A stretch of 64,000 bases of DNA from Macrostomum lignano (taxonomy: Eukaryota). The translations under genes and the position numbers were made by a program. Below the pieces are notes generated by a model that searched no databases, had not been told where the DNA came from, and was given only the letters and a program-made list of their open reading frames with translations. Shown piece after piece: positions 1 through 64,000 of the stretch; within the stretch, counting starts at the first letter, position 1; each line of letters starts with the position of its first letter. The stretch covers positions 26,570 to 90,569 of the forward strand of contig NIVC01000030.1 in NCBI GenBank assembly GCA_002269645.1, read 5' to 3'.

Positions 1-754
1 GAAAAGTAATGAACTGGAACTGGGATCAATATGGAGGTAGAAAAGTCTGGAGGCTCACATATTTACACGGAAGAAGTATAAAAAAGATTGTCCAATAACT
101 TTCTATACAGTCCTCACGCATTCACCTAACAAGCGCGGCACTGGATAAGATCTGTACGAACAATGGCAGGCATCCACTGCAAGTACGGGCGCATAGTTTT
201 ATGATCAAAGTTTCCGCGCAATTCTCACCTATACTTATAGCTAGTGTGTCAAGCCTATATCTGGCGTGAAACCATTGCCAGATTCTCACTGTTCTACATC
301 GCAGTTCCTTCCTTACTGACTTAAGCAACAAAGCTTTGTGCCAAGCCTGAGAACAACTGTATTTCTTATCAACTGTAAGCCAGCAGCGTATTAACCAGCT
401 CTATAGGCTTCTGCCTAAAGAAGCAGCAATTGGGTAAAAGTTGGCCCTCCAAAATTACATTGTTGCACCCACGTCTGCCATCCTCGCGACCTATTGTTAT
501 TCACCTATCGCCTGCGCTCTCCGATCTGTCTATCAAACCGTGGCTTAAGCTGCCTTGTTCTATCCCATCCCCAAAGAAGCTTCAGCTCCCCATCCCAGTG
601 CTCCTGCTGCTCCTACTCTTTAGAGCGGAAAAAGGAAACCTTGGGCAAGGAGCGAATAAAAGCCAATGCCAGTCTGTTAGAGGAAAGAAGCTAAAAAAAT
701 TATATTGGCGTATTCAGCGACTGACAGAGTCTTTGGTACTGAGTCAGTGTAGCT

Positions 755-3143
755 ATGCAAAACACAGCACCAAGTGAAAAAATGTGGCAGGCCAGCAAAA
801 GCCAAGCTTCATCAAGTATCGTTGAAGCTGGTCAGCAACAGCAGGTGCTGCTTGGTCAGACTGGAGTCGAAGATGGACTGCAGCAGCAACAATCGATGAG
901 GTAATTAGTGAGGCTGTCAATAGGTATTTTTTATTTTTTCAAAGAAAGATCGATCATGCAAAAACCCATAGACAACTAATTTGTAGTATACAGGATGTAA
1001 AAGTGGATTACCATCATTGCTTTAATAATACCTCGAAGAGTTTATGCAACTACAGGTATACAATACAATTATTTGCATTTTATGAATCGAGGGGTTGAAG
1101 GCTAGTAGTTAAAGCGTAGGTCTCACGACTGAAGGGTCGGGGGTTCGATTCTCGAATCCACTTCAGAACAATTTGTGTCCTTGAGCCAGACACTTGACTC
1201 ATGCTTCGCTTCAGTTCACCCACCCAGCTGTAAAATGGCTGCCAGCAATAGCTGGGAAAATTGAGGGTGTGTGTGGCGGCCCCCAGTCCTTGGACTGAAC
1301 AGCCGTAGCTACGCAGCCTTCAGATGTGCCGCTCAATAGCTGCGGCTGAGCTGTCAGTTACCTGCCATTAGGGCGGGTGCAATCAATTATATATCATAAT
1401 TGTCATATGAATCGATGAGATCATATTGCATCATCCGCCTATTCAGATCGCAACCCGGGGGTCAACAACCGTCTCCTGAGTCTGATTTAACGCCAGGCAA
1501 CCCACGTTCTGAGCAGCAGCAGCAGCAGCAGCAGAAGCAGAAAAAGCGCTTGTCAGACCAGGTGGCCAGCCTTTACGATTGGTCGTTAGGCATTCGCAGC
1601 TGCGTTCAGGTGCAAAATTACGCCCCGACCGCGTCGTTGCGACACCGGTTCCCAGTGAGAAAACTCGGCGACGCGGCCGGACTGCAAGGTTTTAGACGTT
1701 CTAAGCGAAGTCAAGGCGAAGAATTGAATGGAACCACCGGTTTTAACTGGTTTTCTGCTATTAACAAAGCGACTGCTACTGCTGATTTCATGGAGGTACG
1801 ATTTTCTGTGTAATATAAAATTAGAAATACTTGTTTACAGCTTTGTATGCTGGTTTCATAGATTAGAAATGAGATGTTAACTGAAGAGTCCAACTGGAAT
1901 GTAATCCACAATTTAAAAACAACCGAAAATTCTAGTCGACAGGATGTCGCGATTGCAATCACCATTTTTTCCAGAGCCTTACAATACGAGCTACTTATAT
2001 TCAGGTGCTTAATTTGACTCAACCTATAAACTTTTCAATAATTTTTCTCGAGTTCTGAGTTTTACAAACCATATCAACTTCCGGCCGGATGCTTCTAAAA
2101 ATGATCTAGGAACGCTTGCTCGCGACAGTTTCCTAGAAATGACCACTTTTTTAAAGTGGTAAAAAATCCTGAATAAGGATGAGCTTCCAGCTCAAGGCAA
2201 TGTTTCAGAGCATGGACAGACTTTGTTTTAACGCTTTGAGAATAAAGAAAGTGCATAAATGAACCTGTAGTTCTTCGATTTTTTAATCTAAAAACATCGT
2301 AAAAGGTCTTCAGAGTTTGATGGGGTTTAACACAGGCCTGCCGAAAAAAATGTCAAAACGCCTGATGTCTGAAGTGTTAGAAGCTTTTGATCAGGAAGTG
2401 AGCGTTTTATAAAGTGGCGTCGAAATTCCGCTTACTGTGGAGATTTTCTTGAAAATGGTTTGACTTTGGTCCAATAGTCCAGTGTACCTTTAGGGCCGCC
2501 AAGTCGAGAACTGGTTTTCGTCTTACACGCAGAGAAATCCATTAATATTATATGAACTTCTGAAAAGTTGAAGCCTCAATCGACAAAAAAACTTCTGAGT
2601 AAACTAACTAAAAACGCGCTCTAATCGCAGACGCAATCAACCTTAGCCTCGGGTGAGCAGGCGAAACCAGCTCAGCAGGGCGGTAACAAGACTATTTTTA
2701 GCAGCAAATCGAAATCCGACTCAGTGTCACTACGACTGCTACCAACGCTACGAAGGTTGAACAGCCTAACGCTGCCGCAGGAGTCCAGCCACTATCCTCA
2801 CTACCAGCTGCTTCATCGACACCAGCAGCTGGACCTTCAACAGCAAAACCAGCAGCAACAGACTAACTATCAAATGCTTCAATCCAATCATCGTTTGCGA
2901 ATATGTCGCTGCGTTCGGCATCGCAGGAGACAGATCTACATCAGCCGGCATCGAGGCCCTGTTTGTCTAGTCTGTGGCTTCGTTTTTATTGATGACGCTC
3001 ACGAGGATGGCGCGGCCGGTGGTGCTAAAGAAGGTGCACAAGCCGACGATGGCGCTAATCTGCTGAGGCCATTGAGGGCGCCGCCAACTACGCCTAATGG
3101 AAGAGCATCCGCAACCAATGATGATGGATTCGACGATCAATGA
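755..3143 (+). CDS. Unidentified multi-exon gene encoding a Q-rich low-complexity protein; middle exons only partly resolved
   Basis: Exon 755-900 (MQNTAPSEKMWQ...QQQQSMR, donor GTAATT) joins in phase 2 to exon 1449-1795 (acceptor ATTCAG, donor GTACGA). Further candidate exons are 1862-2004, 2060-2158 and about 2311-2397, with a terminal open frame of about 2631-3143 ending in TGA. No family recognised. Confidence 0.5.
1091..1405 (+). mobile_element. tRNA-derived SINE family A with a CORE-like central domain, inserted in an intron
   Basis: A-box-like GGCTAGTAGTTAAAG and B box GGTTCGATTC, then GTGTCCTTGAGCCAGACACTT...CAGCTGTAAAATGG resembling the MIR/CORE domain. A 10-bp TSD TATGAATCGA lies at 1081-1090 and 1406-1415. 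Second copy at about 53781-54058. Confidence 0.85.
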
Positions 3144-5609
3144 GTCTGCAGAGACTGAGGAGACAGAGGGCTGAATTTGTCTTACATCTATGCCTAGCTG
3201 CCATTATTTTCATTCCACGTGCCAAGACACTAATGTTTAGAGACTGTCTGTCTGATACCAATCTCCCCCCAAAAATTACGTTCTAATAAAAACTAAATAC
3301 AATTGTAGTATTAACCAACATGAAGCTCGACGAAATGACTGGAGAGCAACGTTTTGCCACCACTTGGACATGGCCTCATCCACCAGAGTACGTGGGGCCG
3401 GTGCTTTCACAAGGTCGAAATTTCAACATCGAAGACTTCATAAGGTCAAAATTTTACAAGATCGAAATTTCACAACGACGAAAAATTAATATAACAAGAA
3501 CTATGCAGTAGTTTTCTACATTTTCTACGACGTTGTGAAATTTTGAGTTTGTGAAACACCCCCCCCCTCCCCAGTACGCGCAGAAGATTGGGCGGCCTAC
3601 CAAAAGACCGTGGCGTCCACCACGATACAATATAAGGCTCCCACCAAGAGACAGTAAGGGCCACCTTCGAAAAAACCAAATCTACTATAAAATTGGTGTC
3701 TCTTTAGGTTTGCGGCCTCTTCAAAGATACATAAAAATGCATGTGATGTAATTATAAGAATTATGTGCATCTGAAGGAATCCGATCAAGTAAATACTTTC
3801 TAGCTGACCCCGCATCGTTTCTTAGATTCTACAGAATGCTTATTAAGCTATACTGTTTATTTAATTGCTGAGAGTAGAGTACTGCAGGATTCAGGGAAAT
3901 TTATTGAATTGTCTCAATTTTCCCGTACTGAATTGTCAGTTAAATTCAGGTGAACTTTACACTACAATTACTTTGTACGAGTACATATAACTTAGGTACA
4001 CTGTATCACTGTATACTGTATATATACACTGTATAGCTACTATATACACTGTATAGCTATATACAGTGGTCCTTGTGCCGCAGCTGAGATGAGCGCTACG
4101 TGTGCAGTTTTTCAGCAGGACATTACGAAAAAATTTAAATTTTAAATAAAATAAATAACTTACCAATTTTATGATACATGGAATTTTTGTTCACGCAATG
4201 CAACAAAAGAACCATGCTAGAAAAACTAAAAGTTACCGTTGTACAACACCTGCAGCCAGCGTCCTACAAGCAAATTAATAAATATACATTATGTGGCGTA
4301 CATGTAATTTCAGATTAATTTTCTCTAGTTATAGTCCAGGTCTCTAGCTAGAAACTGTACATGCCCATGTAATATAACGCAGCTTAATTATACGAACTGT
4401 ACATTTTTAATTCATATATCAAGAACAACATCAGCTATATCACAGCACATTCGCTTAACATATTGAAGCGGCTTGCGAGTGGTAGCTAGTATAGCAAGCG
4501 AGCAAAAATATCTTGTGTATATATTTGTTCAGCATTATAGTTATTTATACATAACGAGAATTAGGGAGTTATGAGTCAGATCGAACTGGCTGGCTGGGCA
4601 AAACTCCCCAGCAGCCAGGCGTGCAGGGGCCTGTGTACAGGTGGGCCCCGCTCTCGGCCATGCACCAGTCTGGCCGCCACAATATATATTGTTATGGCTT
4701 TTCACATAACGCGTTTCTCTTTCTAATGGTAAAAGTAGAACATGTTAAAGTGGGCTTATCCCAAAATCACATGTGATAGAAAAACAATAATAAAAAATAT
4801 ACATGTACACTAATTAAAAAAGTTTTTATGTTTTATTTAACGTTTGTTAAAGTGACTTCTACGAAAACTACGATTCTTGGATAATTGTCAAAACTCGCTC
4901 CAAAGCAAACTTCATCCACATTTTTTACTCCTAAGCATTTCCAATCCATAAAACTCTACTGTCGCTCAAATTTAATTTAGCTCGGTACTTAATTTTCCCA
5001 TTGCAATCAGAACAAGCTGTTTAGAGTGGTATTACCATTATTGTGATACTATACTAAACAACAAAGAAGTTATCAACTTATTAGCTGGATCAACTCACTG
5101 AGGTCTGAGAACCTGACCTGACTAAACTATTCTTTATTCGGTAGCGTTTGTCAAAAAAACATCTTAGCGACTAAGGATGGATCCAGTGAGTAAAGCTGTA
5201 TGCATTTTCGAAACACACTTCCTCACCTCCACTTATTTATTCTTTTAAATTTAGTTCATTATTTATTTATTTAATTTTAGTTATTCTTTAACTAATTTAG
5301 GCCTAGTTAAATATAATATAATATAGTATAGTAACTTTTACTTTATACAGATTAATTTCAAAACTCAGTGTGCTCAATGGAGCCTACATGGCGAGATGCT
5401 TTTAAAGTATCTTGATGATAGGCCTATATAGGCTATATATATTTAATAATTTATATTTACAATAATTAAAGATGTCCTTGACCTTATTGGCTTATATATA
5501 GGGCTAGGCCTATATATCCTTATATTTTTTAGCCTTGTATATAATATAATTGGCAATCCTTTGGTTTATGATCACTATCTATTTTGCCAATTTTGGTTTA
5601 TGATCACTA

Positions 5610-7402
5610 GTGTTCCGCTATAACCATAGTTAGGATCATGTCATGGTATACGCCGGAATAAAAAGTCCCCTAAAAAATCTATGCCACTTCATACTGAAAT
5701 GTACGCCAAGATCCTAGGAATTTACGCCAGGTTTTCTAGGCTTTGCAACAATAAATGACCTTTTTTGCATATTACACATTTTTTAACAATAAAAATTTAA
5801 CAAATGTGTGGTTTTCCTTTAAAGTAAATTGGCTTACAGATAATGCCAACAAAAATCAATTTTTTGTTTAAGTATTTTTAGAAAATTAACACAATTAGTT
5901 TGCGTGGAATTTTAAATTTTTATAAATCACAAATAGTTATGAACTTTCATCTTACAAGTTTTACGGTTTTTATGATTTTATAATAAGATTCTGAGATTAC
6001 GGCGTTATGCCAACAATTGTTAATATTAACTTTAGTGTGAAGGTTGGAGTTGGCATACACTGCTTGGTGTATTTACGCCATGGCATCACGCCAAAAGTAC
6101 GCCAAATATATTTTGCCTCATTTTTTATGCCAATTGTACGCCAAAAAAAGTAAAATTTTCAATTGTATGCTAGAAATTTCTGGCGTAATATACATTATCC
6201 TGACTATGGCGCTGTAAGGAGGGTCCATGTACCATAGCCACCACAGTTTGGATCGTGTAGTAGTGACACTGGAACAAGAATCCTATCTCAGCTAAATGTA
6301 CGCCAGTGTACACCAAAAACAAAAAAATTCCCTAAACTATATGCCAAAAATTCTTCCTTCTTTAAAAAAGGTCATTCAGTTTTCACAAGTAGAGTTTTCT
6401 AAGAAAGGCTTTCATACAAAAATTCTTTTAAATATTATAAATATTTTTATTTTAAACAAACATAAATTAAACCTACAGAAAAAGAATGTAAAATTTACAT
6501 TCTTAGCAATAGTTTACACAAGTTTTATTCATTTTTAATTTTAATAAAAGCAAAAAGTTTATCACTGACTTTCTAGACTATACAAATTTTCCTTCAATTT
6601 ATGTAAAAACTAAAAAGGGTTAATTTACATTACAATTTTTATATACGGCATGAATTTATTCACCAAAATTGGTATGCCAAAAATTTCTTGAGCTCAGTGG
6701 TATGCCAAAGTGGTATGCCAAAATAGCCACACTTTTCAATGGTACGCTAGAAAATTCTGGCTTACATGTAACCTTCTTGAGTGTGGCATAGCCGTAGCAA
6801 TAAGCAAAACTATGGCTTACTCCAATTCTCTGTATTCCATAGCTGTAGGGACCCCAAAATTACCATATTCCCATAGTTCCTATAGCTGTAGCCATAGTTT
6901 TAACAAAATTCAAAAAGTCTAAAAAAACAAAATATTTTGAATCAAAAAGATAACCTAGTGCTTAAACAACTGCAAATTAAATTAGAAAATAAAAGAAACA
7001 CTTAATTGTCTTTGTAAGATTATGTTTCGTCTTTTTTCAGAGCAACAATACTTACTTGTTATTGAAAGTACTAACGCTAAACTTTTTCACATTAATAAAA
7101 ATTAGAGTTTGCTAGTGTTTTATTATACTTATTAGGTATATTTTATAAGTTTTTAGGTTGATAATACAGTTTACTGAAAGTGTCTTTGTTTTACTCTAAC
7201 TGTTTCTAATATTTTTTCAATTTTAACATTAATGACTATAGCTATGGGAATCTACGGAATGTGACAGCAACTACCATATTTCCGTAGTCATAGCCATAAA
7301 AGCAGCTAGCTACCATGGGCATATCCGTAGCTATTGTAGGCACCTATTTTACCGTATTTGCTGTAGGATCCCTTAGCCATAGCTACGGCTACGGCGGAAC
7401 AC
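5610..7402. mobile_element. Non-autonomous TIR DNA element inserted at a TA
   Basis: Left TA|GTGTTCCGC (5608-5618), right GCGGAACAC|TA (7394-7404). It interrupts a short TTTGGTTTATGATCAC tandem array that resumes at about 7421. The interior is AT-rich and non-coding with many TACGCCA and CCATAGC sub-repeats. Confidence 0.6.
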
Positions 7403-8871
7403 TAACTATCATCTATTTTTCTAGTTTTGGTTTATGATCACCTTATATTCTGCTTATTGCAATGCAAAAATGGCATATTCAAAACTAAGACATAAAAACC
7501 AACAGTAGTTTCAAATGAAAAGAAAGCAAAAGTTTGCTGATCAACTAACTTTGTTTATTTGAAATTGAAAAGATTTGTACATCTTCACTAGTTTAGCTTA
7601 TAATATCACCTTTGGTTTACGATCATTTAAAGCTGACTGTAGGAAAGCATGTCAATGCTAGCTTAGTATAATTAATCTTCAGTGCCATACCCCCCTCACT
7701 TTCAGTTTACGATCACTTCTACACATACACTCCATTGAAATGATCATAAACCAAAGCTGGCTGTAGGAAAGCATGTCAACCCTTGGCCTTAGTATACTTT
7801 ATTATGGCCAGCTTCAGTTCACAATCATTTTGGGCAACATATGTTTGGGTGATCGTAAACTAAAGGTGAAATATAAGGTGGTACGACAATCTTACCATCT
7901 TTTGAAATAAACAAAGTCAGTTCGCCAACATTTGATTTTGTTTCATTAGAAACTATGGATTTTATGTCCTACAACTGTTTTTTGTGGTGATTGTCACTGT
8001 TTAAGGTGATTGTCACTATTTAAGATTGTCACTATTTGGGGTGATTGTAAACCAAAGGAATGCCTAATCTTTAATCTTTATTTTCTATATTAGTCTTATA
8101 TCTATAATGGTTGTATTTCTGATCAAATGGTGCAAGTTTGAACAAAATTGGTTGAGCCATTTGGGAGATAATCGATTGCGCATAAGCACACATACAAACA
8201 ACTCATTTTTAGTATATGGATCTATAATGGTTGTATATATAACCTAGGCTCTAAATACAAGTACCTAGCAATGTTGAGCAAAGTTCTAGCATTTTTGACG
8301 TAGTAGTGGAAGTTACTTTTTTTAAAGTGGCATTTTTCTGGTTGTTTTTTAAAATGCTAGACTAATGCTAGGTAATGGAAGTGAGACAATCCTCTAGTTT
8401 TGCAGATTTAATTATTCTTTTGAATTTAACAACTTTTAAACAAAGTTAGCAATAGTAATAATAGTTAGTTAGTAAATAATAGTTAGCAAGTTTGTTATAT
8501 CACATTTGGTTGCACCAAACAGAAAAATATATTGCCAAAGGTATTACCTAGGTGGCTACAGCACCATAGAAACTTGTTTAGATGGGTATTGAATAGGGCC
8601 TTAGATGCACTATGCATGTAACAGTAAATGGTAATATAAGTAAATAAAAGTTTATTACAAATAACAATTTTGTTAGTTTGTGGTTACATTTGTAAGACAG
8701 AAAACAGATAGGGAAGCAACCTAGAGCAACCTAGCAGCAAAAAAGTTTAAACTTAACATAATACTCTGCAACATTGAGAAGTAGCCATCACAGAAGATTC
8801 CATCTGTGGCTGCAACTTTTGAGAGTACAAGTAAATTTGGTCTTTGCAAGTGACACAACTAACTATGCAAC

Positions 8872-10680
8872 TTAACATTGCATACTTATGCTGAGGAATG
8901 AAGTAGGGAAGCCGTGTGCAAAGGCTAGACAGATTAAAGCTACCTTCAGTTTTCTTGTATCGTTAGTTTCAGGATAGTAAATAGTACAAGAGAAATTACT
9001 CACTGGCGCATAGAGTGGCAACTTTTCAATGTTGCTGCATGAGTATTTGAGTATCGGTAATATACCCAAAAGATGAATAAAAATGATATCATATCCATTT
9101 TTACATAGTACAAGAGTACATAAAATAGTAAATAGCAAAATTAATATAGTATATCAACCAGCTCATAGGATCAATATCAGTGGGAATGTTAAATAATGGC
9201 CACTTTGAGAGGTGACATTGGCACAATTCATGTCATTTCTTATACTGGTTGTGTTGTACATACAAAGAAATCGCCTTATCATGTTCAAAATCTATTATTA
9301 TAGGCACAGCAAAAGAAACAGTAAAATCAGCAGGAATATAGATAAAATGCCCCTTAAGTAGATTAGCATTTATAGTAACAAAAAACTAGGAGTCAATGTG
9401 TAAATAGGACACATTCAGCTTACAATGGCTACTACATTGGGAACTACATTGTATTTCACTGAAGCCTGCACGCTAACAAAAGTATTGCACATTGTTAAAG
9501 GCAAAGCACTCACAATAGTAGTTTCCCTTGTGGCAGATGATACTGTTGATCCGTAAGAACATTCTCTGACTACAAAGTTGAGCCACAGCTAAGTAGTTAG
9601 CATTTTTTTATATGCTTGTCAGCACGCAGTGTCATAAAGGTGTTACCATTTACAAATATTTGATGTTGATGGTCACTTTCAGAAGTCCTTGATGCACCAA
9701 GATTTGGATTCAAGCCAGCACTATCTCTAGTTTTCTGCTTTCATTGAAGAAAATTTCTTATCATAATTGCTACCTCATTTCTCGTCCCATGAATCTTAGA
9801 GACCAAACGCCCAAAAAAGCTTTCAAATAAAGCTGCTGAGGTATACCACAAAGGTCCATAGGCCTTCACTTGCGATGGAAGATGCTCCAGGGCATGAATT
9901 GACATTGTGCAAGACTCTGCACCAAACCATGCAGCAAGAGTAGCTTGAAAACAATAAATCATGCACTCCATTAATGGCAGTTGATCGCGCTGAACATAGT
10001 CAGATGATAGTAAATAAGTTGCCATTAAAATGAGAGACAACAAAACAGAAGCTGTTTTGAAGCACCCAAGATGAGCAATAGTGGAACAATAAAATACAGA
10101 AGTGCATTCTTGAGTTCACTCGCTTTCCAGTGTGCAAGATCATAGAGAGTTCTAGGTTTTCTAGTAAAATGTTGAGGCACCTTAATATTTACGAGCTTAG
10201 CAGACACAGCAGTCCTATCTAGCAACTTTTTCCTGATTCCAAAGTAGATCATTTTGCTGCAAACATTAATGTACACCAAGTGCATTACATCAAGTGGGGC
10301 TCTTTCTGGAACTCTGAGCAGCTCAGAAAGTAGTGTCTCACCTTTGACACCTAAATGGCCTTCCTGGTGAAAGGTTATAATAATTCATATCATTCGGCAT
10401 TAAATATGTCTCCTCAACAAGCCTATAACAATCTTGAAAAAGTTAAAGTTACTTTTGGAGAATTTGAAAAAAAGAAAAAGAAGCCATCCAACTCAAGTGG
10501 ATAAAGTTTTAGTTCATTTCCGCCATCGTATTTTAGGTAAACTTCATCAATTATTCCATTCAGTATATGCTGTTTTATTATCTCTGAATTTTTAGCAACA
10601 GTCTCAAAAGTATCATTAACAGAAAACTTGTAAACAGGGTTCATTTTTTAGTAACAAAAAAACGCTCTTTTCAGACCCTT
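8872..10680 (-). pseudogene. Decayed CACTA/EnSpm (CMC)-type transposase
   Basis: Collinear fragments carry family motifs: GVKGETLLSELLRVPERAPLDVMH, FTRKPRTLYDLAHWKASELKNALLY and HALEHLPSQVKAYGPLWYTSAALFESFFGRL. They are separated by stops and frameshifts. Confidence 0.8.
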
Positions 10681-10780
10681 TGCACCTGCAGCATGGGCGG
10701 CAGGTTAGAGAGAGTTTGTGTGTGATTGGAAGTGTTTGAAGTGTTATGGGAGATGGAAGTGTTGGGGTGTATCTTAATGT

Positions 10781-11039
10781 AGTAGTATGTAAAAGTACAT
10801 TTATAGGACTGTGCACCTATCAAACATTTGAAGGGCTGGAGGGGGATACGAGGGGGAGGATTTTGTTAAGCAAACTAAATTGGCTATGTTAATTGTGTTT
10901 TTGGTTTTTCCCGATTGTTGTGGGTGATTGGATGTGTTTATTTGTGTTTTTTATCCCCCCTCGTATCCCCTCTCTAGCCCTTCAAATGTGCTGTTTGATA
11001 GGAGGCATCTGTCCTAGAAGCGTACTTTTACATACTACT
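10781..11039. mobile_element. Foldback MITE-like element with inverted arms of about 80 bp
   Basis: AGTAGTATGTAAAAGTAC...CCTATCAAAC...ATTTGAAGGGCTGGAGGGGGATACGAGGGG (10781-10860) is mirrored in reverse complement at about 10953-11039. Confidence 0.7.
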
Positions 11040-11771
11040 GTTGCCCAAAAATAAGATAAATAAATGATAGCACAACTCTTGGTTAATTATTAAAAAAACT
11101 AGGCATAACTAACTATAATGAATTTTAAATTCTGCATAAAGAAACAATGAATGATGAATTTATTTTTAGAGATATTTTCTATATCCTAATAATAAATAAA
11201 TTTATAAGCAACAGTTACAAAAATATGTTAAATGTCATATGGCTAATTGAAAATACATTTAATTTCTAGCACCTCAATGGAAAGAATAAATAAGCAACAG
11301 TTACAAAAAGATGTTAATAGTTCAAATTCCCACCTCTACTAAATGCTAGAATACACTAGTGTCATATTGAGTATAGTAGGATATAATTACTATACCACTT
11401 TTATTTATGGACCTAAAATTTTAGACAGGCACTTATGACTATGGTCTATCTAACCTATTTAGCTACTATACACTATCTAAATGGACATTGCATCTGTCCA
11501 CTTATCAGGCAAATAGAAAAACTATTTAGTAAAAAATATACTAAGTATAAAAACTTAGTGTCAGTGTCAAGTAAAAGAGAATGTCAACTCAACTGTTAGT
11601 GGTAATGCAACCAAAAACAGATAAGGTGTTTTACTTAGCATTTTCATTATTCTTTTGACAATTGATTCCTCGGCAAATTGAAAATGACAGGTTCAATGTT
11701 TTCAGTAGCTTGGTTGCTCCACTGACATTACCAGAAAACTGCTTGCTAGATTCTATAGCTTTCCAAAGCTT

Positions 11772-12470
11772 TCAAGTTTCACTAACATATGATTCTTGAG
11801 CTTTTAGCATCTTGCCATTTAGCTGAATAGACTTAGCTAGCTTATTGTTTAGCTCTTTCAGTTGAAAGACAACTGCACTTTGTACTTCAGGTTGATCATT
11901 TTCCTCATTGCCAAACTGAACTGAACTAGGTTCAATGTCCAATTCACTTCCTTCTTCCTCACTACTAGCATTATCTTGATTCTCATGGCTTGCACCAATA
12001 GTATTAGCATTAGCACCATTAGCACTTGCTACATAGCTACTATCCAAAGCGCTAGAACTAGCCAAATCATCATTGGCATCACTGTGATCTAGTAAGGCCA
12101 AAAGTTCAACTACAGAATTGTCATTTCTTAAGTTAAGTTGGCTTTCCAGCCTTCCTTTCGCTTTAATTAACTTAGACTCTTTAACACTAGCAGCAACCAC
12201 ATGGCCAGAAAAGTTGTTAGTAAGTCTAATAATAGACTTTAGTTCCAGCTTTCTAAGATCAGTACTTCTTAAGTTGGCTGGCAAAAGGCTTGAAGCTGAA
12301 GATATGGCAGAATATGTCTTATCTTCAGGAAAATATAGTAGCACAAATGTAACAATTGACTGAGTTGCAATTTGGCTATCAGTTGGTCTTTTTGATTGCT
12401 GGGATTGCATTGGGTTAAAATCTGAAAATTTGAATGAAGTTAATAATAATAAATATATTAATTTAAACAA
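11772..12470 (-). mobile_element. Probable accessory ORF of the CACTA element, intronless, S/E/N-rich, apparently frameshifted at its 3' end
   Basis: 232-aa ORF directly upstream of the transposase relic and on the same strand. It has VLLYFPEDKTYSAI near the N-terminus followed by an acidic linker and a coiled-coil-like stretch. The assignment rests on position. Confidence 0.5.
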
Positions 12471-12872
12471 TTGTCACTTTTAGATTAGGCCTAATGTCTC
12501 TGTTTTAAAGTCTTAAAGATTTGTTCTGGAAAACCTATATAAAATAGTTAAAGTAAATAGAGAAATATATATATTGCCATTTTAAATACAGTTGAAAAGA
12601 AATACAAATATCTATTGTATTTTGTACATGTAAAACAGACAAGTTTATTATAAATACTAATAGCAATACATGCAAGATGTAGTTTTGATCAAAATTTAAA
12701 AATGTGACAAATCTATTTTAATATTGATTTCTTGAGTCATATACTTGCTAAATTAGGGCTCATTTCCTATACTATTGTGTCTAATTCTAATGTATTCTAA
12801 GTTCTTGAACAAAATATTATATACTTATAAAATTATTAAAAACATTTTTACTTTAAAATTTCACTTTAATAG

Positions 12873-15800
12873 CTATCTGGAAGAAATGTTGAAGTCTTCA
12901 AAGAGCCACGCGGTGTTATTCGAATAATTCAATTTGTAAGTTCCCTGCATTTATTTTTTGATTGTGAAATACTATGTAATTGATTTTGTAATTTGTAATT
13001 GAATTGAGAAGACACAAAGACACATAAGGGCACACCAAGACACACCATGGCACACCAAGATACATCAGGACACCAAGACACACCAAGACACATCAGGAAA
13101 TAAGGACACACCAAGACACACCGGGACGCAACAGGACACATCAGGACACATCAGGACACAACAGGACATATCAGGACACATCATGGCACACCAAGATACA
13201 TCAGGACACAACAGGACACATCAGGACACAACAAAACACATCAGGACACAACAAGACATCTGACATCAGGACACATAAGGACACATCAGGACATAAGGAC
13301 ACACCAAGACACACCAGGACACAACAGGACACAGGACACATCAAGACACATCAGGACACATCGGAAGACATCAGGACACATCAGGACACATCAAGACACA
13401 ACAGGACACATCAGGACACAACAAAACACATCAGGACACAACAAGACATCTGACATCAGGACACATCAAGACACAACAGGACACATCAGGACACAACAAA
13501 ACACATCAGGACACAACAAGACATCTGACATCAGGACACATCAAGACACAACAGGACACATCGGAAGACATCAGGACACATCAGGACACATCAATACACA
13601 ACAGGACACATCAGGACACAACAAAACACATCAGGACACAACAAGACATCTGACATCAGGACACATCAAGACACAACAGGACACATCAGGACACAACAAA
13701 ACACATCAGGACACAACAAGACATCTGACATCAGGACACATCAGGACATAAGGAAACACCAAGACACACCAGGACACAACAGGACACAGGACACATCAAG
13801 ACACATCAGGACACATCGGAAGACATCAGGACACATCAGGACACATCAAGACACAACAGGACACATCAGGACACAACAAAACACATCAGGACACAACAAG
13901 ACATCTGACATCAGGACACATAAGGACACATCAGGACATAAGGACACAACAGGACACACCAGGACACAACAAGACATCTGACATCAGGACACATCAAGAC
14001 ACAACAGGACACATCAGGACACAACAAAACACATCAGGACACAACAAGACATCTGACATCAGTACACATAAGGACACATCAGGACATAAGGACACAACAG
14101 GACACACCAGGACACAACAAGACATCTGACATCAGGACACATAAGGACACATCAGGACATAAGGACACAACAGGACACACCAGGACACAACAAGACATCT
14201 GACATCAGGACACATAAGGACACATCAGGACATAAGGACACAACAGGACACACCAGGACACAACAAGACATCTGACATCAGGACACATCAAGACACAACA
14301 GGACACATCAGGACACAACAAAACACATCAGGACACAACAAGACATCTGACATCAGGACACATAAGGACACATCAGGACATAAGGACACACCAAGACACA
14401 CCAGGACACCATTTAAATATATATGAATATTCCCGCAGCTGTTTGCAATCTTGGCATTTGCCACCACCGCGGGCTACAGCTCGACACTAAAGTTTAACTA
14501 CACGTGCAAATATAATTCAAATATTAAAGGCAGCGTGTCTGTGCAGATCGCTTATCCATTTCATATGGAGAGCCAGTCAAAGGTGACGCCGTTTTGCACA
14601 GACGCTTTGACGACGTTAGCACCGTCTGGTGACTACTATCCATATGGCAGTTATTCATCCTCTGCTCAGTTCTATGTATTTGTCGGCGTTATGGCTTTTC
14701 TATACACTATCGGCATCACTGTGCTATACGTGTTTTTCGACAATGTTTACCGCGACAATGATAGAGTGCCGCAGATTGTAAGTTTGACGTTTGATAAGGC
14801 TTCTTGTTGAGAGTTGCTTGATTGTGCTGGAAGTACAGGTGGGAAAACAACTGATGCGGGAGAGACACAAGGACAGATATGAAAGATAAGGACAAATTTT
14901 GAAAGACACAAGGACAGTCAACAGACACAAATACAGATGGGAAAGACACAAATACATATGAAAAATGGTAGAGACACAAGGAAAAGAGTTAAGAAAAGAC
15001 GGAGAAGGGTAGAGACGCAGGGGAGAAGGGTAGATACGCAGGGGAGAAGGGTAGATACGCAGGAGAGAAGGGTAGAGACGCAGGGGAGAAGGGTAGTTAC
15101 GCAGGGGAGAAGGGTAGAGACGCAGGGGAGAAGGGTAGATACGCAGGGGAGAAGGGTAGAGACGCAGGGGAGAAGGGTAGAGACGCAGGGGAGAAGGGTA
15201 GAGACGCAGGGGAGAAGGGTAGAGACGCAGGGGAGAAGGGTAGAGACGCAGGGGAGAAGGGTAGAGACGCAGGGGAGAAGGGTAGAGACGCAGGGGAGAA
15301 GGGTAGAGACGCAGGGGAGAAGGGTAGAGACATGGGAAAGGGTAGAGACAGGGGAAAGGGTAGAGACAGGGGAAAGGGTAGAGACAGGGGAAAGGGTAGA
15401 GACAGGGGAAAGGGTAGAGACAGGGGAAAGGGTAGAGACAGAAGAAAGGGTAGAGACAGGGGAAAAGGTAGAGACACGGGAAAGGGTAGAGACAGGGTAA
15501 AAGGGTAGAGACAGGGTAAAAGGGTAGAGACAGGGGAAAGGGTAGAGACAGAAGAAAGGGTAGAGACACGGGAAAGGGTAGAGACATGGGAAAGGGTAGA
15601 GACAGGGGAAAGGGTAGAGACAGGGTAAAAGGGTAGAGACAGGGGAAAGGGTAGAGACAGAAGAAAGGGTAGAGACAGGGGAAAGGGTAGAGACACGGGA
15701 AAGGGTAGAGACACGGGAAAGGGTAGAGACACGGGAAAGGGTAGAGACACGGGAAAGGGTAGAGACAGGGGAAAGGGTAGAGACATGGGAAAGGGTAGAG

Positions 15801-17237
15801 ACAGGGGAAAGGGTAGAGACACGGGAAAGGGTAGAGACATGGGAAAGGGTAGAGACAGGGGAAAGGGTAGAGACACGGAATAGAGTCGAAACACAAGAAA
15901 AAGGGTAGAGACACAGTGAGAAGGTTACGGACACAAAGAAAAGGAAGAGAAACAAGGTAAATTGGCACAGAGTAAACGTTAAAACTTAACGGCCACAGAA
16001 AGGAGATGATCGAGTCAGCTGATACTGACGCATTACAAAAACTAACTGTCATGAATCGAACAGGACTTCATCGTGACTGCCATCTGGTCAATACTGTGGT
16101 TCATCGCCTCCATTGCCTGGTCGGTCAGTGTCAGCTTTCTTAAACTGGAGACCTACAGTAGCCGGCTGTTCCACCAGATCACCGCCTGTCTGCCCGACTA
16201 CCGGGGCACCGCCGAATGCAATAATATTGAAGAGTTTGCCTATACTGGTCTTAATATCTCACTGGTTAGTTGGATATGCCATTGTTGTTTGCTATGGGGA
16301 TGCTGATTTCAGAATCAGATTATCCCAAATGAGATTCAGATTATCCCCATGAGATTCAGATTATCCCCATGAGATTCGGATTATCCCCATGAGATTCAGA
16401 TATTCCTCATGGGATTCAGATTATCTTCATGAGATTCAGATTATCTCAAATGAGATTCAGACTATCCCCATGAGATTCAGATATTCCTCATGGGATTCAG
16501 ATTATCTTCATGAGATTCAGATTATCTCAAATGAGATTCAGACTATCCCCATGAGATTCAGATATTCCTCATGGGATTCAGATTATCTTCATGAGATTCA
16601 GATTATCTCAAATGAGATTCAGATTATCCCCATGAGATTCAGATATTCCTCATGGGATTCAGATTATCTTCATGAGATTCAGATTATCTCAAATGAGATT
16701 CAGATTATCCACATGGGATTCAGATATTCCTCATGGGATTCAGATTATCTTCATGAGATTCAGATTATCTCAAATGAGATTCAGATTATCCACATGGGAT
16801 TCAGATATTCCTCATGAGATTCAGATTATCCCCATGAGATTCAGATTTTCTCCAAGAGATTCGTATTATCCCCATGAGATTCAGATTATCCCAAATGAGA
16901 TTCGGATTATCCCAAATCCCTATGAGATTCAGATTCAGTCCCTATGAGATTCAGATTAAGTCCCTATGAGATTCAGATTAAGTCCCTATGAGATTCAGAT
17001 TAAGTCCCCTTGAGATTCATATTATGTGAGAAACTTGAGTCCTTTTTTAATTCTATTTTTCTTTATTGCATGCAGATCTGTGGCTACGCCAACGTATTCC
17101 TGTGGGCCAGCAGCCTTTGGTTCCTATTCAAAGAGACCAGCTGGTTCAAGAGCATGCACCCGGAGCAGGCCTACGGCGGCGACTGGTACACAGGAGATAA
17201 TAAAAATGTTGTGGAGACTGGCGCTGGCATACCGTGA
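12873..17237 (+). CDS. SYP: Synaptophysin/synaptoporin-family MARVEL protein; start codon exon not located
   Basis: Exons 12873-12935 (VFKEPRGVIRIIQF), 14439-14777 (LFAILAFATTAGYS...), 16064-16264 (DFIVTAIWSILWFIAS...) and 17076-17237 (ICGYANVFLWASSLWFLFKETSWF...stop). All junctions are GT-AG and phase 0. Confidence 0.88.
13010..14410. repeat. Intronic satellite, about 10-bp CAGGACACAT unit with higher-order blocks
   Basis: Directly visible. It fills the synaptophysin intron 12936-14438. Confidence 0.95.
14995..15885. repeat. Intronic minisatellite; 21-bp GGGTAGAGACGCAGGGGAGAA switches to 18-bp GGGTAGAGACAGGGGAAA at about 15330
   Basis: Directly visible. It explains track ORFs 14724, 14918, 14937 and 15097. 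Confidence 0.95.
16305..17015. repeat. Intronic minisatellite, about 20-bp GAGATTCAGATTATCCCCAT with an 81-bp four-unit higher-order repeat
   Basis: Directly visible. The 27-aa periodicity in track ORF 16389 equals 81 bp. Confidence 0.95.
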
Positions 17238-18479
17238 TTTTGATTTACGTCAAAATGTGTTATTATGCCTCCTGCTTACTACTCATATTAAGTATGCTAC
17301 TTTAAGTAGGATTGATGATTTTTACAATTTAAAATTATAAAATTCTTTAAAATATTTACTTCATTCTTCTTAAATTAAACAGCCTAATGAACTGACCGAA
17401 ATTACACCTGACAGCAATTACACCTGACAGCAATTACACCTGACAGTAATTACAGCTGACAGCAATTACGTCTTGTTATCTTATGAGATTAATCGGTTTT
17501 TGAGTCATTTTTACTAATCTGTGAACTTATTACGTTGTTTAGTTGAATAGAAAATTGAAATAATTTAATTTTATCTTCTATGTATTGTATTCCAGAGTTA
17601 AGCATATAAATAGTCATTTGTTTAATATTTTCCATTGTAAGTTTACAACACGTTGCTTTTTGTTTTACTAATAAGTATCTCTTTGCAGTGCAATTTGTTA
17701 ATCTAGTCAGTTATATAATTTTAATTTACAGATTTTCAAAAAACTCAAACAGCTTGCAAACGTTTTTTTTTTGCTTTTCAGTTTTCTTACAATAAAACCA
17801 AATGAACACTGATTTATGTCTTTAATTCATTTTTCTCTGTCTGGTCATGGCGATAGTAGTTTATAGATGTTTTTCCCCTCTAATCATTTTTGATTGCGTG
17901 AAACTGTTCTCTGGCAGTAAAATTAAAAAACTTTATCTAATCAACGTTATGTGTGTTTATATTATAAAAATCGGTGTACTTTATTTACTTTATTTATACT
18001 TATTGTCGGTAGCTGGTGTACTGTGTTATAAGCATTAATACTGATATTTTAGTACTTTAAGACGTGCTTCTATGCAAATTATCACTACATATTTAACGGC
18101 TTGTTAACAAGTTTTGATATTCAGTGTTCCTGCAGTTTTTATATCCTAAACAGATATGTTCATGCACAGACCACTTAGCACGATATTAATAGCTATATAA
18201 TGTTGAAATTAATGCCTACTAATATTTATTTATTAGCAGTGTTATTGAATGATCAATGATGCTTTAGTGTTATGAAACATTTCTATTATTCAGAAAGACT
18301 TCATTTTTGTTGGTTTTTCTTTTTTAATTCAATTTTCTGTAGCCTTGATCAAGTTTATAAGCTTAGGTGTTCAGTAGGCAAGTTAGTGCATAGACCAGGG
18401 TTCTTTCTTTATTCATTTTTTTACTTACGAGTAAGGGCTAGAGGCTAGGAGTAGAATCTGGAACAATACTGCTGGCCAG

Positions 18480-18990
18480 AGAAAGAGAGAAGATCGGAGA
18501 AAGGGGAAAGGACAGGAGAGGAGCAAGGGAAGATAGGAGATAAGAGGAGAAAGTAGGTGAGCGAGGGGAGAGATGAGAGGAAAGGAGAGACTAGAGATAA
18601 GATAAGAGGAGAAGCGAGAGATAAGAGAGGAGAGGGGAGAGAAGGTGAGATAGAGGAGAGGTTAGATGAGGTGAGAGAGGATAGGGGAGACGAGATGAGA
18701 GAGAGAAGAGGGGACGGGAGGTGAGAGAGAAGATGGGAGAGAAAAGATGGGAGAGGACGAGAATGAGGTGAAATAGAGTAGAGGGGAGACGAGAAATAAA
18801 AGGGGAGATTAGAGATGAGAGATGAAAAAAGACGAGAGGGGAGAGAGGAAAGGGAAGAGAGTGGAGATACCCAGGAGAGTGGAAAAGAGGTGAGAATGCA
18901 GAGATGAGAGGAGGGAGATAGTGGAGGGGGAGAGGAGAGGAAGGAAGTAAGATAAGAAAGAAAAAACGGAAAAATACAAGAAAGCTAAGA
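18480..18990. repeat. Purine-rich (GA) low-complexity tract upstream of FLAD1
   Basis: About 500 bp almost entirely G/A. Confidence 0.85.
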
Positions 18991-19259
18991 AGAAACATAA
19001 ACATTGAGCGGTCCGAATTGCTATTGTGAAGTTTCAAAGGACCCGAGGGTCGGATAGAGAGGCTTCACGGGCTGAAGCGGACAGTGCATTAGTAAAGGTG
19101 TTATATGTCTGTTTGAGTACACTTTGATGAAATTAAAAATTTCGCTTTAATTTTTCTGCATGGTTCAGGTGTACAGGTGATAGTACATTTGGATTCTACT
19201 GAAGAAAAGATTTCTTTAAAGATGAATAGATTTTTCTTTTCGAAATTATCTAATCGTTG

Positions 19260-22200
19260 ATGCACTGCATGTCTAATTGTTTTCTAATTAACATTGCTTC
19301 TTCGATAAGACCTGGACGTAAACTCTTGTTAAATTGTTCCGCGCAGAGCTTACGCTGTTTCAAAATATCAGCAGCAGCAAAAACAAAGACTACAGGAATG
19401 CAGCAGACCCCAAGCTTCGCTAGTAATAGACGTTTCGCTCTTCTGGTTATTGGCGATGAAATTCTTAAAGGCCAAGTTGCCGATACCAACACTTATTATC
19501 TTTGTCGTCAGTTAACTTCGCTGGGTCATCGAGTTTGCGAAGTGTCAGTCATAGCGGATTCCAAACAGGTCATTGCCGATCGAGTCCGGTATCTGTCAGC
19601 CAACTATGATTACGTCATCACCACAGGCGGCATTGGGCCGACGCATGACGATGTCACTTTTGAAGCAATCGCTGGCGCCTTCAACGAAACGACGCATCAT
19701 CATCCTGAGTTGGTGTCGATTGTTAGACAATATTTTGATAAAACTGCTGATCCTAACGAACCAATTGAGTCCTATATTCACAAGCCTTACATGCGACTGT
19801 GCCGGGTGCCGTTGTCAGCTGTGCTAAATTACGGATTTGATGCTAGCACTAGCAAACGCTCCGAATATCCGGTAGTTAGCGTTAGCAACGTTTTCGTCTT
19901 TCCTGGCGTGCCGAGTCTGTGCAAGAAGGTGATTCTTTGAAAATTTAGATGCATATTTTCCTATAAATGCAATGCGTCGCGTTCAAAACTGCACATTGAA
20001 CTTAGCTCGTTTCCTTGAAAGCAACGGAAGTCAAAACTTGTGATACTAAATCAACTAAGCGAAAATTGGTAGAGAGGTACATTTTGCTTTTTTGGACTTA
20101 AGCCAACAAGCTACGAGTACTTAAGTCATTCAAGAACGCCAGCCATTTAACAGGATGTAGCTCGTAAAAGTGTCAGCTGAGACTTATTAGTCTTGACGAT
20201 TCAGCATATGGATGAACACGTAAAAAAGCTTTCTGGGGTGTTTCATAGATTTTACAAGCTACAACCTGAATAGCTACAAGTTACAAGCTAAAAGAAAGAT
20301 TGTTTAACAAGGCTGCTTGTAGATTTTAGCCAAAAAAAATTACGTTTACAAGCTTGTAGCTATTTTTTATCGTCTATGGTAAATACATCTACGTCTTCGA
20401 AGACAGTTAACTTGGAAACGCAACGAGCGTCGGGGATAACCAAATAAGGCTTAAATACTATCAGACAATTCTTATGCATGTTCCTCCCGAAACCTTGACA
20501 TGTAATCGATGTAGTTCGCGTTCCAGATGAAATTTACACACTCTTCAAACGTGTGCCACCGCTTGAGTTCGACAGAGTCTTTGCTATCATCATGAGACGA
20601 GTCAAATAACACAATAATTTAATCAAAATAATAGTTGAAGGCAAGAAGACAAAAAGTGCTTCAATAACAAATTTACAAGCTTGAGCTTGAGCAAAAGAAG
20701 ACAACTCTTCAACTTTTCAGCCAAAACGCTTGTAGCACGAACTTGTAACTATTCTCTTGTAGCTTGTAAAACCTTGTAGCTTCGCTAAAATATATAATCG
20801 GAAAATCCTTGATTGAAAAAAACATCAATTAAATAGCCATTGAAAAATTCTCCTGAAACTAATAGTCGTACAGCAAATGACACCGCTATGTTTAAGGCAG
20901 GGCACGTAGTGTATAGGTATATAATATAATAAAACTAAAGACTATCACACTTATAAATCACCCAATTAACTAAGGCCTACCGACTGATGGAGAGCCAGTT
21001 CAAAGGTCGCAATCAGCAGCAACAATCATCAAATTCTGTCAACAGTACTGACAAGGCCTCTTCTAGAAGCAACGATTCCCCATCGCCAGTACCAATCGAT
21101 ACGGCCGATAATATCTATATTAATCGGGACGAAATTAATCTGACACCAATTATTGATAATTTGGTTGCAAAATTTCCCAGCGTAACAATTGGCAGCTATC
21201 CAGAATGGCACAATCGATATTATAAGACTCGGATTTATCTGGAAGCTGGTACGGTGGACGAATTGACAGCTTGTAGGAAGTTTCTTACCGATCAATTTGA
21301 CGCTAAAGAGTTGGTTCGTTACGACCCCGATCCAGTGAAACGCGCCAACATTAAAGTTGAACAATTTATTGTTGATACACAATCCGACAATCTGAACCAG
21401 TTTCAACTGGCATTCGATGTTGCTAAACGAGCTATTAGTAACTATGGACTAGATGCTATCGCTGTTGGTTTCAATGGCGGCAAAGATTGTACAGCCTTGT
21501 TGCATTTGGTGTACGCTGCTGCCGCCGCTACTACTACTATTGGTAGTAGTAAGGGTTAGTGTAAAATTCTTACATTTTCTATGCGTACGCAAGAATTAAT
21601 ATATTGGATAGGGCCGCAACCCTAAGTGGCGCCAATATTTGATCTCTTAGTGAGCGTCCTTGTCTCTTGGTGGGCGCCCCTGTCTCTTAGTGAGCGTCCC
21701 TGTCTCTTGGTGGGCGTCCCTGTCTCTTGGTGGGCGTCCCTGTCTTTTGGTGGGCGCCCCTGTCTCTTAGTGAGCGTCCCTGTCTCTTGGTGGGCGTCCC
21801 TGTCTTTTGGTGGGCGTCCCTGTCTTTTGGTGGGCGCCCCTGTCTCTTAGTGAGCGTCCTTGTCTCTTGGTGGGCGTCCCTGTCTCTTAGTGAGCGTCCC
21901 TGTCTCTTGGTGGGCGCCCCTGTCTCTTAGTGAGCGTCCCTGTCTATTGGTGGGCGCCCCTGTCTCTTAGTGATCGTCCCTGTCTCTTGGTGGGCGCCCC
22001 TGTCTCTTAGTGAGCGCCCGTGTCTCTTAGTGGGCGCCCCTGTCTCTTGGTGGGCGTCCCTGTCTCTTGGTGGGCACCCGTCTCCTGGTGGTCGCCCCTG
22101 TCTCTTGGTGGGCGCAGCTGTCTCTCTTGGTGGATGCCCCTGTCTCTTGTGGACGCCCCTGTCTTTTGGTGGGTGGGCGCCCCCTGTCTCTTGGTAGATC

Positions 22201-22807
22201 CCCCTTATCCCTGGATCGCGCCTGGCCCCCTCTGCGTACACTACTAATATCGATAGTTTTAATTTTAACAACTGGTACTGTCTGTTAGTTAGTTGTCTAT
22301 ACATATCGGTAGTTAAACAACAGTGAAGCAATACAACTCGTTAATGCACACCGTCTGTCTCAATTTTTTAGGCCAACAACAGCAGAAATTGCGCCTGCTC
22401 TATTTGCGTTCTCGACAACAATTTCCCGAAGCCGAATTGTTTATCGATGAAACTGTAGAACGATATTCGCCTAATGTGCAGCTGCTTGCTTACGAAGGCG
22501 ATATGAAGGTAATTTCTGATTATCTGGAATAGATTCTACTGATTTCGTACTGACTGTAACGCTTTCGATTCTGTACAAATTGATAGAAATAAATTTGTAT
22601 CGATCCTCTTCCTTCGACTTCTATTTATTTTTCAATTCACGTTTAGACCTGTCTTCACGAGATGAAACGCGATTGGCCAAGCATTAGAGCCGTGTTCATG
22701 GGCACCAGAAGCACAGATCCTCGGTCTGGCCATCTGAACTATGAGCAGGTATGTTGTTTGAGTCTTTGTTTGAGTCTTTGTAGTAAGTAAATTTGTAGTA
22801 GTAACAG

Positions 22808-22861
<54 letters not shown>

Positions 22862-22935
22862 CCTATCTATCTATATATCTATCTATCTTCCTATCTATCA
22901 TCTATCATCTATCTATCTATCTATCTATCTATCTG

Positions 22936-22966
<31 letters not shown>

Positions 22967-23034
22967 GTCTATCTATCTATCTATCTATCTATCCATCTGT
23001 TTATCTATCTACAAAATTTGTATATATCTATCTT

Positions 23035-23114
<80 letters not shown>

Positions 23115-23567
23115 TATTTGATATTTCCCGCCATACATGACAGATGAGTGCAGGTTAAAACGCCACACTTATCAACAGACATTAAGCCCCACTGTACACT
23201 GTACAGTGCTGCAGTATCAATCAATTTTTCTCAGATGACGGACGTTGAGGCTGGATGGCCGGAGTTCCTGCGCATCTCGCCGCTGCTCCAGTGGTCCTAC
23301 TCGGACGTGTGGCGATTCCTCCGCACCCTCTGCCTGCCCTACTGCCCGCTGTACGATCGGGGCTACACGTCTCTAGGCGACATGTCCAACACGCACCCCA
23401 ATCCCAAGCTGCAGTACAAAGATTCGCGTGGATTGTTAAAGTACATGCCGGCCTATTGTTTAGAGTCGGGTAGCGACGAACGGAAAGGCAGAAATCAGCA
23501 GCCGCAGCAGACTGAGTCTTCATCTGGGCCAGATGCCAAGAATGGCGGAGCCAGGCCTGCGTTGTGA
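19260..23567 (+). CDS. FLAD1: Bifunctional FAD synthase with an N-terminal molybdopterin-binding/CinA-like domain and a C-terminal PAPS-reductase-like domain
   Basis: Exons 19260-19928, 20975-21554, 22372-22508, 22647-22748 and 23235-23567 are phase-consistent. Motifs: IGDEILKG, TGGIGPTHDD, FPGVP, IGSYP, FNGGKDC, MGTRSTDP, LYDRGYTSLG. Confidence 0.93.
21645..22195. repeat. Intronic 20-bp minisatellite CCTGTCTCTTGGTGGGCGTC
   Basis: Directly visible in FLAD1 intron 2. Confidence 0.95.
22808..23114. repeat. (TATC)n and (TAG)n microsatellites in FLAD1 intron 4
   Basis: TATC at about 22808-22990, TAG at about 23034-23114. Confidence 0.95.
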
Positions 23568-23729
23568 TTTGCTTTTTTATTCAATTGATTACTTGAAAGA
23601 CATTTTCCAATCAATTAGTTCTTTCTCAGTGGTTTTGTTTAATAACAATGCGAATCGATATTTTTGAATTTCTGTGTTTAGGCAATTTCATTATTGTATA
23701 TTTAATAGTATGCTAAGCTGAAGTTGTCA

Positions 23730-24050
23730 GGGGGGGGCGTAACCCAGTGGTCCAGCGCGGCCCTCTGTTGTGCCAGCGGCCCAGGCTCGATTCCAAGTGC
23801 AGTCAACATTAATTTGCAGTGCAGTGAAGTGTACACTGTACACTCCTGTGTGAGTGTGTGCCTGTGCGTATGACTGCGTACGTATCCGCGCGCTTGTGTG
23901 CCAACGGCGCAGACCCCCCCCTCCCCTTTGCCGATAACGCCACACCCCCAAGGCACAGAAAGTGTACATGCCAGACGGTTAGAAAGCCAGAGCCGCTGTA
24001 CACCCTGTGTGAGCGTGTGCGTGAGTGCGTGTCTGTGTACGTTATTGGCG
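23730..24050 (+). mobile_element. tRNA-derived SINE family B, internally deleted and rearranged copy
   Basis: G-run, then CGTAACCCAGTGG (A box) and GGCTCGATTCC (B-box-like) followed by AAGTGCAGTC. It matches the copies at 41726-42090 and about 58815-59060. Confidence 0.75.
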
Positions 24051-24409
24051 CGTTGGTATGTGCTCAAAAGTCAAGGGACTGGGTGGTTTTAAGACTATGT
24101 CACCGAAGGTATTTCGCCAGGGTGTCCACTACCATCCTGCGAATATCCTGCTAGCAAATTATTGATTAATTTTTACTGTCTCTCTGCGTGCATCATTATT
24201 GTTTTTCTTTTAATTACAAAAGTAAATCTTCGCATAATTTTGTTTAGTTTATAATTGACGTTGGTGTAGAGTAGATGTTTTTTAGTGTTGAGAACTTACA
24301 TTTAGTTAGTGCTCTAAGTTATAGTTCTTAAAATTAATCTATAGTTTTCTTTTATTTGTTGCTTTGTAGTTAAATTTGATTGATTGTATGCAACTGTGTG
24401 TCTAATAAG

Positions 24410-24651
24410 GCAGAAAGACAGACAAATAGGACACAGCAGGACAGACACTAAACAGACACTAGGATAGGTAGACAGACAGACATTATGACAGGAAGACAGA
24501 CAGACAGACACTAGGACAGGTAGACAGACAGACAGACAGACACACACTAGGACAGGTAGACAGACACTAGGACAGGCAGAAAGACAGACAGACACTAGGA
24601 CAGGTATGCAGACACTAGGACAGGTAGACAGACAGACAGACAGACAAACAA

Positions 24652-24710
<59 letters not shown>

Positions 24711-24780
24711 CTAGGACAGGCAGACAGACAGACAGAAACTAGGACAGGCAGACAGACAGACAGACAGACAGTAGGACAGG

Positions 24781-24814
<34 letters not shown>

Positions 24815-24930
24815 CTAGGACAGGCAGACAGACAGACAGAAACTAGGACAGGCAGACAGACAGACAGACAGACAGACACTAGGACCGGCAGACAGACAGA
24901 CAGACAGACACTAGGACAGGTAGACAGGAC
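24410..24930. repeat. (GACA)n microsatellite with ACTAGGACAG interruptions
   Basis: Directly visible upstream of the TMEM9 coding start. Confidence 0.95.
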
Positions 24931-25050
24931 CGGCAAAAGTGTACACACGCGGTCAGACAAATAAATGTTTGGCTTTTTTTTTAACTTATATTTTTTCTAT
25001 ATTAAACGTTTTTTTCAGTCAACCTTTAATAATCTTTCAGTCATTTAAAA

Positions 25051-25470
25051 ATGGCTCCGCTTCTTCTACTCGCTTTCTGCTTTCTTCCTCTCCTAGTAGA
25101 CGGCAGCTCGGAGAGTTTCTTTTTGGAAGATTTTGCCGACACTCGCTGCAAATGCGTCTGTCCGCGAGGCTTCCCCGCTGCTCCTACTGCTGCTGCTCCC
25201 ACGGCCGCCGCAGCTGTCAAGGACTCCGCAGCTGCCACTCAGCCTCAGAAGCGTCGAGTCTGGGTTGCTCAGGTCCGACCCGGCGAGAAATGCGGCTGCG
25301 AAGCCACCGTGACCGCTTCGGCCGCCTCCGCCTCCGCCGCCTCGGCTGCCGCTCAACTCGCCGAATATTGCAGACGGTGCAAATGCCAGGCTGAGAGCAG
25401 GAATTCCGCTGTGCAGAAGGTGAGGCTGTTTGTCTGAATCTGTCTGTCTGTCTGTGTGTCTGTCTGTCTT

Positions 25471-25515
<45 letters not shown>

Positions 25516-25526
25516 CTGTCTGTCTT

Positions 25527-25567
<41 letters not shown>

Positions 25568-25581
25568 CTGTCTGTCTTTCT

Positions 25582-25615
<34 letters not shown>

Positions 25616-25701
25616 CTGTCTGTCTTTCTGTCTGTCTGTCTGTCTGTCTGTGTGTCTGTCTTTCTGTATGTCTGTCTGTCTATCTGTTTGTGTGTCTGTC
25701 C

Positions 25702-25755
<54 letters not shown>

Positions 25756-25768
25756 CTGTCTGTTTGTG

Positions 25769-25811
<43 letters not shown>

Positions 25812-25818
25812 CTGTGTC

Positions 25819-25871
<53 letters not shown>

Positions 25872-25908
25872 GTCTGTCTGTGCGTCTGTCTGTCTGTCTG
25901 TCTGCCTT

Positions 25909-25957
<49 letters not shown>

Positions 25958-26442
25958 GTGTCTGTCTTTCTATCTATCTACAATCTGTCATTTTGTGTAC
26001 TAATATAGACTATTTTCATTTTTAAGTGTATCCCCTTGTACTCATAAACCAACTGCTGCAGGTGGTGATAATCTCCCTACTGTTAACCATTGGCTGCCTG
26101 TGCCTCTACATGCTGCTGCTGTTCCTGCTGTGGAGCAGCCGCGGCGCTCGCGACCAAACCGGCCGGACGTGTCGCGCTTGGCTGTCGGACATTTACCAGC
26201 TGATCTGCTGCCGACACCCTGACGGAGTTGTCGGAGCCGAGGATGAGCAGGCCTTCCCTAGAGAGGATGCTGATACCGGCCATTCAGACGAGGGAGCTTC
26301 GGTTGGCGATTGGTCGGGAGTTCGAATCCGGACAGCTAGCGACGCGGTGGTAACCAGGGCTCGGGCTAAACAAGCCGAGTGGTCGAAATCTGTGGCGGCT
26401 CAAAGAGACAGGGTTTATCGGCATCGGTCTATGCTGCAGTGA
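25051..26442 (+). CDS. TMEM9: TMEM9-family type I membrane protein
   Basis: Exons 25051-25419 and 26062-26442. Signal peptide, DTRCKCVCP...CGC...YCRRCKC cysteine pattern, TM segment [20 protein letters not shown], and C-terminus [19 protein letters not shown]. Confidence 0.88.
25430..25975. repeat. (TCTG)n microsatellite in TMEM9 intron 1
   Basis: Directly visible. It is the reverse complement of the upstream (GACA)n. Confidence 0.95.
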
Positions 26443-26589
26443 CTATTCTCTTAATCCTCATGATCTGTATCTCAATTATTATGGTATCTAGTCAGTGTCT
26501 GTTGCTGGTTATTGTCTAAACTGTTGCTAACCCCTTGTTTTTTGCCCCTTTCCACTAATTAACGCTATTGGAAACCTATATAATTAAGC

Positions 26590-27050
26590 GATAGTTGACA
26601 CCCCAATTAGGCGACTTCTGACACCTTAATTAGGCAAAGTCTGGCACGCAAATTAGACTACTCCTGACACTCAAATTAGGCCATTTCTGATAGCTAATAG
26701 AGGCGACTTCTGACACCCAAATTAGGCAAAGTCTGATACTCGAATTAGAAAAATTCTGACACCCAAATTCGACAACTTCTGACACCCAAATTAGACAAAT
26801 TCTTACACCCAAATCAGGGGACTTCTGACACCCTAATTAGGCAAAGTCTGGCACGCAAATTAGGCCATTTCTGACACCTAATATAGGCAACTTCTGACAC
26901 TCAAATTAGACGACTTCTAACACCCGACCGAATTAGGCAATGTCTGACACCCAAATTAGGTGACTTCTGACACCCCAACTAGGCGACTTCTGAAACTCAA
27001 ATTAGGCCACTCCTGACATTCACATTAGGCCATTTCTGACACCCGGATTA
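26590..27050. repeat. Degenerate minisatellite of about 21-23 bp, TTCTGACACCCAAATTAGGCGAC
   Basis: Directly visible downstream of TMEM9. Confidence 0.85.
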
Positions 27051-27827
27051 AGCGTCTGTGATCCCCTGATTGGTGTCCTCTTAAAGACCTAGCAAATAAT
27101 TGGAGGTTCTCTTCCAGGTCTTTTCCGTACCCTCGTTTAGCTTTCTATGCGATCAATAAAAGTACAGCTACGATTACGAAGCAATGAGTGTTTTTTTAAA
27201 ACACTCAGCTCGTGCAATAAATTCAAATGCTGTGCTACCATTGCAATACGTTTAAACAATTTTTGTTTTACATTTTTGCTTGGATTTGAATTTTGCATAC
27301 AAACGCGCTATTCTAAGTTGTATTAGTGGCTAAATAATCTGGTCATGATTTTATATTATCTTATCGTTAAAAACCTTTAAATCTATCTATATGTGCTTTT
27401 AATGTTCAAAGGTGTACTTTTAGTTCAGAATTTTAAGATTTCACAACGATTATTTTGTTTTTATTAGTTGCCTTCAAAAGCTTTAATATTGTAACGAATA
27501 TTTTTTTACCCTTAACTGAGATTGGTCACGCTTATTGGTAAAGATTTTTGGCTCCAAGCAATAATTCGATTATAATCTTTGTTATGTAGCGAACATTTTT
27601 CTTGAAAAAAACGTTTTAAATCTTTATTTGCATTTTTAATAAAAAATTATAATTTTTTGTAATTTATAACGCCCTACTATAGTACTTAAATCTGAGTTAT
27701 ATTCATTTCATTATTTTTGTATCTAAACTACTTAAAAGTAGGTCATAAGTAGAATAGTTGTCGTTTTGTCGAAAAATTCAATTTTTATTTGTATTTTTCT
27801 GGCTGCTTTTTAAACATTATATAGCTC

Positions 27828-30800
27828 ATGAAGCTTCGCTGCAAACTACAAGGCGGACCCACCAGTCCTCCTGGTGGCGGTGCTCAAACGGTTGAACTGT
27901 CCGATAATGCTACTCTAAGTAGTCTGATTAGCGCAGTGGCAGCCGAATATGGCGTAGCTGCCGATTCTATTCAATTGAGCCAGAATGGCCGAGACCCATT
28001 GTCAGCTCCTGCTGACTCCACGCCTGACAGTACTAGTGTCAGGAGTTTGGGTTTAGTGCCCGGCGATCTTATCTACGTGCGCTCCTCTTCTGGTACTACA
28101 GTTTCTGGTAAGTTGGCCGGCCGATATGTATGTATTTGTTATTGTTTTATTTCTTTAAACTACTGAAGGTGTCAAGTCAGTAGTCGTCATGGATATTTTT
28201 ATTAGCAAGTATGCACTTTCATCAGTTGCTCTAGAAGATGACTGACTGATACGTATCGAAGTACTGTTTTTATATAATATCCGATATGTATCGAAAAAAA
28301 TTGTTTTTTACGTTACGATATGCATCGAAGAAAATGTTTTTTAAACTATTCCATATGTATCGGAAAAAAATTCATGCTATCCGATATGTATCGAAAAACT
28401 GTTTTTTTAAATATCCGATATGTATCCAAAAACTATTTTTTAAATATCCGATATGTATCGAAAAAAGAGTTTTTCATGCTCTCCGATATGTATCAACAAA
28501 CTGTCCTTATGCTATTTGATATTTGATATGTTTCAAAAACCTGTTTATCTTCGCCGATATGTATCTGAACGAGACTGTTATTATATTATCCGATATGTAT
28601 TGAAGGACAGTTATTATACTAACCGATATGTATCGAAATTAAACTTTGCACTCTATTATTTAAAGCCACAACAGGTGCACAGCCGTCACCAAGTAACTCA
28701 GCCAAATCAACTGCGCCAACTTCTAGCAAGAGTACGCCAACAGACTCAGCAGCCGCTGTACCAATTTTAGTCGGAGAAGTGCCCAATCGTTCTGTTCAGT
28801 TGTGCCCGTCGCTGCACTTGATGCAAAGATTGTACACCAACACTACTAATAGCGGGGCTACTACTATAAGTAGCCAATTGCTTCGATTCACTCTAGCCGC
28901 CCACTGTCTCATGGTGGAGACAGGATTCTTGTCTATTGACCCGGCAACTGGTCAGACTCATCAAGATTTGCTCTCTTCAGGATTCGAACCCGCGGGCCCA
29001 GAATCCGCTGCTGCCGCTAACCGAGTACTGACTCGGTATCTTCTGCCGGCCGAGTTTACTAACCATGAATCTTCGACCACTGCTGAACCTGTCTCCTACT
29101 CTATCCAATATATTTATCATTTAACCAGACAGAGCGAATTTGGATCGGCTGCTCCTAGAATTCTACTGAAAGTAGTGCGAACTGGTCAGTTAGTATTGTG
29201 TCATTGCGCTGTTTGGCAATCGGCTGTTGTTAGTCCTGATAGTGGCAGCGAGGAGAGGCCGACTGAAACTCTGTGTTGTCACTCGTGGCACTGCAGCCTG
29301 GACCGATTCGTGCCCAGTCGGTCGTCTAGCGGTACTGGATACGAAAATTTGAAACAACTATCTGCGTTGTTTAAAGACGCTGTGAGTTTGTTCGATGTTT
29401 TTTGCTGTAGGTTAAATGCTGAGTTGGAACTAGAAGCTAGCGATATGTATTGAAACATCTTCTGGCAGGCTACTAAACAATTCAGCCGATATATATATCG
29501 AAATAATCATTATTTAGCTACAAATATCTTATTAAAATATTACAGCCGATATGTATCGAAATTTGTATAAGTAAGCAGCTTATAGCCTATTAAAATACTA
29601 CAGTGGATATATATATCGAAATATTCATTAGTTAGCTACTACTAGTAATAGTCTTTTTAAAATACTACAGCCGATATGTATCGAAATATTCATTACTTAG
29701 CTCCTAATAGCCTATTAAAGATACTACAGCCGATATGCATTGAAATATTCATTAGTTTGCTACTGATAGCCTATAAAAATATTACAGCCGATATGTATCG
29801 AAATATTTATAAGTTAGCAGCTTAAAGACTATTAAAATGCTACTGTGGATGTATATCAAATTATTTATTATTAGCCACTAATAGCCTTTTTAAAATGCTG
29901 TAGCCGATATGTATCGAAATCGTAATTAGTTTGCTGCTGGTAGCCTATTAAAAGTATTACAGCCGATATGTATCGAAGTATTTATTAGTTAGCAGCTTAT
30001 ATCCCATTAAAAATACTACAGCCGATATGTATCGAAATATTCATTAGTTTGCTGCTGGTAGCCTATCAAAAGTCAGCCGATATGTATCGAAGTATTTATT
30101 AGTTAGCAGCTTATATCCCATTAAAATGCTGCTGTGGATATATTAAAATATTTATATGGTTAGCCACTAATATGCTTTTTAAAATACTAGAGCCGATATG
30201 TATCGAAATATTCATTAGTTTGCTACTGGTAGCCTATTAAAAATATTGCAGCCGATATGTATCGAAAAAGCGTTTCCCTTTAGAATTCATCAGTGAGTCT
30301 CAGCACAATACGCACTTAAATTAAAACTGCATACTTTTACTTTATTAAGTAGTATAATTCGCGCATCAATTTTTCTAGATAGCCGAACGAGCCAAGTCGG
30401 CCATACACGAAGCCTGCGGCCTGCCGCTCCGAGGCCTGACCGGCCTGCCTACAGAGCTGGTGCTGCGGATCATGCGCTACTGCCACGGGCCTCGCGCTGT
30501 CTGCTCGCTGGGAGAGGCTTGCCGCCGTCTGCAACTGCTGCACTCTGACAACTATGTGTGGCGGCCTATGCTGGTTAGGGACTATGGCACCGGCTCTGAG
30601 AGGGTTGCTCAGTACCTGCAGGCCGAACGGCAGGTGAGCTTGCTTGGGTAAGGGTGCCGGGCCAGCCTCCCAGATCCTCAGTTGCTGGGCCAGCCTCCCA
30701 GATCCTCAGTTGCCGGGCAAGCCTCCCATATCCTCAGTTGCCGGGCCAGCCTCCCATAGTGTCAGTTGCTGGGCCAAACTCATAGATCCTCAGTTGCTGG

Positions 30801-31541
30801 GCCAGCCTCCCAGAGTGTCAGTTGCTAGGCCAGCCTCACAGATCCTCAGTTGCTGGGCCAAACTCCCAGATCCTCAGTTGCTGGGCCAGCATCCCAGAGT
30901 GTCAGTTGCTGGGCCAACCTCCCAGATTGTCAGTTGCTGGGCCAGCCTCCCAGATCCTCAGTTGCTGGGCCAGCCTCACAGATCCTCAGTTGCCGGGCCA
31001 GTCTCAAATTCCCATTTCGAGCAGTCCCAAATCCTAATTTTGAGCAGTTCCTAATCCCCATTGTGAGCAGTCCCAAATCCCCATTTTGAGCAGTCCCAAA
31101 TCTTCATTTTGAGCAGTCCCCAAATCCTCATTTCAAGCAGTACAAAATCCCCATTTTGAGTAGTCCGAAACCTCCATTTTGAGCAGTCCTAAATCCCTGT
31201 TTTGAGCAGTCCCAAATCGCCATTTTGAGCAGTTCTGAATCCCCATTTTGAACAATCCCAAATCCCCCTCTGCCACCCTGCAGGGCCTGGAGGTGAACTA
31301 CTATGAAGCCTATCGAGTATTTCACGAGGAGCGAGTCAAGCGTCGGCGAATGCTGGCAAGGCTAAGCAGCCGTGAGCTCGCCCCGTTAGCGCCGCCGGCT
31401 CCATGGCTGGATCTGCCGGGCGTGCTGCCTCCTCTAATCGGGTTGAATCCATTTCAGGCCCCGTTGATGCTGCAACCGGAAATCCCAGAATTGCCGTTCA
31501 TACCCAGGCAGCACTTTCCGCCGCCTGCGGGTGAAGATTGA
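27828..31541 (+). CDS. FBXO7: F-box only protein 7 orthologue (Ubl-like, FP/PI31-like region, F-box, Pro-rich tail)
   Basis: Exons 27828-28107, 28675-29381, 30379-30633 and 31284-31541 are phase-consistent. N-terminal MKLRCK Ubl-like segment, LKQLSALFKD, F-box GLTGLPTELVLRIMRY...VWRPMLVRDY, and a Pro-rich C-terminus. Confidence 0.85.
28245..30270. repeat. Two intronic arrays sharing the palindromic core CCGATATGTATCGAAA
   Basis: About 12 copies at about 34-bp spacing in intron 1 (28245-28640) and about 15 copies at about 59-bp spacing in intron 2 (29440-30270). Confidence 0.9.
30650..31265. repeat. FBXO7 intron 3: 28-bp CAGCCTCCCAGATCCTCAGTTGCTGGGC array followed by a ~23-bp CCCCATTTTGAGCAGTCCCAAAT array
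   Basis: Directly visible, with the switch at about 31010. Confidence 0.92.
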
Positions 31542-31689
31542 GCAACTCATTTCATAACTAAGTTGGTCATTTACGGGGCTTTGTTTGTGGAATATTGAGT
31601 TCGAGTTGAGTAAGGAACCGTTTTTTAAAAGACGTGGGCTAGTTTCAGTTGTGGTAATTTTTATGTCCGGACTATAACTGTCTTTATGC

Positions 31690-32460
31690 GAGTTTAGTTA
31701 GTTTTTTAGGTCTATTTAGTTGGTTTCAGGTCCCGTTTAGTGTTTTTTGGGTCTATTTAGCTAGTTTTAGTTCTATTTGGTTAGTTTTTTAGGTCTATCT
31801 GTTGGTTTCAGGTCCGTTTTAGTGTTTTTAGGGTCTATTTAGCTAATTTTAGTTCTATTTATAGTTAGTTTTTTAGGTCTATCTGTTGGTTTCAGGTCCG
31901 TTTTAGTGTTTTAAGGGTCTATTTAGCTAGTTTTAGTTCTATTTTGGTTAGTTTTTTAGGTCTATCTGTTGGTTTCAGGTCCGTTTTAGTGTTTTTAGGG
32001 TCTATTTAGCTAGTTTTAGTTCTATTTAGTTAGTTTTTTAGGTCTATCTAGTTGGTTTCAGGTCCGTTTAGTGTTTTTTGGGTCTATTTAGCTAGTTTTA
32101 GTTCTATTTAGTTAGTTTTTTAGGTCTATCTAGTTGGTTTCAGGTTCGTTTAGTGTTTTTTGGGTCTATTTAGCTAGTTTTAGTTCTATTTAGTTAGTTT
32201 TTTAGGTCTATCTAGTTGTTTTTAGGTCCGTTTAGTGTTTTTAGGTCTATTCAGCTAGTTTTAGTTCTATTTATAGTTTGTTTTTTAGGTCTATCTGTTG
32301 GTTTCAGGTCCGTTTTAGTGTTTTAAGGGTCTATTTAGCTAGTTTTAGTTCTATTTTGGTTAGTTTTTTAGGTCTATCTGTTGGTTTCAGGTCCGTTTTA
32401 GTGTTTTTAGGTCTATTCAGCTAGTTTTAGATCCAATTATAGTCATTTTTCGGCCCATTT
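31690..32460. repeat. T-rich tandem repeat with a unit of about 80 bp
   Basis: Recurrent GGTCTATTTAGCTAGTTTTAGTTCTATTT...GGTTTCAGGTCCGTTT. Confidence 0.9.
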
Positions 32461-32740
32461 AGCTAGTTTTAGATCTGTTTAACAGTATAACTACCAAAGA
32501 GGGCGGAATTCCCCCTCCCCTGACAATTTTTTGGCTGCGCCGGAACGGAGCAACGCAGGCACACGAAATTCAAGAACACGGACTAACTTTTTATTGCGCA
32601 CCTTCTCAAACAAGAATCAAGTCTCCAGCCCCCCCCCCGGACCGTCGAGATATTCGACGATTCTGCCAGAAGGTGGGATTTTTCCCATAAGCGCCAGTGT
32701 ATTCAGTACACCCCTGTGCGCCAATCTCCAAATTTCATCA

Positions 32741-33121
32741 GCACGTCGATCACATGTGTCTGCATCGGTTCTGCCTTCGTTGGTCGCTGGCCTTCACCCA
32801 GGTGGAGCTTCTGGACCTTCAAAAGGTGGCACTTGGTGACTATGAACACGTTGTTGCAACGTTGATCTTCATGGTCACCTAGTGCCACCTGTTGAAGGTT
32901 CGGCAGCGTCCGGGTGATGACGGAATACCTGAGAGACCAGCTGAGGATGCCCAGCAGTTGAGTTTTGCCCATTTGAAGCTTGATAAGAAAATTCTGACAT
33001 AATTGCAACAGGATCTACATTGTCACCTGGTGTCACCTGTTGGAGGTCCAGAGGCTCCACCTGGGTGGGGGCCAGTGACCAGCGGGGGCGGAACTGATGC
33101 AGACACATGTGGTCGACGTGC
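32741..33121. repeat. Long imperfect inverted repeat (arms of about 100 bp) with an inner inverted copy
   Basis: 32741-32840 pairs with 33022-33121 (GCACGTCGA.CACATGTGTCTGCATC...GGTGAC). 32874-32899 is a further inverted copy of 32815-32840. Confidence 0.85.
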
Positions 33122-33499
33122 AAGTCAAAATAGTTAGCTTCAGCTTGGATTATTTAGCCAGCTTTAGAATAGACGATCGTGTGTGATCCCCGAAATGTTC
33201 GTATGTATGCATGCACATTATTTTCATCGTCAATTGTCAACTTGGTTTACACACGTTTTCATGCTGACTCAGGCCATATTCTTTCAAAACTCGATGAACT
33301 CTGTCCGGGCGGACATCTGTCGGTTGAACTTTAAAATTGGAAAATACACGGTGGAAAACAGACTGATTGTATTGGCATTAATTTTGTTGATTTACACAAT
33401 TTTTTAATTGTTCTGTCTCGCTTTGGTTTGTTAAATATTTTACTAGGGAGTTTCGGGTCTCGTGAAATCTGAGTAATTCCCTCCGAACTCTAAAGCATC

Positions 33500-35260
33500 T
33501 AAGAATTCCCCTTTAACTTTATACTAGTAGGATAATTCCCCCTCAGCTTGATACTAATAATTCCCCTTCAGCTTGATACTAGTAGGGTAATTCCCATTCA
33601 GCTTGATACTAGTACGGTAATTCCCCTTCAGCTTGATACTAGTAGGGTAATTCCCCTTCAGCTTGATACTATTAGGGTAATTCCCCTTTAGCTTGATACT
33701 AGTAGGGTAATTCCCCTTCAGCTTGATACTAGTAGGGTAATTCCCCTTCAGCTTGATACTAGTACGGTAATTCCCCTTCAGCTTGATACTAGTAGGGTAA
33801 TTCCCCTTCAACTACGAGCGTAGTAGGGTAATTCCCCTTCAGCTTGATACTAGTAGGGTAATTCCCCTTTAGCTTGATACTAGTAGGGTAATTCCCCTTC
33901 AGCTTGATACTAGTAGGGTAATTCCCATTCAGCTTGATACTAGTAGGGTAATTCCCCTTCAGCTTGATACTAGTAGGGTAATTCCCATTCAGCTTGATAC
34001 TAGTAGGGTAATTCCCCTTTAGCTTGATACTAGTAGGGTAATTCCCCTTCAGCTTGATACTAGTAGGGTAATTCCCCTTCAGCTTGATACTAGTACGGTA
34101 ATTCCCCTTCAGCTTGATACTAGTAGGGTAATTCCCCTTCAACTACGAGCGTAGTAGGGTAATTCCCCTTCAGCTTGATACTAGTAGGGTAATTCCCCTT
34201 TAGCTTGATACTAGTAGGGTAATTCCCCTTCAGCTTGATACTAGTAGGGTAATTCCCCTTCAGCTTGATACTAGTAGGGTAATTCCCATTCAGCTTGATA
34301 CTAGTAGGGTAATTCCCCTTCAGCTTGATACTAGTAGGGTAATTCCCCTTCAACTACGAGCGTAGTAGGGTAATTCCCCTTCAGCTTGATACTAGTAGGG
34401 TAATTCCCCTTTAGCTTGATACTAGTAGGGTAATTCCCCTTCAGCTTGATACTAGTAGGGTAATTCCCCTTCAGCTTGATACTAGTAGGGTAATTCCCAT
34501 TCAGCTTGATACTAGTAGGGTAATTCCCCTTCAGCTTGATACTAGTAGGGTAATTCCCATTCAGCTTGATACTAGTAGGGTAATTCCCCTTCAGCTTGAT
34601 ACTAGTACGGTAATTCCCCTTCAGCTTGATACTAGTAGGGTAATTCCCCTTCAACTACGAGCGTAGTAGGGTAATTCCCCTTCAGCTTGATACTAGTAGG
34701 GTAATTCCCCTTTAGCTTGATACTAGTAGGGTAATTCCCCTTCAGCTTGATACTAGTAGGGTAATTCCCATTCAGCTTGATACTAGTAGGGTAATTCCCC
34801 TTCAGCTTGATACTAGTAGGGTAATTCCCATTCAGCTTGATACTAGTAGGGTAATTCCCTTTCAGCTTGATACTAGTAGGGTAATTCCCCTTCAGCTTGA
34901 TACTAGTAGGGTAATTCCCCTTCAGCTTGATACTAGTACGGTAATTCCCCTTCAGCTTGATACTAGTAGGGTAATTCCCCTTCAGCTTGATACTAGTAGG
35001 GTAATTCCCATTCAGCTTGATACTAGTAGGGTAATTCCCCTTCAGCTTGATACTAGTAGGGTAATTCCCATTCAGCTTGATACTAGTAGGGTAATTCCCT
35101 TTCAGCTTGATACTAGTAGGGTAATTCCCCTTCAGCTTGATACTAGTAGGGTAATTCCCATTCAGCTTGATACTAGTAGGGTAATTCCCCTTCAGCTTGA
35201 TACTAGTAGGGTAATTCCCCTTCAGCTTGATACTAGTAGGGTAATTCTCCTTCAGCTTGA
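33500..35260. repeat. 30-bp minisatellite TTCAGCTTGATACTAGTAGGGTAATTCCCC, roughly 58 units
   Basis: Highly homogeneous. A variant unit containing CAACTACGAGCGTAG recurs at about 33809, 34140, 34351 and 34652. Confidence 0.97.
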
Positions 35261-35324
35261 CACCAGGTAAGCAATCTTAAAAAAAACCATATTTTGAACT
35301 GCGAGAAACCTTCAGCTTTCAGCC

Positions 35325-35600
35325 ATGGCCAGCTCAGGTCCCCAGAATCCGTCTCAAATCATGCCACTGGAACTCGTTGACAAATGCATCGGTTCGAAAA
35401 TTCACATCAAAATGAAAGGCGACAAAGAACTTGTTGGCACCTTGTTGGGATTTGATCCCTACGTGAATATGGTGCTTGAGGATGTTGTGGTGTACGAGAT
35501 CAGCTCTCAGGGTAAGAAAGTTACGAGGCTTGAGCAGATATTGCTCAATGGCAACAATATTGCATTGATGATTCCCGGTGGTGAAGGACCCGACAACTGA
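35325..35600 (+). CDS. LSM5: U6 snRNA-associated Sm-like protein LSm5, coding region intronless
   Basis: 91 aa. [38 protein letters not shown]...[27 protein letters not shown] at 35700-35705. Confidence 0.97.
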
Positions 35601-35984
35601 TTCTGGCGTTCAATAAGTTTATTTTACTTCAACTATAAACTTTATCCTGTTTGTATATTAATAATGTTAATTGGCATTTCTTAGTTGACTAATTACACTA
35701 ATAAAGAAACCGTTTGTACCTGTAATAGTTGTTTGGTTAAAATAAAATAAACTTGGCATGTGTTGCAATACACTAGACAGTTTTCATATGGAAATATTGT
35801 CCAATAGGTATGTTTTAGCTTGTTCTTTTAATGTACTATAAACGTATAGTATACCCCCGGGTAGGCGCCTCGCCACCGGGGGGGGGGGACAGAGGGGACA
35901 TGTCCCCCAGTAAAAGCTATGGTCCCCCACCCCACCTTGTGACCCGTTGAGGTAATCAATTATTTTTCTTCAGGGCACCAAAAT

Positions 35985-36770
35985 ATAGCGCCTGCGGTGC
36001 TAAAATGAGTGCCTGCGGCGCTAAAAGGAGTGCCTGCGGCGCCAAAATGAGTGCCTGCGGCGCTAAAATGAGTGCCTGCGGCGCTATAATGAGTGCCTGC
36101 GGCGCTAAAATGAGTGCCTGCGGCGCTAAAATGAGTGCCTGCGGCGCTAAAATGAGTGCCTGCGGCGCTAAAATGAGTGCCTGCGGCGCTAAAATGAGTG
36201 CCTGCGGCGCTATAATGAGTGCATGCGGCGCTAAAATGAGCGCCTGCGGCGCTAAAATGAGTGCCTGCGGCGCTAAAATGAGTGCCTGCGGCGCTATAAT
36301 GAGTGCCTGCGGTGCTAAAATGAGTGCCTGCGGCGCTAAAATGAGTGCCTGCGGTGCTAAAATGAGTGCCTGCGGCGCTAAAATGAGTGCCTGCGGTGCT
36401 AAAATGAGTGCCTGCGGCGCTAAAATGAGTGCCTGCGGCGCTAAAATGAGTGGCTGTGGCGCTAAGATGAATGCCTGCGGCGCTAAAATGAGGGACTGCG
36501 GCGCTAAAATGAGTGCCTGCGGCGCTAAAATGAGTGCCTGCGGCGCTAAAATGAGTGCCTGCGGTGCCAAAATGAGTGCCTGCGGTGCCAAAATGAGTGT
36601 CTGCGGTGCCAAAATGAGTGTCTGCGGTGCCAAAATGAGTGCTTGCGGTGCCAAAATGAGTGCCTGCGGTGCCAAAAGGAGTGCCTGCGGCGCTAAAATG
36701 AGTGACTGCGACGCTAAAATGAGTGCCTGCGGCGCTAAAATGAGTGCCTGCGGCGCTATAATGAGCGCTG
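35985..36770. repeat. 21-bp minisatellite AAAATGAGTGCCTGCGGCGCT, possibly inside a MITE with GC-rich ends
   Basis: Directly visible. GC-rich G-run termini lie at about 35860-35910 and 36845-36873; no TSD was found. Confidence 0.93.
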
Positions 36771-37007
36771 ACAACACGTTTCTCAAAATAATGGAAATGG
36801 GAATTTAGTCATGTACAAGTACATGTTGGATTCTTGGTTTTCTCACCCCCTCCCCCCAGGGTGTACATGCCCTGACAGTTGCCAGGGTCCAACAATAATT
36901 CAAGGACTATTTGATGTTGTTTAAAAGTTTCGTAGATACTTAAAGTACTTTTTATAGTTAAAAGCTGAACTAATTATTAGCTCTTTCACTTTCAGCTGCT
37001 ATCAGTC

Positions 37008-39820
37008 ATGCTGGCGAGTCACCTACAGAAGACCAAGAATGTTTTTATACAATCTGCTATTCTGGCCTCGAACTCTTGTTGCCATGGAAATGTGGCGGTT
37101 CCTCGTCACGCCAACCAGTTAAATAGTCGCAGCATTAGCACCAGTCCGGTTCGCTGCACTGTGCTCAAGCGGCCTCCGAAATGGGCCAGCAGCTACGTGC
37201 GCCGGCTCAACGCGATGGAGCGGTTAGAACTGATGGCCGCTTTGAGACTGGATGCTGAGCAACATGGGACTGCGGGTGAGGAGCCTTGGCTGGATTTTAC
37301 CAGCCTCCCAGATCCTCAGTTGCTGGGCCAGCCTCCCAGATCCTCAGTGGCTGGGCCAGCCTCCCAGATCCTCAGTGGCTGGGCCAGCCTCCCAGATCCT
37401 CAGTGGCTGGGTCACAAGCCTCCCAGATCCTCAGTGGCTGGGTCACCAGCCTCCCAGATCCTCAGTGGCTGGGTCACCAGCCTCCCAGATCCTCAGTTGA
37501 TGGGCCAGCCTCCCAGATCCACAGTTGCTGGACCACCAGCCTCCCAGATCCTCAGTTGCTGGGTCACCAGCTTCCCAGATCCTCAGTTGCTGGGTCACCA
37601 GCCTCCCAGATCCTCAGTTGCTGGGTCACCAACTTCCCAGATCCTCAGTTGCTGGGTCACCAGCCTCCCAGATCCTCAGTTGCTCGGTCACCAGCTTTCC
37701 AGATCCTCAGTTGCTGGGTCACCAGCCTCCCAGATCCTCAGTTGCTGGGTCACCAACTTCCCAGATCCTCAGTTGCTGGGTCACCAGCCTCCCAGATCCT
37801 CAGTTGCTGGGTCACCAACTTCCCAGATCCTCAGTTGCTGGGTCACCAGCTTTCCAGATCCTCAGTTGCTGGGTCACCAGCCTCCCAGATCCTCAGTTGC
37901 TGGGTCACCAGCCTCCCAGATCCTCAGTTGCTCGGTCACCAGACTCCCAGATCCTCAGTTGCTGGGTCACCAGCCTCCCAGATCCTCAGTTGCTGGGTCA
38001 CCAGCCTCCCAGATCCTCAGTTGCTCGGTCACCAGCCTCCCAGATCCTCAGTTGCTCGGTCACCAGCCTCCTAGATCCTGTTACGTATTATATGTATTTT
38101 TTATTAAATTATGCGACATCTTATTTAATTTTTCAACAGCCGATCAAACAAGCGCTTCAGCTGCGTCAGCGGAGCCTGAAACTAAAACTGCTACTGCTGG
38201 AGTGGCTCAGCCTACAAGAGATCAATTACGTCAAGGTACGAATATTGTATAATATTAATCATTTTCCTTATTGTTCTGCTAGTTACTCTGTTTCATTGTT
38301 AAATATTTATTTCAGTGTTCACTTTAAGCGCCATTCCGTTTGTTGGATTTGGATTCTTCGACAATGCCATCATGATTGTGGCTGTGAGTTTGCTGTGGAT
38401 GCTAAGGGTATGGGACTTGGGTTGAGGGGGAGATTATCATGTTAATGAGAGGGAGATTATCATGTTAATGAGAGGGAGATTATCATGTTAATGAGAGGGA
38501 GAGTATGAGATTGATGAGAGGGAGAGGGTGACATTGATGAGATGGAGAGGATGACATTGATGAGAGGAAGAGGGTGAGATTGATGAGAGGGAGAGGGTGA
38601 GATTGATGAGAGGAAGAGGGTGAGATTGATGAGAGGGAGAGGGTGACATTGATGAGAGGAAGAGGGTGACATTAATGAGAGGGAGAGGGTGACATTGATG
38701 AGAGGGAGAGGGTGACATTGATGAGAGGGAGAGGGTGACCATTGATGAGAGGGAGAGGGTGACCATTGATGAGAGGGAGAGGGTGACATTGATGAGAGGG
38801 AGAGGGTGACATTGATGAGAGGGAGAGGGTGACCATTGATGAGAGGGAGAGGGTGACATTGATGAGAGGGAGAGGGTGACATTGATGAGAGGGAGAGGGT
38901 GACATTGATGAGAGGGTGACATTGATGAGAGGGAGAGGGTGACATTGATGAGAGGGTGACATTGATAAGAGGGAGAGGGTGACATTGATGAGAGGGAGAG
39001 GGTGACCATTGATGAGAGGGAGAGGGTGACATTGATGAGAGGGAGAGGGTGACATTGATGAGAGGGAGAGGGTGACATTGATGAGAGGGTGACATTGATG
39101 AGAGGGTGACATTGATAAGAGGGAGAGGGTGACATTGATAAGAGGGAGAGGGTGACATTGATGAGAGGGTGACATTGATAAGAGGGAGAGGGTGACATTG
39201 ATAAGAGGGAGAGGGTGACATTGATGAGAGGGAGAGGGTGACATTGATGAGAGGGAGAGGGTGACATTGATGAGAGGGAGAGGGTGACATTGATGAGAGG
39301 GAGAGGGTGACATTGATGAGAGGGAGAGGGTGACATTGATGAGAGGGTGACATTGATGAGAGGGAGAGGGTGAGATTGATGAGAGGGAGGGTGAGATTGA
39401 TGAGAGGGGGATGGGGAGATGGAGGTGGATATAGAGAGGCTGAGATGGACAACCGAGACAAAAAATCATCTATAACTGAGTGTTAAACCTCCCAGCGCGC
39501 TCTCCAACTGACAGGGCGAGTACATTGACTTGACCCTGGGTGCAGCTTTCTGCATCAGCACGTTAGCCGCAGCGGCGCTTGGCAACTGGGTGTCCGACCT
39601 GGCCGGCCTCAGCCTGGCCGGCTGGGTGGAAGGCATGACCAGCCGGCTGGGGTTCGAGACGCCCAGATTGACTCCGCAACAGCTGGAGCTGCGATCGACC
39701 AGATGGGCCACCGTGTTTGGCCGGAGTCTGGGCATCTCGCTGGGCTGCCTTCTGGGCATGCTGCCCCTGCTGTTTATTGACACCGATGAGGCTGACGGCG
39801 AGGATGATAAAGGGAAATAA
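37008..39820 (+). CDS. TMEM65: TMEM65-family mitochondrial inner-membrane protein
   Basis: Exons 37008-37275, 38140-38235, 38316-38383 and 39515-39820 are phase-consistent. AIPFVGFGFFDNAIMIVAGEYIDLTLG..ISTLAAAALGNWVSDLAG, with a presequence-like N-terminus. Confidence 0.9.
37296..38075. repeat. TMEM65 intron 1 minisatellite: 28-bp unit shared with FBXO7 intron 3, then a 31-bp GGGTCAC variant
   Basis: CAGCCTCCCAGATCCTCAGTTGCTGGGC, then CAGCCTCCCAGATCCTCAGTTGCTGGGTCAC. Confidence 0.95.
38425..39410. repeat. 23-bp minisatellite ACATTGATGAGAGGGAGAGGGTG in TMEM65 intron 3
   Basis: Directly visible. Confidence 0.95.
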
Positions 39821-39884
39821 CATATGATTGATCGACTAGGTTTAACTGTGCAAGTTATTTTTTTTTAAATAGAAATCGATTTTT

Positions 39885-40265
39885 TAAAGAATCGTCCCTG
39901 AGATTTTTAGAGAATCGCCCCTGAGATTCCTAGAGAATCGCCCCTGATATTTCTAGAAAATCGCCCCTGAGATTTCTATAGAATCGCCCCCGAGATTCCT
40001 AGAGAATTCCCCTGAGATTCCTAGAGAATCGCCCCTGAGATTTCTAGAGAATCGTCCCTGAGATTTCTAGAGAATCGCCCCGAGATTTCTAGAGAATCGC
40101 CCCTGAGATTCCTAAAAAATCGCCCCGGTGATTCTTAGAAAATCGCTTTTGAGTTTTCTAGAGAATCGCCCCGAGTCCTAAAAAATCGCCTCTGAGATTC
40201 ACAGAGAATCGCCCCAGAGATTTCTAGAGAATCGTCCCTGAGATTCCTAGAGAATCGCCCCGAGA
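39885..40265. repeat. 23-bp minisatellite GAGATTTCTAGAGAATCGCCCCT just after the TMEM65 stop
   Basis: Directly visible. Confidence 0.93.
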
Positions 40266-41725
40266 GTCTGCTGTAATGCTGTAAAATGCTGTAATATCTA
40301 GCGCGTAGTTGAAATGTTTGATCTTTATAGTCATATTTTAACCTAAATCCTAAAAATATATCTCGTCAATTTGACAAAATCTTTGCCCACATGACGGTAC
40401 GTTCGCAATTATGAGCTTTTTGTAAAAAAAAGATTTTAAGTTTGCTAATCTTAGTGGAGATTTCGTTCTTAAAAAATTATTTTTGCCTTTTAATTTCAAT
40501 TAGTATATTTTGTTTTAATCAGTATGACAGTTTAAAAATATTTAAATTATTTTAATTCGTGCTTTTTTGGTTCCCACTAAGAGAGCCATGATTCAAATTT
40601 TGTATTTCAGAGTCAGTGGACTTGGGGCAGTATTGCAGATTAGGCAGACATTGAGTGTGCGTGCACTTGAAAAAAAATTCAACAGGCGGTTTCCCAGATG
40701 CTCAGAGTGAAATGAAATTTGGACAGGATCCTCAATACTGTTTGCTCTAGTCGCAAAGTTTATATTTTGACGTTATTGTTACTATTAATATTTTTATATC
40801 ATCTGAACTTCTCCAACCTATTCCCAACAATCGGAGTTAATGTTTTAATCAAGATTTTAAGCAATTTTTTGTTTCAAATTTTACGCAAGCGAACAAAATT
40901 AGTTTTCTTAACATCCTACTGATATCGCAGTGTCAGTAGAGTAGTGCGACTTTTCTCAATTTTTCCTTAAATTTCGACAGTTAGCAAAATAATTAATTTA
41001 ATTTTTTGTGCCTTATAGAATGTCTGCTAATTGCACAATTATTATTGTTATTAGGTAGTAAAACCTATTATAAGTCCTAGTTGACTGGTAGCTCAATTTG
41101 ATTTAATTATTATATTATAATTACTTATTATTGTTATAGTCGTAGTTTGTTATTATTTTTGTTTTTTTTTGACTAGCAATAACCACACTTTTGCTGTATT
41201 ATTTCCATTGCAAATCGTTGTTAACTGATTTCATAGCTAACAAAATGGAGCATGTTCTGATTTTAATCGAATTCATTTATTGTGCTTTATTTTGTTGGCA
41301 TATTAATTTTTTCCTGTTGATATTGTACGCGAATAATTTGACATATTGCCTAAATAAATATTATAGTAGATCAAGTAGCATAATTATTTATCGAATAATT
41401 TAAGTAAAAAGGGTTTTTTGCCTTTATTTATGAATTTTCGATGGAAATTCTTCAACATTTACTACTGAAGTACTCGTAGAAAAGTAGTATGCATAGAAGA
41501 ATTAATTGTGCAAAAATGGTTTATTTTTAGTTGGAATCACATGCTTTGTGAATAGTAGGGTTGTCAAATGCAAGTGTTATCAGTGCATGGTGCTTAGAAC
41601 TCATTGTTTAAACAGAATAGAATGCAGATATTGATTGCAATTGAAAACAAAACTAACTTTTTCTTAAGTAATACTAGAGTGGCACGCATCCTTGCTTGCT
41701 CTGGACCGAGTCGTCTACCGGTAAT

Positions 41726-42090
41726 CTTTTTTTATTAGAGGCAGGGGGTTGTGTGCACCCTGGCGCACTTTAAGCGACATAGGCACACAACCGGCGAGAG
41801 ACATTGTTGCCCATTCCGCCGACTCCCCTGAGCAGGCACACAAGCGCGCGGATACGTACGCAGGCACACACTCACACAGGAGTGTACAGCGGCCCTAACT
41901 TTATTTTATCCTTAGGTATGTACACTTCACTGCGCCTTGGGGGGTTGGCTCTCAAGGCCGTTAATTGCACGAGCAGAGCGAAGCCGAGATTCCAATTCAG
42001 CCCCAAATTAATGTGACTGCACTTGGAATCGAGCCTGGGTCGCTGGCACACCAGAGCAGCTGCGCTACCGCTGGGCTACGCCCCCCCCCC
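41726..42090 (-). mobile_element. tRNA-derived SINE family B, apparently full-length
   Basis: On the minus strand: G10, TAGCCCAGCGG (A box), GGCTCGATTCC (B-box-like), and a 3' end CCTCTAATAAAAAAAG. An 11-bp TSD CTACCGGTAAT lies at 41715-41725 and 42091-42101. Confidence 0.88.
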
Positions 42091-43632
42091 CTACCGGTAA
42101 TAATGAAATCGACTTAACATTTACAGACTGTAGCCAGCATTTTCAAGCCAGTTTAACAAGAAATCAACTTCAACCAGGCTGAGTCTGACTGCGGCTTTTA
42201 AAAGACAATTTCTGTTTGCTTTTGGGTCCCAGTCCCTGCGAGACAAATTAGCAGACAACAATGAAACTCAGCTCTGAATAGCAGCGTCCAGATGGAGCCA
42301 GCCTTCAACAAAAAGACGGGTGCGCATCTGCAATGCCCATGATGAAATCACAAAGTGACTCTAACTTCACTTTTCACTTTTCAAACTACTCTCGAAGTAG
42401 TTTGTAAGGATACAGCTGATAATTATTAGCAGTAATAAAACTACTCGTACTTTGAGAAGGTATATATAATCTCATCTATATCTATCTCATTCGGATGCTT
42501 TTTATCCTGAAGGGCAGATTTAAACATAAATTTGGCACTCATTTCTGAGCAGCAGCACCCAGAATCATCTATCGATGCAGCTGACTGGATTAGGTTGTTT
42601 TGATACTCTGATGCGCTTGACTGCAGCTGCGTTAAGTCCCCACTCATCCTTAGCAGTGACTCACTGAAGCAGGGCACCTCACACAACTCGCCATCTCTGC
42701 TGCACACCAATGCAAGGCTGTCATTTTTGTTCAACTGCCATATCCTATCGATGCGTGAAAAACGCTAACTACTAGTCTAGATATTGATTATAATAAACTT
42801 TTGCTTTCATCCGGCACGCTTTCTTTTTGTATACCTATACACCTATCTGCCAACAGCGATGACATCATGCATGCTGGCTGCAAGTCACTCCGTGGTGGAA
42901 CCCTCAAACAGTGTTGCTGCTGTGAACAAAACTGCGACGGAATTTGTGGTGTCAGCCAGACCATTTTTAAAAAATCGTTCATCCAGAAGACACTCTTAAA
43001 GCCATGGAATCTCACGACTAATTAACAAAGCTGTGTTGAGCGCCTGAATTGTCTTGTGTATTCGAGCACAATTTATCCAAATCGAAATGTGTAGAAAACT
43101 TTTTTCTTCACATTTCGATGTCCGGTTGTAAAGTTGTCCAAAAAGTTCTAAATCAAACGACCTGTCAGAGTCGAAGCAGCTGTCAGTGGTAAACACGTCT
43201 GGCTTTTGCACTACGAACTCCGATTCGATTCAGTTCGCGGCAGGAAACGTTGGTCACCGCGGTGGTTGTGGTGTGATTCACAACCAATCACATCCAAGAC
43301 CACATCCAACATCCAATGGACAGAATTGCCTCAGCGCTTGTGGGGGACTACGGCCGCCCTCTCTATAGAGTTGCAAGCGACTTCTCAGCTCCCAGAAAAA
43401 AAAAGTAGCAGCGAACGCACTCTGCTTCCCGCCTAAAGCTATATACACTTCTGATATATGGGTAATTGATTTGGGATTTGAGCAGTCAAAAGACAGGTAA
43501 AAATATCTATTGAGCCTTTTATTCAAGAAGAATTACAAGAAATTGAAGGCGATCGCTGCAAGCATGACTGATAAATTCCTGTCTTTACAGTTTACGAGTA
43601 CTTTTCGGTAAGTGACTGCCACCCTGATTTAG

Positions 43633-45036
43633 AAACCGCTGCTCACAGTTACTCAATACCTGCTCTTTATACTGACCGCGCATTTCCCCAACGCAGTTTG
43701 CTGCTCTCTCGTGCCTCGAGTACAAGGCACCAGTTTGCGGACCTATTCTGTGTGCTCAGAGCAGCAGCTTCACCTGCTGGAAGCCGTTCTCAACGCCTAC
43801 AACAACGTCACGACAACAGCCAAGGCCACTGATGCAACCGACTGTCTAGCAAAGTGCCAGAGGGTGAGGTGCAGCGCTGCCGTCTCGGTGGAGAGCAATG
43901 CCACGTGCGAGATGGTCACCATAGCAACCGCCAAGCTGTCAATCTCAGCAGATCAGGTGCAGCAAGTCATCGGATCTCAGGTCGATGCGGAAGTGTGGAA
44001 GGCAGAAGACACCGTCTGGCCTTCGCCTGCAGTGCAGCTTCGGAGTGAGTCATCAATGCATTGTCGTGGGTTGTTGCCCCGATTTTGGCACAGCCAGAAA
44101 TTCATTCAATCCAATTTTGTAACTCGCTGACGCTGTCCCATTGCAGACAGCAGCACAGGTAGAAACGGCTCAATCCAAAGCGTCCTCATCAACACGACCG
44201 GCTGCTACCTGATCAAAGCTGGCGGCGCCAGAGGTGGCGGAAACTTACTGAGGAGCACGTCCGGAGGCCAGGGAGTCCAGGTGAGCGCCAGAGTTAACCT
44301 GACAGCCGGCACCCAGCTGAGCATCGTTGTGGGCCAGATGGGCGGCTCGATGTCCTTGAGTTACGGCGGAGGCGGCGGGAGCTTCGTGTACCGGACGGTC
44401 GACCAGCTGCTGCTGCTGGCTGCCGGCGGAGGTGGTGAAGCTTGGTAAGATCAGTGGCTGCAGTTACTAAAACCTCAATATAAAAAACTAAAACATTATC
44501 GATATGGATGGGCAGTTTTATTTATTTCATCTCAGGAAACCAGGAGAGGCTGGAGTTAATAATTCCGACAGCCTGGGAAGCAACAACGACTAATCTACGC
44601 GGGATTCGGCGGCATCAACGGTCAGCCGGGCTCCAACGACCCCGCTAGCACCCACTTCTCTAGCAACCACGGCGGCTGCGGTGCCGGCTGGCTCGGCAGG
44701 GCCGTCAGCCCCAGACGGAGCTCCTCGGACGGAGAGAGAGGCGGCAGTCTGGCCGACGGCTGGGTCGGCGGCAGCGCCGGAGACGGCAGCGTCTGCGATG
44801 GAGGCTTCGGCGGAGGCGGCGGAGGCGGCGGAGGCGGCAGTGCGACCGGGTCTCTGAAAGGCACCCCTGGAGCTGGCGGAGGCTTCAGCGGAGGCGGAGC
44901 CGGAATCAGCTTCGGCCACAGCGGCGGCAGCGGCGGCTCCTTCTGCAGGGGCGGCTGCGTCTTCAATGGCCCCTGGACCGGCGACCAGGGCTTCGTGTCC
45001 GTCCTGCTGGAGTCGGCCTCAGCTGCCTGCGACTGA
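43633..45036 (+). pseudogene. Gene for a probably secreted protein with a Cys-containing PAN/apple-like segment and an ALK/LTK-type glycine-rich domain; frameshifted near 44590
   Basis: Exons about 43633-44044, 44147-44444 and 44536-45036. GSIQSVLINTTGCYLIKAGGARGG...SIVVGQMGG...GGGGSFVY...LLAAGGGG matches the Gly_rich domain pattern. The last exon has TAA at 44591 in the spliced frame, and the Gly-rich frame continues one frame over to TGA 45034-45036. Start not resolved. Confidence 0.7.
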
Positions 45037-45949
45037 TGGCACTGCAGCCGCTTGTTGAAGTGGGGATTCGGAAGTCGTGTTTCAACTTGGATGGTCAGTG
45101 TTTAATACTGCTTATTCATGTGAGCCATGACGCATGTAGCTTACTGCCATTGAAAACAGCACAAATAACAGGTAAAAGCAAAATTAGTTGCTAGCAATGC
45201 AGTGGTAAGTCTGGCTGAGGTTACAAAATTAGACCTGATGAATTAGATTGAATCCCTGTTTAAGTTATCGAATTTCTACAGTTCTCAAACTAAAAAATTA
45301 CTTCAGGAATATTTGCACTATACTGCTGGTGATGTGAACATTTTTATGTAGCATAGAAAATTAAGTAACTCTAATCTAACTACTCGTTTCCTTTTAATCA
45401 CTACTAGTGATCTGTGCATTGTAGTCCCGGACTTTTAACCAAAACGATTAGTCTTTGTGTGAATTTTAATCCAGATTTGTTGCTTTCAACCGGCTTTTTG
45501 TTCATACACAAAGGCAACTTTTCCTCAAAAAGTTTTTTTGCTGTACGACCTACCTTTCCTAAAATTTTTCGAACTAAACTGCTGCTTACCTGATTCTTGG
45601 ATCTCTCACTGCTACGGTCTTTGCACTCAGACAACTCAAACGGATCTCAATTCCCAATTATTAATAAACACTGAATGCACTCGTCTGTCCGAAGCCGCTC
45701 GTCCTTTTTTCTTGCCAGACAATTTCTGGAGGTTTTTTAGACGAGCGGAACAGATTTGCGAGCTCAGCTGTCTTTCAGTGTCTGCTTTCGGCCCATGCCA
45801 AGGCCGCTCGGCTGCAGCTGCCTGCAGTTGCCTTCCTGCACGCATCTGCGCCCTTCCGTACTGTTTGATACAGCAAGATGGGAGATATGGAAAGGTATTG
45901 AGGCGCAGGAAGATGCTGAGGTACAGGAAGATGCTGTCATGCAGGGATA

Positions 45950-46245
45950 TGGCAGAGATGCAGAAGGTGGCAGAGATGCAGGGAGGTGGCAGAGATGCAG
46001 GGCGGTGGCAGAGATGCAGGGAGGTGGTAGAGATGCAGGGAGGTGGCAAAGATGCAGGGAGGTGGCAGAGATGCAGGGAGGTGGCAGAGATGCAGGGCGG
46101 TGGCAGAGATGCAGGGAGGTGGCAGAGATGCAGGGAGGTGGCAGAGATGCAGGGAGGTGGCAGAGATGCAGGGAGGTGGTAGAGATGCAGGCAGGTGGCA
46201 GAGATGCAGGGAGGTGGTAGAGATGCAGGGAGGTGGTAGAGATGT
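45950..46245. repeat. 19-bp minisatellite GCAGAGATGCAGGGAGGTG
   Basis: Directly visible. Confidence 0.92.
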
Positions 46246-46689
46246 ATGAATCCGTTCGTCATTGATAAAGTCAGAGAAGGAAGGAGAGAGAGTTCGTTGA
46301 AGTGAGGTGTTGGCAACTTTTTAACTATTTATGATGCATGGAAAATGCTTTCTTTATCGTGCCCTGACTGACCTTTGCCATAGTTTCACAACTATGAGGA
46401 AGCGGTTGTTTTAGCAAAGCATACTTGCTATTTTTGTTTGTAAGAGTTCAGCAGACCGACAGCACAAGTCAATTATCCATTCATAAGAGAGCGAACTGTA
46501 GATGAGGCTGAATTCCAGAACTGAACAGAGAATATTGCTAATTCAATAGAAATGGTGAGCTCTCAGTAGCTGCAGTTGCTAAAAACAGTAAGTTACGGAA
46601 ACCAAAAATCACATTGATAATCTGTTTGATCGATTTTACCGTAGAGAGACTAGGATAAACGGTTCCAACATCTTCTGGGTGCTAAAAGT

Positions 46690-46890
46690 TCGAATTCAGG
46701 GATTTGACGGCACCAACGGTCAGCCCCAGACGGAGATGACAGCTCGTCTGCGATTGAGGCTTCTTCGGAGTCAGCGAAGGCAGCTGAATGACCAGCTTTG
46801 GATCTGGCGGTGGCTTCAGCGGTGGCGGATTGTTTTGCAGGGGCGACAGCGCCTGGACCGGCGACCAGGTAATTCTCGTGTCCGTTTTGC
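46690..46890 (+). pseudogene. Decayed partial duplicate of the last exon of the glycine-rich gene
   Basis: Collinear matches ACGGTCAGCC, CCAGACGGAG, GTCTGCGAT.GAGGCTTC, GGCTTCAGCGG, TGCAGGGGCG and CCTGGACCGGCGACCAGG, with large internal deletions. Confidence 0.75.
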
Positions 46891-48074
46891 AACTCGGGCA
46901 CCTGACACTGCAGCTCGATAAGAACTACTGCTGTCGTATGAGAGTAGAATGAATTGTGTAGGTTATTTGTGCTAATTAGCCTTACTACATGTAGAACAAA
47001 GATGTATTGCTATGCTTGCTCTGAAGGATATTGCGGATGGTATCGCGTTATGCAAGGTAGCTTTGCTTTTACCTGACACAGACAATATACTTTCTGCTCG
47101 TCTCAAAAACTCCAAAGCATGCTACGAACAAACAAGTGCATTCAGTATTTATCAATTATTAAGAATATTATTAAGTGAAAGATCCAATAATCAGTTAAAT
47201 AGCAGTTCAATTCGACGTCATTTACGAACTGGTGCAGAAAAACTCAACGGTATTGAAGAAAAATGGGCTAGCTCTCATAACTCGGGTTGAAAATAAGAAG
47301 CTCACACTACTTAAAACGTTCCATTAGTATTCGCCAAGTCAAAACCATCGATCATTTTTGCAGATAACCACATAACTCGCAAATTTCTTTTGAAAGAACA
47401 AGGAGGGCGAGTCTGTACTGTACCCCAATTTTCAGTCACTAATAATATAAAAACTGTGTAAAAGTATTACTACTATTCAAGTTAGTAGTATCTAACAATA
47501 GTTTTGTAGCTTGTTTAAAACCAGTGATTTATATTTGCGACGAAACAAGTTGTTGGGGGTTGTATGACAGGGCGTATGATGAAACTACAGAAATTTATTT
47601 TGACAATAGCAATATTCAATTCCTTTTCGAAGTTAGGGAATTCTGTCGACGTAATGAGGAGCAACCTACATAGTTCTACACTTAAGTTTAAGTAGCTTCT
47701 ACTTGTTTTACCCACCAGTATATACGTCAAACCAGCCAATCCACTTAAATCGAATTTTTATTTTGGGTGGAAGATTCGAAAACTTCTCCCTTTAAATTGA
47801 TTCCTTTCTCGTAGCAATGTGATTCCTTTCTTGACTTGAATTCTTGAATTCGCTTCAACAGTACTACTACAAGTAGTTATCAAAATTACAGGCGTACACA
47901 TTCATCTAAGCGAGTGAATTATTGTATTATAATCATATAGCATGTTTTAAAAGTTTAGGCAAAGCTTCATTTGCATCAGGCAAGCATTATAACGATCGAA
48001 ATCCACATATAAAAACACATTTTACAGGTAAAAACGACAATTCTTAAACGGTGTGTCTAATTAGTAATTAATCA

Positions 48075-51000
48075 TCAAGTGGCAATCGTGAAGACATTTG
48101 GTGGGGCCGGTTTTGTCGGTTTGGCGTGTCGCAGCGACACGGTTGATCCGTAGTCCAGCTGACCCGGCGCGCCCGGCATGTTGGCAATGTTCCGCCCGGC
48201 CATGGCCATGGCATTCTCTGTCACCTGTTTGAATGCCAGCTGAGCTTTGTGCCTTCGCCAGGCCCGCTGTAAAGTCTTGGCCGCGATATCCTCTTTCTTG
48301 CGTCGCATTGTGGTTGAGATGGCCACCGTGCGGACTCTGGTTGGAAAAGTGTCGCGGAATTTCTTCTCAATTTCGTTCATTGTGTCGCGGAACTGGTCCG
48401 AGTCTTCGATATCGCCGAGAACGTTGCGGACCAGCGATACCAGGATGTCTAGACAGTGCAACTTGTCGCCTTCGACGATGGCTATGTCGAATGAGGTCAG
48501 GGCGATGATATTCGGCTTTGGTATGCCGAGCGGCTCTTCTAGGTCAGCGACGAAGTCGGATAATAAGTCGTATTTGATGTACTGCGACGCATGCGGGTCG
48601 TACCGCTCCCACACCTGATAAAACATCTCGAAATCGTCATCGGTGATGCCGACCTCCTCTTGTTCGTGCGCCTGGCTGAAGTTCTCCAGAATGATTGCAA
48701 TGTACAAATTGATAACGATCAATCTGGTGAAGAACACGAAGGTTACCATGTAGAGAATGGCCACCTCAGGTATCGAGCAGTTGCCATTGCTGGACTCCTT
48801 AGCAACGCCGTTCCGTATGATGTGGGTGCTGTTGCAGCTCGGGGGTTTAACCATAAGGCCATCGAGAACGTCGTTCCATCCGGCGCTGGTAATCAGCCGG
48901 AACAGCAGTACCATGCTCCTGCCGAAGGTCTCAAAGTTGACGAGGTCGTTGATAGCGCCATTGTGAATGACGTTGCCCCATAGGCTCATGCCAACTATTG
49001 AGTAGATGAATACAATCAGAGCTAACAGAGCACCAATGTTGAACAGGGCTGGTAGTGATATCACCAGAGCGAACAGCAACTGTCTGATGCCTTTAGCCGC
49101 TTTGATAAGGCGCAGAACTCGACCGATTCTGAATATTCTGACTACTCGAAGTAGCGTTGGCTGCACAAACACGTTGCTGACTGAGTCGCTCAGGATGGCA
49201 CCTATTAATTATATGGTGAAAAAAAACAAGAGATAATGATGATTAATATCTCACCTTCTGGACTTGCGTATTGCAAATCTACCAAGTCAATTGCGTCGTT
49301 CTTTGTATATGAGTGTTCCAATGCTCCTCCTATCATAGCCACCATGACTTACCAACAATACTGAGTATGACGATAACAAAATCGAAAACGTTCCATGCGA
49401 ATCGGAAATAGTGCCATCTGAGACCAATTATCTTGATGATTGCTTCAACAGTGAACACGGCCGTGAAAATGATGTTAATTAAGCTGAGGCACTGGGTGAT
49501 CGCTGGTTGTTCCTTGTAGTGATCGATCATCATCGCCACCATGTTGAGGAATATCAGAATAACAATCACCATCTCGAATTTGCTGCTCATGGCAACATCG
49601 AAGAAGAAGTCTTGGAATCGGTTCTGTAGGATGTTTTTAGGTTAAAAAGAGTTAATTACATTAAATCTTGCTTTGGAGAATCAACACTTACAAATCAAAA
49701 TGCACAAACCTTGGGTCTCTGTACAGTCTTCTGCGGTTTCTTCTTACCTAGCTTTCTCATTGTGTGATAATAGCTGCGCTGGCTCGGAGTCAAAAACATT
49801 TCAAGAACGTTTTCTTTCTAAAAAAATCAAACACAGTGAACGTCAAAATCATAACCATTACAACGAAGCTTCACTCTAAAAATCAGTTTTGTGTATTCAA
49901 TATTATTGTTTTGAAAGCTGCACCACGTACCTTTCGTTTCAACGAGTAGAAATTGTCAATAATGACACCAATGAACAGATTTAGGGTGAAGAATGCGCCA
50001 ACAATGATAAAGATGACGAAAAATACGTAATAACCGAGAGAAGCCTCCCGCTTCGGCTGCTGATCGACGCCCGTCACATCGACCCCGGATTTCATCAGCT
50101 CCATCCAGCCTTCGAAGGTGGCCTGGGTGAGGAGCGTTGGATTGAGTATTGAAGGTGCAACTTGATTGGCGTTTATGAACTAATTGTTGTCAAGATTATT
50201 CTAATACAAAATTGCTAGTAATGCCTTCAATACAATTACTTAAGACTATTGCTAAATATTCTTCCGACTACGAGCTATCAACATATTACTTAAAGTAGAC
50301 AACCTCCGAGTCTTATGACTCATGGCTCATACTAACCTCCGACTCTTATGACTCATGGCTCATACCAACCTCCGAGTCGTATGACTCATGGCTCATACTA
50401 ACCTCCGAGTCTTATGACTCATGGCTCATACTAACCTCCGACTCTTATGACTCATGGCTCATACCAACCTCCGAGTCTTATGACTCATGGCTCATACTAA
50501 CCTCCGACTCTTATGACTCATGGCTCATACTAACCTCCGACTCTTATGACTCATGGCTCATACCAACCTCCGAGTCTTATGACTCATGGCTCATACTAAC
50601 CTCCGCGTCTTATGACTCATGGCTCATACTAACCTCCGACTCTTATGCCTCATGGCTCATACCAACTTCCGCGTCTTATGACTCATGGCTCATACTAACC
50701 TCCGACTCTTATGACTCATGGCTCATACCAACCTCCGAGTCTTATGACTCATGGCTCATACCAACCTCCGAGTCTTATGACTCATGGCTCATACTAACCT
50801 CCGAGTCTTATGACTCATGGCTCATACTAACCTCCGAGTCTTATGACTCATGGCTCATACCAACCTCCGAGTCTTATGACTCATGGCTCATACTAACCTC
50901 CGACTCTTATGACTCATGGCTCATACTAACCTCCGACTCTTATGACTCATGGCTCATACCAACCTCCGAGTCTTATGACTCATGGCTCATACTAACCTCC

Positions 51001-54000
51001 GCGTCTTATGACTCATGGCTCATACTAACCTCCGCGTCTTATGACTCATGGCTCATACTAACCTCCGACTCTTATGACTCATGGCTCATACTAACCTCCG
51101 ACTCTTATGACTCATGGCTCATACTAACCTCCGACTCTTATGACTCATGGCTCATACCAACTTCCGCGTCTTATGACTCATGGCTCATACTAACCTCCGA
51201 CTCTTATGACTCATGGCTCATACCAACCTCCGACTCTTATGACTCATGGCTCATACCAACCTCCGACTCTTATGACTCATGGCTCATACTAACCTCCGCG
51301 TCTTATGACTCATGGCTCATACTAACCTCCGCGTCTTATTACTCATGGCTCATACTAACCTCCGACTCTTATGACTCATGGCTCATACTAACCTCCGAGT
51401 CTTATGACTCATGGCTCATACCAACCTCCGAGTCTTATGACTCATGGCTCATACCAGCCTCCAGAGCTTATGACTCCAGGGACATGTCTTACAATAATTT
51501 AGTATCAAAATTTACGCTATCTTCGCATCTTTTTGAATAAAGAATTTTGTGAGCCTGAGAACAATAAGCCTAATATAGATGCATACAGTGCTAGGAGCCA
51601 GTTGTCTAGGCTGATAGTACTTACAATTTGAAACAGCGCTATGTAGCCAATGAACACATTGTCAAAGTTGATGTTAGTATTAGTCCAGGAGTAACCAGCC
51701 GCTGAGTTGTTCTCGCACTGAGTTTTGTTCTGTATGACGCTATAATCCAACTGATTGCCTTCTGAGTCCTGACAAAAGTAGAATTTGCCTTTGAAGAATT
51801 GCACTCCAGTGATGCTGAATATTAGCCAGAACACCATGCACACTAGCAGCACGTTGCCGATGGATGGTACAGCTTTAACCAGGCAGTTGACCACGATCTG
51901 TTGTAATAGTATATTGTTAAAGGTAATGTAAGAAGTACGCGTACATTATTTAAATGTAGATTGTCTAACACTTATAAAGATTTCAGACATGTAATTCATA
52001 GAGTGATGGGAAGAGTGCAACTTAGCGGTTAACGTTTCTGGCTCCTTTTCCAAAAGGACCAACTGTGGTATTACAGGATCTAAAACTTAAATATAGTATG
52101 AAAATGGAATTTTCACTACACAGCTTAATGGTAATTCTTCACTTACCCCAGATCAAATGCAATCATTGATTTTGTGATGAAAACTGATTATTTTCCTATC
52201 TCCTCAGTGTGTGTACTTTTACCGAGAAATTGGCTTCCAAAAATTTACACAATCTTTGAATTTAGCGTCCTGTTTTACAAAGTATGGTCTTTGTTACTAA
52301 GGCGTGTTCATGAGAGAAAAACAGAGCCTTCTGTACATGCAGTGTGATTATTTGTTTACAAGGGTTCGTCAGCAGAACGGGCGTGACTGCTTGTTGGGCA
52401 TCACTGCTCTTTCTGGAACTCTGGATCTTATTCTTATGTCCCGGGGTGCTAATTGCTCATGTTAGCCCTCACCTTCATGCCTTCCCAACGGCTCACGGTC
52501 CTCAGCGGTCGGAATGCTCGCAAGGCTCTCAGTACCCTGAGCGCGCTGATCTGGCCAGCATTGGTTGTCAGGGCGCTGATCATCAAGTCAGCAATCGATA
52601 TCTGCGGTATTGATTGATTATATCCAACTATACATATATCTTTCATATTTTACTTCATATATTACTTCATATACTTCATTGCTACGAAGACAATTCCTCT
52701 TTGCCATACTCACACAAACGATAATACAGTCAAGGATGCTCCAAAACTCGGTGAAGTATTTCTTAAATCCCATAGAGACCCATTTGAGCACCATTTCGAT
52801 GCAGAATATTATGGTGAATACAATGTCCAGGTAGCCTAGGACCGTCTTCAGTGTTGGCTGGTCATCCAGGTAAATGTCTTCGAAGCACTGGAAGAGTGAA
52901 TCAATGGGTTTTCGTTTTATTCAAACTAGTTCTGAAAATCCAAGTCTCATAGTTCTGCTACAACGTCTAAAGGGTCTAGGGGGGGGGGGGGTCGTCGTCC
53001 TTTGCGTCCTTATTAGACGGGTCGGAAAACGGCCACTGGCCTCCCTCTATCCGGCCCTCGGGTCCTTTGAAACTTGACCCAATAGAAATCCGGCCTGCTC
53101 AAGGCTTGTGTCTCTTCTCAGCTGTCTTCACTCTGATCTCCTCTTTTCTCGTCTCCTTTCTTCTTCTATATTCCCCAGCCTCTTCCTGTCTTTGTCATTA
53201 CCAGACAAATCGAGCTGGCAAAGATGATGCACAAAATAATGCCTTCGAACACTTTGTGCGAGGTGATCTTCAGGGCGCCGCTTCTGAACTTGGTCCACCG
53301 ATCGCCGTGAGGCGTGCCTGCCAGGCACAAGCAGCAGGAGCAGAAGGAGCACTTTGCTCCCGGCTGGCACGGTCTCATGCACACCGGACAGCAACAGTCG
53401 ACTAGTATGCTATCCTGGTCTCCTTCGTTTTCTCCGTCTTTGTCGGCCTCTTTGTCCTCGTCGCCAGTTGGCTCGTCAACAATTACGCCGTCGGCGTCGG
53501 CGCCGTGGTCTTTGCGGTGTCGCTTTCGATGGTGTCGCTTGTGCTTCTTCTTGCCGTGATGACGCTTGCCGTGCTCGTGTCCAGGCTCTGGTGTTTGGGG
53601 ACGAGTTGCTCGTAAGTCAATCAATCATTTGCCACATGGATACGTACTCAAGCACAAGCTCGCCTCAGGGTTTACAGCGGCTGACTTTCTTCTTGTTTCA
53701 TTTCTAACTCCATTCTGACGTAGACATTGACCCTTGTGAAGTAGAGTTAGGGTAGGGCTCCCCTCTGCTTCGAGGTAGATGTTGTAAGCCTAAGTGGTTG
53801 GAGCGTTGGACTCACGACTGAACGGTCGGGGGTTCTTGAGCAAGACACTTAATTCTGCATTGCTTCATTGCTTGAGTTCACCCAGCTGTAAAATGGGTGC
53901 CAGCATTAGCTGGGTTAATTGAGTGTGTGTGTGGCGACCCCCCTCCCAATCCTTGGACTGAACAGCCGTACGCAGCCCTCAGATGCACCGCGCAATAGCT

Positions 54001-57000
54001 GCGGCTGAGCTGTCGGTTGCACATCTGGCCATTAAGGGCAGGTGTAATCAATTATCGTGATTAAATATTATTCCCTCCTGCGCTACCGACACCTACAGAA
54101 ATCAATCCTAATATTCCCCTCACTGTGGCCTGGCGGTGTATTGTCGCTGCCGAGGGCGCTGTCCAAGTCAGCGTGCGTCTTGGCAGGAGCATCTACGGCT
54201 TTGCCGTCCGCCGCATCGCCTTCCTTGGCTTTGGCCTCCTCTTCTTCTTCTGAGCCTTTCTTCTTTCTCGTTGGACAGCAGCAGCAGCAATACCGTTTGA
54301 TCCGGTCCAAGGCCAGGGACAGCTTGGATGCATCCTGGTCGCTGTCATCTTTGCCGAGCTTGTCGTTGCTGAACGAGTTTAATAGCAGAGCCAAAAAAAG
54401 ATTGAGCACCTGGTTGAGAGAATGAGTAAGTTTTCAGAGTAAATTGATCAGCCGTACATACATAACAGGTGACACCTTATATCTAACAGGTGACACCTCA
54501 CATCTAACAGGAGACACCTCATATCTAACATTTGACATCTCATATCTACGAGCGAACATGTGAAGTCTCATATCTACGAGCGAACATGTGAAGTCTCATA
54601 TCTAACGTGTGACACCTCCTATCTAACATATAACACATCATATCTAACATGAGATACCTCATATCTAACAGGCTACAACTCATATCCAACGGAGGACACT
54701 TCGTATTTACCAGGTGACACCTCGTATCTAACATTTGACACATCATGTATAAATGTGACACCTCCTATCTAACATGTAACACATCATATCTAACATGGGA
54801 TACCTCATATCTAACAGGTTACAACTCATATCTAACATGTGACACCTCGTATCTAACATGTGACACCTCGTATCTAACATTTGCTACCTCATATCTAACA
54901 TGTAGCACATCATATCTAACAGGTTACAACTCATGTGACACCTCATCTAACAGCGACTTGCCACCAAAATGAAGACAACAAACCCACCATGAAATTCCCC
55001 AGAATCAGGGATGGGAAGAACACCAGAGCACACAGCTCCCCATTCGCTCGCATGCAGTCCCACAGCGCCTCGATCCACTCGCCGCACAGAATCCTGAACA
55101 CCATCAGCATGCTGTGCCCGAAGTCTTCGAAGTTCCACCTCGGAATATCGTTGGCGGAGCCGAAAACGGCAGCAGTGTATGTTTTCATAAACAGCTGCTT
55201 GCCAATGACGGCAAATATGAAGATGATGATGAACAAGATGAAGGTCAGGTTTCCAACCGCTCCAATGGCCGAGAAGATGATCAGCAGCAGTTTTCGCATT
55301 GTCACCCACGACTGAGCCAATCTGAACACTCGAAACTGTTGGTGAGGATAGTGTAAGATTTTATTCTAGATTTGAATAAGTTACTTATTGTAGGACCGCC
55401 CACTGTAATTACCCCGATACAGAACCGCTACAGCACATCTAACAGCATTTTTACAGAAACTCACTACAGTATCTCTGACAGAACCACTACAGCACTACTA
55501 CAGCTAACAGAGTCGAAAAGATTAGCTGTAAACTTTTACAGCACTCCGCACTGTCATACAGAAACCTTACAGTATCATTACAGCCTTTTTGTATCACTCC
55601 CTACAGTATACAGTGTTTTTACAGCACCCGACAGCTCCCCTACAGTCCATCTTAAAGTCAATCCTACAACACTCCTGCAGCACATCTTACAGCACCCGTA
55701 CCGCAAATCCTACAGCACCCCTACAGCACCTCAGCAGCAAATCCTACTGAGCCTCTGCAGCAAATCCTATAGCACCCTTACAACACTCCTACAGCACCCC
55801 TACAGACCATCGCTACAGAACCCTAAGCAGTGTACACCAGTTGTCGCCTCACCAATCGGAACGACCGAAAAATGGACAGTCCATCAACGTCCTGGACCGT
55901 GAGGTCAATCAGGCTAGCAATAACTACTACGAAGTCGAATATATTCCAACCGGACAAAAAGTACTCTCTGCTCATTGCGAATATTTTTAAGACGGCTTCC
56001 ACGGTGAACACAATGGTGAAAGCCTGCAATTTAAAAACAGAAATTTTATGTAGTCGTCAAGGTTGGGCAGTTTTTTAAGAGCGCACAGGCATTAACACGC
56101 ATTTAACAAAAGCCTTGTACAGGCGTGCAAATACAATTGCGCGCTTAAACAAATAAGAATTCGCACTAATGCAAACAGTAGTGAGCGCTTATACAAATCA
56201 TAGTGAACGCTTGTACAAATCATAGTGCGCCCTTACACAAATCATAATACACGCTTCAGAAGGCGCTCTGTAGTTAATATCTAGTGCAATATGTCAAATG
56301 AATAAAAAAAAACTCACTATGTTAATCCAGTCCAAAGCGTTCGAGTATGAGGGAGACATAGGATAATACTCGCTAGCCATAAACACCGTATTGGCCACGA
56401 TGCAAAACGTGATAAACAAATCAAAAAACGGGTCCGTAACGAATTTGAAGAGGCCGTTTTGAAATTTTAACCAGCAAATGTAGTTTCGACAGCATGTGCC
56501 GCAGCAAGGGCAATTCCGGTCCACGTACTCCTTGCCATCGTCTGGAGTTGAATTTGTGTGATTTTAGTATACGTGGACTAGCCACTGAGCCCCCCGTTGA
56601 GGCTAGCACATATGCCTTTCTAGTACTCAGCGAACATGAAAGGATCTACTTCTTCCTTGTTTTTGACTTCACCCTTAGCTCTAATCTATTCTCGATCCCT
56701 AGCTCTACCTCCTCTTCTATTCTCTATCCCTAGCTCTACATTCTCTTTTTTACCCCCTAGCTCTATCCCCTTTTTTCTACCCCTTTGCTCTACCTCCCTC
56801 TACGAGAGCATAAAAACCTTCCATACCAGCAACAACAATGACAGGTTTATCCTCATCATCGTCGTCCTTGTCGTCGAGTTGCAATTCCACGGTGATGTCA
56901 TTTTCTGTGTCCGGTGCATTGGAATTCTCAGCCCCAGGCGCTGTTGTCTCCTGCTTGAGAGGGCAGAGCAGAGTGCAGAGATTTCAAGTAAGAACGTCTC

Positions 57001-60000
57001 TTTTAAAGCTCATAATTTGTCTAATAGAGCTATTCACTCAGCTACCACTATAAGCTAACACTGAACTACCACCGAGCTACCGCTGAACTACCACTGAACT
57101 ACCACCGAGCTACCGCTGAACTACCACTGAACTACCACCGAGCTACCGCTGAACTACCACTGAACTACCACCGAGCTACCGCTGAACTACCACTGAGCTA
57201 CCACCAAAATACGTTTGCACAACCACTGAGCTACCACTGAACTACTATTTAGCTGCATTTGAGCTACTTTCACTCACAGCTTTCGCTGGCACTTCCGCCT
57301 GGCTTCCCATGCCACTGTCACTTTCTCCTTTGCCTTTGCCGCCAGCCTCCGTTGCTGTCTTCATCAGCTGCTTGGTGTCCACGCTGCCGGTCTCCGTAGC
57401 TGTCTCACCGTCGTCCTGCTTGCCACTGGAAGACTTGCCCTTCTTGTCTTTATCGGTGGCTCCGTCTTCGCTGTTTGTCGACTTTTGCTTGCCTTTCTTC
57501 TTCTTCTTCTTCTTCTTATCGTTTTTGTCAGCCTCTCCTAAGTCGTCTTTCTTTGTCTCCTTCGACTTTTCTGCAGCCGCGTTCTTCTTCTGCTGGCGCT
57601 TCTTCTGCTTTCGCTCCGACTTCTCGCGTTCTTCGGCCTGTTGCATGACGGAGAAAGTTGGTAATGGGGTTGTGGGTCAGACTCCGGTTGATGGGTTACT
57701 AGCGCTGTGGGTCAGATTACAGATGTATGGTTTTGGGTCAGATTTCGGGATGGGTCAGACTACAGATGGGTCAGACTGCAGATCTGTCAGACTGCATATG
57801 GGTCGGATTGCAGATGGGTCAGACTGCAGATGGGTCAGACTGCAAATGGGTCAGACTGCAGATGTATGGTTTTGGGTCACACTACAGATGGGTCAGACTG
57901 TAGATGGGTCAGTAGTGTGGCAAGTGTGTATGAGTAAGTCAAAAATGAGTAAAAGCAAAAGTACACATCCATTCTTGGGCAAGAATGGACCAATAATGTG
58001 ACGCACAATTTACACTAAATAGATATTAGAGTGATTCGTATATACATATATAGAAAGATAGCCCAAAAACGTGCCATTTAAGTTGGTGACTTTAGCTGCA
58101 AACCTACTTGCACTTGTAAATAAAATACAAACAGGATAGTTGCATAATTGATTAACCAATTACAAGATTATAATTACTCGTATTGTGATATTCAAATATC
58201 TATTAGTATCCAACGGCTCATTGAATATTTATAACCTAAGAGTTTGTGTAAAACGAGCATCCAAAAAACAGCTATTTCAAAGACATAAGCGAGTGAATGA
58301 ATAAATTGAGTGAACTTAATAATCGCAGATAGATTAATAAATACAAGAAATTGCTGAAGTTTTCCGTTCTGTTCAAAAATAACTATTAAAAATTGATATT
58401 TTTTACAATCTTACTAGCAACTGCTCCGATTCCTGAAGAGGGATTTTTTAATGTTTTTTATCTTTTGCTATGCTTTTCACCCTACTTAAAGTAGGTGTAC
58501 ACAGAAATTTCTCAGAATTCCATTCTGCGTCCTTCTCACCCTTACCGTTCCAGTCTCGACGCCATTGGCGGTGACGTCAGGCTGTTCAACTGACGCTTGG
58601 AATTTTTTGTTTTTCTACACGATGGAGTTGAGAGAAGAAGAAACACGGTTTAAGTGATCAATTTCTGAATGCACTTTTATTTGGGAGTTGAGGAATTTTA
58701 AATTCGCGATGAACTTTTAGCAAAGTGGGTTTTATTTAATTTTTTGAACGCTTTCTATTTTTAAAATGCAGTAATTTAGGCCTAACTACTGAAAATAGTT
58801 TTCTCTTTGATATTTTATTAGAGGCAGGGACTGTGTGCACCCTGGCACACACTCACACAGGAGTGTACATCGGCCCTAACTTTATTTATCGTTAGGCATG
58901 TACACTTTGAACACTGTGCCATAGGAGTTGGCCCTCATCGTTAATTGCACGAGCAGAGCCAAGCCGAGATTCCAATTTAGCCCAAAATTAATGCGACTGC
59001 ACTTGGAATCGAGCCTGGGCCGCTGGCACATCAGAGCGCCGCGCCAGACCGCTGGGCTATACGGACCCATGTTTTACATGTACACATTCTTCAAGTCAAT
59101 TAAAACAAACATATTTTAATTTAGAAAATACCTTTCCTGTGGCGGCCGCCTGCTCTTGATAGCTCATGGTGACCACGGCAAGCATCAGGTTGATCAGGTA
59201 AAACGAGCCCATAAATACGATAACAACGAAAAAGATCACGTTCCATGGGCCGCTGGTTCGTACCACCTGTTTTATGTTTTTTAGTGCATGTGGGGTGTGT
59301 GTACTTCAGCTACTCTTAGTAGTGTAGCAGTGTATCAAGTGTAAATTTAAATATACATTCTATCAAGAAGATTACCTGTTCTATCAAAATGATCACCTGT
59401 TCTATCAAAATGATCACCTGTTCTATCAGAATGATTACCTGTGCTATCAAAATGATTACCTGTGCTATCAAAATGATCACCTGTGCTATCAAAATGATCA
59501 CCTGTTCTACCGGAAAATCTAAACCAGTTGAACAACAGGCGTAACCAGTTGGACAAAAAATGTTACCAGTTAGACTCAGGTGTAACCAGTTAGACACAGG
59601 TGTAACCAGTTAGACACAGGTGTAACCAGTTGGACAAAAAATGTTACCAGTTAGACTCAGGTGTAACCAGTTAGACACAGGTGTAACCAGTTAGACACAG
59701 GTGTAACCAGTTAGACTCAGGTGTAACCAGTTAGACACAGGTGTAACCAGTTAGACACAGGTGTAACCAGTTAGACTCAGGTGTAACCAGTTTGACTCAG
59801 GTGTAACCAGTTAGACACAGGTGTAACCAGTTAGACACAGGTGTAACCAGTTAGACACAGGTGTAACCAGTTAGACACAGGTGTAACCAGTTAGACACAG
59901 GTGGTAACCAGTTAGACACAGGTGTAACCTGTTAGACTCAGGTGTAACCAGTTAGACTCAGGTGTAACCAGTTAGACACAGGTGTAACCAGTTAGACACA

Positions 60001-63000
60001 GGTGGTAACCAGTTAGACACAGGTGTAACCTGTTAGACACAGGTGTAACATGCTAAACACAGGTGTAACCAGTTAGACACAGGTGGTAACCAGTTAGACA
60101 CAGGTGTAACCTGTTAGACACAGGTGTAACATGCTAAACACAGGTGTAACCAGTTAGACACAGGTGTAACCAGTTAGATACAGGTGTAACCTGTTAGACA
60201 CAGGTGTAACATGCTAGACACAGGTGTAACACGCTAGACACAGGTGTAACATGCTAGACACAGGTGTAACATGCTAGACACAGGTGTAACATGCTAGACA
60301 CAGGTGTAATTAACCAGTCAGACACAGGTATAAGTTATTAGTTAACGCACAGATGACAATATTTTAGCTTAGGCTATAGAAGTCTGTCATCCTAAATCAA
60401 GTTAAAACACCCGATCCACTCACAATATTGTACTGGTCCTCCCAAAAGTCCAGCGTAATTAGCTGAAAAGTCTGCAACAGAGCCCAGCCGAAATGATCAT
60501 AGCTAGTGTATCCCCAATTGGGATTGTCTCCAAGGTCTGGCAGGCAGATGTAGCTGGAGTTGAAGGTTGAGCACTGCCCAGACCCCGTGTTGTTGCCGCA
60601 CGTGTGAAAATTGCCTTCTTCATCCTTGAGCCAGTGGCTGCTGTCTTTAATCCAGGTGTTATAATAAGCGTCCAAGGCTTGCTGATTGGCATCGCTGGAG
60701 GCAAAGTCGAAACCGGACCAATCGACCTTCTGGACGCATTTGCTCCGAAAAGTGCCCATGTACACGTCCAGGCCGAATAGTGAGAACACGGCCATGCAAA
60801 AGAATGTGAGCACGATGACCTCTGCCAGCATCTTGAACGACTGCAGCAGGGCACTGATGATGGTTCGGAGACCTGCAGGGTTGGTAGTAATTTATCTGGT
60901 TTCAGTTAACCCATTTCAAGCCAATAATTTCAACTTCAGTATGCTTATTATTTTAATATTGCTAAATAACTAGCTGGGTGCATTTAAAATCTATCTAATA
61001 TTTCTTACTTCCCACCAAAATATCCTAAATGTAACTTAAAGTGCTGCAATCTACGTTAAATGCTAACTAAACCTACCTAAATCTACCTAACTGTAACTAA
61101 ATTTACCTAAAATTACCTTAATCTGTCTTTATGTACCTAAATATATAAAATATATAAAAATCTACCTAAATCTTACTATCTCTACTTTTATCTACCTCTT
61201 CTACCCAAATCTACCCAAAACTTCCTATATTTACCTAAATCAAACTAAATTTACCTAAAGATATCTAAATCAACCTAAATCTAGATAGGTCAACCTAAAT
61301 CTACGCAAGTCCACTTAAATCTGCCTTAATCTATATAAATCTACTCAAATCCATCTAAATCTACCTAAGTCACCTAAGTCAACCTAAATCTACCTAAATG
61401 TACTTAAGCCAACCTAAATTTATCTAAATCTGTTTAAATCTACCAAAGTCAAAGCTGCCCCAGGCAGTCTCACCCGGAAATATTGAGATAGTTTTGAGCA
61501 CTCGAAACACTCGAAACGTTCTCAGCGGCCCAACGCTCACGTTGCTACCCGTTGTCGTGTTTTCAACTATGATCATGATGTAGCTGAAATATGAGTCGAA
61601 TCCAGTGTTTTGCTAGAGCTTGTTTGTATTTTTTTAAATGTAATTTTCTTTCTAACACTTACGATATTAATACAACGAATATGTCCAACCAGTTCCAAGG
61701 GTCACGCAAGTAGGTGTACTTGTCCATCACCAGACCGCGCGCCATCAGCTTCGCCACGCACTCCAGCGAATAGATCGTTAGGAAGATGTACCTGAAATTT
61801 TTTAGGATAATGTACTGGCGCCATCTTCAGTGCAGCCTCCCACTTCCGTTTTTTACCCTCCGTTGCAGCCTCCTACTCACTCGGCAATTTTGTACTCCTC
61901 GTCCAGCGCCAGAAATACGCAGTTTGTCAGAATCGTGAGCATGATGAAGTAGTCAAATATCTGGTTAGTAACAATGCGAACAAATAATTTTCGCACCGGA
62001 TTCCACGGCGCCATGCAGAAAAAAGCGGAATTGGCCGTGAAACGAAATATGGTATGCTTTCCCATTTTCCTGTTGATCACAACAAATGACTGAAAAAAAA
62101 TTGAGTTTGCTATGAGAATCATCAATTCAATTGTTAAATAAAACTACCGGAACCCTCATTTGGTATTTTATGTTGACGGCCAATCAGAGACGGGAAAGGG
62201 GTAGAGATTTTCTGGCTAAGCATCCAAGGCTATAGCCAATCAGAGACGGGAAAGCGTAAAGATTTCCTGGCTGAGTATCCAGCTGGGGCTATAGCCAATC
62301 AGACGTGGGAAAGGGTAGAGATTTTCTGACTAAGCATCAAACGCTATAGCCAATCAGAGACAGGATAGGGGTAGAGATTTTCTGGCTAAGCATCGAGCTG
62401 GGGCTATAGCCAATCAGAGACGGGAAAGGATAGACTTCATCTATGCATCCATGGCAAGGATTTTCAGCCAATCAGAGATAATAAAGAGTCTCTCAAATGA
62501 CGAGGTTCTTTGGTCTCTTATAATTTTACGGCTCATAACACCTGTTCGGACAAGGTCGTCTCTCCAACACTTCCCAACGCTCGCAACGCTCACCCGTTTG
62601 TGCAAGTGCCGATCGATCTCTTCAATTGGTTGAGCCAGAAGCTCGTCGGGAAATTCACCCAATCGTTCGGGCAGGTTGCAGCCTTCGGTCAGCTCTTTGT
62701 CCCTCTTGACCTTGTCATCTTCGGCCTCGGGATCGTCGTCAAACTTTATCTCGCCTTCGACTAGTTTGCCCTCGCCACCGTTGCGCTTTCTCTCCTCGAC
62801 TCGGCGTTTGTAGTCCTCCTCGCGTCTGAGCATGCGCTGGTAGCTGGCCTCGTCGAATGGCCGAAACTCCACGGGTCGATCGCTGGTGGCAAAACTCGAC
62901 GCTCTGGATCGGTAAGTTCGTAGGCTGATAGCGGAGCCCATCTGCTGCTGCTGCTGAGAGCCATCGGAAATGCCACCGGCTCCGCTACCAGTCAGAGTGA

Positions 63001-63121
63001 TTTTTGGCGGCTCAATCGAAGTTCGACGACTTTTGGACGCGGTGCTCTCGTCGGTCGACTTTTTGCGCCCTTGACGTCGCTGATCATCTCGTTCAGCTGG
63101 TTGAGCTGTCTCAGCACTCAT
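48075..63121 (-). CDS. Nav2: Voltage-gated four-domain cation channel alpha subunit, Nav2 (DSC1/NaCP60E-like), about 1933 aa
   Basis: 21 phase-consistent exons: 63121-62594, 62089-61881, 61791-61663, 61583-61474, 60872-60424, 59266-59132, 58614-58546, 57637-57278, 56950-56827, 56541-56318, 56023-55853, 55335-54988, 54409-54124, 53587-53202, 52887-52714, 52601-52473, 51897-51625, 50122-49931, 49817-49710, 49623-49353, 49201-48075 (5802 nt). Pore loops TLDFWE / CGEWIE / TFEGWM / TSAGWN give DEEA. III-IV linker EMFLTPSQ; IQ-like TLQRAWRR. The exon 13-14 boundaries are the least certain. Confidence 0.93.
50300..51470. repeat. 33-bp intronic minisatellite AACCTCCGA(C/G)TCTTATGACTCATGGCTCATAC(T/C), about 35 units
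   Basis: Directly visible in Nav2 intron 17. Confidence 0.97.
53781..54058 (+). mobile_element. SINE family A copy lacking the B-box segment
   Basis: Shares CTCACGACTGAA.GGTCGGGGGTTC, TTGAGC.AGACACTT, CAGCTGTAAAATGG, CCTTGGACTGAACAGCCGTA and CAATAGCTGCGGCTGAGCTGTC with 1091-1405. Confidence 0.85.
54470..54950. repeat. Degenerate ~21-22-bp intronic minisatellite CTCATATCTAACAGGTGACAC
   Basis: Directly visible in Nav2 intron 12. Confidence 0.88.
57060..57910. repeat. Two short intronic arrays flanking Nav2 exon 8
   Basis: CTACCACTGAA/CTACCACCGAG units at 57060-57245 and 16-bp GGGTCAGACTGCAGAT at 57680-57910. Confidence 0.85.
58815..59060 (-). mobile_element. SINE family B copy with an internal deletion, in Nav2 intron 6
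   Basis: TTATTAGAGGCAGGG...GTTAATTGCACGAGCAGAGC.AAGCCGAGATTCCAATT...CTGCACTTGGAATCGAGCCTGGG matches 41726-42090. Confidence 0.85.
59360..60330. repeat. Nav2 intron 5: 21-bp ATCACCTGTTCTATCAAAATG array, then 20-bp CAGGTGTAACCAGTTAGACA array
   Basis: Directly visible. Confidence 0.93.
60990..61445. repeat. Degenerate ~10-bp CTACCTAAAT array in Nav2 intron 4
   Basis: Directly visible. Confidence 0.8.
62178..62475 (+). promoter_or_regulatory. Tandem ~58-bp repeat carrying six RGCCAATCAG (CCAAT/NF-Y consensus) boxes in Nav2 coding intron 1
   Basis: Boxes start at 62178, 62234, 62293, 62348, 62408 and 62466. The motif is visible; function is unproven. Confidence 0.45.
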
Positions 63122-64000
63122 TGCTTTTTCTAACCAGATTAGAACTTGTTAATTAGCAGTTCTTTGGTCGATTTGTTTTACTCAAGTGACGCCATTCTTT
63201 GGCTAACAGGGCGCTTTGATGTCGTTTTGAGTAACGTTGATTATTAACCAAGGCCAACCAGGTAGTATTTCGAACTGAAAGCTGTATAATATAGTTTGTC
63301 TGCGCAAGATGAAGCGTAGAGTCGAGCCTCCGTCGGAGCTGTTATACCCAAAGACTGCTTGCTGGGGTGGTTGATTGTAAAAATGCACTCTTTTTTGCGT
63401 CTCACCCCTTTACCCTAAGTACCCCAGGTTTGTCTTGACCCGAGCGCACCCAGTGAGCCATTTGTTCCAATAAGCCCGCGGCATCTCTTCGGAGCGTGCT
63501 AGCAGAGGCAGGGTAGTCTCTTCTACCCTCAGTACTGCTAACAATTTGCATCGCTGCAGGGCTTTGAAGAATCCTCCAATGCTCATGCAGCATGAAGTTT
63601 CGTCCCTCTACCTATTTAACTGTTCACGGTCTTATACTCTCTTCAACTGATATCTTCCAATAAGATCTCGTTCTAGTCTGAGTTAGAAAAGCTAGGTGCT
63701 TTTGTCGGTTGCCAAGCAAAATATATAGAGCTGGGGCTGTAGAGAACAATTCAAATCAGCTAGCAAACTTGACGAGATAGCTTGCATGCGTGCTGTTAAA
63801 CAATCGGACTATAGGCTGTGTATGCTCAACACCCCTTCGCTGCGGTAGTGGCAGCGAATATAGAGAGGCGATGAGACCATATTCTGCATGCATATAGTCG
63901 GTTAAAAGATGAGTTTTAGTATTCTGCACCTTTTTGTGTTCTGCAGCCCTTTATTTGCACCAATTTCTGAGAATGTACTTTTATAACAAAGAATGGTCGC

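Follow-up and report, generated by a model that had tools for sequence, protein, structure and literature searches.

A run of five genes in Macrostomum lignano as a probable spliced-leader operon with repeat-inflated spacers

Five genes that lie head to tail on one strand in the genome of the flatworm Macrostomum lignano, encoding FAD synthase (FLAD1), TMEM9, a UBL/F-box protein, LSM5 and TMEM65, are best explained as an operon resolved by spliced-leader (SL) trans-splicing, in which one precursor runs through all five genes and the spacers are inflated by repeats. We estimate the probability of this explanation at roughly two in three. The original prediction of such a unit is supported by acceptor motifs, annotated 5' ends at the acceptor AGs, partial signs of co-transcription, and the repeat content. 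The genes are located in a stretch of 64,000 nucleotides, called the window here, that corresponds to NIVC01000030.1:26570-90569 of the assembly Mlig_3_7 (GCA_002269645.1; NIVC00000000 is Macrostomum lignano Mlig_3_7), annotated by Wudarski et al. 2017 (PMC5730564). Coordinates are those of the window, and all features are on its + strand. The locus has three near-identical genomic copies: the window copy, ctg422, and ctg1948.

A single 35-nt SL, CGGTCTCTTACTGCGAAGACTCAATTTATTGCATG, has been described for M. lignano, and many of its operons are published (PMC8629364). They include 15% of the genes; two-gene operons account for 75% of operons and three-gene operons for 18%, with a maximum of nine genes. 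The published trans-splice acceptor motif is [T/C]TNCAG. In the same work an operon is defined as a set of adjacent same-strand genes, the downstream one being SL trans-spliced (SL reads at its first exon), with an intergenic distance of <1000 bp once TRF and RepeatMasker repeats are subtracted; the repeat-adjusted spacing has a mode near 100 bp, and 1 kb is the threshold. Ustyantsev and Berezikov 2021 (PMC8629364) have thus already described operons with repeat-inflated spacers in this species. No SL RNA gene was found within the 64-kb window.

Exon models of the five genes were built with GT-AG introns and compared with deposited M. lignano proteins. The models comprise 606 residues for FLAD1, 252 for TMEM9 (249 from the ATG), 502 for the F-box protein, 91 for LSM5, and 248 for TMEM65 (245 from the ATG). 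The LSM5 model matches the annotated proteins P0001 and P0121, and the other four are identical residue for residue to deposited proteins. FLAD1 is the first gene of the run (19260..23567). Its coding sequence is complete, with five exons (19260-19928, 20975-21554, 22372-22508, 22647-22748, 23235-23567) and the Pfam domains MoCF_biosynth, FLAD1_M, and PAPS_reduct within 19257-23567; the 606-aa model agrees exactly with UniRef A0A1I8HKV0 'FAD synthase', and the ctg422 copy is BOX15_Mlig015898g2. TMEM9 (25051..26442; Pfam Tmemb_9; BOX15_Mlig026909g2, partial) has exons 25051-25419 and 26062-26442, and 86% of its intron is a CTGT array. The F-box gene (27828..31541) has four exons (27828-28107, 28666-29381, 30379-30633, 31284-31541); its model is identical to PAA62334.1 (BOX15_Mlig026288g1), and the ctg422 copy is BOX15_Mlig026909g5. 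LSM5 (35325..35600; Pfam LSM) has one coding exon. TMEM65, the last gene (37008..39820; Pfam TMEM65 in 39530-39820; BOX15_Mlig004901g1, partial), has four exons (37008-37275, 38140-38235, 38316-38383, 39515-39820), and its introns 1 and 3 are 87-90% array.

The order and strand of the genes proposed earlier are borne out by Pfam and the exon models, which also show the genes to be intact, but the assignment of the third gene to FBXO7 goes only as far as an FBXO7-like architecture. The protein has the FBXO7 layout of a UBL-like N-terminus, an F-box and a proline-rich tail, with Pfam F-box-like and UBL-like signals within 27828-30651, the ubiquitin-like one being weak. No PI31/FP-domain or FBXO7 match was found in Pfam, PDB or the protein database; the only relatives are M. 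lignano proteins and one Logan protein at 39% identity, and the structure model (mean pLDDT 46) is too poor for use. In all three copies the NCBI annotation has no opposite-strand genes within the run, so the genes are adjacent in the sense of the operon definition (PMC8629364).

Under the preferred explanation, RNA polymerase II would transcribe the whole run, from FLAD1 to TMEM65, into a long precursor. Every cistron after the first would be freed by trans-splicing of the capped 35-nt SL to an acceptor located 2-12 nt ahead of its start codon, and the upstream cistron would be cleaved and polyadenylated.

Acceptor-like AGs had been proposed ahead of all four downstream genes, and a check of the sequence recovered every one of them where it had been placed. 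The TMEM9 acceptor, TCTTTCAG (25033..25040), ends 10 nt before the ATG; TATAG (27820-27824) ends 3 nt before that of the F-box gene; and CTTTCAG (35316-35322) ends 2 nt before that of LSM5. The TMEM65 ATG at 37008 is preceded by CTTTCAG (36989-36995) and by a second candidate, TCAG (37002-37005). No trans-splice-type acceptor was found at the FLAD1 ATG. Three of the four flagged acceptors fit the published motif. The run could in principle be a gene-dense one-strand stretch with acceptor-like motifs arising by chance, since 36% of the ATGs in the window have a looser signal, YAG, in the 12 nt before them. However, [T/C]TNCAG ending within 15 nt upstream is found at only ~4% of them, which gives P ~2.5e-4 for at least three of four, and annotated transcript starts coincide with the AGs. 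We therefore consider coincidence highly improbable.

These transcript starts come from the NCBI annotation, which is RNA-seq-based and was made by a pipeline that cuts transcripts at peaks of SL-containing reads (PMC5730564). For each of the four downstream genes, a coding sequence annotated as 5'-partial opens at or next to the flagged AG in one or more of the three copies. The partial coding sequence of TMEM9 is annotated from 25042, the first in-frame codon past the AG. The F-box gene on ctg422 is 5'-partial and opens with the codon directly after TATAG (P0128, 'LMKL...'). LSM5 on the two other copies is annotated from the G of the AG (P0001, 'AMASSG'). TMEM65 on ctg422 opens with 'LLSVM' at the predicted AG, and on the window copy it starts from 36999, within 3 nt. 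The three bases ahead of the TMEM65 junction on ctg422 are ATG, which is the 3' end of the SL, in place of CAG. The Mlig_3_7 assembly was polished with RNA-seq reads, and we read the CAG to ATG replacement as an imprint of SL-bearing reads. Because the partial coding sequences start at the AGs and the pipeline sets boundaries from SL-read peaks, the annotation indirectly indicates that the four downstream genes receive the SL at these sites, as the definition of PMC8629364 asks of downstream genes.

It is also conceivable that the AGs act mainly as cis acceptors of 5'UTR introns, spliced from upstream non-coding exons with the SL uninvolved. The LSM5 AG of the window copy is in fact annotated as a cis acceptor, that of an 18.2-kb intron; 55 nt before the same AG there is a strong donor-like CAG|GTAAGC; and flatworm acceptors are often common to cis- and trans-splicing (PMC12582326). 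We nevertheless regard this possibility as quite unlikely: the 5'-partial coding sequences of the other copies start at the AG, as cuts at SL-read peaks predict, three of the four sites match the SL acceptor motif, and ctg422 bears the terminal ATG of the SL at the TMEM65 junction.

The four spacers (S1 to S4, in gene order) measure 1483, 1385, 3783, and 1407 bp from stop codon to ATG, and tandem arrays make up 31%, 32%, 67%, and 55% of them, respectively. The earlier description of the spacers as largely SINE or satellite is reasonable for S1, S3, and S4 but goes too far for S2, one third of which is array. S1 (23568..25040) contains a tRNA-derived SINE (~23727-24030), with two further copies in the window, a GACA-type array (24470-24927), and a sole canonical AATAAA at 24960, 75 nt before the acceptor. 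S2 (26443..27824) consists of a 23-mer array (26596-27044) and AT-rich sequence, ~780 bp of it unique, with AATAAA at 27155, 27216, and 27638. In S3 (31542..35322) an 82/20-mer array (31693-32481) and a 30-mer array (33504-35260) are separated by ~1 kb of mixed sequence that includes a 119-bp inverted repeat; no AATAAA or ATTAAA was found along this spacer. S4 (35601..36995) includes the LSM5 3'UTR, with AATAAA at 35700 and 35741, and carries a 21-mer array (35990-36765). These AATAAA motifs are candidate poly(A) signals.

Measured from stop codon to acceptor with TRF arrays subtracted and 3'UTRs included, the spacers are reduced to 1015, 933, 1235, and 619 bp, and S1 to ~700 bp once the SINE is also removed. 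With the SINE taken out of S1, this places S1, S2, and S4 below the 1000-bp threshold; S3 would come under it only if its 3'UTR and other repeats together contribute 235 bp or more. The arrays are not specific to spacers: the introns of the run genes are 66% array and the exons 0%. The repeats may belong to long 3'UTRs and not to the intercistronic stretch itself, given that the sole AATAAA of S1 is so close to the acceptor, and the large raw spacing of 1.4-3.8 kb would result from minisatellites and SINEs filling introns, 3'UTRs, and spacers alike. In their raw length the spacers leave room for promoters, which counts against an operon, as do the adjusted length of S3 and its lack of a canonical poly(A) signal.

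Trans-splicing alone is no proof of co-transcription, since ~60% of SL-trans-spliced M. lignano genes lie outside operons (PMC8629364). An arrangement compatible with this figure is a co-oriented cluster with a separate promoter in each 1.4-3.8 kb spacer, whose monocistronic outron-bearing transcripts are trans-spliced and in which any cross-gene RNA is low-level read-through. The raw spacers are indeed long, that of TMEM9 to the F-box gene includes the unique AT-rich sequence, and 2 kb of upstream sequence is usually enough as a promoter in M. lignano (PMC5730564). Moreover, each copy is annotated as no fewer than three or four transcriptional units, with different prefixes for FLAD1, TMEM9/F-box, LSM5, and TMEM65; such units, however, usually break artificially at the repeat-rich operon spacers of this species (PMC8629364). 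Several observations argue against separate promoters and lend partial support to co-transcription of the run. TMEM9 (Mlig026909g2) and the F-box gene (Mlig026909g5) carry a common transcriptional-unit prefix and are fused in a chimeric model of the older ML2 annotation; in flatworms, chimeric gene models are taken as a sign of operons (PMC12582326). TMEM65 on ctg1948 is 'g2' of its unit. The argument from names would be weaker if suffixes such as g2 and g5 run on across duplicated copies, as they may. An annotated splice from 17079 to the LSM5 AG (35323) spans FLAD1, TMEM9, and the F-box gene, and the repeat-adjusted distances are in or near the published operon class. On balance, separate promoters seem to us rather unlikely, and we infer a single precursor over all five genes.

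The same splice bears on the 5' end of the unit, for which a promoter had been expected near 19.0-19.3 kb. The window LSM5 model P0121 is join(17070..17079, 35323..35600), and its donor lies in the last exon (17076..17237, delimited by translation and stop position) of a MARVEL (synaptophysin/synaptogyrin-like) gene, which has a MARVEL Pfam match on the exon 14451-14810; the ctg422 annotation has a MARVEL gene of 257 aa, 2.0 kb upstream of FLAD1. Splicing from 17079 suggests that transcription starts further upstream than expected, and the promoter may lie upstream of 17.07 kb, with the MARVEL gene as a sixth member. The donor ATCT|GT at 17079/17080 is present only in the window copy; ctg422 has GC, not GT. 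It is weak (GTGGCT), the junction adjoins an SL-like 10-mer, and the 17079-35323 splice could still be an artefact of the pipeline. We put forward as a tentative extension, possible but not favored, that the unit starts from or before the MARVEL gene (<17.07 kb) and comprises six genes over at least 23 kb, and that a copy-specific synonymous C-to-T change makes a cryptic donor capturing the LSM5 acceptor 18 kb away, giving rise to an LSM5 mRNA variant extended by MQIS. If true, this would be a natural case in which a newly formed cis donor and the SL compete for the same acceptor within an operon.

The locus differs in no way in kind from the published operons of the same species and assembly (PMC8629364). 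It shares with them same-strand neighbors, [T/C]TNCAG acceptors downstream, conserved housekeeping genes, simple repeats and transposable elements that enlarge the spacers, and an adjusted spacing of about or below 1 kb; five genes is above the usual size, and S3 is a borderline case for the 1-kb threshold when counted from the stop codon. SL2 operons of C. elegans (Blumenthal and Gleason 2003 and Allen et al. 2011, as cited in later work) likewise have a polycistronic precursor with upstream 3'-end formation followed by downstream trans-splicing, and are enriched for housekeeping, mitochondrial, and RNA-processing genes; in S1 and S2 here, AATAAA precedes the acceptor by 75-190 nt. The differences are that M. 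lignano has one SL, which ends in AUG, and no SL2 specialized for downstream genes (PMC8629364; PMC12582326), and that the raw spacing is 1.4-3.8 kb here vs ~100 nt. The single SL described for M. lignano and the raw spacers do not fit an operon of the C. elegans SL2 type. In Schistosoma and cestodes (PMC12582326) the SL also resolves polycistrons, acceptors are common to cis- and trans-splicing, and chimeric models arise as a by-product of polycistronic pre-mRNA, but intergenic thresholds there are at most 300 bp (S. mansoni median ~99 bp), whereas kilobases of satellite separate the genes here.

The reading of this run as a repeat-padded SL operon is thus probably correct but ordinary, of a kind already published for M. 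lignano (PMC8629364), with little importance beyond annotation. For annotation, it illustrates that trans-splice acceptors and operon organization can be recognized correctly by a sequence-only reading, that such operons would escape the 100-300 bp distance rules applied to nematodes and parasitic flatworms, and that RNA-seq assemblers break them into pieces. SL 3'-end 'imprints' in the RNA-seq-polished Mlig_3_7 could flag trans-splice sites from DNA alone. Once its promoter is located, transgenesis in M. lignano could draw on the locus as a candidate cassette for polycistronic expression. For the biology of the species, it is a single-locus example of the genome-wide result that operons resolved by the SL persist in M. 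lignano despite satellites and SINEs that push the cistrons kilobases apart.

The originally predicted five-gene run is confirmed: FLAD1, TMEM9, an F-box gene, LSM5 and TMEM65, all on the forward strand, are intact and their boundaries are correct. Pfam confirmed the family of each of them. GT-AG exon models were built under the constraint of the annotated product lengths: five exons and 606 aa for FLAD1, two exons and 252 aa (counting from 25042) for TMEM9, four exons and 502 aa for the F-box protein, a single exon (ORF 35325-35600) for LSM5, and four exons and 248 aa (counting from 36999) for TMEM65. The conclusion follows from exact matches to deposited proteins, which were obtained for all models except LSM5, whose sequence matches the annotated versions; the M. 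lignano FLAD1 protein was missed by the database search with exon 1 and was found by exact look-up instead. There is no database record of LSM5 in its exact 91-aa form. The annotated versions are a 92-residue protein on ctg1948 and ctg422, two other contigs with copies of the locus, and a 95-residue cluster mate, BOX15_Mlig008622g1, on NIVC01000030.1. The copies on ctg1948 and ctg422 are 97-99% identical to that in the window, and the presence of three copies is consistent with the large chromosome being duplicated in the sequenced DV1 line. Three genes are missing from the NCBI annotation of NIVC01000030.1 although intact in the window, namely FLAD1, the F-box gene and a MARVEL gene upstream on the same strand; the reason is probably an LSM5 model with an 18-kb intron that overlaps them.

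The weak call among the five genes is the identification of the F-box protein as FBXO7. The protein does have a ubiquitin-like N-terminus, an F-box and a proline-rich tail, but no match to an FP domain or to FBXO7 was found with Pfam, with phmmer against PDB or with a profile against PDB. The protein has a single relative outside M. lignano, with 39% identity, and its AlphaFold model, derived from a 3-sequence alignment, has a pLDDT of 46.

M. lignano has a single spliced leader (SL) of 35 nt, CGGTCTCTTACTGCGAAGACTCAATTTATTGCATG, and approximately 15% of its genes have been assigned to operons, which comprise two to nine genes each (PMC8629364). An acceptor-like AG had been predicted just before each downstream gene, and inspection of the sequence located all four, ending at 25040 (TMEM9), 27824 (F-box gene), 35322 (LSM5) and 36995 (TMEM65). 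The acceptors of TMEM9, LSM5 and TMEM65 have the form [T/C]TNCAG; that of the F-box gene is TATAG. About 4% of the ATGs in the window have [T/C]TNCAG ending at most 15 nt upstream, so that three of four corresponds to P ~2.5e-4.

This motif is less informative than the positions at which the deposited coding sequences start. A 5'-partial ORF that begins at an AG means that the annotated mRNA starts at that AG, and the TBONE annotation pipeline cuts transcriptional units at peaks of SL reads and at poly(A) reads (PMC5730564). The deposited TMEM9 coding sequence is “partial” and runs from 25042, where the first in-frame codon past the AG ending at 25040 begins. On ctg422 the partial coding sequence of the F-box gene begins with LMKL, at the codon after TATAG, and that of TMEM65 with LLSVM, at the codon after the CTTTCAG position. 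LSM5 on both ctg1948 and ctg422 has a partial coding sequence whose first codon begins at the G of the AG, so that the protein starts AMASSG. The TMEM65 coding sequence starts at 36999 in the window, and on ctg1948 it begins just past a downstream AG. For FLAD1, by contrast, the coding sequence is complete, starting with the ATG at 19260, and no acceptor of the trans-splice type precedes it, which is consistent with its being the first gene. Logan RNA-seq matches to these proteins include no M. lignano contigs that would show transcript 5' ends with the SL, and in a contig from a related species (SRR30276812), where just 19 nt precede the ATG, no SL was found. The window contains no SL RNA gene: Rfam and tRNA scans were empty, and the 35-nt SL had no match at up to 3 mismatches.

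The terminal AUG of the SL would be in frame with the F-box gene (adding ML) and TMEM65 (adding MLLSV) at junctions 27824 and 36995. It is out of frame for TMEM9 (25040) and LSM5 (35322), where it would open overlapping upstream ORFs, the one at LSM5 being 31 codons long. A strong donor-like CAG/GTAAGC lies at 35264-35272, in the degenerate end of a 30-mer array and 55 nt upstream of the LSM5 acceptor; it could delimit a 56-nt cis intron competing with the SL.

A further hint comes from the TMEM65 acceptor of ctg422 (11680-11700 of the segment L002, corresponding to window 36989-36996), where CTTTATG stands in place of CTTTCAG. The two altered bases yield the 3'-terminal ATG of the SL exactly at the trans-splice junction. 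The Mlig_3_7 assembly was polished by Pilon with both RNA-seq and DNA reads, and the SL ends in ATG; we therefore infer that SL-bearing reads may have overwritten the genome here, making this ATG a possible assembly artefact.

Several annotations lend partial support to co-transcription. Units that cluster at 95% identity receive a common name prefix (PMC5730564), and such a prefix is shared by TMEM9 (Mlig026909g2) and the F-box gene of ctg422 (Mlig026909g5). In the older ML2 annotation, TMEM9 and the F-box gene form a single fused model of 697 aa; in parasitic flatworms chimeric models are read as signs of polycistronic pre-mRNA, even over several kilobases (PMC12582326). TMEM65 on ctg1948 and FLAD1 on ctg422 are each “g2” of their own unit. 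In the window, the annotated LSM5 model is join(17070..17079, 35323..35600), encoding MQIS followed by MASSG..., and its acceptor is the AG ending at 35322. The donor, ATCT/GTGGCT, lies after the first 4 nt of the final MARVEL exon. It has GT in the window copy vs GC on ctg422, a synonymous difference, and the model with the 18-kb intron exists in the window copy only because the donor GT is present only there. The junction was also considered as a simple mis-mapped SL read; this was rejected, as the SL does not contain the 7-nt CAGATCT that separates the SL-like ATG from the junction. That SL-like sequence, TTATTGCATG at 17063-17072, is identical to the 3'-terminal 10 nt of the SL, and the window has no second copy of it, even when the match is shortened to 8 nt. 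It stands at the acceptor of the last MARVEL exon and supplies the ATG with which the LSM5 model is annotated to start (MQIS...). Possible explanations are an internal trans-splice site, an SL imprint of RNA-seq polishing, or a chance match.

The locus and its surroundings contain several other repeats and genes. One satellite family (core CCAGCCTCCCAGATCCTCAGTTGCTGGG, with 28-nt and 31-nt units) occurs in F-box intron 3 (30655-31005) and in TMEM65 intron 1 (37299-38079). No forward frame of the 31-mer array contains a stop codon, and a plain ORF scan carries TMEM65 exon 1 through the intron as a 414-aa ORF. A tRNA-derived SINE is present in three copies, at 23727-24030 (forward strand), 41830-42100 and 58830-59075 (both minus strand). 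The A-box-like TAGCCCAGCGGT and B-box-like GGCTCGATTCCAAG were seen by eye in the 3-copy alignment only, and the head was called as a tRNA neither by ARAGORN nor by Rfam at E<=1. Insertions particular to one copy are present in FLAD1 introns, at microsatellite or array sites: ~2.8 kb on ctg422 (L004 5220-7993 vs window 23010-23035) and ~6.8 kb on ctg1948 (L005 205-7773 vs window 22012-22808). The gene is therefore 4.3 kb long in the window, and on ctg422 and ctg1948 it reaches 7.1 kb and over 8.5 kb, respectively. On the minus strand, 48075-63121 is occupied by a voltage-gated cation channel gene of several exons, with Ion_trans, GPHH and an SCN5A-type IQ motif in its 365-aa C-terminal exon and with arrays in its introns. 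Upstream of the MARVEL gene, a minus-strand ORF (9741-10043) with a weak match to the transposase-associated DUF4218 is probably a transposon remnant.

Intergenic distances in M. lignano operons owe a substantial share to repeats; once TRF and RepeatMasker repeats are subtracted, distances between trans-spliced neighbours are bimodal with the main peak near 100 bp, and the operon threshold is 1 kb (PMC8629364). Tandem arrays make up 31%, 32%, 67% and 55% of the four successive spacers, S1 to S4, and the first SINE copy, with an internal deletion, lies in S1. From stop codon to acceptor, the array-free distances are 1015 (~700 without the SINE), 933, 1235 and 619 bp; these include 3'UTRs, so distances of the published style would be shorter. 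Compact spacing beneath the repeats, as originally predicted, would fit S1, S2 and S4 and is doubtful for S3 alone; no spacer is repeat-free in any of the three genomic copies, which would have shown such spacing directly. The sole AATAAA of S1 (24960) lies past the array, 75 nt ahead of the acceptor, and the last one of S2 (27638) is ~180 nt ahead of it; no canonical poly(A) signal was found in S3. The positions in S1 and S2 suggest that long 3'UTRs contain the inflation at least in part and that the true intercistronic stretch is short. Arrays occupy the same places in the three copies and vary in copy number: 789, 1230 and 1471 bp for the S3 82-mer, 1757, 1004 and 850 bp for the S3 30-mer, and 776, 99 and 797 bp for the S4 21-mer. 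Hence the spacer arrays are dynamic but predate the duplication of the locus. In S4 of ctg1948 (L001 10280-11700) the 21-mer array is down to 4.7 copies and the spacer is still 1421 bp, with ~700 bp of a different, loosely repetitive sequence in place of the array. Arrays constitute 66% of introns, more than of the spacers, and are absent from exons; thus array padding is a genome-wide habit and not a property of operon spacers.

The interpretation of the locus as an SL trans-spliced operon is supported by indirect, annotation-level evidence together with the published biology of the species, for whose genome the repeat-padded operon is already described as a kind. If the junction between 17079 and 35323 is real, one precursor would extend from before 17.08 kb via FLAD1, TMEM9 and the F-box gene to LSM5.
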